Positions 1 to 64,000 of a stretch of DNA of 64,000 bases are shown here, one piece after another. Location: NCBI GenBank assembly GCA_050084515.1, contig CM114271.1, positions 26,350,001 through 26,414,000 of the forward strand. Direction: 5' to 3'. Position 1 is the stretch's first letter. Every line of letters begins with the position of its first letter. The position numbers and the translations under genes are program-made. A model generated the notes under the pieces. It was not told the origin of the DNA. It saw only the letters and a program-made list of their open reading frames with translations, and did no database searches. The stretch comes from Blasia pusilla. Taxonomy: Eukaryota.

Positions 1-429
1 TATTTTATTTGTACCATTTTCTTGTTACTGACCTTAATTACGTTTCACGCTAATTCTTCTCCTAATATTTTTATTCTTCAAAGTCTTTATGTTCCTTCTA
101 GCCCTCAAAGATTACATGATATGCTTTGAGTTACACGAGCCAATGGCCAAAGACGAAGGCATGCTGATCTAGTTGAGGCACATGATGGAGAACTAATTGG
201 TGATTCTCCAATAAGGAATAATATACCTCACAATAATTTTTCTCTTGGAATGGGTTATCTCGAGGTTCACACAGAAGTAAATGAAGATCCAATGTTTTAT
301 ACTTTTCCAAATGTGGCATGCGGAAGGGTTGTTGACTTTAAGAAGTTGGTGAATATCACGTATACATGAATTTGAAGAGAAAGGTATTTGAATTATTCCC
401 CTGACATATCTTATTGTTAGTATTACTGG

Positions 430-3400
430 CCATTATAGCACTGGATGTATGGATGATGTATGCTGAACTTGATAAGCGTTTCATTGGAAGTGTGCGAGAG
501 TAAAGTCGTCAAAGTTCCTAAGCTCTCCTTTGGGATGTGTTGTAAGCACAGTAAGATTCAATTCCCCTATTTAGAGGCTTCACATCCTTTTCTATTTTAC
601 TTGATTTTGGGTGTTATGTCAAATAATATGCATTTGTTGTGTAATGCATGTGCCTATAATAGCACACTTCAATTGGCATCCATCGAAGCACATGTTATAG
701 AGCATGGTGGTGGTGCAGGAAACTGAAGGATTCAAGATGGTATTTATCATGCTATTGGATCTCTTAATGCGAAGATGGGTGTTTCTCCTTAATTTGCAGA
801 AATTTATATTCATGATGATGAGTCTCAAATTGAACTGAGGAGAAGGATCATGACTCGAGATAACCGTGATCGATTGAGGGGATTATAAGACATGTTACAT
901 GTCCATAATCCATATGTTGCTATCTTTCGATATGTGGCCATGGACCCAGGTTATTTTTATACTCATATTTTTCTAAAGGGTAGTAAGTGTGGGCTTGATG
1001 CGCAATGGTCTATTTGCCTATTGCTTCACAAATTGATGCTATCTCGCATTGAGACAAAAGTGAGCCAAAAGAAGGACATGATATAATTGTGCGCTTATAC
1101 GGAGGAGAGATTTGTTAAATGTCTCACTTGAATGAGGCTTATATTCCATTGCAATTTGTATTGTCTTTTTTCTTTGGTGAAGTTGGTTGGAATCCTGACA
1201 TACCTATGCGCACGGGTAATCTTAGAAGAAATGCGATGAGAAGAGGGCATGTTGTGATGGAGGAAGATGGAGGTAAGGATGTTAACCACAATGTACCACA
1301 GGGAATAGAAGAAGAGCCACTTTAAGATGGAGAGATTACTAATGAAGCATGTTCAAAGACTATCACTACTCTACAATTTGCTTTATTTTGACTTTGAGTA
1401 CGAGCTGATATTGAAGATCATGACAGGTTGTCAAGGTTCGGTTGTCTTACTAAAGAATATATGGTAGGTATGGATGCAAGTATTGAGATGCAATGATTAA
1501 CTTGGATACGGTTACATCAAAGGGAGTTGAGAGCTTATTTATATCAAGGTGTGAGAGATGCTATGACTAGGCATGGTAATGATGGTCATGCCATAGGGAG
1601 GCGAGTCATTTTACCTTCCTCTTTTATAAGAGGACCTTGACACATGCATAAATTTTATCATGGTGCCCTGAAAATTGTGAGACATTTTGGTAAGCCATAC
1701 TACTGTCTGACTATGACTTACAACCCTTAGTGGCTAGAAATTACTTTTGCTCTACTTCATGGTCGAACAGCCTTCGATTGTTCTGACTTGGTTGTAAGCG
1801 TTTCCAAAAAAAAAACAAAAAAGTTATTGAGGCTTATAGTGGAAAAGCATATTTTGGGTCAAGTTGTGGGATGTATTCATGTAGTGGAGTTTCAAAAGAA
1901 GGATCTATCACATGTGCATATTTTCATTCTTCTTGCCTCAAAGGATAGCCAAGGAAAACCTCTGATTTTGATGATATTATAACTAATGAGATTCTTGATT
2001 CCACTACAAATCCGAAAATTTACTAGATTATGAGAAATTTTACGATACATGGACCATGTGGAGTACTTCATCCAATTACGCCGTGTACAGACAAAACCAC
2101 AAAAAATTGTTCAAAGGCTTCCAAATGCGTTTTACATCCATGACAATGAAGAATGAGGATGGTTATCTTATTTATAAGCAATAATCTTGTTTACCTTTGA
2201 TTTCAAAATTTTTAATGGTTATATTAATTCAAGTTTTCTTGAAGTGCTAACATATTCCTATATTTTTGTTTATGTAGGTATAATAATGGCATATAGATTA
2301 ATAAGTCAAATAATGACTTTGAGATTTGTTGGGTGTTCCCTATAATTCTATGTTATATACCTTATTTGATTGCCATATCAACTTGGAGATAACGTTTAGC
2401 ATATCGATAGTGAAGTAGTTGTACAAGTGTGTATACATGGGATTATATGCCATATCTTATAACTTGGAAAAAAGCACAATAATGGAAGATATTATTGACG
2501 AAACATCGTTATACCTTGATGCGAGGTGTGTAGGATTTCTTTTTTCACTATTCTATTATATAAATATTTTAGAATATTGAAAGGTTGGATTTTGTCTTTA
2601 AAGGTATGTTTCGTCTTTGAAAGCACGTTGGCAAATTTTCAAGTTTAGTTTACATATTGAGCAACAAAGTATTATGAGATTAAATTTTCATCTTCCACAT
2701 AGCCAGATGGTATATTTTTGTGATCGATTCACTGGGTAAGATTCTTGAGCGGGGTAAGAATACAACTCTCACGCAATGATTTATAACTAATATTTCCGAT
2801 ACTACGGCTCGACAACACATTTATTTGAAATTCCCTTATCATTATTCTTGGACTAAACATAGATGATCTTGACGTACACATGTAAGGAAAGAGTGTGGAT
2901 ACCTCGTCAAACGTTTATATGGGACTAACCTATGTGAACATTCTCTTATATGTGTCGATCCGAAGTGTATAAAAGATTCAGTTAATCTAATAGAATGGTT
3001 TATATTTGTTGTAAAATTATGTAGATGAAGGGCAGCCTTTTTGGTTACAATTACTTCTCCATTATGTGAGTGGAGCTTAATCATATGAAGATTTTAGAAC
3101 GATTGATGGTTTTGTCTATCCTACTTTTAAGGAACCATCTTTTAGGATGAGACTAGTAGTAGAAGATGAAAAGGAGGTATTTTCTTGTTTTGAAGAAGTG
3201 GTTGAAATTCGTACTGGTTACTCCTTGCGTCTACTATTCGTTATCACTCTTTTATACAACACCCCGCTTGTACCTAGTGTGGTGTGGGAACGCTTCGCAG
3301 TTCCATTGACGGAAGATCTTTTACATCAAAGTCATGAGGTAATTTGCATGCCTTTTTTAAATTATGATTTATTATTTTTTGTTGTTTTTTTTTTACTTCT

Positions 3401-5549
3401 TTCATCTTTAAGTTCTTTTTGTTGGTAATTTTCTACAGAGAATTGGGATTCTTGATCTTGCCTTGGGCATGCAAACAATCAATCTTTCTTTATTTTTTTG
3501 TCCATTACCATCTTCAAGATCATGGTAAAAGTATGGCATATTTTTTTGACATGCATCAACGTGATTTTTTTTGTTTGGGATTTATCGATCTCGCGCTTAG
3601 AGGAAGAAGAGCTTTGCTACGATCTCGATATGTTTGCAAAACTTGCTGAATGAGGAGAGACCTCTAAAAATAATGGACATCGAGCTATTTGGGATTTTTT
3701 CCATCTTCTTTTTGAGGAGGTGTTAAATAATGTGCCACATTCTGTAAGTACATTTCATTTATTTTATGTTATTAAAAGATCTTCATCTAATTTTTTTTTC
3801 TTTTAAATAACTTGTTGCTAAGTATGGTTTTCTTAGACAAAGTTATTTTTTATTGATGGTCCTAATGAAATGAGGAAAACATTTCTATACAATCTTCTCC
3901 TTGCTAGGGTGTGAAGCAATGGTTTTATAGCTCTTGCAGTTGAGCTCCGGGGATAGCTGCTTTATTATTGGATGGAGGGCGCACAACACATCATCTATTC
4001 TCGATTTTCTATTCGAATTCAGACACGTGAATCATCCACTTGCATGTAAGTTTATGTTTAAGACTTTGCTAGCATTTTACTTCCTTCCTTAATATTATGT
4101 TTTCGTTCTTGTTTTTTTACTCGTATAGATTATGAATCAATATTTGTTTACTTTTTTAATTTGTAGTGTGTTTTCTAGCCTATCAATTAATAGTCAAGTA
4201 GCATAACTTATAAAAAAAATGTAAAATTGATCGTGTGGGGTGAAACCGCTATGACACACCGTCACGATTTAGAGGTTGTTGGGGATTATTTTCAAAGATA
4301 CCATGGGTTTGGTGAATCCTCGATTGCGAGAATTGCCATTTGGAGGCAAGAAATTTATATTTGGTGATGACTTCCGACAACTTATTCGTGTTTTTCGTCC
4401 TTGTGTTGTACATGCAACTCTTGAGAGATATCTTATTTGGTTTCATGTGAGAGTACTGTAATTCACTACCAACATGAACTCACTATTGTGAACTATTTAC
4501 AAGGTTATACTGATAAATCCTTCTATTTTTCTTCTTTTACTATATGCATTTCTTATCAAGAAAAACTAATTTTTTTCATACATTTGCTTAGGATGAGTAT
4601 AGCATGAGCAAGACACATTTGCAAACTAGGTATTGAAGGTTGGCAAGGATTCAATCATGTTGCATTCTGACCTTGGAGATGATTTTATACAAATTCCTCA
4701 TACGATGATCGTTAATAGCATAAGACTTAATAATGTGATAGACATTGTCTGTGGACGTGATATCGACAAGTGGAATGATATTGAGTTCTTGAGGGGTACA
4801 TATATTCTTTCAATAAAGAATACTATCATGGACTTTAAAAATACCAAAATTATGTCGCAATTTCTTGGAGAGGTCATTTTATTAAGTTATCAAATACCAT
4901 GAATTTATTTAATAGAATGATATTTTTTTGTGGTATTATTATGAGTTTTGCTTTCGATTCTAATGATTGTTTCTCTTTTTTCATGAGCACATTTTTTAAA
5001 GTGCAAATTTTGTTTTTGACGATGGAATGACGCTTGTATATCCAAAATAATTTTCAAATACATGTTTGCCATCAAGACTACCACAACATTTTTTAACTTT
5101 GAAGATTGGAGCTCCGATCATGCTATTACGAAATATGGATGGAGCAAAAGAGACTCGCTTGGTCAATATTGGATTTGGTCGACATGTTATAGGTGCGGTA
5201 ATTATGACCGGAAGAAATGTTGGAGCTCGAGTATTAATTCAACGCATTCCATTCATCGCATCTGATTCAAGTTTATCTTTTAAATTACGACGATCTTAAT
5301 TTTCTATTCGTCTAGCCTTTGCAATGCAAATTATTAAGTCTCAAGATGAAACATTAGTTAGATTTGGCATTTTACTTGCCGAATCATGTATTTCCCCTGA
5401 ATCATGTATTTTTTCAGGGGAAATTTTATGCCTCCCTAATTAAAGTAGGTTCTAGCAATTCAATTCATATGATGGTAGATAGTTAACATCCAACAAACAA
5501 AGTCAGAGCTTATACTAGAAATGTTGTATATCATGAAGAGCTACATTGA
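430..5549 (+). mobile_element. Degenerate Helitron RepHel (HUH replication initiator plus PIF1-like helicase) pseudogene with introns
   Basis: Colinear motifs broken by stops and frameshifts: CCKHSKIQFP/YNSTLQLAS (~540-680); IGRRVILPSSFIRGP*HM...IVRHFGKP...TYNP*WLEI (~1590-1745); HUH-like VVEFQKKDLSHVHIFILL (~1880-1935); LLLHYVSGA*SYEDFRTIDG (~3050-3110); helicase FFIDGP...KTFLYN and GIAALLLDGGRTTH (~3845-3990); PFGGKKFIFGDDFRQL; LPQHFLTLKIGAPIMLLRN; RLAFAMQIIKSQ; TRNVVYHEEL. AT-rich GT..AG spacers interrupt it. Termini not identified. Confidence 0.93.
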
Positions 5550-5999
5550 AAAAAATACAAGGATATAGTTATGCATATTTTCTAACTCTTTGTTTTGATT
5601 AAAATATTATACTATGAATGATTATTATAAGAATTATTTAAATTAACATAGTGCGGGGTTGCCAATAAAAACATTGATTTGGAGGAAAGGAAATATTTTA
5701 TCAAAAGTGAATGTCATACTTCACCCTTTGTCTTTGACACCGATTTTCATCCGCTATGTTTGGTCCAATTGTGAGTCCATGGAAGTGGGATCTTCTTGCA
5801 AGTTAAGTTTTGAGTCCATGCCCGGATCCTAAATGGGCATTCTTACTGGTTTATACCAAATGCAGTAGAATGCTCTCAAGTGCATTTATGGTAGAAATTT
5901 TGGAGGTGATGCATAGCGGCTCAAATGCAAGCCTGAAATACTTACATTTATTTTAGACGTGATTGGTATAATCTGATTTTTTAAAACTCAAGCGTGTCT

Positions 6000-8008
6000 A
6001 CCCAAAAGACGTGTACCACCCCTTTGCAAGGTCTAAAATGCGTAAACATGAAAACGTGAGAAACACTCGTCCGTCCCTTACAAATAAAACACGGGTTGCC
6101 TCTAACAAATTCGCGAGTAAGTTGAAAAGTGCCCGAAACAAGTTCGAAAAGCCGTGCGGAGTACTCCCGATCGCGAACGCAACAGAAAGCAAACGCCGAC
6201 GTCGGAAAGTTCACGGAACGCCGAGGGCGGAGCAGCGGAGCTATCCCGTGGCCTAGTGTCACGAGTGCCCCACATATGTCCGCGAACAAGTGCAGCGGAC
6301 GCGAACGTCTCGTGGCAAGGTGCCCCATAATGTCCGTGCTAAATAAACGTTGGAGGCGGTGGCGTGGCAGGGCAGGTGGCTTGCACCACCCTTTTCGCGT
6401 TTCGTGTTGGCTGTGAGTCCGCGGAGCCAGAGGTGGAGGAGGGGCCGGTCCGAAGGGAAGCCTTCGGAGGACTTCTTCCCCGAGCTGGAATGGCCGTTAT
6501 GACGAAAAGGGATAACGTAAGTCGTAGGAACGAAGGGTTTTGACATGCCGTTATGACGAAAAGGAATGCGCGCTGGTGTCGATTGTTAGGAGTAAGTAGA
6601 CTGGAACTGGAATGTAGAGGAGTGGAGGAATCTGGGATTCGGAATTGGGGCGAGTTGAATGTGAGCGAATCCATTTCGTGCACTATTTCAGACTGAGGAG
6701 TAGATTCTTCGGAAGGTCAAGGGTGGAGGGGAGGGGAGGGGAGGGGGGGGGCAGGACTCAGGAGGAGTGCTGTACACAAAAGCTCAGATGGTTGGATATT
6801 TTGCACAGTAGGCAGCAGCAGGAGGAGCAGCGGCGGCAGGAGGAGCAGAGGAGAAGAGGGGGGGGGCGGCCGCGCGGGCGAGCGTGCTTCCCGAAGGGAG
6901 AGCCACTGTCGTGTGATATGTGGCGGATGTGTACAAATGCGGTGTGGAGCGAGCTCGGGTCTCGGGTCCAGAGTACCACCACCGTATAAGACTGACACAC
7001 GAGTCCGCTTTGCCGCTGCCGCTGCTGCTGCCGCACAGCCCAATGAGGCCCTCCATGGCTGTGAGACTGACGGACTGCCTGCCGGTAAACACTACCAGCA
7101 TTTCAGAAGTCCGCCTTTAGCATTGCTCCGGCGCGTCGACGGCTGGCCATCATCACCGTCGTTCCGTACCATGCGAGCCCGGCCGAGGCACGGTCGCTCG
7201 TAGTGAGGCTGGAGAGAGAGAGGAGTTCCGGCAGGTGTCGTAATCGGAAGAGAGAAATTAGCCACAGAGGCAGAGCGAGGAGCGAGCCAGAGTCGTTGCG
7301 ACGACCAGGAACAAGAGGACGAGAGAAAGAAGAAAACGAACAAGATGCCTACCACAATTGAGCATAGGTCCGAGATATCGGGCTGATTCTCAGGACGCGG
7401 CGTATGTTTTGCGCGCTCTCCGCCTACCCCCGCCCTCCAGTTCAGCGATGCCTGTCTCAGTTTTCTCCCGTCTGGTTGTACTCTCAGAGGAGGCGCGTTT
7501 GTCCTCCTCCTCCGGGAGGAAGGACAGCTGAGGAGAGCAAGTCGAGTGGAAAAGTAGGCACGGAGGGGGTGGGGTGTGGGGCGGGCTGGGCTGTGGTGTG
7601 GTGCTGGGGTTGGCGCATGACGTGTTGGGCCTCAAAGTCGAAGCCGAAAGAGGATGTCGGGTTTGTCCGATTCTCCAGCCGAAGAAATGGTACGCACGTA
7701 AACCGTTGTTGGTTGAACAAATGTAAACAGAGAGACAGGCTCGACTGGGCGCCACGGCACCATCATTCCGAGGAACGCTGGCTGACAGATTGTAAGCGCT
7801 CGACTACATGGAGTGTGTGAACTACGTCATTCTGTTTCCTAGAGCTGACAATTTGGAGCTCCATTCTCAGTAAGCAGGGGACCTCGTCCTCCGGGCCGAT
7901 GTGTTTCCAACTCTCGCAAAACCCTGGGTTTGGGACGAGTACTCCGCAAATCCTTTGAACCGGGAAGCTCTTTACCCTCTGCTTTCTGCTCTCCGATGTC
8001 CTGGAGCA
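6000..8008 (+). promoter_or_regulatory. GC-rich promoter and long 5' leader of SPL gene A
   Basis: Abrupt change from AT-rich TE sequence to GC/CpG-rich sequence at ~6000; TATA-like TATAAG at ~6984; (GCC/GCT)n run at ~7010-7033. TSS and any 5'UTR intron cannot be fixed from sequence. Confidence 0.5.
6493..6564. promoter_or_regulatory. Exact 18-bp direct repeat GCCGTTATGACGAAAAGG containing TGACG, upstream of SPL gene A
   Basis: Copies at 6493-6510 and 6547-6564 inside the GC-rich island upstream of gene A. TGACG is a bZIP/TGA half-site; function is inferred only. Confidence 0.4.
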
Positions 8009-8988
8009 ATGGCGGATGCCAAAAATTCTGGGGCAGCTCAATCACCTAGTAATGGGTTTCAGTGCAAGGCTCCCGAACCCCGCAACCAGCACACGAAAGA
8101 GAGCAGCCGCTCGTCGTCGCCTCAGCTGCCGTTCGGACGTCCGCATCCTCTCATGGCTCCGCAGCTACCATCACTGAACGCAGGGCAGTCTCACCCCTCC
8201 AACGGCGCATGGGCCACTGCTGTCTGGGAGCATGCTCCCAACATCTCAGAGGCCATGGAAGGGTCGAACGGAGCTCCCTCGGAGTACAACGTAGAACGAA
8301 CATTGGACTGGGAAGTTAAGAGCTCGCCCTGGGACTGGGAGAACATGAGCGCGATGTTCTCCAGTCGGGGAGGAGGCGAGGCGCATTCTTCCAAAGGGCC
8401 CTCTTACACAGTCTGTCACAGCTCCGTTAGCCGATCCGTCGCGTGCAATGCTGGTGAGTGGGGTAGCAGAAGCTCCTTCACGAAAGCTGAGAGCGAACAC
8501 CGCAGTGACACTACGCAGGAGTCAACCAGGCTCGGAGACCTCGTCGTTGAGCGGAGAGCCTCTCCGCAAAGGTCAGTAGTGACCATGGATCAGCAGCGAA
8601 AACTGGTACTCGGCCTTGGAGGGCCGGGGAGTTCTGCGGAGGGGAGAAGACCATACGGCCGCGAAGATTGTAACCGGGAATCTCCAAAGGTCGGAGTCGC
8701 TGATTCGCTCATGGGTTTGAAGCTCGGGAGGCGAATGTACTATGAAGATTTCGGAAGCGTTCGCGGAGATGGTGCGGCAGCTGTATTTGCAGTATGTCCT
8801 CCGGGGAAGAAACAGCGTGTGCAGTCTCCAGGAGTCCAGGTTCCCCGATGCCAAGTGGAGGGCTGCAAGCAAGATTTGTCCTCAGCCAAAGACTATCATC
8901 GAAGACACAAAGTTTGTGACATGCACTCTAAAGCAACGAAAGTAATGGCTGCAGGCATTGAACAGCGCTTCTGTCAGCAATGCAGTCG
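8009..8988 (+). CDS. SPL: SPL gene A exon 1 (N-terminus and first part of the SBP domain)
   Basis: Ends TGC AGT CG|GTGCAA (phase 2) at the canonical SBP intron position. Confidence 0.92.
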
Positions 8989-11900
8989 GTGCAAAACCAA
9001 CCCAATGCTGCTTTCTTTTCTACTATCTATCGACTTTCTAAGCTTAATTGACCGTCAACACCGGCGGCTCAATGCCAGGAGTATGCTTGGTCTCAGAATC
9101 TAGTATCGTATTTAGGTCTATCTGGCAACAAAGAATGCCCGCTGAATGGGCTGCGTATTGCGTCTGTTATGCTTGATCGATTGTTTCCCATTGTCAGTAG
9201 CATCCCAAGGAAACACGTGATGTTCTGGCAGTCCTCATACGTTCACAGTCCCTGCCCTCAACGCTAGACAGATCTTTCCGTGGAGGTTTTTTTGTTTTTG
9301 TTTTTTTTTTCTACATTCTTCTTGGCCATTGTGCACGGCCGCTGCTTGTATGGACGATTTCCTGCAGATACTCGTCATCAGTGGCGGATAGAGGAAAAAT
9401 CACGAAGTCGCCTTGGAGAGTTTGAAGCTTTGCGCTTTCTGCTTTCGATCCGATATCACTGGTTGCACGTCGTGTGGCTGAAGCAGGGATGCTGGCTGGG
9501 TTATTGGTGGAGCCTATCAGAATGGTGATTAGCTTACCATTAGAAGACTCATTCTATGGAGCCAATTGAACGACTTTATCGTCGTCTCCTTTGATCACTT
9601 ACGTGAGAGTAGTCTCCCAGACTGTCAGCCATCAGCTCGTCGCATCCTGACTTTTACTACGCCAATGTGAACCGCCCATCCTTTTTGGGAGACACTTTCG
9701 ATTTTGTGCGTGCGTTGTGGAGTGTCTGCGGTTGGGCCCGACTGTTGTTGGCAGGAGTCAATGACCCTATGCCCACCCAGGATCGGATATCTGTGATCTA
9801 CTATCGAAGGCACTTTTGTCTTCAGTGTTCGGCATACTAAAACACCCTTCTTAGGACTAATCACGCACAGATATTGAGCTGGGCTGAGAATGAGTGCTTC
9901 CATTTTCAGGCTATGACAGTACCTCTCGTTTCGGAATACACTCTCCATGTGCAGGGTAGGTAAGACTCGAAAATATTGTTTTGCCAAGCTTATTCGTTAA
10001 GTTGTTACTTGCGCCGGAAGCTGGGCGCTAGGACTGTCCCAACTGAAAGCTTTAAGTGTCATTATCTTTCAAGTTGGGGGAGCTTTGTAGCTTTGACATA
10101 TTTCAAGAGGTAACCGAGTTCATTACCCTCATGTCTTTTTTCTAGCTCGTTCTTGGGCCCATACACAATGTTGGACATGATGTTAGCCGAATGTTGAGTA
10201 TTCATGAAGGCAATGAAATATCTGTAGCGCAAGGCGTGGATATCTGCCGGAATATTTTTCTGGTTGTCAATATGCTCCCTTGGTCTTCTCTGATTCTTGT
10301 TATCACTCTTTCTTCGGACTGCTTTTGAACTTGTTCGTCTTCTGTAACTTTTGACCATATTTTGTCTCATAACTTAGGCCGGGATCACACTTATTCACAC
10401 AGCTTTATGTGTTCTGTTGGATGTCCTCTCCTTTGAACTGCTTAACTTTTCTCTTTACAGTGAATACTTGAAAACCTAGCGTGGTAGATATGGGTTGAAG
10501 TTGCTTTTGTTAGTTGGTTTAACATGAGAAGTCTTTTCATTTCCAGCCTTGTCTCATGTAGTATCTACTAGTGGCATTTGGGCAGCAGGTGGGTGTGATT
10601 CTTTAAGGGTCGGTCTCAACTCGCGCAAACCTTATGGTTAGATGAGAAGGTATCCATCGCATGTGTGGAAGTCAGTGGACTGTTTTTCCTGTGGCAATAC
10701 GTTTTCTTTTTCTTGCCTTGTTTCAGACGGCTTCATATCAAATTTCTCACATATGACAAACTTCCTATGTGGCATGGTCAGTTTTCATGTGTTGACAGAG
10801 TTTGATGAAGGAAAGAGGAGCTGTAGGAGGAGATTGGCAGGACACAATGAACGTCGCCGCAAGCCTCAGCCTGAGTCTGCTGCTATAGCCTCCACTGGGA
10901 GCTCTGCAGCACTCCACGGCGAGTGTGGATCACATGGGACTATTGGCAATGGTGAAGGTCATGCATCTTGGCTTTACTTTCTTAGTTCTCTGTTTTCATG
11001 ATCTTATCTTCTTTGGCTGACTATCTCTTCATTTTTTCAGCCAGATGTAATTGTTGCCCAAAATTTTTGATAGTTGTTCTCAAGAATACGTGAAGGCCTG
11101 TGTTTGCGTTCCATTGGCCACGTCGTTCCCTAATGTAGTGGCACACTGGTTTGGACTTGAATTGTGCATGTCACCGGATGTTTATTCTGAGAACTGTATA
11201 TCCAAGAGGTAACATTAGAGGATATTGCTGGGAACTAGGGAGAAAGTTTTGTGGAGTTCCAGTTCACCATTACAGGAGTCTGACATTTCACCCCTAAGCC
11301 AGTGATGTAAACCAAATTTGCCCTGATATGGTTCAGGCCTGGTGTGGTTTACGGTAGGTTAGCAACTATGTAGATTATGGTTTGTTGAGGTGTCCAGGAT
11401 GATCACCTTCCACTATGATGGTGCCATCTTTATGGCTTTTAACTTATCCCTTTGGTAGTCCTCACTAGACACTCTGCTTTTTGGTCTTAATATGAGGTCT
11501 ATTTCTTCTTTTCTTTGGATCTCGTTCCATAAGCCAATTATACTCTGCTGTTTGCTGCTACTGAAACTTTGGCAAGGAATGGTTGCGAATCACTTCTTAT
11601 TCAGGCAAGGAACTTCGTTATGCATATCTTTAAAGCAGGATTCGCCTGCAAAACCAAAAGCTCTCTTTACATTTGTGATCGTGTAGGTACTGTGGTTTAT
11701 TGTCAGTCAAGTGAAGTGAAACATTTGTTCTGGTGTTGAACCCTGAGCACTGTTAAGGTAAGGTACATAGCTTGGATGAAAGTGATAACTGGAGCAAATG
11801 TATGTAAATAGGATGGTGTGGAAGGCACCCTTAAAATCAAGTTCGGTCCCAAAATTACTGGAAAACTGTCAGCATGGTGATTGCTAGAGGCTTCGAGAAA

Positions 11901-14900
11901 CCTGATTTGGGGAACAAAGGTTTATCCACAGCTAAACATGTAAGATAAACTCAGTCACCATATATGTGTTCAGCAGAGGGTTCACTTCTAAGGTAGAAAT
12001 GGTAAGTTTCTCATAGAAAGAAGCAGTGCAGCTTCCTTGGATTGAATCTTTGGACTGCATAAAGGTCTTTGGCTCAGTGAGTAAGATTAAATATTTGTGT
12101 TGCACAGACTCAACACTTTCAAAAATATATAAAAGAAATAGACCCAGGAGGTTTTTGCTGACCAGGAGCTCCATATCCTAGTAGGACACTGGCAGTAACT
12201 GATGTGGGTTTAGTAGAAAACTTACTCGTAGCTCTGTTGCTGAAGTCACCGGTCAAGGCCATTCTGCTGCACTAAAACTGGAAGCTTCACTCAAGTCAAA
12301 TTTCTATCCCCAGTTTTTAATTTTAGCATTTGTTGTTTTATTCTGTGTGATATGTACAGCTGTTTGGTATCTATAGCAGGAGATCCAAGCAGCTACGAAT
12401 CCCCATGTGCTTGCTGTTGTAATTCGGATAAGCTGTCAAGTATGTCACATTCATTTGGTCTGGGCCTCCTAGTCAAGCAAGGTCGCCCTTGAATTATAGG
12501 CACAGTTTGGGTTTGGTCTGGCTATAATGAAGCTCTGGAGATCCTTGATTTGTAGAAGTCCTCGAGTGTAAGAGTGTATTATGCAAGCATCTCATATGGC
12601 AAAGGGATGAAAGTGCCTGAACAGGTAGCTGGATAGAAGGCCATGGCAAGGACATCCCCACCCCCCCCCCCCTGCGTGGAGGTATAACCACATTGTTGTC
12701 AGGACTTCTTAAAGGACTGATCCCCATGGGCTCCTCGGTGGCATTCCCACTCTTACTATGTAATATACTCACCCAACCAGAAGACAAGCACCCCACCAGA
12801 AGGTATTCAGCTTGTCACAAGCCATTGAAAACCTTTTTGAACCATGTTCCTGAAGGTTTGTACTTCAGGATAGTCCTTGATGAGCTGAAGAAACAGAATG
12901 CCACATTTAACGTGGATGTCTTCTTGATGTGAAGCTATAACCACATCATTGTCAGGACATCTTAAAGGCCTTCGCAAATCCCTACAATGGATTTTCCTGT
13001 TAGGCCTTCTTGGAGAAAGTCATTGGATGGTTCGCTGTGGCACTGCTGTTTTGCTTTTTTGGACCTGTTTGGATGTTAGATGGGCTCAGAATGTGGAAGG
13101 TGATGATTTGATGGCCTCCTTGTATGCTCTGCCCCATTTCTATTATTGTTTTGTCAGGATTCCCCTGGCACATCCCAAGTTGTTGAATACCTCGTGTTCA
13201 CCTATCATTGGCATTTTCCTGCTATTTTTGGTAGATGCAAATCTTGGAGTGGGGGAACCACATGATTGAATTTGATCGGAATAGTATATATATTGGTAGT
13301 AACAAAGCTATGACTAACTATGAAAAGGTAGTTGTGTTGATCTCTCAAAATTGTATTTTAATAACTTGGGTGAAAAAGGGGAAATTCGAGAAGCTGATAA
13401 ATAGTCGTGGGACAGACATCTCGAAAGAGGAATTGAGAGGGTTTAAGTGAAGTTTTGTCTTTCTCTGTCCAGTGCTGTCGAGTGACTCATTCACCCTTAA
13501 CTAATGCGGGGAACTTCTGTATCAGTGGGCCTTACTTGTACATCATGTTAAGGTCCTTGTGCTTGAGTGCTATGTAAGTGGCATGTTTCAATTTTGCCTG
13601 GTTTAAGATGAAGCGTCTGTACTTCCTTCCCTTTGTTATCAATCAGAATTTATGTGCATGTACAGTTTTCAGTGTACTCAGTGTTTTTGGGTTAGGTTGA
13701 GAGAAGGATGTCTGATAGGGATTCTTGCTCTTTTTGTATCTTTCTCTGGTGTGGCGTTTGGCTACATTGAGACACTCGTTGCAAGGATGATTTTCCTTGC
13801 TTTCTGGCATTTAAATACAATGTTTGGGTTTACGCTAGAATTTCTTGTGTTGCTGAATTTTCTTCTGCATCTCAAAATAGAAGTCTTTGCTGAAGGTAAT
13901 GGAGTGACCAGTTCCTAACAGGATGAGGCACAGCTAGACTGGAGAAAATCACAAATCTATTTGTTTCAGTCCTGTCCATTCCATGTGAGTGTATTTGGCA
14001 ACAAAGTAGATTGAGAGTTTGCCTACCAAATATCTCTGGTACTAGATGACGTACCCGACACATCTACCAATCAGAGTGGTTGATGTGGTTTTCTAGAAAA
14101 CAAGGATCTTTCTTGATTGGAAAATGGGCACCTTAAGGAAAGATGTCTCTCTTTATCCGTTACATCATTATTGAAGAAGTGTTGAGCCATATAATTACTA
14201 AGCTGTCATTGGCATGTCTTGCACATGAAGGACTACTTCCATGTTTGTTAATCTATGGCAAAATTTATCTTCTGCACCTTGAGATGTTGTTTGAGCTTTG
14301 TCTGTTTTTGAAACAAATGCTGTCAGAGGCCAGGAAACTTTCCCTTTCACTGATGGTTTTTTTTGCACATTTCAGAGGACAAGCAAGGACCTGATGGTTT
14401 GGCAGAACGGGGTTGTTACATTCCAACGCAGAGGAGAACCCCTGGATCATCTTCCACATCAGTGGAGGACTCTGATGATCAATCAGGCTCCTTAGGGACC
14501 AATCTGCAGTTGAATCAGGCAAAAAGCCCCTGGCAAGGAATGGGGCGAGTTGAGGATTCTACAAGTTTGGCATGCCAGGTGGCTTGTGGGGAGAGGCAAG
14601 CATTTCTCTCCTCTCCGACGGCAGATGGATTGCTTATGTTGTTGCAGAGTCCTAAGGGGCAAATTCCAGGTGCAGGAGTGCATCAGTGTATGATGGAAGG
14701 GTCAGGGTCATTGGGACCTGGCCTTACGCTTGCCTCATCGACGGGTCCAGCCAGTGTGCTTTCGGGCCTGGAAGGCTCAAACTCACCAAGCGTTTCACGA
14801 ATATCGGATTCTGGGCGTGCTCTCTCTCTTCTGTCAACTCAGGCTTGGGGCTCCAGAGGAGGGACCCCAGGCTCAGTGTCATTAGATCTGTCCACGAGGT

Positions 14901-15346
14901 CAGATGTGACACTAGAGCAGCTTATCTCGGAGAATTCTGGGGCCCCATTTTCTCCAAGACGGCAGCGATCACAGTTTCATTCAACAGCATCCACCAATGC
15001 TGAGAAGCCATTTCCTCTGCTGCCCCCTAGCTCTACTGCAGATTTAGGGATCTCTACAAATGTCAGAGTGGAGAATAGGGATCAACATGGGGATTTCATG
15101 CCTGGATTAGGTCTGATGGGAAGTTTTGAAAGTCACTCGATGCTTGCATTGATGCAAGGACAGCCTGACTTCCATGGGGTTCAGGGTTCAGGCAGTACTT
15201 CACATCGTCCAACAATAGACCTCATGCAGCTTCCTTCTCCTCAATCTCACAATAGTAGCAACCATGCCTCAAGTGGGCAATTTCCCCAGTTCTCTACTTT
15301 GAGACCATTTGAAGCCTCTCTCTTTGAGTCACAGCATATGTTGTAG
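8009..15346 (+). CDS. SPL: SBP-box transcription factor, miR156/529-targeted class (gene A; probable orthologue of Marchantia MpSPL2); join(8009..8988,10782..10918,14376..15346), ~695 aa
   Basis: SBP domain split at the conserved intron: [28 protein letters not shown]...[38 protein letters not shown]. Upstream WDWEN and [14 protein letters not shown] motifs; RALSLLS encoded by the miRNA site. Spliced length 2088 nt, in frame, ends TAG. First in-frame ATG is 8009; the ORF-track start at 7901 is GTG. Confidence 0.93.
10782..10918 (+). CDS. SPL: SPL gene A exon 2 (second part of the SBP domain and NLS)
   Basis: Acceptor GGTCAG|T TTT CAT. 3' end placed at CAC G|GCGAGT (GC donor, phase 1). Alternative phase-1 GT donors at 10952 and 10958. 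Confidence 0.85.
12683..12968. repeat. Imperfect 33-bp direct repeat in intron 2 of gene A
   Basis: TATAACCACATTGTTGTCAGGACTTCTTAAAGG (12683-12715) and TATAACCACATCATTGTCAGGACATCTTAAAGG (12936-12968), preceded by a poly-C run. Confidence 0.75.
14376..15346 (+). CDS. SPL: SPL gene A exon 3 (S/G-rich C-terminal region containing the miRNA site)
   Basis: T-tract acceptor TTTTTTTTGCACATTTCAG|AG GAC AAG, then an open frame of ~320 codons to TAG at 15344-15346. Confidence 0.9.
14813..14837 (+). promoter_or_regulatory. miR156/miR529 target site in the coding sequence
   Basis: GGGCGTGCTCTCTCTCTTCTGTCAA. Core 14817-14836 GTGCTCTCTCTCTTCTGTCA is the standard SPL miR156 response element; the 5' extension overlaps the offset miR529 register. 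Confidence 0.95.
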
Positions 15347-17059
15347 ACTTTGGAAACACTTTGCATTTGTCGGAGACAGATCTCATTATCTGTTTCTTGG
15401 TTTTCATCCAGTTCTACTGATTGCTGAGATTGAGTTCTGAGTGTCGCAAAGTAGGAGGTGCTGGGGAAAGTCTATCTGTGCCACCCATCTGTACCGAAAG
15501 GTGATCCTCTTGATAGACTAAGGGACAACTAGCAAACTAAAGGTACTGGGTTGAAGAGTGTCGCACTCCTCAACCCTGACATCTTCTCTTATGATTCCCA
15601 TGACCAATGAAATGCTGATCTCCTGGGGTTCTCTGGTGGTGAGCTTGAGTGGGTGACAAGGATATATGTTCCTTACTGGCCCTGTAATCTGCGTAGTTCC
15701 AATCTAATGTCCAGCAAGAGCAGATCTGGATTGAAGTGGCACTTTCTAGACATACCATCGAGATGATGGGTGTGGTGCCCTGCAGAGGATCCTATCGTGT
15801 TGATTTTTGCATTTTTTTCTCACATTCACATGGAACAAAAAGTTTACCCTTGAAACAAAAGTTAACCCTGCGTGGGCCTGGCATGCAAATGTATATTGCT
15901 CTGGGCATTCTCCATGGACTTAGCCTTGATTCGAGGAAACTCCCTTGCGAACAGTATTTTGACTTGATGGATCGGATTCTAGCCTGCTCCAATTATGCAA
16001 AATTTTGCGTTTTCCACAGAACATGTGCAGTAATTGCATACTAGAAGCCATAACTGTAATTGTGATAGTGAGCTCACTTAAGTATTGAATCAATTCACCA
16101 GACCACAGGCTCCTGATTGTGGCCTACTATTACTAATTACTGGAGTTTTTGGAGGTGCAAACTATAGATGTGATCACATAAATATTCCCTGGGATTCTTT
16201 GTGTTTCTGCTCGTGAGGGTGGTGGATGCAATTGCATTGTATTGATAAAGTCTCCAGACCTAATCTCCAAATTTTTTTTGTGCCTGTCTTCTCTCCGCCA
16301 AGTTCTACCCGACACGTCATTGCCTGAAACAGGCCGTACTTGCCCAGAATTGCTTTTTCAGGAATGGCCTCTGCCCAGATCCGGTTCGGAACACTCCATC
16401 TTCGCAACTACTCGCCGCCGCCCATTAAGATTCGCTTCAGGAGCTACTTATGGGGAGCTTTCGCCTGGAGCTGGCCAAGCATGACCACTGATTTTGACCA
16501 TGTAGGCGTTCGCAGGATCCGGTGATTACACTATGGATCAGTTTTCTTTCCGAAAAGACTCAGCAGATAGTAAAAGGAGAAATCAGCAGTGTATCCACGA
16601 GAAAGTGGACATTTCTACCAACTGAACATTTTATCGCTCACACTTATTCAAAGCAATTGGAAAAGGTCACGAAATGAGTAGGAGCCGTTCGAAACGTAGC
16701 AGGACATGGGCGGCATATTGTGAAGAATCCTCTCCTTGCTCCTTTCTATCATCGAGGAGCCTTCTTTTTGTTAAACGTCGAGGACGGCGGTGGCGAGAGT
16801 CTAGGACTTAGCAGGAGATGTCGACGTGTCCACTCTTCTTTCCGACCTCTATCCTTCGCAACTATGTGGCGCATGGCAGTTATGCGCCTTATGTCGACAC
16901 TTGTCTCGTAGGCCTTCCTAAAGCGGTCCGTGATGGGCCCATGAGTTGACGACATCGATGGACACACGAACTTTTATGGCTCCAAGTAGTGGGCCACCAA
17001 ATGCATTCTTCTGGGAGGATCCTATGGCTGCACTCCACCTGTCCTAACACCTCTGAAAC

Positions 17060-18700
17060 GCAGATCAGATTGTGGGTCCCTAAGGGATGTAGTCTTAAAG
17101 GTTGTGGTCCCGGGACATATACGTCTTTTGAAACTCGGGGAATAAGAGAGAAGATGGCCCCACGTCAACTTTTCTGAAAGAATCCTCCAAAATGACATAA
17201 ATCTTGTGGTTCCACGACAAATGTTTCCCTAGGAATGTAGGAAGGCCGTATCAACACTACATCAGAGCGGTGGGTCCCACAAGATAGCGATCTATGAAGA
17301 TCTCCATGGAAACAGGGACAAACACGACTTGACTTGTGGCTTTATTTTCCTTTTTATTATCTTTATCTTTTATTTTTCTTTCCATGGGGGTCCGAGAAAT
17401 CGTCGAAAATGAGCTGAGAACTTGGGGTCCCACCTCCGTTTTAAATTAAATTTAAGCCCCTTTTTTCTGTTTGTTTTGCTTTATACATGGGAGTCCATGA
17501 AATCCTAGAAAATGGACTGGGAAGTTGGGGCCCCACCACAAATGTTTTTCCCACAGGGATGCATGAAATCGTAGAAAGTGGGCTCGAACTTGCGGTCCCA
17601 CCCGAAGTATTTTTCCTTAAGAGTCCACGAAATCGTGGAAATGGAGTCAAACTTGCGGTCCCACCACAAATTTTCATACAACAGTTGAGTATCTCAAGGG
17701 TTTGTTGAGACTTGTGGTCCCATGAGAAAGAGATATCTCTATAAGAGCCCACATGAAATATTTCCATAAGATCGTCTTTCATAACATTCGATGAAACGAA
17801 GAGACATCATGATTTAAAACTAGTGGTCCCACACAAAATAGTTCTATATGAGTCCATCAAGTGGGAGACAAGTGACTTCTTACTCATGGGTCCCACAAGG
17901 AAAACATTTCTCCATACTTTTTTCTTAGAAGTGAAATATCCACTTTATTATTAGGAGTGCATGAATGTAAGTGAATAGTGGTCCCAACAAAAAATATTTG
18001 TATGAGAGTCCATGAAATTAGAAACATCTTCTCTTGAAATTTTGTGGTCCCACAATAAATCTTTCTACTAAGGATCCACTTTATTTTATAATAAAGTGGA
18101 TATATATAATTCGTGAAGTGATAGACAACATAAATTAAAAGTTTTGGTCCCATAAGAAATCTTTCTACAAGAATGAAGGTGATGAGAGAAGCCATGAGTG
18201 AAAACTTGTCATCCCAAAATAAATCTATACTATAATATGAGGGGAAGGGGGTTACTTTTTTTGGGTACTCCTACCGTACAAAAATTGAAGTCCTTGAAAA
18301 GGAAAGTTCATTTGAAAATAGTAGGATCACATTTCTTAAGATTACATGGGTTCTCTTTATGCATGCAGTTTTTGTTTAATGATTGGACCTCCTCTACCAT
18401 CCATACAAACATTGGAGCTTCAACACGAGTTGGTAGTTCTCTCGTACAATTGAAGAGTACATTTGAAGGTTAGAGTACAATTTAGAGATTTTAGAGCTTC
18501 CGATATATGTGGCGGAGTTGTTGTAAGAATATTTGTATGGACCTAGGCTCTTATTTAATGGTGTTTTAAAGTGGTAAAACATGGCAGGAACAAATTTATG
18601 GCAATTCATTGCACGGGTGCTCTTAGTAGTGTTTCTTTAAGAAGCATAGGAGACAAGATAAATTCAAAATTTTAGTCCCATAAAAAATTCTTTTATTAGT
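17060..18700. repeat. Degenerate minisatellite, ~60-65 bp unit with core CTTGTGGTCCCAC
   Basis: Core variants at ~17102, 17203, 17270, 17421, 17525, 17589, 17652, 17711, 17820, 17885, 17977, 18041, 18142, 18206 and 18670; ~59-64 bp spacing across 17525-17711. Confidence 0.8.
18224..18629 (+). mobile_element. Short non-autonomous Helitron
   Basis: 5' A|TCTATACTATAATA; 3' decayed hairpin ...TTGCACGGGTGCTCTTAGTAG|T (CTAG-like end); inserted between A and T with no TSD; removing it restores a minisatellite unit. Confidence 0.7.
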
Positions 18701-18999
18701 CTCCATTTAAGGAGACAGTTAAGTCTCCTTAAATGGAGATAAAGAACTTCCCTTATTGGTAGGTAAATGAACTTATGTTTTCTCTAGTCTAAAATATTCT
18801 TATGAGTCTTCTTGAACTTGCCTTACAAAATACACATCATTATTTGTCTTACATCTCTTTCCATCATGTCCCTTTGTCCACCTCCCTTTTGCACATCCCA
18901 TATTTTTGGGGGCCTACTCTCCTTGAACGTCAATCTTTAGTGTTGCGGAAGCAAGGGCTTAGTAGGACACGCTCTCAGTGACTCATTCCATGAGTCATG

Positions 19000-19770
19000 A
19001 TCCTTATCATCCAAACTTGAATATTCTACAAGATGTCGCCTATTACTTTCCTGTCCTGAGGCGAACATCTACTGATATTTTTGATAATGGAAGTCTCACA
19101 CTACGTGTAAATGCATGTGTGCGTGAGAGTTTCCTCACGGACAATATCCTTGGATCCAAACCTAACTATAGAAACTGGTTTGTTTCCTTATCTACGTGGG
19201 CACTTTGTACGGAAATGAACATTTTCTGAAGATATCCGCAATCGCTCTAGGCAGTTATTTAGTGTTTTTTCATTACATCGGCCTTATGCCCTTCTGATGC
19301 ACCAACTACGTCAAGCAATTCAGTTATGTTTGAATAATCAAAGTTTTATACTCAATAGAGAGTTAGATAGTGTGCGAAAATAGAAACCCTATCTTAAAGA
19401 GGAAGACTTATATTACCATCTTTGAAAATATTTCGTAAGCCCACAATTTCCAAGGAGCCTTGCATGGCATAGGAGACACCTGAAAGACTTGAAAGCCATT
19501 GTTCATAAATGGGGTATGCCCCAATTTTTTCCTCTCCCTAACATCTGATGAGGTATTTGAAAGTCGTTGGCCTGAGTTCAAAGACATTGACCTCCTACTT
19601 CAGAAATTGAATCCAAAATTCACATGGCAAGATGCTCCATCTGAGTGTGCACAACTCTTCCACACTTGGTTGCACTCCTTCTTATGTCGATTTATATTTA
19701 GTGGTCCATGCCTGCTCGGTTGTGTTCAAAACTATTTACTTCGCTATGAGCTACAAGGTACATTATTATA
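19000..19770 (+). mobile_element. Helitron-like Rep (helitron_like_N-type) fragment, second family, copy 1
   Basis: PQFPRSLAWHRRHLKDLKAIVHKWGMPQF/FFLSLTSDEVFESRWPEF...FTWQDAPSECAQLFH...YLLRYELQG (19441-19758, one frameshift). Resembles the Rep motif 1 to motif 2 region. Confidence 0.7.
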
Positions 19771-20334
19771 TCTTCTCGTTTGGACATGATTCCCATAAAC
19801 TTTTGGACGTCACAATGATTCTCATCAGATTGAATATGATTTCGATCATAATTCTTGTGTTTCCAAATGCTTTGCATACATTTTGAGATCAGTCTACTAT
19901 TTGCAACAATTACTACGATAGTTTCCATCAAATTTGCTTTCTCTGTGTTCTTAGGCATATATATCTACTTTCTCTTCCAGGATGCCACTAGGCAAGATAC
20001 ACTATATGCAAACTTATACTTTTGACAACTTTATACCTCAATGCATATCATTGAAGGATTTATGCTATTTTAAGTTTACTACTCCAGTATTCAATAACAT
20101 ACTCATGGTTCTAAATCCTATTTCTTATTGTACTTTATAATCCAGCCTTCAAAAGTTGATTCACATTTTCTATACATTGTTTCATTTCAATCATCATTAT
20201 TCTTTCAATTTATATACTCTACTTTCAACACCGTATTGACAATCCATAAATCTTGTTCTATTATGCATACTTTTATACATAGTTTCTTTCCAATTAATGC
20301 AATAATGTTGCTGATTATCTTGTCTTTTTTGCAG

Positions 20335-20751
20335 AGGATTGGTTTGCAAGCTCGGCGTCCATCAAGATGTGGACCATTTCATCAAGCCTGTACTAGTCCT
20401 TCCACTTCAAGGGTTCAATACAATGACACTCCTGTGTCATTTCAACATGACACAGATAACTCATCATCTGACTTTGCTGATCAGCATGATTCAGAAGCAG
20501 CTGAGCATCTTGAAGACCAAATTCTGAAGATGTCAAATGAGATAGAACATCTCAACAACTTGCTGAATTCTGCTCTAGAAGATAGTCAAGATTAGTACTC
20601 TGAAGTTCAGTGCATTAAGAAGCATTTGAAAAAATCCAAAGACCAATTCTCTGATTTTGCAAAGGACATACGTCCTCTACTAGAGAACAATCCTAAGTTG
20701 GCACTCCAGTTAGCTTTGATCCAATCCATGTTGCGTGACTATAGAGGATAA
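20335..20751 (+). pseudogene. Orphan exon-like fragment encoding an acidic then coiled-coil-like peptide, one internal stop
   Basis: Acceptor TCTTTTTTGCAG at 20334; ...AEHLEDQILKMSNEIEHLNNLLNSALEDSQD*YSEVQCIKKHLKKSKDQF...; probably TE accessory or captured sequence. Confidence 0.4.
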
Positions 20752-20835
20752 AATCAGTAGTGTAGAGATGCAGTGCCAATACACCACCAAGCAGATACTC
20801 GTGTACCTTCTTACTAGAGTACAAAAGTGCTCCGA

Positions 20836-21045
20836 TTGCCTACTCAAACACACACTAGCAGATTTTGAATTGCCTTCCTAACACTACAAGGCTAAACTTT
20901 GATTTCCTACTGAAACATACACTTGCAGATTTTGAATTGCCTTCCTAACACTATAAGGCTTAACTCTGAATGCCTACTGAAACATATACTTGCAGATTTT
21001 GAATTGCCTTACTATCACTATAAGGCTAAACTCTGACCTCCTCAA
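20836..21045. repeat. Tandem repeat, 67-bp unit x ~3
   Basis: CAGATTTTGAATTGCCTT recurs at 20859, 20926 and 20993. Confidence 0.92.
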
Positions 21046-21979
21046 AATTTTAATTTCTCCTTCACTTCCTTACAAATATTTTTTGAGTTCTTTTGAAATA
21101 CATTCAACCTTTCTTGCTGACTTTGGTTCTCTTGCAATTCATTGGATCATTACAAAGTTTTATTTCTTTGAATAATTTGCATTTGATATTTATTTCAATG
21201 TATAACTGTCAAATATTCAGTAAAATTGAAAAGCCCCATCAGATCAATGATAAACTATTCTTCCAATAAATTTCAATAATTTTGCAAAACATACTTCACA
21301 CTATGCCAATATTCTTAAGAAATATACATATCATCATCACAATTACAATTAAACTTCAATTAAACTTCACTCAGTCCTAAAACTCATTCCAAACTCTGCA
21401 TAATATCTATTTTTTCTCCATGATCATATCTCCATAATGGTCCAAGATATTTTCAATGCACTGCACAGACTCTCTATCTTTTGTCGAAACCTTGTGGGAC
21501 GGAATAATATCCCAAGAAATATCTTGCAAAAATTTATGATATAACACCCACACGATCTGCCTATTCAGGCCGCATACTTGTTGGAGTATTGCCCTTCAAA
21601 CCCAAGCCTCCAAGATGGTGACATATGGTCACAAGCCATCCCAACATACAAAATCTATTGCTTACTAACACAAAACGTAAAGAACCTTCCAAGAAGGTCT
21701 AAAGAAATCCTCTAATTCAACGATGACATGTATACATTTGTGATAAAGGAAGATAATCGTATTCTCTCCACTTTCTACCCCAAATATAGCCCTTATATTG
21801 GGCCCCATTGTGATACTCTCTACTCTCACTTGACTAGAAGTTTAACCAACGCGACAAATACTATACCTATACAACAAGATTTTATGGAAACATTGACCTT
21901 GTATTACTCCTCCCTATTTGCTTCTACCATCTTGTCCTAACATATTATAGTCCTCCCCTCAAGGTTGCTTATGGAAATT

Positions 21980-22290
21980 TTTTGGGCCCGTGGTCATGTC
22001 CATGTGAGTGGACTTACGTCCGTCTTATAGAAGGACTTGTCCATGTGAGCCATATCTCATGCTTCTTTCTCATCCTCCCACTTGCCTTTGTGATCCCCAC
22101 TTTCTTGTTTCTTCTTCCTCCCATCTCCATTCTCTCCCCCCTTATTTCCCGGCCCACCCTTGCCTTGCCTTCCATCATTAATTATAAGTGCGGGCCCCAC
22201 ATTTTGCAATCCATATTCATGGAAATATCTAAAATTTTCCGTCCATGTCCGTCCTAGGGATGGACGTGTCCCTTTTTGTACAACCATGCC
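21980..22290. repeat. Dispersed non-coding repeat (MITE-like), copy 1
   Basis: GTGGACTTACGTCCGTCTTATAGAAGGA...GCTTCTTTCTCAT...CTTGCCTTTGTG aligns with 40540-40985; an inverted fragment lies at ~23470-23535. Confidence 0.75.
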
Positions 22291-23544
22291 TCTCCTTCCT
22301 CTCCCGTATTATTACTTTAGTCCCCACCCGAGCATCTTTTCCCTAGCCTAAGTGGGAGTAGGAGCTTGGGCCAACAGGGAGGCCATTTTCTTGGGGGCAC
22401 CAAGGTGGGGGGATGGGGGGTTGGTCAAATTTTCACTAGCAGGATAAGATGCAAAAAGTTCAAAATTTTGAGAAAAGAATCCCATAGAGACAAGTTTACA
22501 TACTAGGAGGCCACATGCAATCTATATTAATTGTGATAACCACCAATTCCCTAGCGTATTGAACATCTTTCATATAACAATTATTCTTGAAAAGGCTCAT
22601 CCAAGGATGATGTCAGACCTAGCATGCCCCACCTTTGAGACTAACCATCATCCACCTAAATCGTGGTTGCACCTCTATTCGGATCATTTACCTACAATTA
22701 TGAAATCTTTGCCAAAAATATTCATCCATGACCACTTCTCAAAATGGTTACATTTGTCGGTGATGCCATGCCAATCGACGAGTATGTTGAGATGAGTCCA
22801 ATGGTGTTTTCTCATAACTCAGTATTAACTCCCCTTATAAAGTCACCACTATATTAATACAAATCTTATGAGAGCGATCTAAAAGTCTTACCGTCTCCAT
22901 CAAATACTCTAACACACTCTATGTGGCATCTAATGACACCAACGGAAAAAATCCCATTATTCATGTGTTATTACCAAATTTGGCTGCAAAAATATGTCTA
23001 ATGCTTTCTTATTATAAGAAGCTACCATCCAAACATATCTTACTCCTTGCTTGTTTTCCATTGTAACATAAAAAAGAATCATATCCAACTCTAATGAATC
23101 CATGAATGAACCTATCAAACGTGCAACCTTTGGCTAAGCACTTGTGCAGTATGCAAGAGAATGAGCTTAAATGTTGGTAGGAGGAGAATAAGCTCACGTC
23201 ATGAGGAATTCATTTTATTTCAGTAGTGGGGTTTAAATTACGGGTGGTTTAATTTGGTAGTGGGGTTTTCATTTTTTTTCAGTAATGGGATTTAAGTTTA
23301 TGGTAGTTCAATTCGAAAGTGGGGATATTACATGAGTGGGTCCTTTATTTTTGTCACGTTAGAGGTCATTACAATCCATAAAGTAGGAGGAAGTGGTGGA
23401 GTGGGTGTTTAATGACCTACATCCCTTCCTCACCCCCTTCCTAAGCAACAAATTTGAAGTCTAGGCTTGCACACACATGTCCATACTACGGACGGACATA
23501 AGTTTGTGGATACAAACTTTGTTCGTATACAACGTAAAAAGTTC

Positions 23545-23830
23545 AAGGCTCAAGGCCCAAGGCCCACCATGCGGAGGCTGCGGGCCCTGTGCGGGCTCAA
23601 CTGCGGGCATGAACTCGCCTTATAAGAGCCAAGCTTGCCATGCGGGCCTGCCACAGGCTGCGCACGGGCGAAAAGACGGGTGCAAGCTCGGCTGGCCCGG
23701 TTCTATGTGAAGGTCTCAACGGGCTCATGGGTGAGCTCATGTGGGGACCACAGATACCCGAGCCCATACGGACTTTGTCAGTGTGCGATCCTGCTCGCAA
23801 GAGACTTGCATGCGGTGCACTCACAAAGTA
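23545..23830. repeat. GC-rich patch of short TGCGGG/GGGCC(C)/GAGCCC repeats, probably a DNA-transposon subterminal region
   Basis: Isolated GC-rich block in AT-rich DNA with repeated TGCGGG, GGCCC and GGGCTCA. Confidence 0.4.
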
Positions 23831-26800
23831 GTGGCAAACTCAAAAAATGAATATATAGAACACTCATAAGGCCACTTACAAATCAAGTAGCGATGGAATA
23901 TGAGAGCTCATCAAGGAATATACATATATGCATCTAATAAATGAGATATTTCTTTATGAAAGTAAGAATCCATCAATTAGAAACGCTTAAATTTTCTTGA
24001 GAAATAATGTGAAAGGTGGTTAAATGGGAATTTATTGTTTCTCTTCTATCTAGCTCTATTTTTTGAAATTTTGAAAAAAAATCAATACAATATCTCCAAA
24101 TAATTTAAAGTTTTTCCTAGTAAATTAATTTTCTTCCTCGTCGATGCAATCATGTTTTTGAAACATATAAGAATCCTAGGGAACTCCTATTAAAATTAGC
24201 ATGTACTTAAGAATAGATCATTTTAAACTTGATGAGAATGAGTTTCATAGAGCTAAACTATAAAAATCTCCATGAATGCCTTGATGGTATTTCTATTAAA
24301 AGATTCCTAGAAAATAAATTTAAAAGAGAAATTTTCCTTGAATAAAATTTATTGTAAATTATAATCCATGTAAATCATTGTAATCTTCCTCTTTGGAGAT
24401 TTTTTTTTGTAGGAAAATACTTGCCCACTCATGTATTGGAGAATTTCAACAAAGTAAATTTTTGTAGAATCAAAAAGTTTTTCATGAAAAAAGAGACCAA
24501 AATATGAGTAATTCATGGAAGAATTTCAAAGACAAAGAAACAAATAAGATTATAATGGCTCATGAATAAAACATGACTAACATAAATTTTCAACATTTTG
24601 GTATGGTGAAATATTTGTTAAATTCTGTAATTATCAAAATTTCATTCTTTTTAAAATATCTCAATTATTTCATCTCATTGAAAAAATTGAAGTATTGGTA
24701 ATTTTTTTAATAATTTACTTTAAATAGATTGATGAGTCCTTGCATTTTTTGAAATTTTGAATGGTTTGACTTCTTGATATTATAAAAATAATTTTACCAT
24801 AGAAATAATATTTTTTTAAGGAAATGTAATCACTCACAACTTCCGTAGATAATTACCAAAATCGGATAAGCACATACCTCAAAGATAATTTTATTGGGAA
24901 TCTTCATTTCTTTTATTACTTATACTCAAAAGAAGGACAACGTGAGCTATAATTTTACAACAAATTCTCATAATTCCTTAGACTTAGAAGGAAAGCAGAT
25001 GGAAGGTCAATTTTTTTATCTTTCATATTGATTAAAACTTATAGTTTAAAATGTTGAACTATATTAATTACCATCAAGAAGACTATTTTTTGCACTTGAC
25101 TTTCAGATGTTGACCATAGAATTGGTATCATGAACACGTTGTCGTCAAGCTTTTACTTATTTAATCATTTAAAAAAAAAAAATCATTTTAAAACTTACAT
25201 GCATCAATTTAATACCTTAATGTGAGCCGGAGGGGGGGAACCCTAAACTAAAAAACTCACAAGTTTTTATGAAGGACTAGCAAATTCCCTCGTAAAGATG
25301 GTGTGGAATCAAATTTACTTTTCACGTACAACCACGTTGAGTGGGCAGTTATTTTATATTTCTCTCCTCATTAATTACTAAATACAACCATGGAATAAAA
25401 TCCCACTTGATGTAGATTATAACCTCGCGGATAAATGGGAGACCAGTTTGGGAAATGGTGCATTAGTACAAAACTGACCGTATCATTTGTGAGTTTGTAC
25501 ATTGGAGCTCTTTACTCATGACTTTGGCAGTACAATTTATCCCTTTAGGCGTTTAGATGAAAAGTCCGTTTAGTGTCCTTTATTGTCCTTTCTTGCTCCG
25601 ACATAGCATGAAACAAAGTAGCTGTCTCATTGACAAAATAAACATACCTTTCTGATGGAGTTTTTTTATCGTAGCGTCGTACGGGGCTTTATATATTCCT
25701 TGTTTATATTCTTCATGATTCAGTGTAGTACAAAGCCATTATACTTTCCATTTTATATTTCCACTCTAGTGTGGGACTTTTATTTCCGTTGCAACGGCCC
25801 GCCAGTGGAAACTTAAGTCTGCAGTTTCAGTGCATGTTTTAGACATTACTTACACATAAATAACAAACTTTTTTTGATTAGCATCTTAATCATTGAGGTT
25901 TCAACCCTTCAGCGGTGAATTGAGGCCCCCGTTCTTTCACATTAAGAATACAAAAACGCATGTAGAATAGAATTAAAATAATCTTATCTTTAATCGTCAA
26001 TCGAATAAATGAGACCTATCTTCCAGCTTCAAGTCTCCACTACAAGAAAGACACAAGATTTTGTAGGATTTTAATTGACAAGAAATATTCGAAGTCTCGT
26101 TGTTCCACACCCAACGCGAGACCATCAACCAATAGTCAAGTACGAAAATATCAAGAGAGATGGGATAGATCAACAAATTACAAAATAAATTACAATCATA
26201 ACTTACTTCATCCACATATGCAAAACTGGTGAACCTATCGTGAGTCAGTTGACACATGAGAACTGAATCTCTAATTCTATTGAGTTTAAGTACAATTCCT
26301 AAGTCAATGAAGATCATGCGTAGGCTGCGGTCATGTGTGTCTCTTCTATCAAAGTTATCTAACGAAAAGTTGTCATCTGGAGACAGTCATAGCCTTCATT
26401 CTGGGAGGCTCCATGCTCCACTTCACTTCTTGACTCCACTTCTTCCAAACTCTAGGTGCCGCACGACCCTATGGGATCAATGCTTCTTCATCTCTAGATC
26501 TACGCTAACAAAGCCCAACTGAACCGAACTATATAGATAGCGATGCTCTATATAAAAGTAGGACTTGTGGGGGGGAAGGGGGAAGGGGGATCTCCTAATC
26601 CTTAGTACTCCAAGTGCTCGAAATGTTGCAGCCTCCTGCATCTCGCATCAGCCATGACATAATCTACAAAACCCACAAGGACTTCAGTATTAGAATCCAC
26701 CACCCACCACAACTTCAATATCAGGATCTGCATGCATTCTGCTCCTACTCGAGAGCCGAACACTAATTCAAGGCGTGATTCTACATGCCCTTGAATTCTG

Positions 26801-27861
26801 TTTTGGAAATCAGAACCCCATGAATTTGAAGAAGAGGAAGAATCACCTCAATTGCAGTTAGAAAGTAGAAGCCATATGAACTTGAGAGATGGATCTACGT
26901 GTATGTACACTCCTATACTACTTTCAAAGACCATCCATCACAATGTAAGCCACGATAAAAGTTCCTCCGTCCCTATCCAGAGAGTAGAACACGGAAGTCT
27001 GACTTACAGAATTCTAGGTACAAGCAGCAAGTCCGACAGACCTCCACAGGCTTCTATAGAGCCCAGAGACAGATAGGTAGTAGTTTCAAAGCATGAATTC
27101 ACCAAGTACCTTCGTCTATAGCTGCATCATGTTAATGGATGAAATTGTTGTATGACTTCAAAAAGCTACAATCTGATTTACCCCTCTTTCCATCATCTAT
27201 GAACAAATTACATATACAGCTGTTCAGTGGTGTAAGTAAGGGGAACTATATGATGGCAGGTACTGAAGGGTAGTCGTTCGTAGCTCCAAATGATAGTTAG
27301 GCAGGAGAACTCACCACCTGTACAGATAGTAAATAGATTTGAAGGCTCGGGAGGAATGGGCATGAAGAGCAAGGGTTTGGTTACAGATGTAGAGCACCCA
27401 ATGTAGTGAGGAGAGGAAGAATCCAAGGATCCAATAGTTTTCAAGAAATCTAGATGACTTCAATAGTAGAATACATTACCTCGGACAATGATCACGACCA
27501 GATACTCATCACACGATAGAGTATGAAAATCCAGTCCTGCTTCAAAGGCAACCACCACCCGTGACACTTAGTTTGTATAGTCTCTGACTAGCCAGCCAAT
27601 AGCCAGCATTTACAATCGCAAGTCCTCACAATTAAGCATTAGCCGATATTTATCAAAGACCCTCTTGATGGCATCTGAAATAGAAATAAGGGGTCATAAA
27701 CTACTCCATCCCTCCCTTACTCCTGGAGTCTTGACCTACCCTCCCTATAACTAGAGTTTGATTTTTTGTCAAGACATCAAAATTTGAGGCCAACTGGATC
27801 GGAGAGGATAGATAGAGGAGCATACCAGACACAAAAATTCACATACGATCCAAGTTGCATC

Positions 27862-28847
27862 TTACAAAATATTATGGTGAGGGTCATAGATAGAGGGCCC
27901 AAAGCTCCCCGGTCTTAATGCTTGCAACTCTGGGAACTTGAGATCAGTCCCACCGGACCTAGTGCCATCGCCTCCATCACTTCCATGCTGCTGCAAGAAC
28001 TCCACAGCTCGTCCTTGCTGTTGACCACCCCCAGAAGACCCTTCTCGAATTGTCGCTGGGTTCTCAAGAAGAGCCAGCATCTGATTTTGATGTCCTTCTA
28101 ACTGACCTCCTGACATGTTTAAAGTAGAGGAACCAAATGGGGCAGAGTTGTCTCGATTATGCCCCGCTAAATTACCTAACATCCACTCCGATCCACTCAT
28201 GTCTCTAGAGTGTATATTTGGGAGTAGGTTTTGAATTGATGTGGAGTATACCTGCCCTGAGGATGTACCACCAGCAGACGTAACTTGGTGACTTGTTCCT
28301 TGTGCATTTTTTTCAGGTATAAGATGTTGAAGATTCATTGATGGTCTGCTCACATTTTGAGTTAAGTCAGACCTTGAACCGGTGGGCCTTAACCAAGGGA
28401 CAGAGGCCTCAATTCCATTGTAATTTTGACCTGAGGAGCTCCTTTGAACCTGATTTCCAAGTCCCAATCCTCCACCTAATGAGGAGAGTGATAAGTTTGG
28501 GCCCGTTTGCCCTACTCCATGTAAATATTGCTGATATACAGCCGCCTCCTGTGAGTTTCCTGGAAGAATGGACAGCTGACGCTTAGCACTTTGCATCATA
28601 AGAGGAATTGGAGGTGCTAAAGACATGGCCGATAGTATGGCTTGAGCGTCCGGACAGGACATTGAACTAGTATGGGAGTTAAGCATCACCCCATGCCGCT
28701 CATCAGGTCGGCCAAACCCGGCTGAAGTTCGAAGTTGCAAATTATTACCAACAGAACCAGTCTTGTCATCGGAGTCTTCCAATGACGCTGAGCTTGGTGA
28801 GCCGGATGTTTTGAGATGCATTAACATTGACTTCTGATCTGCTGAGG
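27862..28847 (-). CDS. SPL: SPL gene B exon 3
   Basis: AAAACAG|CC TCA GCA GAT; in-frame alternative acceptors would start the exon at 28841 or 28838; open to TAA at 27864-27862. Confidence 0.88.
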
Positions 28848-31316
28848 CTGTTTTGATAAAGAGAAATAACAAGGCCCAGCAAACCCATTAACAAGTATCA
28901 GTGTCATGAAAGGATTCGACACTCTGGCACTAAACATGAGCATTTTAAGGGACTGAAAACAACCCTAGCTTTTGGGTCTCTAGTTATCACATAACAAATC
29001 ATGCCCGCATGTCAATGGAGTCATCCACTTTCTGCCGTCCAATAGTTAGACTAAGATTTCCACATAGGAGAGGAGAGTAAGGTAGTGAGTCTTCGATTAT
29101 GATTTGTCTAATCATGAAGCCTTTTTTTTCTAGTTAGCACACGAGTCTGAATATGGCTAACCTACCTTGCAAGTAGCCTTCTTAGATGGTGTACAAGTCT
29201 ATCCATATATTTCTGATGGGCATTGGCCACCAATCTTTGGAAGGAATTTAGAGCAGAAGGGTTGAAGGTCCTGATTCTATAAACCAAAGACGTTCTTGTT
29301 AATGTGGAATACAAACATCAGACAAGTATCAGCTCACCAGATGTGCGATTATCTTGTTCCTCACTCTTCAAGGCAATAGAGTCACCGGTGGTTCCACCAG
29401 TTGAAGCAGTGGGCTGTGGCTTGCGCCTGCGACGATTGTGGTCTGCAAGGCGCTTTCTGCAGCTCCTCTTGCCCTCGTCAAATTCGGTTAGAAGATGAAA
29501 TCTGCAAATACATAGCACGACTTGGAAACATGTTTTCAGTAAGGAGATCAGAAATTTGTGAATGGTAGGCCCACACTCCTCCAATTCAATTAGGATGTGT
29601 GGGAGCAGTGCAATATTCTTAACTGTACATTGCTGAAACGAAATTCACAACATGGTCGGAGCAAAGAGCTCACACTCAGCTAATTGTCAGGCTGAGTACT
29701 ACACTCCTACGAGCTCATCACTCTGCACCTAAAAGGCATGTACACACCCACTCTTGCACATCCCAATCACTTTGCCTACACGCTCAGTATACTCTTCCTC
29801 CTTCAGCAAGAGTTCTAACATACGTGTCCACGACTGTCACTGAAAAGAAGCAATGTAGGCCCTAGTGAAGTAGATCGTTATTGAGCATCTTCTACAGACT
29901 CGACAGTATGAGGCATGAACCATTAGTCGAACTAAATCAAACCTGGAGTCGGATCTGGACACTCGAAATGCGGTCCAGAGATAGGGAACCTCTATACAAC
30001 CCTAAATGCCCAAAAGCAAGGAAGCAAGCTGCGTCTAATACTCTGTCGTCGCATCTACTTAAAGCTGGTCCTATCCAGTACATTGAATTACGTCACTTCC
30101 GGACAAACGAAAGGCAAAATCTGTAACTAAATTTAAAACACTCGCAATAAAAAATAGTGGCAAGAAAGACAAGAAGAACGCACGACGTTTGCGGCTGATT
30201 TGATACAGTCGCAATATCCAGTTTCCTGGAACCAAGGCTCAAGAACCGGAACTAACAAATACCCTCATCTGGAAGAGGCAGACATCCACATGCAGTCCCA
30301 AGTACCTCCTGTCAAGTGCTTCCTGCTTTCATCAAGCGCTTGCTTCAAGTTGGTTCTTGCGGAAGTCCCAGCGCGGGACCTGCCCGCACTCTATGACACT
30401 GATGTGGCCACTTCGGCAGCAGCAGACACATTTCCTTTCGGAAGACACTCTAGAGGAGTCAGCAGGGTCCAAGGGAAAGCTCCGGAGAGGATTCTGACCT
30501 GCTGCATTGCTGGCAGAACCGTTGTGTATGCCCAGCTGCTATCACATCCGCCGCCTTGGAGTGTAATTCGCAAACTTTGTGCCGGCGATGATAATGCTTG
30601 GCGGTGCTCAGGTCTGCTTTACATCCCTCGGCCTGACACATGGGTACCTGCGAGCCGGGTGAATTGGAACGATGCCTCTTGACGAGACGTCCTGCTGCAG
30701 TGTCCTCGGTGGAAAAGTAGGTGCGCACCCCAAGATTGAGCCCTATTCGAGCTCCATGACCGTCACTTGCACAAACCTCCTCTCGCTTCACGTGGATGTC
30801 GTTCGTATGGCCTTTCTGTTCCAAGTCCATGACCCCAAAATACTGCCTCCGCCTTGGTTCGTACGAAGATCGTATATCGCCATGACCCCCGCTTGTCGGA
30901 GCAAGACCGGGAATTCCGGGGATACTGGAAGAGCTCATAGCTCCATGCAATCCAGAGGAGGTCGTGATACTTGTCGAATCCATGCCTGCAAAGCTCCGAA
31001 TGCCCGATGAGCTGAAAATCCCCATAGGGTTCTGTGAAAAGTTGGATGGAAATCCAGACGACAGAATGCCTGTGTAGGCACGAAGGCTGGAGGCCATTGA
31101 TCCAGTGATTGGAGACTTTCGGTCAGCATCACCATCATTCGCACCACCACCCGGGTGCTGTGCCAAAATCATCGGATTATCCCACTCCCAGTCAAGCCGA
31201 TTTCCGGTGTATGGTCGAGTACCTTCCAGGCCAGATACCGAACCTGGTTGATCCCAATTCTCTGCCGCCCAATTTGGTTCTCCTTGCTCCTCCGAGGTAT
31301 TAGCAGAAGGGTTCAT
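27862..31316 (-). CDS. SPL: SBP-box transcription factor, SPL8/clade-III-like (gene B; probable orthologue of Marchantia MpSPL1); complement(join(27862..28847,29338..29501,30499..31316)), ~655 aa
   Basis: SBP domain [28 protein letters not shown]...[41 protein letters not shown]8-type motifs LDWEWDNP and [17 protein letters not shown] introns; spliced length 1968 nt, in frame, ends TAA. No miR156 site seen. Confidence 0.94.
29338..29501 (-). CDS. SPL: SPL gene B exon 2
   Basis: TTTGCAG|A TTT CAT ... TCT G|GTGAGC (phase 1). Confidence 0.93.
30499..31316 (-). CDS. SPL: SPL gene B exon 1
   Basis: ATG at 31316; ends TGC AGC AG|GTCAGA (phase 2). Confidence 0.92.
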
Positions 31317-34300
31317 CCCATATGCCAGCAGTGAGCGGCAGGGAGAGAGCTTGGCAATGATAACTTACGGCGGGGACAATTGAACTAAACGAAGTCGATC
31401 AACAATTGGCGAGTTGAACTCACTGCGGCCCTCCGACTGGGATGACGGTGGCAGCAAGTGATGACGTCCGTCTGGCAGATTGGACGTTCTGGTTGAAAGG
31501 ATATCTCTCTCTTATTCTCTGAGACTCGCTTCAACTCTCATATTAACAGCTCCGATGAAGACCACCCGGGGCCTTCGTTTCTCTTCGCCCAGAGCAGACA
31601 GTCGTGACTCGAGAGTTGTCGCACTTGCTAACTCGGAAAGAAGCTATCGGCCATGATCTCCACCTGTTGTCTGCCATCCAATCAATCAATCCTCCAGAAA
31701 CTATAAGTTACGTTCCGGCTCCAGTTTCGAGCGCATGCAATAGCTTACTAAGGAGCCTTGCTCATCCATTGACTGTGTATAAAATGCATCAGTGCCGCCC
31801 AGCTGAGAAGACGGTGAGGGAGTGACAGTAGCACGCGAAGGTGAAGAAGAAACAAGTATCCGATGACCACAAAGGGTTCGCTGATTTCGCTGAGCACACG
31901 TCCGTTTTGACTAGAGGAAAGCTGTACAAGAGCGACGTGTACTGCGTGATTTGATGGCATGACCCGTGCTTCCTCCTCTCTGTGCAAGCATCGTCCGCTA
32001 TCCAAACATACCTCTTCGCCCTCGTATTCCCTGAGTAGCCAACTTCCGAGAGACACTACTTGGAAATAAATATATTTCGCGCCGGTATCATACACTGCAG
32101 CATTCCAACGAAGACATGGACTGAGCATCACTTTCCAAAACCGACTGCGTACTGACGACATTCGTTTACACTTCTCTTCAACTGAAGAGTGGGAAGGAAA
32201 TCACGCGAGAACATTACAGTAAGCGATAATGGATCCTGACCACTTCACTAATGCAGAACTATTACCATTTCCGCTGGTGGAGTCGACCACATTTCTGACT
32301 ACCATAGACCATGATTAGACAATCGAACGTGCACAAGGGCAGACATAGTAAGCAGAAACGAGGAGCTCCAACACAATCCACATTTCCGAGGGGAGTATCA
32401 CTCGAGAGACGAAGGTACAGATCAACCGATCTGTCGTGAAAAATGATGGGCTACTGCTGCCATTAACCATCGTCAGAACTGGGCGGGGCGGTCAAACTGC
32501 CGAGTTGAACTATTCGGAGACAAAATGTTGAGAAAATCGTACGCATGGACACAGACAAGGATACAGCAGTGGAGTGGTTCGCGTGGAGATTTTCCCAGTG
32601 ACTACTCAACCTAAACAAAGCCCAGACAAGCACCTTGTAAGCCCCATCGAGCAAAGCATTCTAATGGTAAACCCCCAGAGGTAGCTGGAGGGACTAGAAA
32701 TCACATCAGCTAAAAGCGTCGCGAGCTAATCAGATGACCTCCGGAACAATCCCGTTATTCTCTCTTCCTTCGAATTGAAGCAGATACGGTGTACCGGAAC
32801 TCAGAACCCGCCTGAGTCCCTTGTTAGCAGAGACTCACAGTGGAACATACCCCGATATATTGCAGGACAAGATACTGTGGGAGCTTTCAGAGATTTGGAC
32901 GAGGTTCTCTCTGGACGTCGAGGGCCATTCCCACGATGTAGCTCCTAGATCATGATAAGATGAACACACAGCTCATGTGATAGGCGAGTGGGAGGACAAA
33001 AACTTGTTGTCGGCCTTCATCGACCCCTGATCTTCAATGAGCAAAATCTGAAACCTCATGACCTAGAACATATTAAATAGGCCTGCTGCTATTCTCCCCC
33101 ATCCACCATCGCACCGAATGTTAGCCCGAGTCTCCCTTCCTCATGTTGCTACACACTCTCGTTTCCCCGCAAACTCGTGGTCGCTCCCAAGTCGGCAGGC
33201 GTCCTACACCGTCTGGAATCGCTGACCCAGGAACCAGAGAGCGGATGTAGAGCTATCCTAATGTTGACTATCATTTCCTACCCGCCGCTCTGAAAGAACA
33301 AGATCTCGTCTAGTAGAAAATGACCACAATGCTCTCTATCTAATGACTGGGGAAGTGAGGCTATCGATGTCCAGTTCCACGGTTCAGTCCCCGGATCGTG
33401 TACCCAGAAGAGTTTCCTTGAGCAGATTCGTCGGAGAACACGGCTCGTCCACTGCTGGGCTGACTGTGTATGCCTTCACACCCAGGCGACAGACCGGAGA
33501 CTAATCGATCGTCCCATGCTGCCTGGCCAGAACCCACCTTCCCACTGCTAATAGGTCAACCTCGCAATGCCTCAACCACTTTTGATGGGCCGTTCGCTCT
33601 CGATGACAAGTCCGAAAGCGCTTAAAGTGACTGGCTCCAGACGAGACAAGGACATGTGACCGTTCTCGACATCTTGAGTGAATATGTCAATTGCGATCCG
33701 AGCAAAGTCAATTTCAGGATCTGCGACGGTCTGGGCTGGCTGGCTACAACTTCCATCAGCACCGCGGGAGTACAACACTGCGAAACCACTCTATCTTATC
33801 GTGGAAGAAATTGAAGTGACAACTTCACCGAACACACTCACTCCAGAAGGCTCAGCTCGCCTCGGACCTCACCGGTCAGGTGCACACAATCGGCGGTAAG
33901 GTGCATGAGAGGAAGTGGGACCAACACTCTCCTTTACATCCATACAGTCGAAAAGACACCGCGATGAGCTCGCGTGCTCCCCCAACAATGGACAACACCG
34001 CAACGATTCCAGCTTCTTGTCTCCTTTCTCTCACTCACACTGAGGTGTGGTGCAGACGAGGAAAGGCTACCGACCGGGGAGAGAATGGAGCCCCGGGTAC
34101 CCAAGGACGGACCAAGGAGCCGATGCGATAGTGCAGGCTGAGGTGGGGCGAAGAGGAGAAAGGGCAGTGAGCGAGAGAGAGGGGACCGGGAGACGGACGT
34201 CGACTGGTGCGGTACCTCTGTTCTGCTGGGGCCGGCGTCTCCAGGGAGGGAGTCCGAGGGACTGGACTTACTACAGCCCGGAGAGAGCGGGCGGGAAGTA

Positions 34301-34780
34301 GAGTGCAGATGGGCGAAGAACACCAACGAAAGAGGGAGGGGGAGGGAGGGCTTGTTGGTTGGCTGTACACAAGGATATGCCTTGCCTTGCCCTGCCCTGC
34401 CCTGCCTGCCTGCCCGCCCGCCTGCCCTGAAGGAGGAGGAGGACCGGACTCTGGAGGATGATTGAAGACGGCGGACATCGACGCAGGTGGGGCAGGCGAG
34501 AGAGAGAGAGAGAGAGAGAGGGACTTGAAGGGGCCCCCGTAAAGAAGGGTGCCCGGAAGACGTGGGAATCGCGAGCAAAATATAGCGGCGGGAAAATCCG
34601 TTTAGCTGTCCGGAGGAGTGCCAGAGAGAGGCAGGTGTCGGCTACGTGAAAGGAAAAATGAAATGAAAAGAAAAGAGAAGGTGGCAGGGGAGGGCAGAGA
34701 ACGGAGGAGAAGGCCAGGGCCAGGCTTGGAGGGGCCCTCCCTCTGGAAAACGTCGGCGCGATACACATCATACGGCGACC

Positions 34781-34833
34781 CATTTTCTAAACGCCCCAGG
34801 CTCGGGGAAGCTGCCTGGGGCGTTTAGAAAATG
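34781..34833. repeat. Perfect 21-bp inverted repeat with an 11-nt loop
   Basis: CATTTTCTAAACGCCCCAGGC-tcggggaagct-GCCTGGGGCGTTTAGAAAATG; the arms are exact reverse complements. Confidence 0.95.
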
Positions 34834-36236
34834 TCGGTGTTGTGCAGAGTAGGAATAAATGTGATGCTCAGAAGCGGTTCGGTCCAGGAAGCTCATGGCC
34901 CAGGGAACCCCGGCCTCCGGGGTGGGGCATGGGCGACCGGGAACTGGGCCCAGCTACATTTCTGCGTCCAATGAAATGCCCCGTATGTTCGCGATACCCA
35001 TGCCCCAATGTCACAAGCTTCCATTGCAACCAAATTCTATTCCAGGCAGCTGCACTCCCACATAAATACAACATTGCACTCTGGGCCTTGGAAAGGTCGG
35101 CCCATATGTACAGGAGAAGGCGAGGTCCTGTCGGAAAGCGTCCGGCCTGATTTGGTGCCCGAATGCTAGGAATGCGGAGGCCCCTTCTCCACTGATGATG
35201 GCTAGGAATTTTCACCAGAGCAGAGCGCCGTCGCCGCCAGATAGCCTAATGACTCCTCTTGAGGCGCAAGAAGTGAACAGTGCAGCCGAGAGATTTGCGG
35301 TTGGGACGGTACAGTCGACCCTTTTCGTGGCACCGGGCGGCTCGGCCACAGATGGATGGAGAGAGAGAGAGAGAACGCCTATTTCCCGAACTCCCAGCGC
35401 TGAATGCCGAGGTGCCACTGTGATTAAGAATGTGACGAGGCTTACCTCCCCCGGTTACTCGTTGCCGGGTGGCGTGGTCCCTCCCCGTCCGAAGTTTGAT
35501 ATCCCTCGCGGACTGGCCTGAGCTAGAACGTCAGGAAACCGGTGGCAGGGACCTCCGCCCTCAGGGTCCGGTCGGGGCGGGGGAAGACTTCGCGGGAGTT
35601 CGAGGCCAAGTACGCCGTGAGCGGCCGCTGGGTTCGCGTTCCGGTTTCTTCCCTTTCGAAGACGAGGACGTTATACCGTATATGAGGGTCCGGGGGACGG
35701 CTTGACTTTCATGCCGGGCATTCATAGTGTAGCAGTCATTTTTTCTTTTCCTCTCTCCTTATCTTCTGCTGTCGTTCGAAACCCCACCCCACATTTCTCC
35801 ATCGGAGGAAGAGGGGGAAAAAAAAAAGAAAAAAAAGTAGCGGACCACTTGCCACTACCCATCGTCAAAGTTGTGTTCGAAGCCACCACAAAAGTTATCC
35901 ACAAACCTCGTCCACACGTCAGACGAAACCGGGGCCACATCACTTGCGTCCGGACGGACAGCCTTGTGGTCCCGCCCTCATGAGCAGCCCAGCAAGTACC
36001 TCCGCAACACGGGTATTTTCCCTCCCCTTCAACCCGTCATTCTCCTCCCTCGTCATCAGCACCAGCCAGTTACCGGAGCTGCCGGTAACGAAGCCATCCT
36101 TTAGTGACAAACGGAGCCCCCGGCAATGGACGCGGAACAAGCCGACAGCCGGGGCAGGTGGAAAATTCTAGCGAAGGGGACGGGTGGCTGGTAGCTTGGT
36201 GGTACTGCGTCAAATTAGGAAAGCGTTTGGACACGA

Positions 36237-36455
36237 CACGTGGCAGCACGTGCCTGGACATCGTACGGACCGCACCTACTTACATCTTACTTTTGCGGGT
36301 GATCACGACGGCGCGCGCCGCGCACCCTTCGCTGGGCTGGAGGGGCCACCACTTCGTTGCCAGGCTGCACTTGACGCGACGGGTTTTTACTCTGTCCCGT
36401 CACCCAGCGGCTATAGTGACTTCCGGCACCATCGCCACTAGCTTTCTGTCACGTG
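36237..36455. promoter_or_regulatory. G-box (CACGTG) cluster
   Basis: CACGTG at 36237, 36247 and 36450; another at 37885. Confidence 0.45.
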
Positions 36456-39400
36456 CCGTCACTAGGTTCTGGTGGGTCATAGTCTCGACGATTCCCAATA
36501 TCTCCAGTCCGGGATATGTCCTTGAAGTGTACGCGGTCTACTCGCGCCTCCCCTCTCGGGCCTCTCCGCTGAACGGTAGCGCAGGGCGTTCGAGCAAAAA
36601 TACCGGCCGGGTTCGGCAGGCAGCGAAATCACACGTCCGGGATGTTTGGACCGACGGACAGGTCGTGTGACGCGACCACGAGACGTCCGCCGATGGAGCT
36701 AGACCAGGGGCGGGCCCCGCCAGGGTTGTCTATAATAAGTGTGGCCTCAACATCTGCGAAAGGCGGCCGGTATTTGCCGCATTCGCTCGATGCTTCACCT
36801 ATATGCCAGTGGCACGCCGCCCAGCGTGGCGCTTGCAACGCCACGCTGGTGCGGGGGCTGGCCGGTCGCCCTCGCCCTCTCGCGGCAAAATGCATTTCAA
36901 ACCCTACCGCCCCTCGCACAGTGATCCGATGCCCCAACGGGCCAACGTCCACAACGCCGCAATTATTTTGCAGGAATTTGGATAATCGCCGATCTCACCA
37001 CAACCGAAGGGGAAAACATGAAATCACCGGCCGCTCTTCAACGGGATTCCCCACAGTGAATGTGAATAAATGTGTACCGACGCGGACTGGAATGTAGCGC
37101 CACCGGCCTTGAGATGAGCGTAGCACTTGGGGATTGGCGATCATACTGTGTACTCGCGAAAGTTCTTTGCGATCGACCGATCGCCAGCATTTTCGTCGCA
37201 GGGTCACGAGGGGGCTGGAGATCCCCTCGTATTTATATATTCTTCCTTCCGTTTGGCGGTTGCCCGGAACACGTTTCGTTGTGTCCTGCTGCTGATGCTG
37301 CTAGGTCTCCCCCCCAAGGCCAAGTACAGTACATAATAGCGAGTCCTTATTTAGCGAGGCGAAATTCCCCGACCGTGGGACGAGCGGCATTCCCTTCCGT
37401 CTGGTACACAAGAGCCAGCCAGCCAGCCAGCAGCAGGTGACCAGGGGAGGGGAGAGTATATGACCGGCTACGGTCCGCGCCGGGCGGCCGGGTGCGTGAG
37501 AGAAATCTAAAATGCCGGTCTCTCCGGCATTTTGGTGATGCCTGCTGTTCCGAAGTAGGAGAAACAGGCCGGCCATCCCGCGTGTTATAAATGCGTGACA
37601 GCAGGCCTACCCGTCATTGGAGCAATGTGGCTCCCACACCTGACACAAACATTGCGGTTGTACCCGGTGCAGGCTTGCCTTGTCCGAAGATGCTCCATAT
37701 CTGCCGTTGTGTCTGATCTGCGCCGCGCTCCTCGGTCGGGAACGGGCAGATTTGAGTAGTGTGGCAGTCTTCTTTCTGCTGCGCCATTACCGAAGACGAG
37801 CCTCCGAGGGCGGTTACCAGACCCCTCGGATCCGACTTACCGTCGGCAGCCGGTTCGGTACTTGCGCGAGGGAGTATTTTGTCCCACGTGTCCGTGGATG
37901 TCCTCTCTCCTCCTCGTTGTACTTACTAGCAGTCCGAATAATCTTTAACATGCCTGCTCGCTCGTAAGATAAGAACTCGATTATTTCCTTTCAGACCGGA
38001 CGAGACCAGACACAAATTAGACATAACGTGATACAATTAAGGGCGTAATGAAGAGGGGACGGACGACAACTGAAAGGATGGAGACACGGACAAGGAACCT
38101 GCTCGCTCGTATGATACCGCCTTCCCGTGGATAAGCCTGGCTGCAGGCAGGCAGGCAGGCAGGCAGGCAGGCACGGCTCGTCACGGGCCGGACTCACTCA
38201 TGGCAAGTACGAGTTGCTTTCCTCTGGCACCGCTTCGCTACCGTATTGTGTGTAAGGACGTGCCGAGGGCATTTGGGCGATAATCCGTGGAAAGTAAGCT
38301 TTGGAATGTTTTTCCGTAAGATAATCGGCGGGCGGGCGGGCGGGCGGGCGGCTCCCTCCGTCTATATGACAGTACCGCCCGCGAGCGGAGAGGATCCCGA
38401 TACTTTGAACCTACTAATAAATAGGGAGGGAGCCAGCGACTGTCTCGCGAGATGCTATGCGATGTTCTAGAAAGCGATCTTTATTATTGTAATAGGGGGC
38501 GGGGGGAGAAAAAAAAGCTACGTAAACACCCGCACCTAATTCGCTGTTGTGCATCGTTCATACAGTAAGTGGTACGGACGCTCGGCCCTGCTTCGCTTAT
38601 ACTATGAGAGGCAGGAGCCAATGGGGATGAAGGAGAAGAGCTCACGCCAAAAAATCATGCTCGTGGAAATGTGCACACAGGAAGCGCCGCAAAACAACGT
38701 GGCACACCCTTGGCGCACGCAAAGAACATCATCATTGAGGGAACCGCTACGCATACACAGGCACACATCTCACCGGTACAGTATATGTGGAAGGCAACAG
38801 AGAGCGCACAGTGGTAGATCATACATATATTCCTGTACTGTGGATATATATACACAGTGGATTCTGTTTCACCGGTCCCCATGTCGCGCTTGGGAAGCTG
38901 GGAGGTCCCAGTCCATTATTTTGCGTAATTGGATCTCCAGAAACTCGTTTTTAAATGCGGTAACGAAGCCGACTTGAAGAATCCTTTTCCTCGATCCAAA
39001 CCAGGCCTAGCGATTCGTGTCCATCGACCGGACCCAAGGAGAAAACCTATTCACCGATTAAACGGGACTACCCACTCGCAGTTTGGGACCGGACAGCACC
39101 TCCTTGCCTTCATCTCGACTCACCGTCGATGCGAATCGCTCACGCCCTGCCTTCCACGAGTTGGATCCGACCGTGTCTGTCTCTGTCTCGCTCGCTCGCT
39201 CGAGCGACCGAGCAAATCAGTCCTTGCGACGACGCTACAGCGCCCCCCCGCACCCCATCGCGTGCTCGTTCTTCTTGTCTCATTTGATCCTTCTCCCCGA
39301 ACCTCTTCCCGTCAACGACCCTTCTCTTCTTTCACTCTGCATCATCACCTTTGAAGTTTGAATTCCCGAGGCATCACTCGTTCATCGGAGTTGGGAAAAA

Positions 39401-40539
39401 CTCCTCATACGTCCCTCATACATGAGGAGAAGCGAGGGTCCTTCCTTTCCCCCCTTTCGACTTCCCTCTCGTATTTCCCATCCGTTTCCCCATTTATTTT
39501 CAAGTCTTGTTTTTCGAGTATGACTCGCGCGTTCAAAATCTATCGCTGCCATCTCTGAACAGGAAGTACAAGTAAATTTTAAGAATCCTTAAAAACACCT
39601 CACTTCTCAATGTTCGGCGTGCAGAAACGACCGTCTATGTTTTTCTTTAATAAACGGCGTCCGCATCCGACTTCGCTATGAAGCCTCCCGAACCCTCCTC
39701 CCAAAACTACGCCTCCTTTGAACACGAACACCGGAGCTGCTCTCCGCATGTTCCGGTACTCTGCCTAGTTTTTCTTTTCGGCCGTGTCGGCAGCTCCGGT
39801 CACCCTTCTGCTGCCTAGTCACGTCGTGTTAGCAGCTCCGGTCACCTCGCCGCCGTGTTCCGGTACCTTAGAGAACGAACGAACGAACGAACCACCGGTC
39901 AAAACTAACGCTGGGAGTTAAGGGCTGCGCGCCTCCTTCCCGGCACGTTTTGGGTACTTAAGAGATTGAGCGAGGGGTCAGAGCCTTTCTGTTAGCTCTT
40001 TTCTTTTTTAGCATGTTTTAGTCCTTACGAGAATAAATCGTCGGTCAGAACTTTTTGAGTTATGGGCATTATCCATGAAGCTTCTATACTCTTTCCTAGA
40101 AAGCTCCACCCCCAGCCCCATGTATTTTTCTACTCTCTCACCTGTCTACACTCACCAAAATACGTCATATGATACACATGCCAGACTCCATTCAGGCGCC
40201 CTTTCTCGTGACTGTTTATTTATGGTGGTGTCACATTTTCCACTCCGAATCATCTCTTACAGCCGAAATTGTATTTCTCGATCGAATGTGTGAATTTATT
40301 TCTTTATTTCTGGGATTTTTTCCCTTTTTCGTAGATTTTTTAATTGCATTACAAAAATATTTATACTGCTCTTTACACTTTATGCTGTTTCTTTTCGAAG
40401 AATGTCAAAAGTCTTTTGGTTGGTGAAAGTTTTCTTATGGGGGCAACATAAGAGTTTTGGAGATTATTTTTTACCTATCAAGGCTAAATCCGCATAAAGA
40501 GACCCCCAAAAAAATGGAGATCGTAGATCTCAAGGTTCC

Positions 40540-40985
40540 ATGTGGACAAAGTCCGTGTCCGTGGACTTATTGTCCGTCTTATGGAAGGAATTTTCCGTAT
40601 GGGCCCCACTTTTTGCTTCTTTCTCATTTCCCTTACTTGCCTTTGTGTTCCATACTCCCCCATTTCTTCCTCCCTCCACCTCCACTCCCTCCTCCCTCAT
40701 TGTTGCTCTCTTCCTGTCCATGGACATGCTCATGTTATTGGACTTAGGTACATCCTATGGAAGGACTTGTTCATTTGAGGCCTCTTTCCTTTTCTCATCC
40801 CCTCCAATGGCCTCTATATTTTGCACTTGCCCCTTTCATCCCCCCCTTCGCTATCACGCATGCCCTCGCCGTCCTACCACCACGAGCAAAAATTATGAGT
40901 CTCGCCTCTTACAATCCATGTCCATGGACATGTTTGGTCTTGTCCATCCCTAGGACGGAAATATTCGTTTTTTGCAACTATGCTA
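40540..40985. repeat. Dispersed non-coding repeat (MITE-like), copy 2
   Basis: Homologous to 21980-22290 at both ends (GTGGACTTATTGTCCGTCTTATGGAAGGA...; TGTCCATCCCTAGGACGGA...GCAACTATG), with an internal partial duplication at ~40735-40800. Confidence 0.75.
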
Positions 40986-41440
40986 GGGAGTCTCTTCCCC
41001 AAACCTTAAACTATCTACCACCCTCGCTTTCCCAAGTGAAATCACAACGGCTATCCTCAAGTTGCACCCCAAGCACTATCCTAGCTCAAAACCTAGAATA
41101 TGACTGAACATAAGTATCCTCCCATTAGGACTAACGTTGATTCATAATAAAAAATTCAAAAATTTTAGGGATTTGAAAATTAAAATAAGATTTAAGCTCT
41201 AACTCTCAAGCAAATTTTTTTAATTTATGGCCTTCCCAAATTACTTTTTCTTGGATGCACATAGTAGCGGGGACTCAAGAGATGACTTAGATAAGTTAAA
41301 ATAAGATCTATCTTAGTGGGAACATTAAGTTAGCTCCGTTAGCTAAGTGAAATCTCCGTTAGCTAGTTGCAAGATTAGGGAGACGAAAGAGTGACCCATC
41401 AAGGCAAGTTCAAGATGAACCTTGATGTAGTTTTGGTGTC

Positions 41441-41530
41441 ATGGTTTATTGCCTATATAGGCAAGAAATCATCGTTTGATCATCATGATTTCTTGCCATT
41501 ATGGTTTCTTGTCTATATTGGCAAGAAACC
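41441..41530. repeat. Alternating-orientation array of TTTCTTGCC/GGCAAGAAA forming two imperfect palindromes
   Basis: ATGGTTTATTGCCTATATAGGCAAGAAATCAT ... ATGATTTCTTGCCA ... GGTTTCTTGTCTATATTGGCAAGAAACC. Confidence 0.75.
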
Positions 41531-41999
41531 TTAAGATCGAAACTACATCCAAGCCACCAACCAACCCTACAGACTCGAGCACAACGAATCAGACAACAAA
41601 GTAACACTTGTAAAGACGGAGTTGCGCCTTAAGACAAGTCATGATTCTTAGGAGAAAGGTCAAGCATCGATCACGGGAAGCATGGAAAAAAGAAGATGGG
41701 AGAGGAATCTTAAGGTTAGTCCTGGATACGAATGATTGGCTTGGGATTCATGAATAGTCAAGGATGGTGTTGGTGCGGTGAGACTAGTCATGAAAAGAAA
41801 ATGGTGGGAAGACCAACATCGGGAGATGAAGGCATGACTCAAGATGGATAGTTAATCTTGAGATGCCCGAAATATAAGGCAAGAGGCTTAAATGAGCTTG
41901 GTGCGTCATGAAGGGGCGAAAAAAACCACAAGACTATCTCAACTCATTTTGGAATCCAACGAGTAATATGCATAGTAAGGAGAACCAATCCAATAAATC

Positions 42000-44520
42000 C
42001 ACTTTTTGTTCGAGAATCATCAATATTTCAAGATAAAATTTCATTTCTAATCACTAAAAAGATGCCATTAGGATCTCATATTTCTTCAAGTAGTTCCCGA
42101 GAATATGGATATTATGCAAGAAGATGCAAAGGTACAAATTTTGGTCCTGGACACAAAAATTTTGATGGAAGATATGACTCCTAAATTTAAATTCAATAAA
42201 ATGAGGGCTACCAAGTTTAACAAACAAACAAACTTTGGCTCTTAAAGGGACAACTTCAAAGGCAAGGGAAACATACATAGTCAAGGTGATCCATCACATA
42301 GATTTTATAACTATGAATCAAACATTATTATTCAATGATTGCTCCAAAAAATTAACTTAATGTATGAAGCTCTTTCAAGAGAGAATTTTGTCGAGAAATA
42401 ATAGAGTGAAAAGCAAGTCTTGACCATATCATGGAAAAAATCATGAAGTCTAAGAGTTCAAATACCATGGTAAAGATTAGTGCATTGATTCAAGAGCATC
42501 AAATCATATCGTTTGTCAAAAATGGTTCACCAAAATGGAACCATCAAAGACTGTAAGAGTTGTTGTAACATTAGATGATACTCATCATCAAAGCATCATA
42601 TGGGTAAAATTAATGTCACTCTTCTTTTTTCTTGCATCGATACTTTAAGAGATATATTGTAGGACCAATAGTATATGAATAAAGTGATATAGAGATAGAA
42701 ATTTTGGATACATAGCATATGATTAAGAAAATATAACATATCAACTATCAAAAAGTCAAGAGTGTGTCAAACTCTAAGATGTTGATAATATTATTTATCA
42801 TTATTTATTTTCTTTACTACTTATTCATAGTTGCATCCTATTTATCCAGTTAGCAAGCAAGTAAGGCATTAATTTCCAATAAAATATAAATATGCATCAA
42901 AAATTTTAGAGCTTGTAAATATAGATTTGTGGACATGATCTCAAACCAAGTTTTAGTGGCAACAAGAACTTTGTGTTCTTCATTGATGATTTCTTGACAA
43001 GAACATATGTACACATCTTAAAATAAAGTCAAAATTATTCCATTTGTTCTAAAATTTCAAGAATATAAGAATTAATCTAGATATTGAATTATTGAATTGA
43101 GATCGTATAGAGGAGAAAAGTTTATCTATAGAAATTTGATGTATTTCTATAATAATATAGTATCAAAAATCAAATTATTTATATTTATACTCTAGCTACA
43201 CCATAATGGAATGGTAGAAAGAAGAATCACATAATAGAAACAACAAAGAAACATGTATAAAAGTCCAGGGGAAAAAGCAATTGCATATATAGTCTATGTG
43301 ACAATTGAATATTGACAACATTAATACATACAAAGATAATAAGCTTGATCTTCATAAGAAACAAATATTATCTCTCACTCTTAAAGATATTTGACTACAT
43401 ATGCATTGATCACATTTCAAATCAAAAGTGCAAGAAGTTAGATATAAATTTATAAAGAAATTCTTCTTGGGCTATTGTCGACTACATGATACAGATTTTA
43501 AATGTCAGAACCCTTCTACCGAGTGGTTTTATTCTAAAGAGATGTGGTGTTTGAAAAAATAGAATCATGATATAAGAAAACATATTCAATTCATATTACT
43601 AGCACATATCATGAATCAATACAAAATCTAGGAAGGTATGATTAAGGAGTCTTCTTTTTTATATTTATATATATAGGCTCGATTAATAAATAAGGGATCA
43701 ACATCATAATTCACTTAGCCAAGATGATGACAATTCTAATTGTTATAGCATTAATAACGCACAAAGGTTGGAGAGTACATCTAATGAAGCTCAAAAACAT
43801 ATTTCTCAATAGATATTTGAAGGAGAATATTCTTAAATATGAGCATTTATATCATCTTGATTTTATGTAAATTAAGGAAGGCTCTTTGTGGACTCAAATG
43901 AGCCTTGAAAGCTTATTATAGTAAGATCAATAAATTCTTAAAGATTCTTTGATTTCACATTTACAGTTAAGATTAAATTTCACTCATTAATATAATATAG
44001 AAATTTAATTATAATCATCGTGTATGTTGCTTATTTGATTTTGAGGAAACTTAGTGAGGAATTAATATAGAAGTTTGATTTGTAGTTGTAAGAATAACTC
44101 AAGTTAAAGATTTGGAAGACCTTAAGTATTTTCATGGCATAGACTTCATTATTGATGGAGATGATGCATAGAAACTTCAATCCTAATAGGAATTGATTAT
44201 CTTTATGATTTCGATGCAACAACGTACAAGCAAATTTCAATATGACTAAACCATATCGTAAAGCTTACAGCCAATTAACATAATGAAATAATTAATCTTA
44301 GCATATCTCTTAGTATGATCAGGAGATTGATCTACTTGACTATCACAAGGAAACATCTTAGTTTATTTTCTTGGTTTGGTGAGTTGGTTATGCAATAACG
44401 TGTAAAATCTTACCTTGTTGTAATAAGATTGATCTTGAGTTATGTAAAGTTTGCATTTTATTTGGACTTCATTATTCAACTTTTGATCCTTTGGAATTAA
44501 GTGGATATTGATTAGGCCTC
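42000..44520 (+). mobile_element. Highly decayed Ty1/copia gag-pol remnant
   Basis: Copia order PR-IN-RT: IDSRASNH (~42485); LELVNIDLW; FVFFIDDFLTRTYVHILK (~42970-43022); LRSYRGEKF; HNGMVER; FFLGY; CKLRKALCGLK*ALKAYY (~43865); IVYVAYLI (YVDD-like); KDLEDLKYFHGI; LIYLTITR. LTRs not identified. Confidence 0.85.
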
Positions 44521-46573
44521 CCTTATTCTATAACTATGAGGAATATAGAGATTGTGATCAACGTAGATGGAAAACTAGACAAATGGTGAGAATGTGGCCG
44601 AAGACATATTTCATAGAAGGATGAAAATAAGATGGATATAATGGGATATAAGAACTTATAACCAAATGATATCATCATATGAAATAACTAAACGTAAACA
44701 AAGGGCAATAAGAACGATGGATTGGATCAAAAAAGGAGATGACCATACTACAACTTTAAATTGATGGTATTTTTACATCACATTTCATTATGTTTTATAA
44801 CTTGAAATCCAATTGGGAAAAAACATCTAGCAATAATATTCCCTTTTTTTAATCCATCATTTTTTCCATCATCAACTATTTATATTTTCCTTCTACAAGA
44901 TAATATTAAATTCCTGATTCAAATTTTCTCTCTACGTATAAAATCTACTAGTAAGGATTCGTAAGGGACGGTTAATGCATTGATCCCCATTTAATAATGC
45001 TATGTGCCAATGTTACCCCAATTTACGTAATATGATCCCCAACTAGCGTGATCCAAAATATTTTTGAGAGACATCTAGTGACATGTGTTAAACAGAGGAG
45101 TACCTACAAAAAAATTACATCCTTTAATTAGCTTATAGATTTTATTTTCTCAAAGCCACCATTAGTCTCCTCTATTTCACATAAGAACCCCTACAAAATT
45201 ATAATTTGTAACTATTCTTCACTCATTTTCCTCTAGTTATTTAGATTGATTCTATTATGACATGAAATCACAATTATTATATCTTAAAAACTATGCATGG
45301 ATTTTAATAATGTTTAGGAAATTATTTCTAAATATACCTTTTTGGATATTTATTTGGTCATAATTTCCTTTGCTTAGATTGACCATAAGAAAACATTCAT
45401 ATTTTCAAGTAAAATATATGAAAATTTCCTGATTTTTCATTATTAATTCATCAAGAATGAAGGGTTAAGGTTCTTTCTAATTAAAGAAAATTTGGGCAGT
45501 TAATCCATCTAAGTACATAAGATAGTGTATATAACTGATCTATCGGTAATGGAAAATATCTTAATAATAAATAATATTTTAACTAGCTTTCTACAAGTTT
45601 CTAGGTCTTCTCCTCCACGATAGACTTAAAATAATTAAATTAAAGTTCCACATGTTGTTTCTGGTAGTGAAAATTCCTATTAATTGAAAACCATACCATG
45701 CCATTTCTTCTATTTCTAGCCCTTGACTCTAGATTTTTTATCTAACGTTGTAGATTAAGTTCTTTCCTTAACTTGTACCATCCAATTTAGTTTTACATAT
45801 ATTGAATGCTCAATAATTTTTTTAGAAACTTGAATATTCAATCCCAAATTTTCTATTAGATTCGTCATCATTATTATGGCACATATTTATAGTATCTTTT
45901 TACCTACATGGAAACCAAAAATGTGAAGATTTTGTATTTTTATTTTGAAAATTTCTCAAAGATTCCATATAAAATATTCTAATAAACCTATTCCAATTTT
46001 TGGATTGAATTTTCCTTTTTGCACCTAATTCTATATTTTTGGGTAGATTTTAAATTTTCCCTTGGTTATGTTTAATCTAACTTAGAATAGCTTGAAGATT
46101 TCAACTCTCTATTTACTATCATATATACCCCACTAAGCTAAGTGGAATAAAAGTTATAAATAAAGGGAAATTTGGAAATTCCTTCATTTTTTTCTATCTT
46201 AAACTTAAATGGTTCTAATCCAATATTTTAGATGAAATTCTTTCTAACTCCTTCTACTATCCGTTTTTTAGATTGAGTATTCCTTTTTGGATACTACCCT
46301 ATATTATTCAAAATCATTTATACTAAATCAATCAAATTAATATGAGCTTCCACTGAGACATTGCTTCCATATTAAATGTATTGTGGGCTTCAAAAAATAT
46401 TGATATAATTCTTCCAATGTTATATATATTTTTTGGAAACCCTAAAAATTCTTATTTTTAGGGTTTCCAAAATAGGGGATATCCCTTTCTATAAATTTTT
46501 TTCTACATCTGTACAACTATATCTTATTGATGAATGCATATGTATTGGTCATATTTCAAATGAGGAGTGCAAC

Positions 46574-46808
46574 ATACAAATCATCTTAAAGATAGAATAC
46601 TTTGAAAGCGCTCTCAAAGACGTTTAACCAAATCAACACTAAAGATATAGCCTTACATCCTTGTACATAATATAGACATATGGCTATATCTACACTATAT
46701 ACAAGGATGTAAAACATAAGAGATTATATGGAGATACAAATTATCTTAAACATATAATACTTTGGAAGCTCTCTCAAAGATATTTAACCAAATTGACACT
46801 AAAGATCT
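46574..46808. repeat. ~75-bp direct repeats flanking a 60-bp imperfect hairpin
   Basis: ATACAAAT(C/T)ATCTTAAA...ACACTAAAGAT at ~46574-46646 and ~46734-46806; hairpin TTACATCCTTGTA...TACAAGGATGTAA at 46653-46712. Confidence 0.8.
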
Positions 46809-48599
46809 CTATATTTGCGCATGATACAACTGTAAGCCCGATGCATGAAAAAGCCTTGATTGTCTGGGTACTCTAAGAAGTGCAACTACACACTCTCAAA
46901 GGCTATAATTGCAAATGCAACTTCTCTAAGTAGAATCATCAACGCTTGAAGATGGAAATTTCATGAAGGTCGTGTTAAGATCTAGCAAATAAATTTTTTC
47001 TAAAAAATTAAAATTTTAGCTCTATTTTATATATTTTACAATATAAATAAATTTATATGATTATTGTATGGGAATTGCATTCCGAATTTTTAGGAGAGAG
47101 TACAATAGAATTGGAGTTATATTTGGATTTTCATATAGTGGTTTGCTCATTCTCTTGAGCTTCTTATTATAAAAATATGCTAAACTTTTGACTTAGCTTT
47201 TAGAATGTATATATCTATATTTATCTAGAGAAGTTATCAATAAATAAATGAGAGTATCAAAAATCATAGAGGATATGTTATGATGTTGTCCAATTATTTA
47301 AAAAAATATTTCCAAAAAATTTGGGAATTTTTTTGCTTTGATTTTGAAATGGAAATATTTTCAATTTTCCAAAATAATAAGCGAGACATATCTTTAGCGT
47401 TTTATAATTGAAAATTTTGGGACTCCAATTAGTATTTCACATGATAAAAAATTGTACTCTTTTGAGGATTTATATTGTTAATTTTCTTATGCCACATATT
47501 AAGATGTATAACTTATTTGTCAATTGATCACACTTTTTTTCAACTCTTGTATAGAAACATCTACTTTTAATATTTTCTTAGATTTCTTAGTTCTTTTCAA
47601 CTATGATATCTTGTTTGTTTGTTCATTATTTCAAGCAATTAAACATCTATCTTAAACTTCATTGGATAGTTATATCCTTCTATTATCCTATATAAATATA
47701 AATTGTGTGAGATTTCTTGGAATGGAAGGAAAGTAGATTTGATAAATGGGAACAAGTATCGGATGGGCGGTGGAGATGGAGAGACGTCTAGAATTTTTCT
47801 TGTAATTATTTCCATGGTGATCCAATCTTTTCAATCTAAAGTCCAATGTGTTCATCTTCTCAAGCTTGAACTTTGGGGTCTTCTTTTTCCCACTTAAGAT
47901 TGAGTTTTCAAAATTCTTGGGATCTTTGGACTTCCTCCTCTCCTAAATATGCTCATAGATTCCTATACGCAATTTCACCGATAGTGCTATCTTTATAGAG
48001 TGATACTGGGTTATCATCGGTTTAAGGGATTCCTCTTGCTTTTCTGGATCTTTTGATATGGGCTGGGCCCAACATTACGAACTCATTCCCTCATGGCAAT
48101 CAGTGGTGGATGGCTCACTTACTCCTCACATCCTCTTTTTTGATGTTTCCAATTTCTTTCATAACTTTCTTTTGGGATGTCGGTTTTGGACGTGTTTGGG
48201 CTTTCTTTGATCGTCTTCACTTGCTCGTTCTTTTCATATCAAGTAGGTTTTCTAGTTGTTCTTCCTTCTCCATAGGCGCCTATTTTTGTGTACGGGTTTG
48301 CTTTAGGTCAATTCCTCCCAAAAGTCTTCCTTGTTCTTTCAACTCCTTACCTTACTGTTTTGCCCCTACATACGTTTCCATCTCCTTAAGCACATTAGAA
48401 ATTCATCTTCTTGAGCCACCTCTTCCGATACCATATGGATCACTTTTCCTTTTCAATTATTTTTCATATTTTTCTTATAGTAACTTTCAATCGTAAATTC
48501 GGTATTGTCTAATCTTCTTCTCTGCATCGAAATTTCTTTTGGGCGGATTCCACTACTTATGTTTTTCTCATTATCCTCATGCTTTCTCTAAACCACGTT

Positions 48600-51500
48600 T
48601 CATATGTCTTTCCTTGTCTTTGATGACTTGCCTACCTTTGCTTCTATGTCATCAGAGATAGAGTTGGATTCTCCATCTACTCGCTTATCTGGTTTTACAT
48701 GCCCTCCTACAGCCGTAACATCTCCCCCTAGTTCACCTCCTTATCGTAGATCTTGCCATTTTCCTCCATATGCTAATACACCCATTACAATCGTTGTATT
48801 TCTTTCGGATTCTCCTCTTCTCCCCTCTTTGTCTTGTCCTATTGAGCCTAATCTTGATCCATTATTACCAAATCCTTCTATTTTTCCATCCCCACATATC
48901 TCATCTATGCCCTTGCTTCCAACTCCCATCTATTCTACCCAAATATCCCCTCCTCCTCCTCCTCCTTCCCCAACCTACTTACCCCCTCATCGTCATCCAT
49001 CACCACCTCTTGCACCTCCCACCTCCTCTCCTTGTAACCCTTCTACTTCTCCATTTGTACCAAAGGTTCGTAGCATATCTTATGGTAAGGAGTTTGCTCA
49101 TAATGGGATCAAAAGACATTAGCGATATTATCAATCCATGCATGGGCCTTCAATCCCTAACCCGATACCACCTCCTATTGCACTCCCCACAACAACAGCT
49201 TGGACGTGGTTAAGCCAAATTGATCTCCTTCGCTCTTTCCATCCAAGTCTTCCTCGTCCTAAACTCTACACTCGCATTTCTATTGCTCTTCGCCCCATCA
49301 CACAACAAGCTTTGTTTTTCCCATTAGAAAGGTTAGCGCGTGATCCCACATATATCAATGCTTGGTATCTCCTATAACTCTTCCCACAATGAGTTTTAAT
49401 CCTCCCTCCAAAGGATGGTGGGACGGGTCATCGTGAAACCTCCACATGTATTCAACACTTTATGTCTAGGGATTGGGAGAATCTTCAGAATGAGCATGTA
49501 CTTCGAGTAGAGGCCTTAGCTACAGCTCATCCCTCTCAAGCTCTTCATCCTCCTTCATCCTCCTTCAAGTGACAATGCTCCATCTTTTGTGAAAGACTAT
49601 ACAACAGACCTTGACTTTGAGCTTGACTTGGAGGTTTTCACAAAGGCTTTCCTACATACTCCTCGCTTATCAGCAAGCGGGCTATCAGAGATGGTTTTTT
49701 AGCATCTCTGCGATTGCTTTATCCCAGTAGATTCAGCAAGGGGCTTTGTCTCTCTATATAAGGTGTGTGCACGTATGGTGGTAGGTCGTCTCCCATTCTC
49801 TATCTCTAGGCTCTTAGGCGCTTGTCATTTGTTGGCTATGGATAAGCCTCCTTCAGGTATCGCCCTTTGGCTATTGCAGAGGTTTTATACCGCTTGGTCA
49901 GTCAATCCCTATGCTTACAATTTTTTCCTCACTTGAGTGCCCACTTATTTCCTCATCAATTTGGAGTGGCAACTCCTGGAGGTTGTGAGGCTGTGGTGCA
50001 TGAGATTCGCTCCACTCTTGATATTCATCCAGATTAGGTAGCAATTCAAGTGAATGTGGCTAACGCATTCAATGTAGTTTCTTGTGCGGCCATCTTTGAG
50101 GAGTTACGTTGTGCAAGAGGACAACTTGCGAGCCTCATTCCATTTGTTCGCTCCTTCTATGCCTATGATACGCCCATTATCTATTCCCATCATGCTATTT
50201 CCGGGGAATATAATATTCTACAATCGGCTTGTGGCACACATCAAGGTGATCCCATGGATGGCCCACTCTTTGCCATTGCCCACTTTCGTGCCCTTCAAGC
50301 ATCAACGCAAGCATTTCCATCTTGTCTTTTCGCTTCTATTGCTGATGACACTCACATTATAGGTCCTCCTTCTGAAGTGGTTCTTGCTTATACCCATTTC
50401 GTGGAGCAATTCTCTTTCTTAAACCTTAAAGTCCAACCTAATAAATGTGGAGTGTCTTCTTCATGCCTTCCCTCAACATTCACCCCACCTACTCTTGATT
50501 TTCCCATCAACATTGAAGGGTTTAGGGTTCTTGGGGTCCCAATTGGCTTCATTGACTATGTCTCAAAGTTCTTGGATGAGGCCCTTTTGAAAGACGTGGA
50601 ATGGCTTCATTTGTTACCTCATCTAGGGATCCCCAAGTGGCTAATGGGATTCTCTCCCAATGGACGTCCTTCCTACCTTCTTCGCACTTGTTCTCCCACT
50701 TCAAGATTCTTACATTGGTTGGCCTCTTTTGACGCTTCTATCTTGGCAACTTTTAGTCAACTTCTTGGCCCAAATACCTTTGAGGGAGAGGATGGTGTCT
50801 TTACTTCATGACAAGCTATCTTGCCTATTTATTTTGGAGGGGTGGGACTGTCCTTCACAGTCACATATGCTCGTGCAGTCTTTTTGGGGAGTTGGGCGTT
50901 GGTAGGAACGATTATGGCTTCAAGGTTTCTCCAAGGAGATACACCTATCTTGATGGATCATATCCGCCATGTAGAGGAGGGGGACTTGTTATTTCAACAA
51001 CAACTGAGATCTATACGAGCTCTTCTTCCTCTTGCTACACAACCAATTCTACCCCCTTTCAATCAATTGATTACGGAAGGGATTGATCGACATCAAGAGC
51101 ATATCTCTGAGAATCGGCATCAAATAAACTTTTCCAGCATTCTCTCCGAGGTATCCTCTAATGTTCATCGAACTTGTCTGCGTTCATGTGCGGATACTGG
51201 AGCGGGGACGTGGCTTATTGTAAATCCTCTTATTCTTCCATTTCGTCTTCCTTGAAGTATATTCTCCATAACTTTATGGTTACGTGTTAGACTTCCCCAT
51301 CCTTCTCTGTTAGGTATGTCGAATTGTGTATGTGGGGATCCCATTGATGCCAAGGGTATCCATATTCTCTACACATGGTGGAGGAAAAATGGCCATACAT
51401 GATGTCATTAGAGAGGCGGTAGCACCGGTGGCTCGAACTGCAGTATACACCGTTGGGCAAGAGCAACTCCATGTCCTATCTTCAACCACACAAGAAACCT

Positions 51501-52080
51501 CTCGTCGAAGAGTGGATCTTGTTTTGTTATGTCTCGAGGTGAATTCCAGAAAATAGGTGATGTGGTGGTTGCTGATCCAACACGTTCTGACTTGGTGTGT
51601 CAAGCCGCACACACCAAAGGTTTGGTGGCCGAAGCTGCAGGAAGAATCAAGGAGTTAAGTTATGATGTGAGATATGCGACTGATGGAAATATTCGGTCAT
51701 TTACATATGTCTTTTGATACTTTCCTGAAAACAAGTGCTCACCACTCCCTCGAGAATCATCACCTTGCCCCTTCCCGTAGTCCTTCTCTCTTGTAGTTAC
51801 TACTTATTTTCGGAAATACATCTCAGTGGCCTTACAATATACACAAGCCTTGGCATTGATACGTCGTGCGGAGATGGTGGGGGTCGCTCGCCTCGTCGTC
51901 CATTCACGTCTGACCAACCACTTGTGTTCTTCTCATATTTGTTTCAGGCTATCAATCGTGTAGCTCATTGAGTTGGTGTTTGTGTTGGCTAGTTGACATT
52001 TTCTTTGTTGCATTTTTTTATGCATTTTTTGACTCCTCTTTTGAGATGTTATTACCTTTCTTTGTCCTCTTTTGAGGTTT
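48600..52080 (+). mobile_element. CRE-clade-like non-LTR retrotransposon (RT plus C-terminal Zn knuckle and restriction-like endonuclease), degenerate
   Basis: Pro-rich N-terminus. RT motifs RPLAIAEVLYRLV, PHQFGVATPGGCEAVVH, NVANAFN, QGDPMDGPLF, ASIADDTH, LPIYFGGVGL; then AGTWL, CVCGDPIDAKGIH, HDVIRE, RVDLV...GDVVVADP...KELSY; T-rich 3' UTR. Multiple stops and frameshifts; 5' end uncertain. Confidence 0.85.
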
Positions 52081-55000
52081 ATTTTATAATAAAGTGGATA
52101 TACATACAAAGTAGAAGTTTTTTAGTATAACATGAATATTATCTTATGAGAAATTTTATCGATATGAGTAATAGGATGTTGTATATCATTTCCTATGGGC
52201 GGTATTATAGGATCTTTCACATGCTCTACAGTCTTTTAGTCAAAACCGTGCTAGTGAGGTACTAAATCATTTACGCATGGACATTCTAGCAATAATTTGG
52301 GAATATTTTGAATATTTCAAAGGATCCAAATCGTTTAAATATTGCATAACAATGTTTCTATGGATCTTGAAAATTTGAAAAATTATTCAATGGTTGAAAA
52401 ATTTGAGAAAAATATTTTCTTAAAAGACATGTTTCCGATCAAATCCTTAAAGGAAGTTCAATTATAAGCTTAGTCGAAAATTCTTCAATCTAAAATAAAC
52501 ATTCATAATATATTTCTAGAAGTTAAGAAAGGGCTTTAATAGATGGAAAATTAATGATTTAAATTAAATGGAGATCTATTAATATTATGAAAAGTTAAGA
52601 TATGTGATTTTCATTCAATTTTCCAATAATTATGGAGAATCTATCACAATATCTTATCTAATTTGATAATATAAATTAGTTTTTCTATGGTTGTGAAAAT
52701 TTTTGGATCCATCCAATATTTGAAAAAATCTACATGGAAAATTTTGATGAGAATTAATTTACATGATATTAAATAAAGAGTAGGAGTTTAATCATAATAT
52801 TTTATGAATATTTTCACTAAAATTTCATTATGATGAATTTTTCAACAAGTGAGGATCTACGTGAGTGGACTAGGGCTATCTATCATTTTTAAGGAAATAT
52901 AAGTCCATATCCAATGTAATAAAAAATGAAATATGGGAGAAATATTTGCATTTGAAAATTTTTATAATCCAATGAAATATTTTTAGGTATTTGGAAAAAA
53001 AATCCACAACCTAAAATCTTATGAAACTTTACGCATCTTACAATATATTTGTATTGTAAATTGAAGTATAATAGATTGGTGAAAATTTTCGTTCTCAATT
53101 TATAATTTGTAAGAAAATATTAGAGCTTATATCAATAGAATAAGAATATACATTCAAATTTAACTTTTGAAGCAAGAGAATTAAATATAAAAAATAAGAC
53201 AGCAAGGGTATTCCAACACCTACCTTTAGGACTATCTTGGATAATTTATGAACTTCATGAAGAGTTTTTGCCTAGGAGATATGTGGATTCTAACTAAACT
53301 CAATCATGAGATAGGACTAGTCATAAGGCGACTTTGGAAAACTCTTATAGAAGCCATATTGAACTCTTGCCATCAATTGAATGTTTTAAATGACATTATT
53401 AAAATTAGAAATTGTGTGAGGCGTGAACTAAGAACAAGAAGGCACTAAAGAATCTAAGGAAAAGAGAGTAAAAAGAAAGGTTAGTTATTTGTTGACTTAG
53501 AAGATTGATACAAAATAATGAAAAAGGGATTATCAACCCATTGGATACGAAAAAAATATTTTTTTCCCATAAGATTCAAACACCCTAAGATAGATGAAAT
53601 AGGTTTCTCTAAAAAATAATTGGAGATACAAACTATGTGATTGAGAGTTATGTTATTCCAAAAGAGGCTATTGAATTTGTAATAAAGCATGGTCATACTA
53701 CTACCAAAGAGTTGCATAATAAGAAAATTAAAGGAAGTTATCTCTTTGGTATAAGAGTCATTTAATCTTATGTATGCACCTATGGAATCATCAAGTCTTG
53801 GTCTAGATAAGGGATAGGAACTCCAAAATTTAAGAGACATTGGTAGAGAGATATATATATATTTTTATATTTATATTTATATGGAAAGGCTCCACATAAA
53901 GAGAAATGAGGAAAGATATTGGATCCTTCTCCATGACTATCTCTTTCTCGAATGGCTTTCCCTTAAAACTAAAATTTGGAGCCAAAACTCTAGAGGCTTT
54001 CATTAATCAAGGCTCATGAGTAAACTTCATGAGGTGGAAAATGGTTAAAGGGATGCGCATTATGAAGGCATGAATAGAAACACATAAAAGGGCACAAGTT
54101 ATGAATATGCATATGGACATGGTGTCAAAGCTGGCCAAAGGATATAGAGATCCTCCACCATGTGTATCAAGCAATGTGGATTTGGTCCCAAACTCGAGGC
54201 TCCAAAGACCAAGGTTTCTTTCCCTTTCTAACGTCCATTTTTTCCTTTTAATGGAGTAAGCTCAATCCATTCAAATACTTGCACTTGTGATCAGAACCCA
54301 TTACAATGGGTTTTGATTGATGGGTTAGAACCACTCAAACGTACTTCAAGTTGATGGATATATTTAGAGGGTTGTTTGGTACATTCTCTGCCTCAATTCA
54401 ATGTCTTGGCATATCATTATTGCTTCACATTTCAGAGCCCTATAGAATATGAAGAATAATGAAACAAAATTTTGAATTATATTTTATCGCTTTTAATTTA
54501 AAGGTATTGAAATTTAGAAGACTTTGCATCATGCTTTTCATTTGGGCCCTAAACAGGAGCAATTAGCGAATGTAACTACTCAAGGTTTGCACAATTTCCT
54601 TTCTTATAATCATGTCACCTTCAAGCTATTATATCCTCCTCCATTAGTTATGATTTAAAAAATAAAATGAATGTAGAATATGTAGAGTTAGACTTTGAGT
54701 CCTCATTGAGAAAGAAGAAGAAGTCTAAGCCACTTAAGTTCCCCGGATATTTAAACTTTAAGTGGAAAGAACAAGTTTCACAAAAATAATATACCTTTTG
54801 GCATGATGAAAGTGGACCTAGAGGATACCACCCAACAAGAACCTCTATTATGGGAGGCCAATCAAAATGATTATCCTCACCAACAACCACTTGGAGATGT
54901 AGTTGGGTCCTTGATCATTTGGCTTGAAACTTACAGAGGTTGATACAATAGGTAGTATAAATGATGCTTCTTAAGATCCCATGGTAAACTGATAAGATTA

Positions 55001-58000
55001 AGGTTAAACAAGATATTGCTTTTCTTCATATGAATAGTTTTGTACATTGCTTTCTTATCCATTATGTTTTGGGTGTTGCATTTTGCTTTCAATGACTTGA
55101 TAGACAATGATCTCATATACAGAAGATAGTCCACAATCACTTGTTGATAAACTATGATATTTTCAACTTCAATTTAATCACCCTTCACTCACTCTTGCAT
55201 AAAAATGTTGTGATTTGTTGCGCACTATTTTTCACGTATGGATTCATGGCCAATATACAAGTCCCATAATCTACAAATATAAATGTCTAATATGTATAGA
55301 AGTTGGATAGGACTAGCCAGCTTATTTCTTAAATGAGCTTAGTAGTGTTGAAGTTATTCACCAGCCATCAACTCGATGTGTTATTTATAGTTAGGAGTAG
55401 AGTAGAGAATAATACATCTTCATTGGGTTATGATTAGACCATTGGATGGAAGGAAGAAGCACATGTAGAAGGAAGACCAATGTCCCAAGGTTTCTTGAAT
55501 TTTCTCCCACCAAATTTCTAGGAAATATGTATGAGGTCCTTTTATTAATGAAGGGAAAGGAGACTAGATAGATATTAAGATCAAATGAAATATCTCTATA
55601 TACTTCTACCAACTTTATCAAAGATCCATGGATGCCACCATTGGATTGATGGATGCAAAAGAACTTATAGATGCAACGACAAGATAATTGAAACACGTTT
55701 TAGAAGATCTATCAATATAATTATGTGAGTAAACCCTCAAAATTTTGTAATTATGAGAAAATGAGGAAAAATTGTTCAATATAACTTATCATAAGTGAGA
55801 AAACTTATATGTGTGCAAATAATACACTCCACATACTTAATCGATTGAGATTTAATGTATTTGCCCTATCTTTTTAGTTCGTTCATGTGTTATTATAACA
55901 TTACAGAAGCAAAAACCTTACATAGGTTATTACTTTACAAAGTCCATGATGATAAAATCGCATTGTCAGAGTCATCTTCCTATGATATGAAATATTCTAT
56001 AATATAGAAAATCGATGAAACGCTTTTAAGGTAATATTTTTTCATGATGTCCTTACATGTACATATTATCTAATTTTCATATTTAGAAAACTAATATATT
56101 ACATACGTATTTATTTATACTTTTATTGGAAATGCCAAAAGAAAAAAGATACAAACTTATCAAGATTTGAAATTTTTTATCCCTCACAAACTTCATAGTA
56201 GTAGATATGAAAGAAAATACTTGTTTAGGATGGAGGGCGTGATTTTTTATAATATTTTTTAAATAAGAAAGTGGGAATTTAAATTTTTCAAAATGAGGGA
56301 GCGAGGAATTTGTTTTCTTTCTTCTCAAATAATGAAATGGATGACAGGATTTCCAAATGAACTATGGATATGTGATTTTTTCAATAAGGATGATTTTTTA
56401 GAAATGGGAGTAAAGAAGGAGCGATGATATCCATTCTTTACTCGTGCATTTTATCTAGCATATCTTATAGTATCTATTTTGTTAACAAAGGGTGCCTCTT
56501 CATTATGATGAGTTCTTTGAATAGAAGTAGCTTCAAAACAAATCCTTAGAAATAAAATTAAAACAAAGATATGCTTGTATTGAAAAATCCTTATCTTCAA
56601 TTAATGAAAGATGCTTCCTCATGATGATAAGTTAATTGAATAACATACCCTAATGGCTTAACAAGAATCCTCCTACATACATACATACATACACTTCTCT
56701 CTATAAATCCATGTATGACTTGAAGAAGTATAACTCTTAGGAGAATATTTACGAATGAAGTAGAGAAACTTTTCCTCTCTAAAAAATAAGGAGATTGGGA
56801 GATTTTGAGTAGGAAGAGTGGGGATTTTTCTTTCTTTCCTTTCTCCAAAATAAAAGGGGAAGTGTGGAAAGGGACATTTTTTACATAAAATAAAAAGAGA
56901 TTTACACATTAGAGATTAAGAAGGGGATTCGATGAGGGAAGCTAATTCGCTTCAGATGAATGGGTTAGTTTAGGATGGAATAAGGAAGGTGAAGGGATGG
57001 GGTTTACTTTTCCCACAATAAGGGTTGCGGCTTATTTCTTTATTGAAATAAGTAGATTGGGATGGGATACTCACTAAAGAGGTAAAAAACATAATTTAGA
57101 TATCTTTAAGCACGTGTAAAGAAAGAACATGAGATCTTTCTTTAATTGTGCATAGCATGAGCACACCAACTTGTATATCGTAAGTAATAAATTTTTATAA
57201 AAAATTTAATCAAATCTATATTTTCCTATATATATTTCGTAAAAAATCTCTTCTTTGAGTGATACAAAAGAAATATTTCAATTTTAAAATTCTACGTGTG
57301 ATTTTTATTTCTAAAATTTACATCAATAATTTTTAAGTTACAATTATAAATTTTTATGCATCTATAGAAAAAACTCACTCTTATTCTTTCAAGATTGAGA
57401 TTAATTGAATTCTTGTAGTTTTTTGGGTAAAAATACCAATGATATGTTGATTTCAGCTTATTTCCTCTTATTCAAGTTAATATATCACCACGTTTCTCTT
57501 CTAATCTGTCCAAAACTGAAAATTGCTTTCAAAACTAAAAGTCCACATAAATCCCAAATATCTTTTTTTTATGCACGTAGCCTTCTAAATCAAAATTCCC
57601 TATCCATCATTAGTTCCCAAAATTTTCATATTTTTGATTTTTTTTATGAAATTTTAAAATTTGATGAAATGCCCATTATTTCCAATGCAATTATCTTTGC
57701 TTATTTTTTAAATAATTTACAAATTTTAATTATCAATTCTTACACTTTTGTAAACATTCTTCAAAATTCTTTAAATTCTATCACTATATATATATAAATA
57801 ATGATAGAAAGACTTCTTTCATAATAATATTTATTCTCATGATATAAGTTATGAATTTTTTTCCATCATTCTTATTTTATGGGAAATTATAATTCTAAAA
57901 AAAACGAAAATTTAAATTATTCATATTTTATATTTAGTATTCAAGTTTTGAAGAAAAATCATTTTAAAACTTAGTATGATTTATTTTGGATGTTATCTAT

Positions 58001-58689
58001 ATACAAAATCCTTATAAACCTTATAAGACTATGCTATTAACTACATAGTCTTATGAATCAATAACTTGGATTAAGTTAGAAATTGGAAAGTTAGGAAAAG
58101 ATAATCATAGGATCATACTACATGTTACAAGTTTTGGAAAGAATTTTCATATGAAGTAAGCATGTTGATTTTAAAGATAATTTTTACTAAAAGGGTAACT
58201 ATCTAACTTCAAATTATTTTCATAAATAAGATATTTTCAATTATTTTGATATGAGACAAATTATTAATTATTTATTCATCAAAATTATTTTTAATTCATT
58301 TAATTAGAAGGGGATAAATTTTATCAATATTTATATATATTTATTCACTCTATATATATACATGAAATTATTATTTATATCCTAATTTCCTCTCATTCTA
58401 ATAAAAACTTATCTAAGATTTATCATTATTTAAAAAATAATTTTGTGCTAATATATAATATTTTCTATATTTTAGATGATGAGATTATAAAATAATATTC
58501 ACATTTATTACCCAATTTCCTATAAATATCACCATTTTTTAGTTAAATTTATTTCAAAAATTAAATGTTAAATGAAATTTTTTCCACTTTAAGACTCACG
58601 GAAAAATGGAAAGAAAAATCATATTAAATTTTAAAAATTGATCTTGATGTACAAGCTAAAATACTAACCTCTAAAAAGTTTCAATTCTA

Positions 58690-59330
58690 TCCTTGTAAAA
58701 TCAACAACTCCATTAAAGATATGTACTACACATGTTCCAGCTCCGCTGCAAATGTAATTGTGAAGGAATAGTCTCGACCTAGTATGACATAACACAACAC
58801 ATTCAATGGGCACATCTCTCCATGTGAAAGAAGGATTAAGTTTCCAAAAAAAAGCTCTATAGTCCCAATTTTTTCGGATACCTCATTGGAAGTGAGTGTA
58901 AAGAAGAAGTGAGGCATTTCCCATTTTTGAACCATTACTTTAAGGTCCTTTAAGTGTCGGTGATACGAAGATGAGTTTCCCGGTATGTGAGCACTTATAA
59001 TGTATCGTGATAATTGTGCAGATAAGTCTTCATCAAGAAGATTTTGGTTTTTTTTCAGCCGACCCAATTCAAGATTCTGGAAGATGCTAGTGCATTATAA
59101 ATATATACGACTCGTAGAGAGTAAAGATACTAAGTCAAGTGTCCCTTGTCTTAGGATGCCTTTAATACTGTCTCTCTACAATTACACTACATTGGATGAT
59201 GGTAGAATAACAAGGCAACTCAATTAAGGGCACATAATTGAAGTAAAGCTCATTTAGTCTCAAGTTTACCAGTAGAACACTCCGTACTTGCCTATATAGA
59301 AAGTCAATATCTGCAATTATAGGATGGTCA
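58690..59330 (-). mobile_element. Helitron-like Rep fragment, second family, copy 2
   Basis: LLDEDLSAQLSRYIISAHIPGNSSSYHRHLKDLKVMVQKWEMPHFFFTLTSNEVS, clearly homologous to 19400-19560. Confidence 0.75.
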
Positions 59331-61912
59331 ATATTCCACCCAACTAGTGGACATTCGCAGTGACACGACCCTTATAGCCAAACGTGCCACGATGTAGGAT
59401 ATCATGACTCTACTGGGCTCACATTAGGATGGAAGTGTGTCAGAGTCCCTGGAATGAGACATGAGTTGTAAGCAAGAGGCGAGCCTTTTTGGGCGTCACG
59501 AGTGATGATAGCCATGATCTAGTAGAACAAGACCACTTGAATGACAATCATGATTTTAGAGAAGTTCAACTACCACGAGAATACGTTGGGCACTAAGGGA
59601 ATGGCAACGTGACTTGGAACTTGACTAAGCGTTTTCGGGGTTCTCCACATTTGAATTCATAAAACCTAGACCCAATATGCCATTGGATTTTAATAAGGTG
59701 GCGTTGGAAATCTTGGGAGAATAAAATTCCAATTAACTAAATATCTAGACAAACGCATGAGCAAATATTGAGAAACCACCCTAAACGATTAGAATGATAG
59801 TTGGATTAAGAGTCACAATGAGCGGCCCAAGAAGAATTTTCCAAAGGTAGGGAGGGAATGGAGATCTCTATAACGATATATAAGGGGAAGGATCTCCAAG
59901 GAATTTTGGAACCTGAATCCCACCTTGGGGAATTGTGGGGATGAACCAAGGGATGGATCGAGAGGTTCGTTTCAGGGTGTGGATACCAAGCCAAGTTCAA
60001 GGGGATCAATAATGGACATCAACGTTGGACCTTGACTTATGACTCAGATATTGGTCCCGGATAAAGACTTGTTTCATGTCTATTTGGCACTTGGGACTGC
60101 TAGGCACACTTATGCCGTTTCAGGTTCCTAATCTATCAAAGAAGCATGTCCCAAGTCTTGAAGAAATTGCTTGTGTTGGGGGATGAGGGATTAGGATGGT
60201 ATTTGACTCCACTTAGATGTGTTGAGCTTTAAGGATAGCCCAAGTCTAAGGAAGTTGGGAAATGTGAGACTAGTTGACCCATATAGTGGGTAATGTCATT
60301 GTGTTTGGCTGCAGATTAGTAAGGAGAGTGTGACTTACTGAACTACGCTTTCTCAATACATGAGACCAACATTCAAGAGGAGTAGGTGCACAATACGGAA
60401 GAAAATTAACTTAGAAGAACCCACTATGGAACTCGTTGTGCTTTGTTTCAATATCCCATCATGAATCAACAAGTGAGAGCAACTGTAAATAGATAAGATT
60501 AACAACCAATACATCCCACATATGAAGGTATTAAAGATACAAAAATAGGAATATTAGATCATGTCAATAAATAAATATACCTAGGGGTATTGATGGATAT
60601 TTTGGTCATGGAATACAAATTAATAAATCAATTGGTGTTGAATAGAGGGAAAAAAAGGTTTAGTCTACCTTGGGCATCCCCTAAACCATCAATAATGAGA
60701 GATGAAAAATGGATTTTTTTCTAGCCAACTTCAAAATGCTAAACGATGAAAAATTTTCCTTTTATGTTTATGTATCAAGTAGAGTAGATATTTTATGCCA
60801 ATGTTAAAAACAGATTCGGTCCAAATTTTTTGATACAAAAGCCAATAAGATCTAGGAGAGTTTTAGAGCATACCATAGAGTTTGCTACAAATGATAGTAG
60901 GGAGCCTTTAGGCTTCACAATGTTCCATATCCTACAACTTTGGATGTTGATGTTTGAAATGTTTCATTGGTTGGACGAAAATCCAACTGTAGGTATTAGA
61001 AGCTTCCATACCATCTATTGGTTTTGGAGCGATGAGGTAGATGGAAGTAGATTGGAAGAGGAGAGCTTACCAAATAGTAATTTAGATTCAAATTACTAAA
61101 ATTAGTGAAATGATTGCTCTCCAATCATTGAATTTACTGCACGATATTGTTAAGAAGTTTTTTGGAGTTCTAGTTCTCCCAAATATACTTTAATTTTTTT
61201 CCTTGTTTACTACTTTATAATTGAAAAACAAGTCCTTCTTGCCTAGTTACGTAGAAATATTATGATTAGATTCTAGTCATTGGTGTTTTAGACACTATTT
61301 CACTTTTTTTTTGGTTAAAATTGGGATTCATTTTCTCCTCATCAATAATCTTAGACTTCAATACTTATTTACATACTAGATTTAATACTTGGTTGCACAG
61401 TTAAAGCTCATAGATCCTTTTATTATGAGATCTCTCATATTTCATACCAAATGGGGCAAGCATTTTATTTAGGAACATCTGTTCTTCATTTTCATCTTAT
61501 TTTATATTTGAGTACTTGATGATATTTTAGATTTAGTTCATAGTGTTTGAAATCTTACCGTACGTTATTTCTCAAATTGGAGTCCTTTGTTTAGATTTGG
61601 GAAATAATTTTATGTTTTATTGCTTGAAATACTAAAAATATGATGTAAGTTGGGATAGTGAAACTTAGGTCTTATGTGCCTTTCCACTTTTGATATAGCA
61701 CACAAAGATCTTTTGCACAATCCAAAACTCCCTAAGCTAGGACAAAGATACACTACAAAACTAGTTATGTTAATTTTAGGTTTCTTGATAGATTTTTATC
61801 AATTCATCGTATGCTGACATTAAATATTCCATAGTTCTAATCTACTATAATTGCCTAACTTAAATATTTTCTAGTTGTTATCATGTTTGCATAGTAAAGT
61901 TAATAGATATCA

Positions 61913-61940
61913 CTAGTAAGGTGCCCGTGCGATGCATCGG
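61913..61940 (-). mobile_element. Helitron 3' terminus (hairpin plus CTAG|T); element body extends to higher coordinates
   Basis: Minus strand reads CCGATGCATCGCACGG-GCACCTTA-CTAG|T. Confidence 0.8.
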
Positions 61941-62757
61941 AAATACAAAAGTTTTTAGTATGAAAAGTTTTTTTAGTGTACAGCCCGTGAAGGGAAGGGA
62001 TTAATGATGCTACACACAAATTGATTTTTTTTTTTGTGCCGTAGCATGTGAAACATTTTCTTGTTGCCCAGTTACCACATGTCATATAGAGAAATGTTTG
62101 CAAATCAAGAAGGCACTCTCCTATAATAGTATAGATGTCAACTAAGAGATTTGAAACGCTATATGACAACACATAAGTTGAGTTGGTAGATCAAAAAGCT
62201 CCCCTCTTTGAAATCATTGAAATGCTACAACAATTAAGTAATAAGGGAATGACTTCTACAATTCTCCTTGGCGATGATACAGTACTTCACATCCCCAGCT
62301 GCATCATTGAGACTTTTACTTTTCTTGATGTACATAGTTAGCCCATCACATAAGCCACAAAATTTGAGAAATTAACTTGATGGTATAGTAAGATAGATAT
62401 AGACCCAACAAGTGAATCATCAATATTTTCACTAGAAATTCATCGAATACGAACAGATCAACCTAATATATTCGTTGCAATTTCAATTGAAACTACATCA
62501 ATCATTGAGAGTGTAAGAAGGAAAACATGCTCTTAAATGTTGTAGAATGATGAGCCACAAAGAAGGAAATCGTGAGATAGAAGTGAGAGTATTATGAATT
62601 CCTTCGTTAAAGTTCTAAAACATATAAGTGAGAAAAAGGTCCAACAAGAACTCCTAGACAAGAAGTTAGAACTTATGTCTTGAATGTTGGAACTTTGCTA
62701 CATGGAGCTTGAGTTGGAGGAAGAGAAGCTCCAAACACTATTATCTTCTACTTCTAA

Positions 62758-63250
62758 TGTTGAGAATTAAGTATGAAGAATAGATTTTTAATATCTCTAA
62801 TGAATCAAGTAAGTATATATATCGTACAAAGTTTTGAATGAGATCGTCGATATTGATTTATCTATACTTGTTCTTCTCTTATCAACTAGAGATCCTAGAA
62901 GTAAATGGAGAACTCTAGCAATCAATCTCTTATCCACATTATTGACTGCATGTGATAAGGATTCTCTATGTAAGATAACTAAGTTATCTAAGATTCCACA
63001 TGCAAGATTCATTTTAGATATATTTTCGGACCCCCGCATCGTCTTGGTATATCAGGGGCTGCGCCCCAGGACCCCCGCGATGCAATATAGGGTTAGATAA
63101 TCCTAGTAACACTACTCCATACACCACCTACGTCATATTACTATGATTCCTTTGACGTCTAAGTCGGAACCATCAATCTAGGCTTCTCCTCATTCAAGGG
63201 GGCCAATCTGATTAATGGTGCTCAGAGAAGTGGATGTTGAGAATCCAACA
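62758..63250 (-). mobile_element. 3' LTR (493 bp) of a Ty1/copia element
   Basis: TGTTG...CAACA termini; minus-strand polypurine tract GAGAGGGAGGGGGGGAGG (63252-63269) directly precedes it. Confidence 0.85.
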
Positions 63251-64000
63251 ACCTCCCCCCCTCCCTCTCAATATCCACTCTCATATGGACTACCGTCTTG
63301 GACCAATGCCAAGACCCTTCAAATATCGGTAAAGATGATCTCCACTCAAAGCTTTCGTGAAGATGCCTACACGGTTATCCTCTGTTGGACATAAGATATC
63401 CATTTGCATCTTCTCCTTCAATAACTCAATCAGCTTGGGAATCATCGCTCGTGGTACTAGTATGATTCCTAAGCTAGTTTCTTGAGCTTGTGCTTAGGTA
63501 CTAGCTCAAAACCTCTCTCTCGATCAACTCATGAAAAAAATTATATTGGATCTCTATGTGCTTCGTACGAACATGAAACACAAGATTATGTGTTATGGCA
63601 ATGCAACTCTGATTGTCATACCACATTACAATAGCACTTTTGGTGCTTCTCCTATGTCCTTCAATATCCATCTCAACCATACTGCTTCACAAGAAGCATG
63701 ACAAGTTGCCTTGTAATCTACCTCGATAGAAGAAAGATCCACTGCAGGTTGCTTCTTGCTGACCCATGACACCACATTTGATCCTACCAAGAAGCAATAA
63801 CCCAAAATTGATCTTCAAGAATGTGAATCTCATGCCCAATCCGAGTCACAAAAGGCTGTCATTTTCATTCCTGCTCCATAGGTGATGTTGTACTTGATAG
63901 TGCCTTTGATGTACTTCAACACACACATCCCTGCCTTCATGGTTCTCACGAGGCTTAGTTGAGAACCAACTCAACACTCCCACATCGAAGCTAATGTCTA
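63251..64000 (-). mobile_element. Ty1/copia RT-end/RNase H region, degenerate, truncated by the window edge
   Basis: DISFDVGVLSWF...VLKYIKGT...AFCDSDWA*DSHS*RSILGYCFLVGSNVVSWVSKKQPAVDLSSIEVDYK...CEAVWLRWILKDIG...DNQSCIAI. Confidence 0.92.

Follow-up and report, generated by a model that had tools for sequence, protein, structure and literature searches.

Two convergent SPL genes of the liverwort Blasia pusilla share ordered motifs along their last exons and differ at the miR156/529 site

SPL factors set the timing of developmental transitions across land plants, and to our knowledge what is understood of them is almost wholly limited to the SBP domain and the miRNA site. In the liverwort Marchantia polymorpha, the Group 2 gene MpSPL2 (Mp1g10030) is a target of miR529c and promotes the reproductive transition. 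The Group 1 gene MpSPL1 (Mp1g10020), which belongs to the AtSPL8 clade, is described in the accessible part of a preprint as a target of Mpo-MR-13 that promotes meristem dormancy, with a site lying upstream of the SBP box (10.1101/2022.10.03.510622). The accessible text of a MEME motif study (Alisha et al. 2024; PMC10796333) names the SBP domain as the sole region common to SPL proteins and regards Motifs 16-19 as specific to bryophyte Group 1 proteins, apart from one Group 2 protein of Anthoceros with Motif 18 and two of mosses with Motif 16. A survey of 22 flowering plants (Li et al. 2020; PMC7277735), in its accessible part, reports a g1 neighbour for 13 of 21 g6 genes, with nine of these pairs face to face; in pineapple, for instance, AcSBP3 (+) and AcSBP4 (-) are 2.8 kb apart.

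Here, we analysed a 64,000-nucleotide stretch of the Blasia pusilla genome (GCA_050084515.1, contig CM114271.1, positions 26,350,001 to 26,414,000; hereafter the window), which contains two convergent SBP-box genes, gene A on the forward and gene B on the reverse strand, arranged tail-to-tail with a spacing of 12.5 kb. The first exon of each gene matched the Pfam SBP family (PF03110) above the curated cut-off, with an E-value of 5.2e-18 for gene A and 7.3e-18 for gene B, and exon 2 of both supplies the remaining second half of the SBP domain. In both genes a phase-2 intron, with donor and acceptor read, interrupts the SBP box at the same Arg codon, just before the Phe-His step, and a phase-1 intron precedes the last exon. 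The last exons lie in long stop-free frames, 14354-15346 (+) for A and 28887-27862 (-) for B. All six relatives found for the last exon of A were liverwort SPL2 proteins (E 1.7e-107 to 5e-66, 60-62% identity), and MpSPL2 was 60% identical over 99% of its length. Like gene A, MpSPL2 has three exons, as far as protein alignment shows, and carries its miRNA site at the same position in the last exon. The last exon of B had 12 matches, led by MpSPL1 (80% identity, E 1.4e-152) and followed by other liverworts, mosses and one lycophyte; exon 1 of B could also be aligned with MpSPL1 from the first Met. These alignments make A and B the orthologues of MpSPL2 and MpSPL1, respectively; the genes themselves are known. 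The features are collected in Table 1.

Table 1. Features of genes A and B in the window (positions in the numbering of the window).
Feature	Position	Strand	Basis or remark
Gene A exon 1, start codon to split Arg codon in SBP box	8009..8988	+	aligned from first Met with MpSPL2 and Calypogeia orthologue; donor site read
Gene A exon 2, second half of SBP domain and linker	10782..10957	+	acceptor and donor read; donor picked to match junction of Marchantia orthologue
Gene A last exon including stop codon, disordered (predicted) tail with blocks	14376..15346	+	acceptor read; identity to liverwort SPL2 proteins
Block 1 of A, Ser-rich acidic	14438..14512	+	
Block 3 of A, Gly-Pro ... Ser-rich	14699..14740	+	
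miR156/529 target site, last exon of A	14817..14836	+	encodes Motif 15 core; read from sequence
Block 8 of A, C-terminal aromatic motif reaching last residue	15290..15343	+	
Gene B exon 1	30499..31316	-	aligned from first Met with MpSPL1; Pfam SBP
Mpo-MR-13-like candidate site, exon 1 of B, upstream of SBP box	31035..31055	-	2 mismatches to Marchantia miRNA; 1 match in window, 0.02 expected by chance
Gene B exon 2	29338..29501	-	splice sites read; junction agrees with MpSPL1
Gene B last exon including stop codon	27862..28847	-	acceptor read; 80% identity to MpSPL1
Block 1 of B (Motif 18 of PMC10796333)	28732..28809	-	
Block 3 of B	28477..28518	-	
Slot in B facing miRNA site of A	~28372..28425	-	Group-1 motif, almost invariant Trp; position derived manually from residue numbering
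Block 8 of B, C-terminal aromatic motif	27865..27927	-	sole predicted helix at its start

A first-pass annotation of this DNA had proposed that the two last exons are colinear homologues, and its two block 1 peptides proved to be exact translations of 14438-14512 (+) and 28809-28732 (-). We compared the tails from the first block to the stop by local Smith-Waterman alignment (BLOSUM62, gap -11/-1) against 500 composition-matched shuffles. The score was 214, far above the shuffles (49.3 ± 8.3, maximum 85; z 19.8), which bears out the proposed homology. Removal of block 1 left a score of 148 against 46.8 ± 8.2 (z 12.3; 0 of 1000 shuffles as high). The segments upstream and downstream of the miRNA slot scored 83 (z 7.7) and 82 (z 6.7), respectively, and the final 45 residues scored 41 (z 4.5; 3 of 1000 shuffles as high). 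Both tails are of low complexity and predicted to be disordered, and several short blocks are not individually significant, so an artefact of shared Ser/Gly/Gln-rich composition had to be considered. Such an artefact is barely credible against the composition-matched shuffles, a reversed-sequence control (score 63) and shuffles confined to 10-residue windows (mean 50, maximum 98). Furthermore, the clade profiles (21 and 20 rows) aligned colinearly over 318 columns (probability 98%, E 2.1e-13), a profile comparison of named bryophyte and lycophyte rows gave an E-value of 6e-9, and the conservation peaks of the two clades coincided (Spearman 0.33; 0 of 2000 circular shifts as high). Same-species SPL1/SPL2 tails were also similar in Marchantia (z 9.6), Riccia (z 8.1) and Calypogeia (z 5.5 and 4.0), and the tails of MpSPL2 and a moss Group 1 protein did not align above chance (z 1.6). 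Taken together, the whole-length similarity, the shared intron codon and phase and the colinear clade profiles demonstrate, at the level of sequence, that the homology of the last exons extends from end to end and goes back to an ancestor shared by the two SPL clades, as the first-pass annotation had supposed.

We favour, at a probability of roughly 0.7, a reading in which genes A and B are old, convergent SPL1/SPL2 paralogues of an ancient inverted duplication, with ordered tail motifs under constraint and one slot that differs. In the clade profile alignment, eight blocks follow one another in identical order along a single colinear path. The clearest common blocks, as judged from the alignments, are the acidic Ser-rich block, the Gly-Pro/Ser-rich block and the aromatic block at the very C-terminus. 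In cross-clade profile searches of the stored protein set, which includes 146 representatives (P0021-P0167) counted without taxon assignment, the terminal block was matched in 8 of 118 and 12 of 26 proteins, always at the C-terminus, block 3 in 1 of 118 and 7 of 26, and block 1 in 1 of 118 and 0 of 26; overall, the terminal and one middle block were matched repeatedly and two other blocks once or twice. Taken individually, neither blocks 2, 4, 5 and 7 nor the slot had a significant match across the clades, save for a slot match in P0046 that lay off the colinear position. Thus, among the blocks listed at first pass, the terminal block and block 3 cross the clades, and blocks 2, 4, 5 and 7 are backed by colinearity alone. 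The blocks are kept in orthologues of both clades. For Group 1, they could be followed in named lineages as far as mosses and one lycophyte.

An independent acquisition of the blocks in each clade as convergent short motifs would be of a known kind, as short linear motifs do originate convergently, and it would fit the state of block 1, which is weak, absent or reduced to a remnant in many Group 2 proteins outside the liverworts. It is, however, very unlikely to have produced eight blocks in one order along a single path of 318 columns in two genes with a common intron phase, whose N-terminal regions are also weakly colinear (z 4.4; 1 of 1000 shuffles as high). Of the motifs in the accessible part of PMC10796333, Motif 18 corresponds to block 1 and Motif 15 to the miRNA-site peptide, and Motif 19 begins in the Group 1 slot and extends through block 4. 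Unlike the statement there that the SBP domain alone is shared, the Group 1 and Group 2 tails were found here to be colinear, with a terminal block common to both.

Neighbouring genes in inverted orientation are favourable to gene conversion, and the pair in the window (z 19.6) is more alike than the Marchantia, Riccia or Calypogeia pairs, as might follow from a recent conversion or a recent duplication. In block 1, the encoded residue is identical at 18 of 25 aligned codons, but 13 of these 18 are different codons; third positions are identical in only 7 of 25 codons and the nucleotide identity is 46/75. Of four pairs of nucleotide inverted repeats found, none joined the two coding exons or touched either of them; all arms were in the spacer except one, which lies immediately beyond the stop codon of B. 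In addition, each tail resembles its orthologues (60-62% for A, 80% for B) much more than its neighbour. Codon differences and repeat content thus exclude recent gene conversion between the tails, in agreement with the first-pass argument from synonymous differences, and a recent common origin of the likeness is highly improbable. Compared with MpSPL2, the tail of gene A has a longer terminal motif and a short stretch, both absent from Marchantia and Riccia, and looks nearer to a Group 1 tail because it retains them. The greater likeness of A and B is explained by derived SPL2 tails in Marchantia and Riccia, with changes such as the shortened terminal motif that are absent from the window and from Calypogeia.

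The similarity between A and B lapses at the miRNA site, as had been noted from the sequence. No second exact copy of the miR156/529 site of A exists in the window, where the runner-up has 6 mismatches. These 20 letters belong to a set of four strings, covering mature miR156 and its target site, at least one of which occurs in 213 papers. The site spans about ten codons and is flanked by a Gly and a Trp that are common to both clades. The facing segment of B is four residues shorter and carries a different conserved motif. No residual miR156/529 site was found in the last exon of B, where the best match had 8 mismatches in 20 positions, and shuffled exons mostly gave 8-9. The B slot is not decayed sequence: it has a Trp-containing motif of its own, which occurred in 18 of 26 proteins with a Group-1-type SBP signature and in 0 of 137 others. 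Conversely, the hexapeptide encoded by the miRNA site was found in 103 of the 137 stored proteins without that signature and in 0 of the 26 Group-1-type proteins. Gene B also has a candidate site for Mpo-MR-13 upstream of its SBP box, where the site of MpSPL1 is described, as judged from the miRNA letters given in the accessible part of 10.1101/2022.10.03.510622. An Rfam search of the window gave no family above threshold.

Under the favoured reading, the two slots differ because the miRNA imposes an RNA-level constraint on that of Group 2, from which that of Group 1 is free. We lean towards a site that was lost or replaced in Group 1, which is the weakest step of the favoured reading. The opposite order, in which the tails are homologous but Group 2 acquired the site only after the split and the ancestral slot was Group 1-like or like neither, seems to us rather unlikely. 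The slot is unrooted in the present data, and the Group 1 motif is old and well conserved, being present in named mosses and a lycophyte; moreover, a published survey, in its accessible part, reports that in two of the three hornwort genomes nothing matched miR156 or miR529c. A gain is opposed by the placement of streptophyte-alga SPLs in Group 2, with none in Group 1, and by a Zygnema protein with a partly conserved form of the hexapeptide, both from the accessible text of PMC10796333, as well as by the frequency of the hexapeptide among the stored proteins.

AlphaFold2 models of the last exons had a mean pLDDT of 48.6 (pTM 0.17) for A and 47.0 (pTM 0.16) for B, and the tails are thus predicted to be intrinsically disordered, with conserved islands seen among orthologues. 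This pattern agrees with the first-pass description of conserved short linear motifs, although not every block listed is significant alone. The 'amphipathic helices' named there did not hold up: the models contained one 6-residue helix in B (exon residues 305-310) and none in A. The shared blocks may serve as docking or regulatory motifs of an effector part, in transactivation or cofactor binding, and phosphorylation is possible at the acidic Ser-rich block. If both paralogues still share partners, the blocks would be under protein-level constraint. Two examples come from angiosperm Group 2 proteins: in yeast, the C-terminal region of wheat TaSPL17-D acts as a transcriptional activator (PMC10514913), and that of AtSPL9 is bound by DELLA proteins (review PMC12986889), according to the accessible parts of these sources.

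SPL1 and SPL2 have consecutive gene ids in M. polymorpha, Riccia fluitans and three hornworts of the genus Anthoceros (ids alone were seen there), which points to a like arrangement in other liverworts and in hornworts. In Calypogeia fissa, SPL2 and both copies of SPL1 are found on separate contigs. The flowering-plant pairs described in the accessible part of PMC7277735 resemble B and A in that g1 genes (including AtSPL8) have no miR156 site, g6 genes (including OsSPL7) are targeted by miR156, and the 3' ends face each other. In contrast to that flowering-plant-only survey, the arrangement here is found in a liverwort, at 12.5 kb, and the likeness is one of layout and miRNA targeting. The pair probably arose by one ancient inverted local duplication. 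A more far-reaching history, which we regard as unlikely, would trace the convergent pair back to the inverted duplication by which the SPL8-type and miR156-targeted clades parted, no later than the first land plants; this relic would have stayed tail-to-tail in liverworts, hornworts and many flowering plants. A face-to-face duplicate of the last exon might then have supplied the MIR156 hairpin, as Li et al. 2020 propose for flowering plants (PMC7277735, accessible part), and the Group 1 copy would have escaped silencing by replacing precisely the targeted segment between the shared Gly and Trp, an escape whose scar would be seen in the window.

What is added here to known genes, a motif map and synteny in bryophytes, is modest. 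If the tail-to-tail synteny does span liverworts, hornworts and flowering plants, it would be an unusually old gene neighbourhood and would bear on the published idea of miR156 origin. The miRNA site is pinned to one short segment between shared anchors, so the question of gain or loss is answerable with aligned algal sequences. Furthermore, a colinear map common to the miR156-targeted and SPL8 clades provides testable elements in tails that are usually written off as unstructured, and the C-terminal aromatic motif is the clearest of them because it crosses both clades.

Two convergent SBP-box genes with stop codons 12.5 kb apart are present in the window, and the first exons of both matched Pfam SBP (E 5.2e-18 for gene A and 7.3e-18 for gene B). 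The coding lengths, by arithmetic, are divisible by three and leave 708 (A) and 655 (B) codons ahead of the stop. Intron 1 is in phase 2 within the same SBP-box Arg codon in both genes, and in A and B alike a phase-1 intron precedes the last exon. When the last exon of gene A was used in a single-sequence search, six matches were obtained, all to liverwort SPL2 with 50-62% identity, including MpSPL2 and proteins of Calypogeia fissa, Marchantia paleacea and Riccia fluitans; in such searches with SPL2 tails, scoring was confined to the 8000 candidates sharing most words, and each gave 6 matches, in liverworts only. The last exon of gene B was 80% identical to MpSPL1 (the best of 12 matches), and its remaining matches were to liverwort SPL1 (55-69% identity), mosses (41-48%) and the lycophyte Diphasiastrum (34%). 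These matches mark the window as DNA of a liverwort, one to which no database species is identical. Genes A and B are orthologues of well-studied Marchantia genes. In the available text of Alisha et al. 2024 (PMC10796333), MpSPL1 and AtSPL8 are placed in Group 1, MpSPL2 and every known miR156/529 target are placed in Group 2, and the two groups are sisters.

Exons of the two SBP-box genes and miRNA sites, in window positions
Feature	Position	Strand	Basis or remark
Gene A exon 1	8009-8988	+	start and exon end from orthologue alignment
Gene A exon 2	10782-10957	+	splice sites read from sequence
Gene A last exon	14376-15346	+	splice site read from sequence
Gene A miR156/529 site	14817-14836	+	sole copy in the window
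Gene B exon 1	31316-30499	-	start and exon end from orthologue alignment
Gene B exon 2	29501-29338	-	splice sites read from sequence
Gene B last exon	28847-27862	-	splice site read from sequence
Gene B Mpo-MR-13-like site	31035-31055	-	2 mismatches; upstream of the SBP box

The first-pass annotation had proposed colinear homology across the tails, the proteins encoded by the two last exons, and a shuffling test bore this out: the local score was 214, compared with 49.3 +/- 8.3 for 500 shuffles (z 19.8). The peptides quoted for block 1, the first of eight short motifs paired between A and B, were found in both genes (14438-14512 and 28809-28732). When block 1 was removed, the score was 148 versus 46.8 +/- 8.2, with none of 1000 shuffles as high, and the stretches flanking the miRNA slot were each significant (z 7.7 before it and z 6.7 after it). 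The reversed-sequence control scored 63, and shuffles restricted to 10-residue windows reached a maximum of 98; together with the unrestricted shuffles, these controls ruled out a compositional artefact. Within block 1, 18 of 25 aligned codons specify the same residue, 13 of these 18 via different codons, in agreement with the synonymous-site argument made earlier; third codon positions are identical in 7/25, and synonymous sites between A and B are saturated. Recent gene conversion was ruled out by these differing synonymous codons and by the absence of a nucleotide-level inverted repeat joining the two last exons. The N-terminal regions upstream of the SBP domain, 8009-8840 (+) and 30650-31316 (-), also gave a colinear but weak alignment, with a score of 68 versus 39 +/- 7 (z 4.4) and one of 1000 shuffles as high. 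This alignment takes in a patch rich in Trp and, immediately ahead of the SBP domain, a Gly-Leu-x-Leu-Gly stretch.

A second check named in the first-pass annotation, presence of the motifs in orthologues, was passed: when 18 tails were aligned (window 2, liverwort SPL2 4, liverwort SPL1 6, moss Group 1 5, lycophyte Group 1 1), each listed block proved to be conserved inside its own clade. SPL1/SPL2 pairs of one species scored above chance in Marchantia (z 9.6), Riccia (z 8.1) and Calypogeia (z 5.5 and 4.0), the window's pair being the most similar among those compared, and MpSPL2 compared with a Group 1 protein from a moss did not exceed chance (z 1.6). Derived deletions are present in the SPL2 tails of Marchantia and Riccia and in neither the window nor Calypogeia. 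When an SPL2 profile of five rows (full-length or partial) was searched against 1.84 billion representative proteins, 3165 proteins were recovered at E <= 0.001, 150 of them among the matches listed. With a tail-only SPL2 profile (local, -Z 1000), at least 18 non-liverwort proteins reached E <= 1e-10 among the matches listed, many of them spanning most of the profile. Nearly all Group 2 blocks are visible in the non-liverwort Group 2 alignment, with block 1 as a remnant; seven additional Group-1-type tails kept the later blocks, and 5/7 are without block 1. Profile-versus-profile comparison gave a probability of 95.9% (E 6e-9, 278 columns) with named rows only, and, on expansion to 21 rows for Group 2 and 20 for Group 1, 98% (E 2.1e-13, 318 columns, a single colinear path). 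Furthermore, column conservation in the two groups was correlated (Spearman 0.33 over 284 shared columns), and none of 2000 circular shifts was as high. In P0012 and P0013, two collected sequences annotated as Riccia SPL1, the terminal motif is abandoned midway and unrelated sequence follows to the end, which suggests either an error in calling the last splice site or a genuine change in the genus.

Each clade's block profiles were also run against the other clade's tails (118 Group-2-type, 26 Group-1-type; cut-off E <= 0.01). The block pairs proposed in the first-pass annotation held in part: blocks 8, 3, 6 and 1 were matched across clades, and blocks 2, 4, 5 and 7 had no significant match by themselves, so that these four pairs come solely from the colinear alignment. 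All block 8 matches lay at the extreme C-terminus, and the sole slot match sits away from the colinear position. Inspection by eye, uncounted, of the final 32 residues of proteins bearing the hexapeptide encoded by the miR156/529 site showed that many shorter ones end in a block-8-like motif. Three of the blocks are already published as MEME motifs. Neither a colinear map spanning Groups 1 and 2 nor a terminal motif common to both clades was found in the literature (subscription papers and bioRxiv supplements aside), and a literature text search with six block hexapeptides returned two unrelated papers and nothing else (supplements aside).

Tails of one clade matched by block profiles of the other
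Block	Group 1 profile, Group 2 tails	Group 2 profile, Group 1 tails
8 (terminal)	8/118	12/26
3	1/118	7/26
6	0/118	2/26
1	1/118	0/26
2, 4, 5, 7	0/118	0/26
Slot	1/118	0/26

The slot is the segment in which gene A carries its miR156/529 site, whose letters equal the target string printed in many miR156 papers, as far as their available text goes. The site-encoded segment of A has no Group 1 counterpart in the profile alignment; it is preceded by a Gly and followed by a Trp, anchors common to both clades, with 10 residues between them in A and 6 in B. The slot in B is not decayed sequence: its segment opens Motif 19 of Alisha et al. (PMC10796333, available text), and the Trp is nearly invariant. 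Among 163 collected proteins, counted after removal of two short window peptides and two MpSPL2 duplicates, the site hexapeptide was present in 0/26 with the Group-1-type SBP signature and in 103/137 others, and the Trp motif in 18/26 and 0/137, respectively. No residual miR156/529 complementarity was found in the last exon of B, where the best candidate had 8/20 mismatches, the same as shuffles. An Rfam scan gave 0 matches, and thus no annotated MIR gene, in the window. Each paralogue has its own predicted miRNA site in a different exon, miR156/529 in A and Mpo-MR-13-like in B, and gene B is therefore probably regulated by a different miRNA. MpSPL1 also has an Mpo-MR-13 site upstream of the SBP box (Streubel et al. 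preprint, 10.1101/2022.10.03.510622). In the published tree (PMC10796333), algal SPLs fall in Group 2 and the hexapeptide is reported to be partly conserved in Zygnema, which would favour loss of the site in Group 1.

The SPL2-type (8009-15346, +) and SPL1-type (27862-31316, -) genes are convergent neighbours. In Marchantia they are Mp1g10020 (MpSPL1) and Mp1g10030 (MpSPL2) (PMC12993094), the Riccia fluitans proteins have the consecutive ids R1flu_018994 and R1flu_018995, and ids are consecutive in three of three Anthoceros genomes (Table 1, PMC10796333); pair orientation is known for the window and pineapple, and Marchantia, Riccia and Anthoceros are represented by consecutive gene ids only. 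In Calypogeia, SPL1 and SPL2 are on separate contigs. In flowering plants, 13/21 g6 genes (such as OsSPL7) adjoin a g1 gene (the group of AtSPL8), nine pairs have facing 3' ends, pineapple AcSBP3 (+) and AcSBP4 (-) are 2.8 kb apart, and miR156 was proposed to come from such face-to-face duplication (Li et al. 2020, PMC7277735, and its supplementary tables). This arrangement is likewise present in the window's liverwort. Term searches found no mention of the SPL1/SPL2 neighbourhood in PMC10796333 or in the available text of the Streubel preprint and PMC12993094, and no account of such a face-to-face pair in bryophytes was found in the literature (subscription papers and bioRxiv supplements aside). 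Elsewhere in the window, Pfam searches with 16 further long ORFs gave nothing above cut-off. A stop-free frame at 50038-50808 (+) probably represents a decayed retroelement; its weak match to the reverse-transcriptase family RVT_1 (E 0.0017) did not reach the curated cut-off. In a G+C-rich region at 34000-39500 (53-58% versus 27-45% around it), stop-free frames are numerous and overlap one another on either strand; Pfam searches with seven of these frames gave no match. Another G+C-rich stretch (6000-8000) lies directly upstream of gene A.

A Pfam scan of both tails gave 0 families. AlphaFold2, with alignments supplied, predicted the tails with a mean pLDDT of 48.6 and pTM of 0.17 (A) and 47.0 and 0.16 (B), values that fit the earlier description of these exons as unstructured. 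The amphipathic helices proposed at the same time were not recovered, the sole predicted secondary structure being a six-residue helix that opens the terminal motif of B. The acidic Ser-rich block resembles what we take to be a putative phospho-acidic patch. Taken together, these analyses demonstrate ancient paralogy, disorder, ordered blocks conserved clade-wide and a clade-specific slot, and the blocks may be docking or regulatory motifs of an effector tail.
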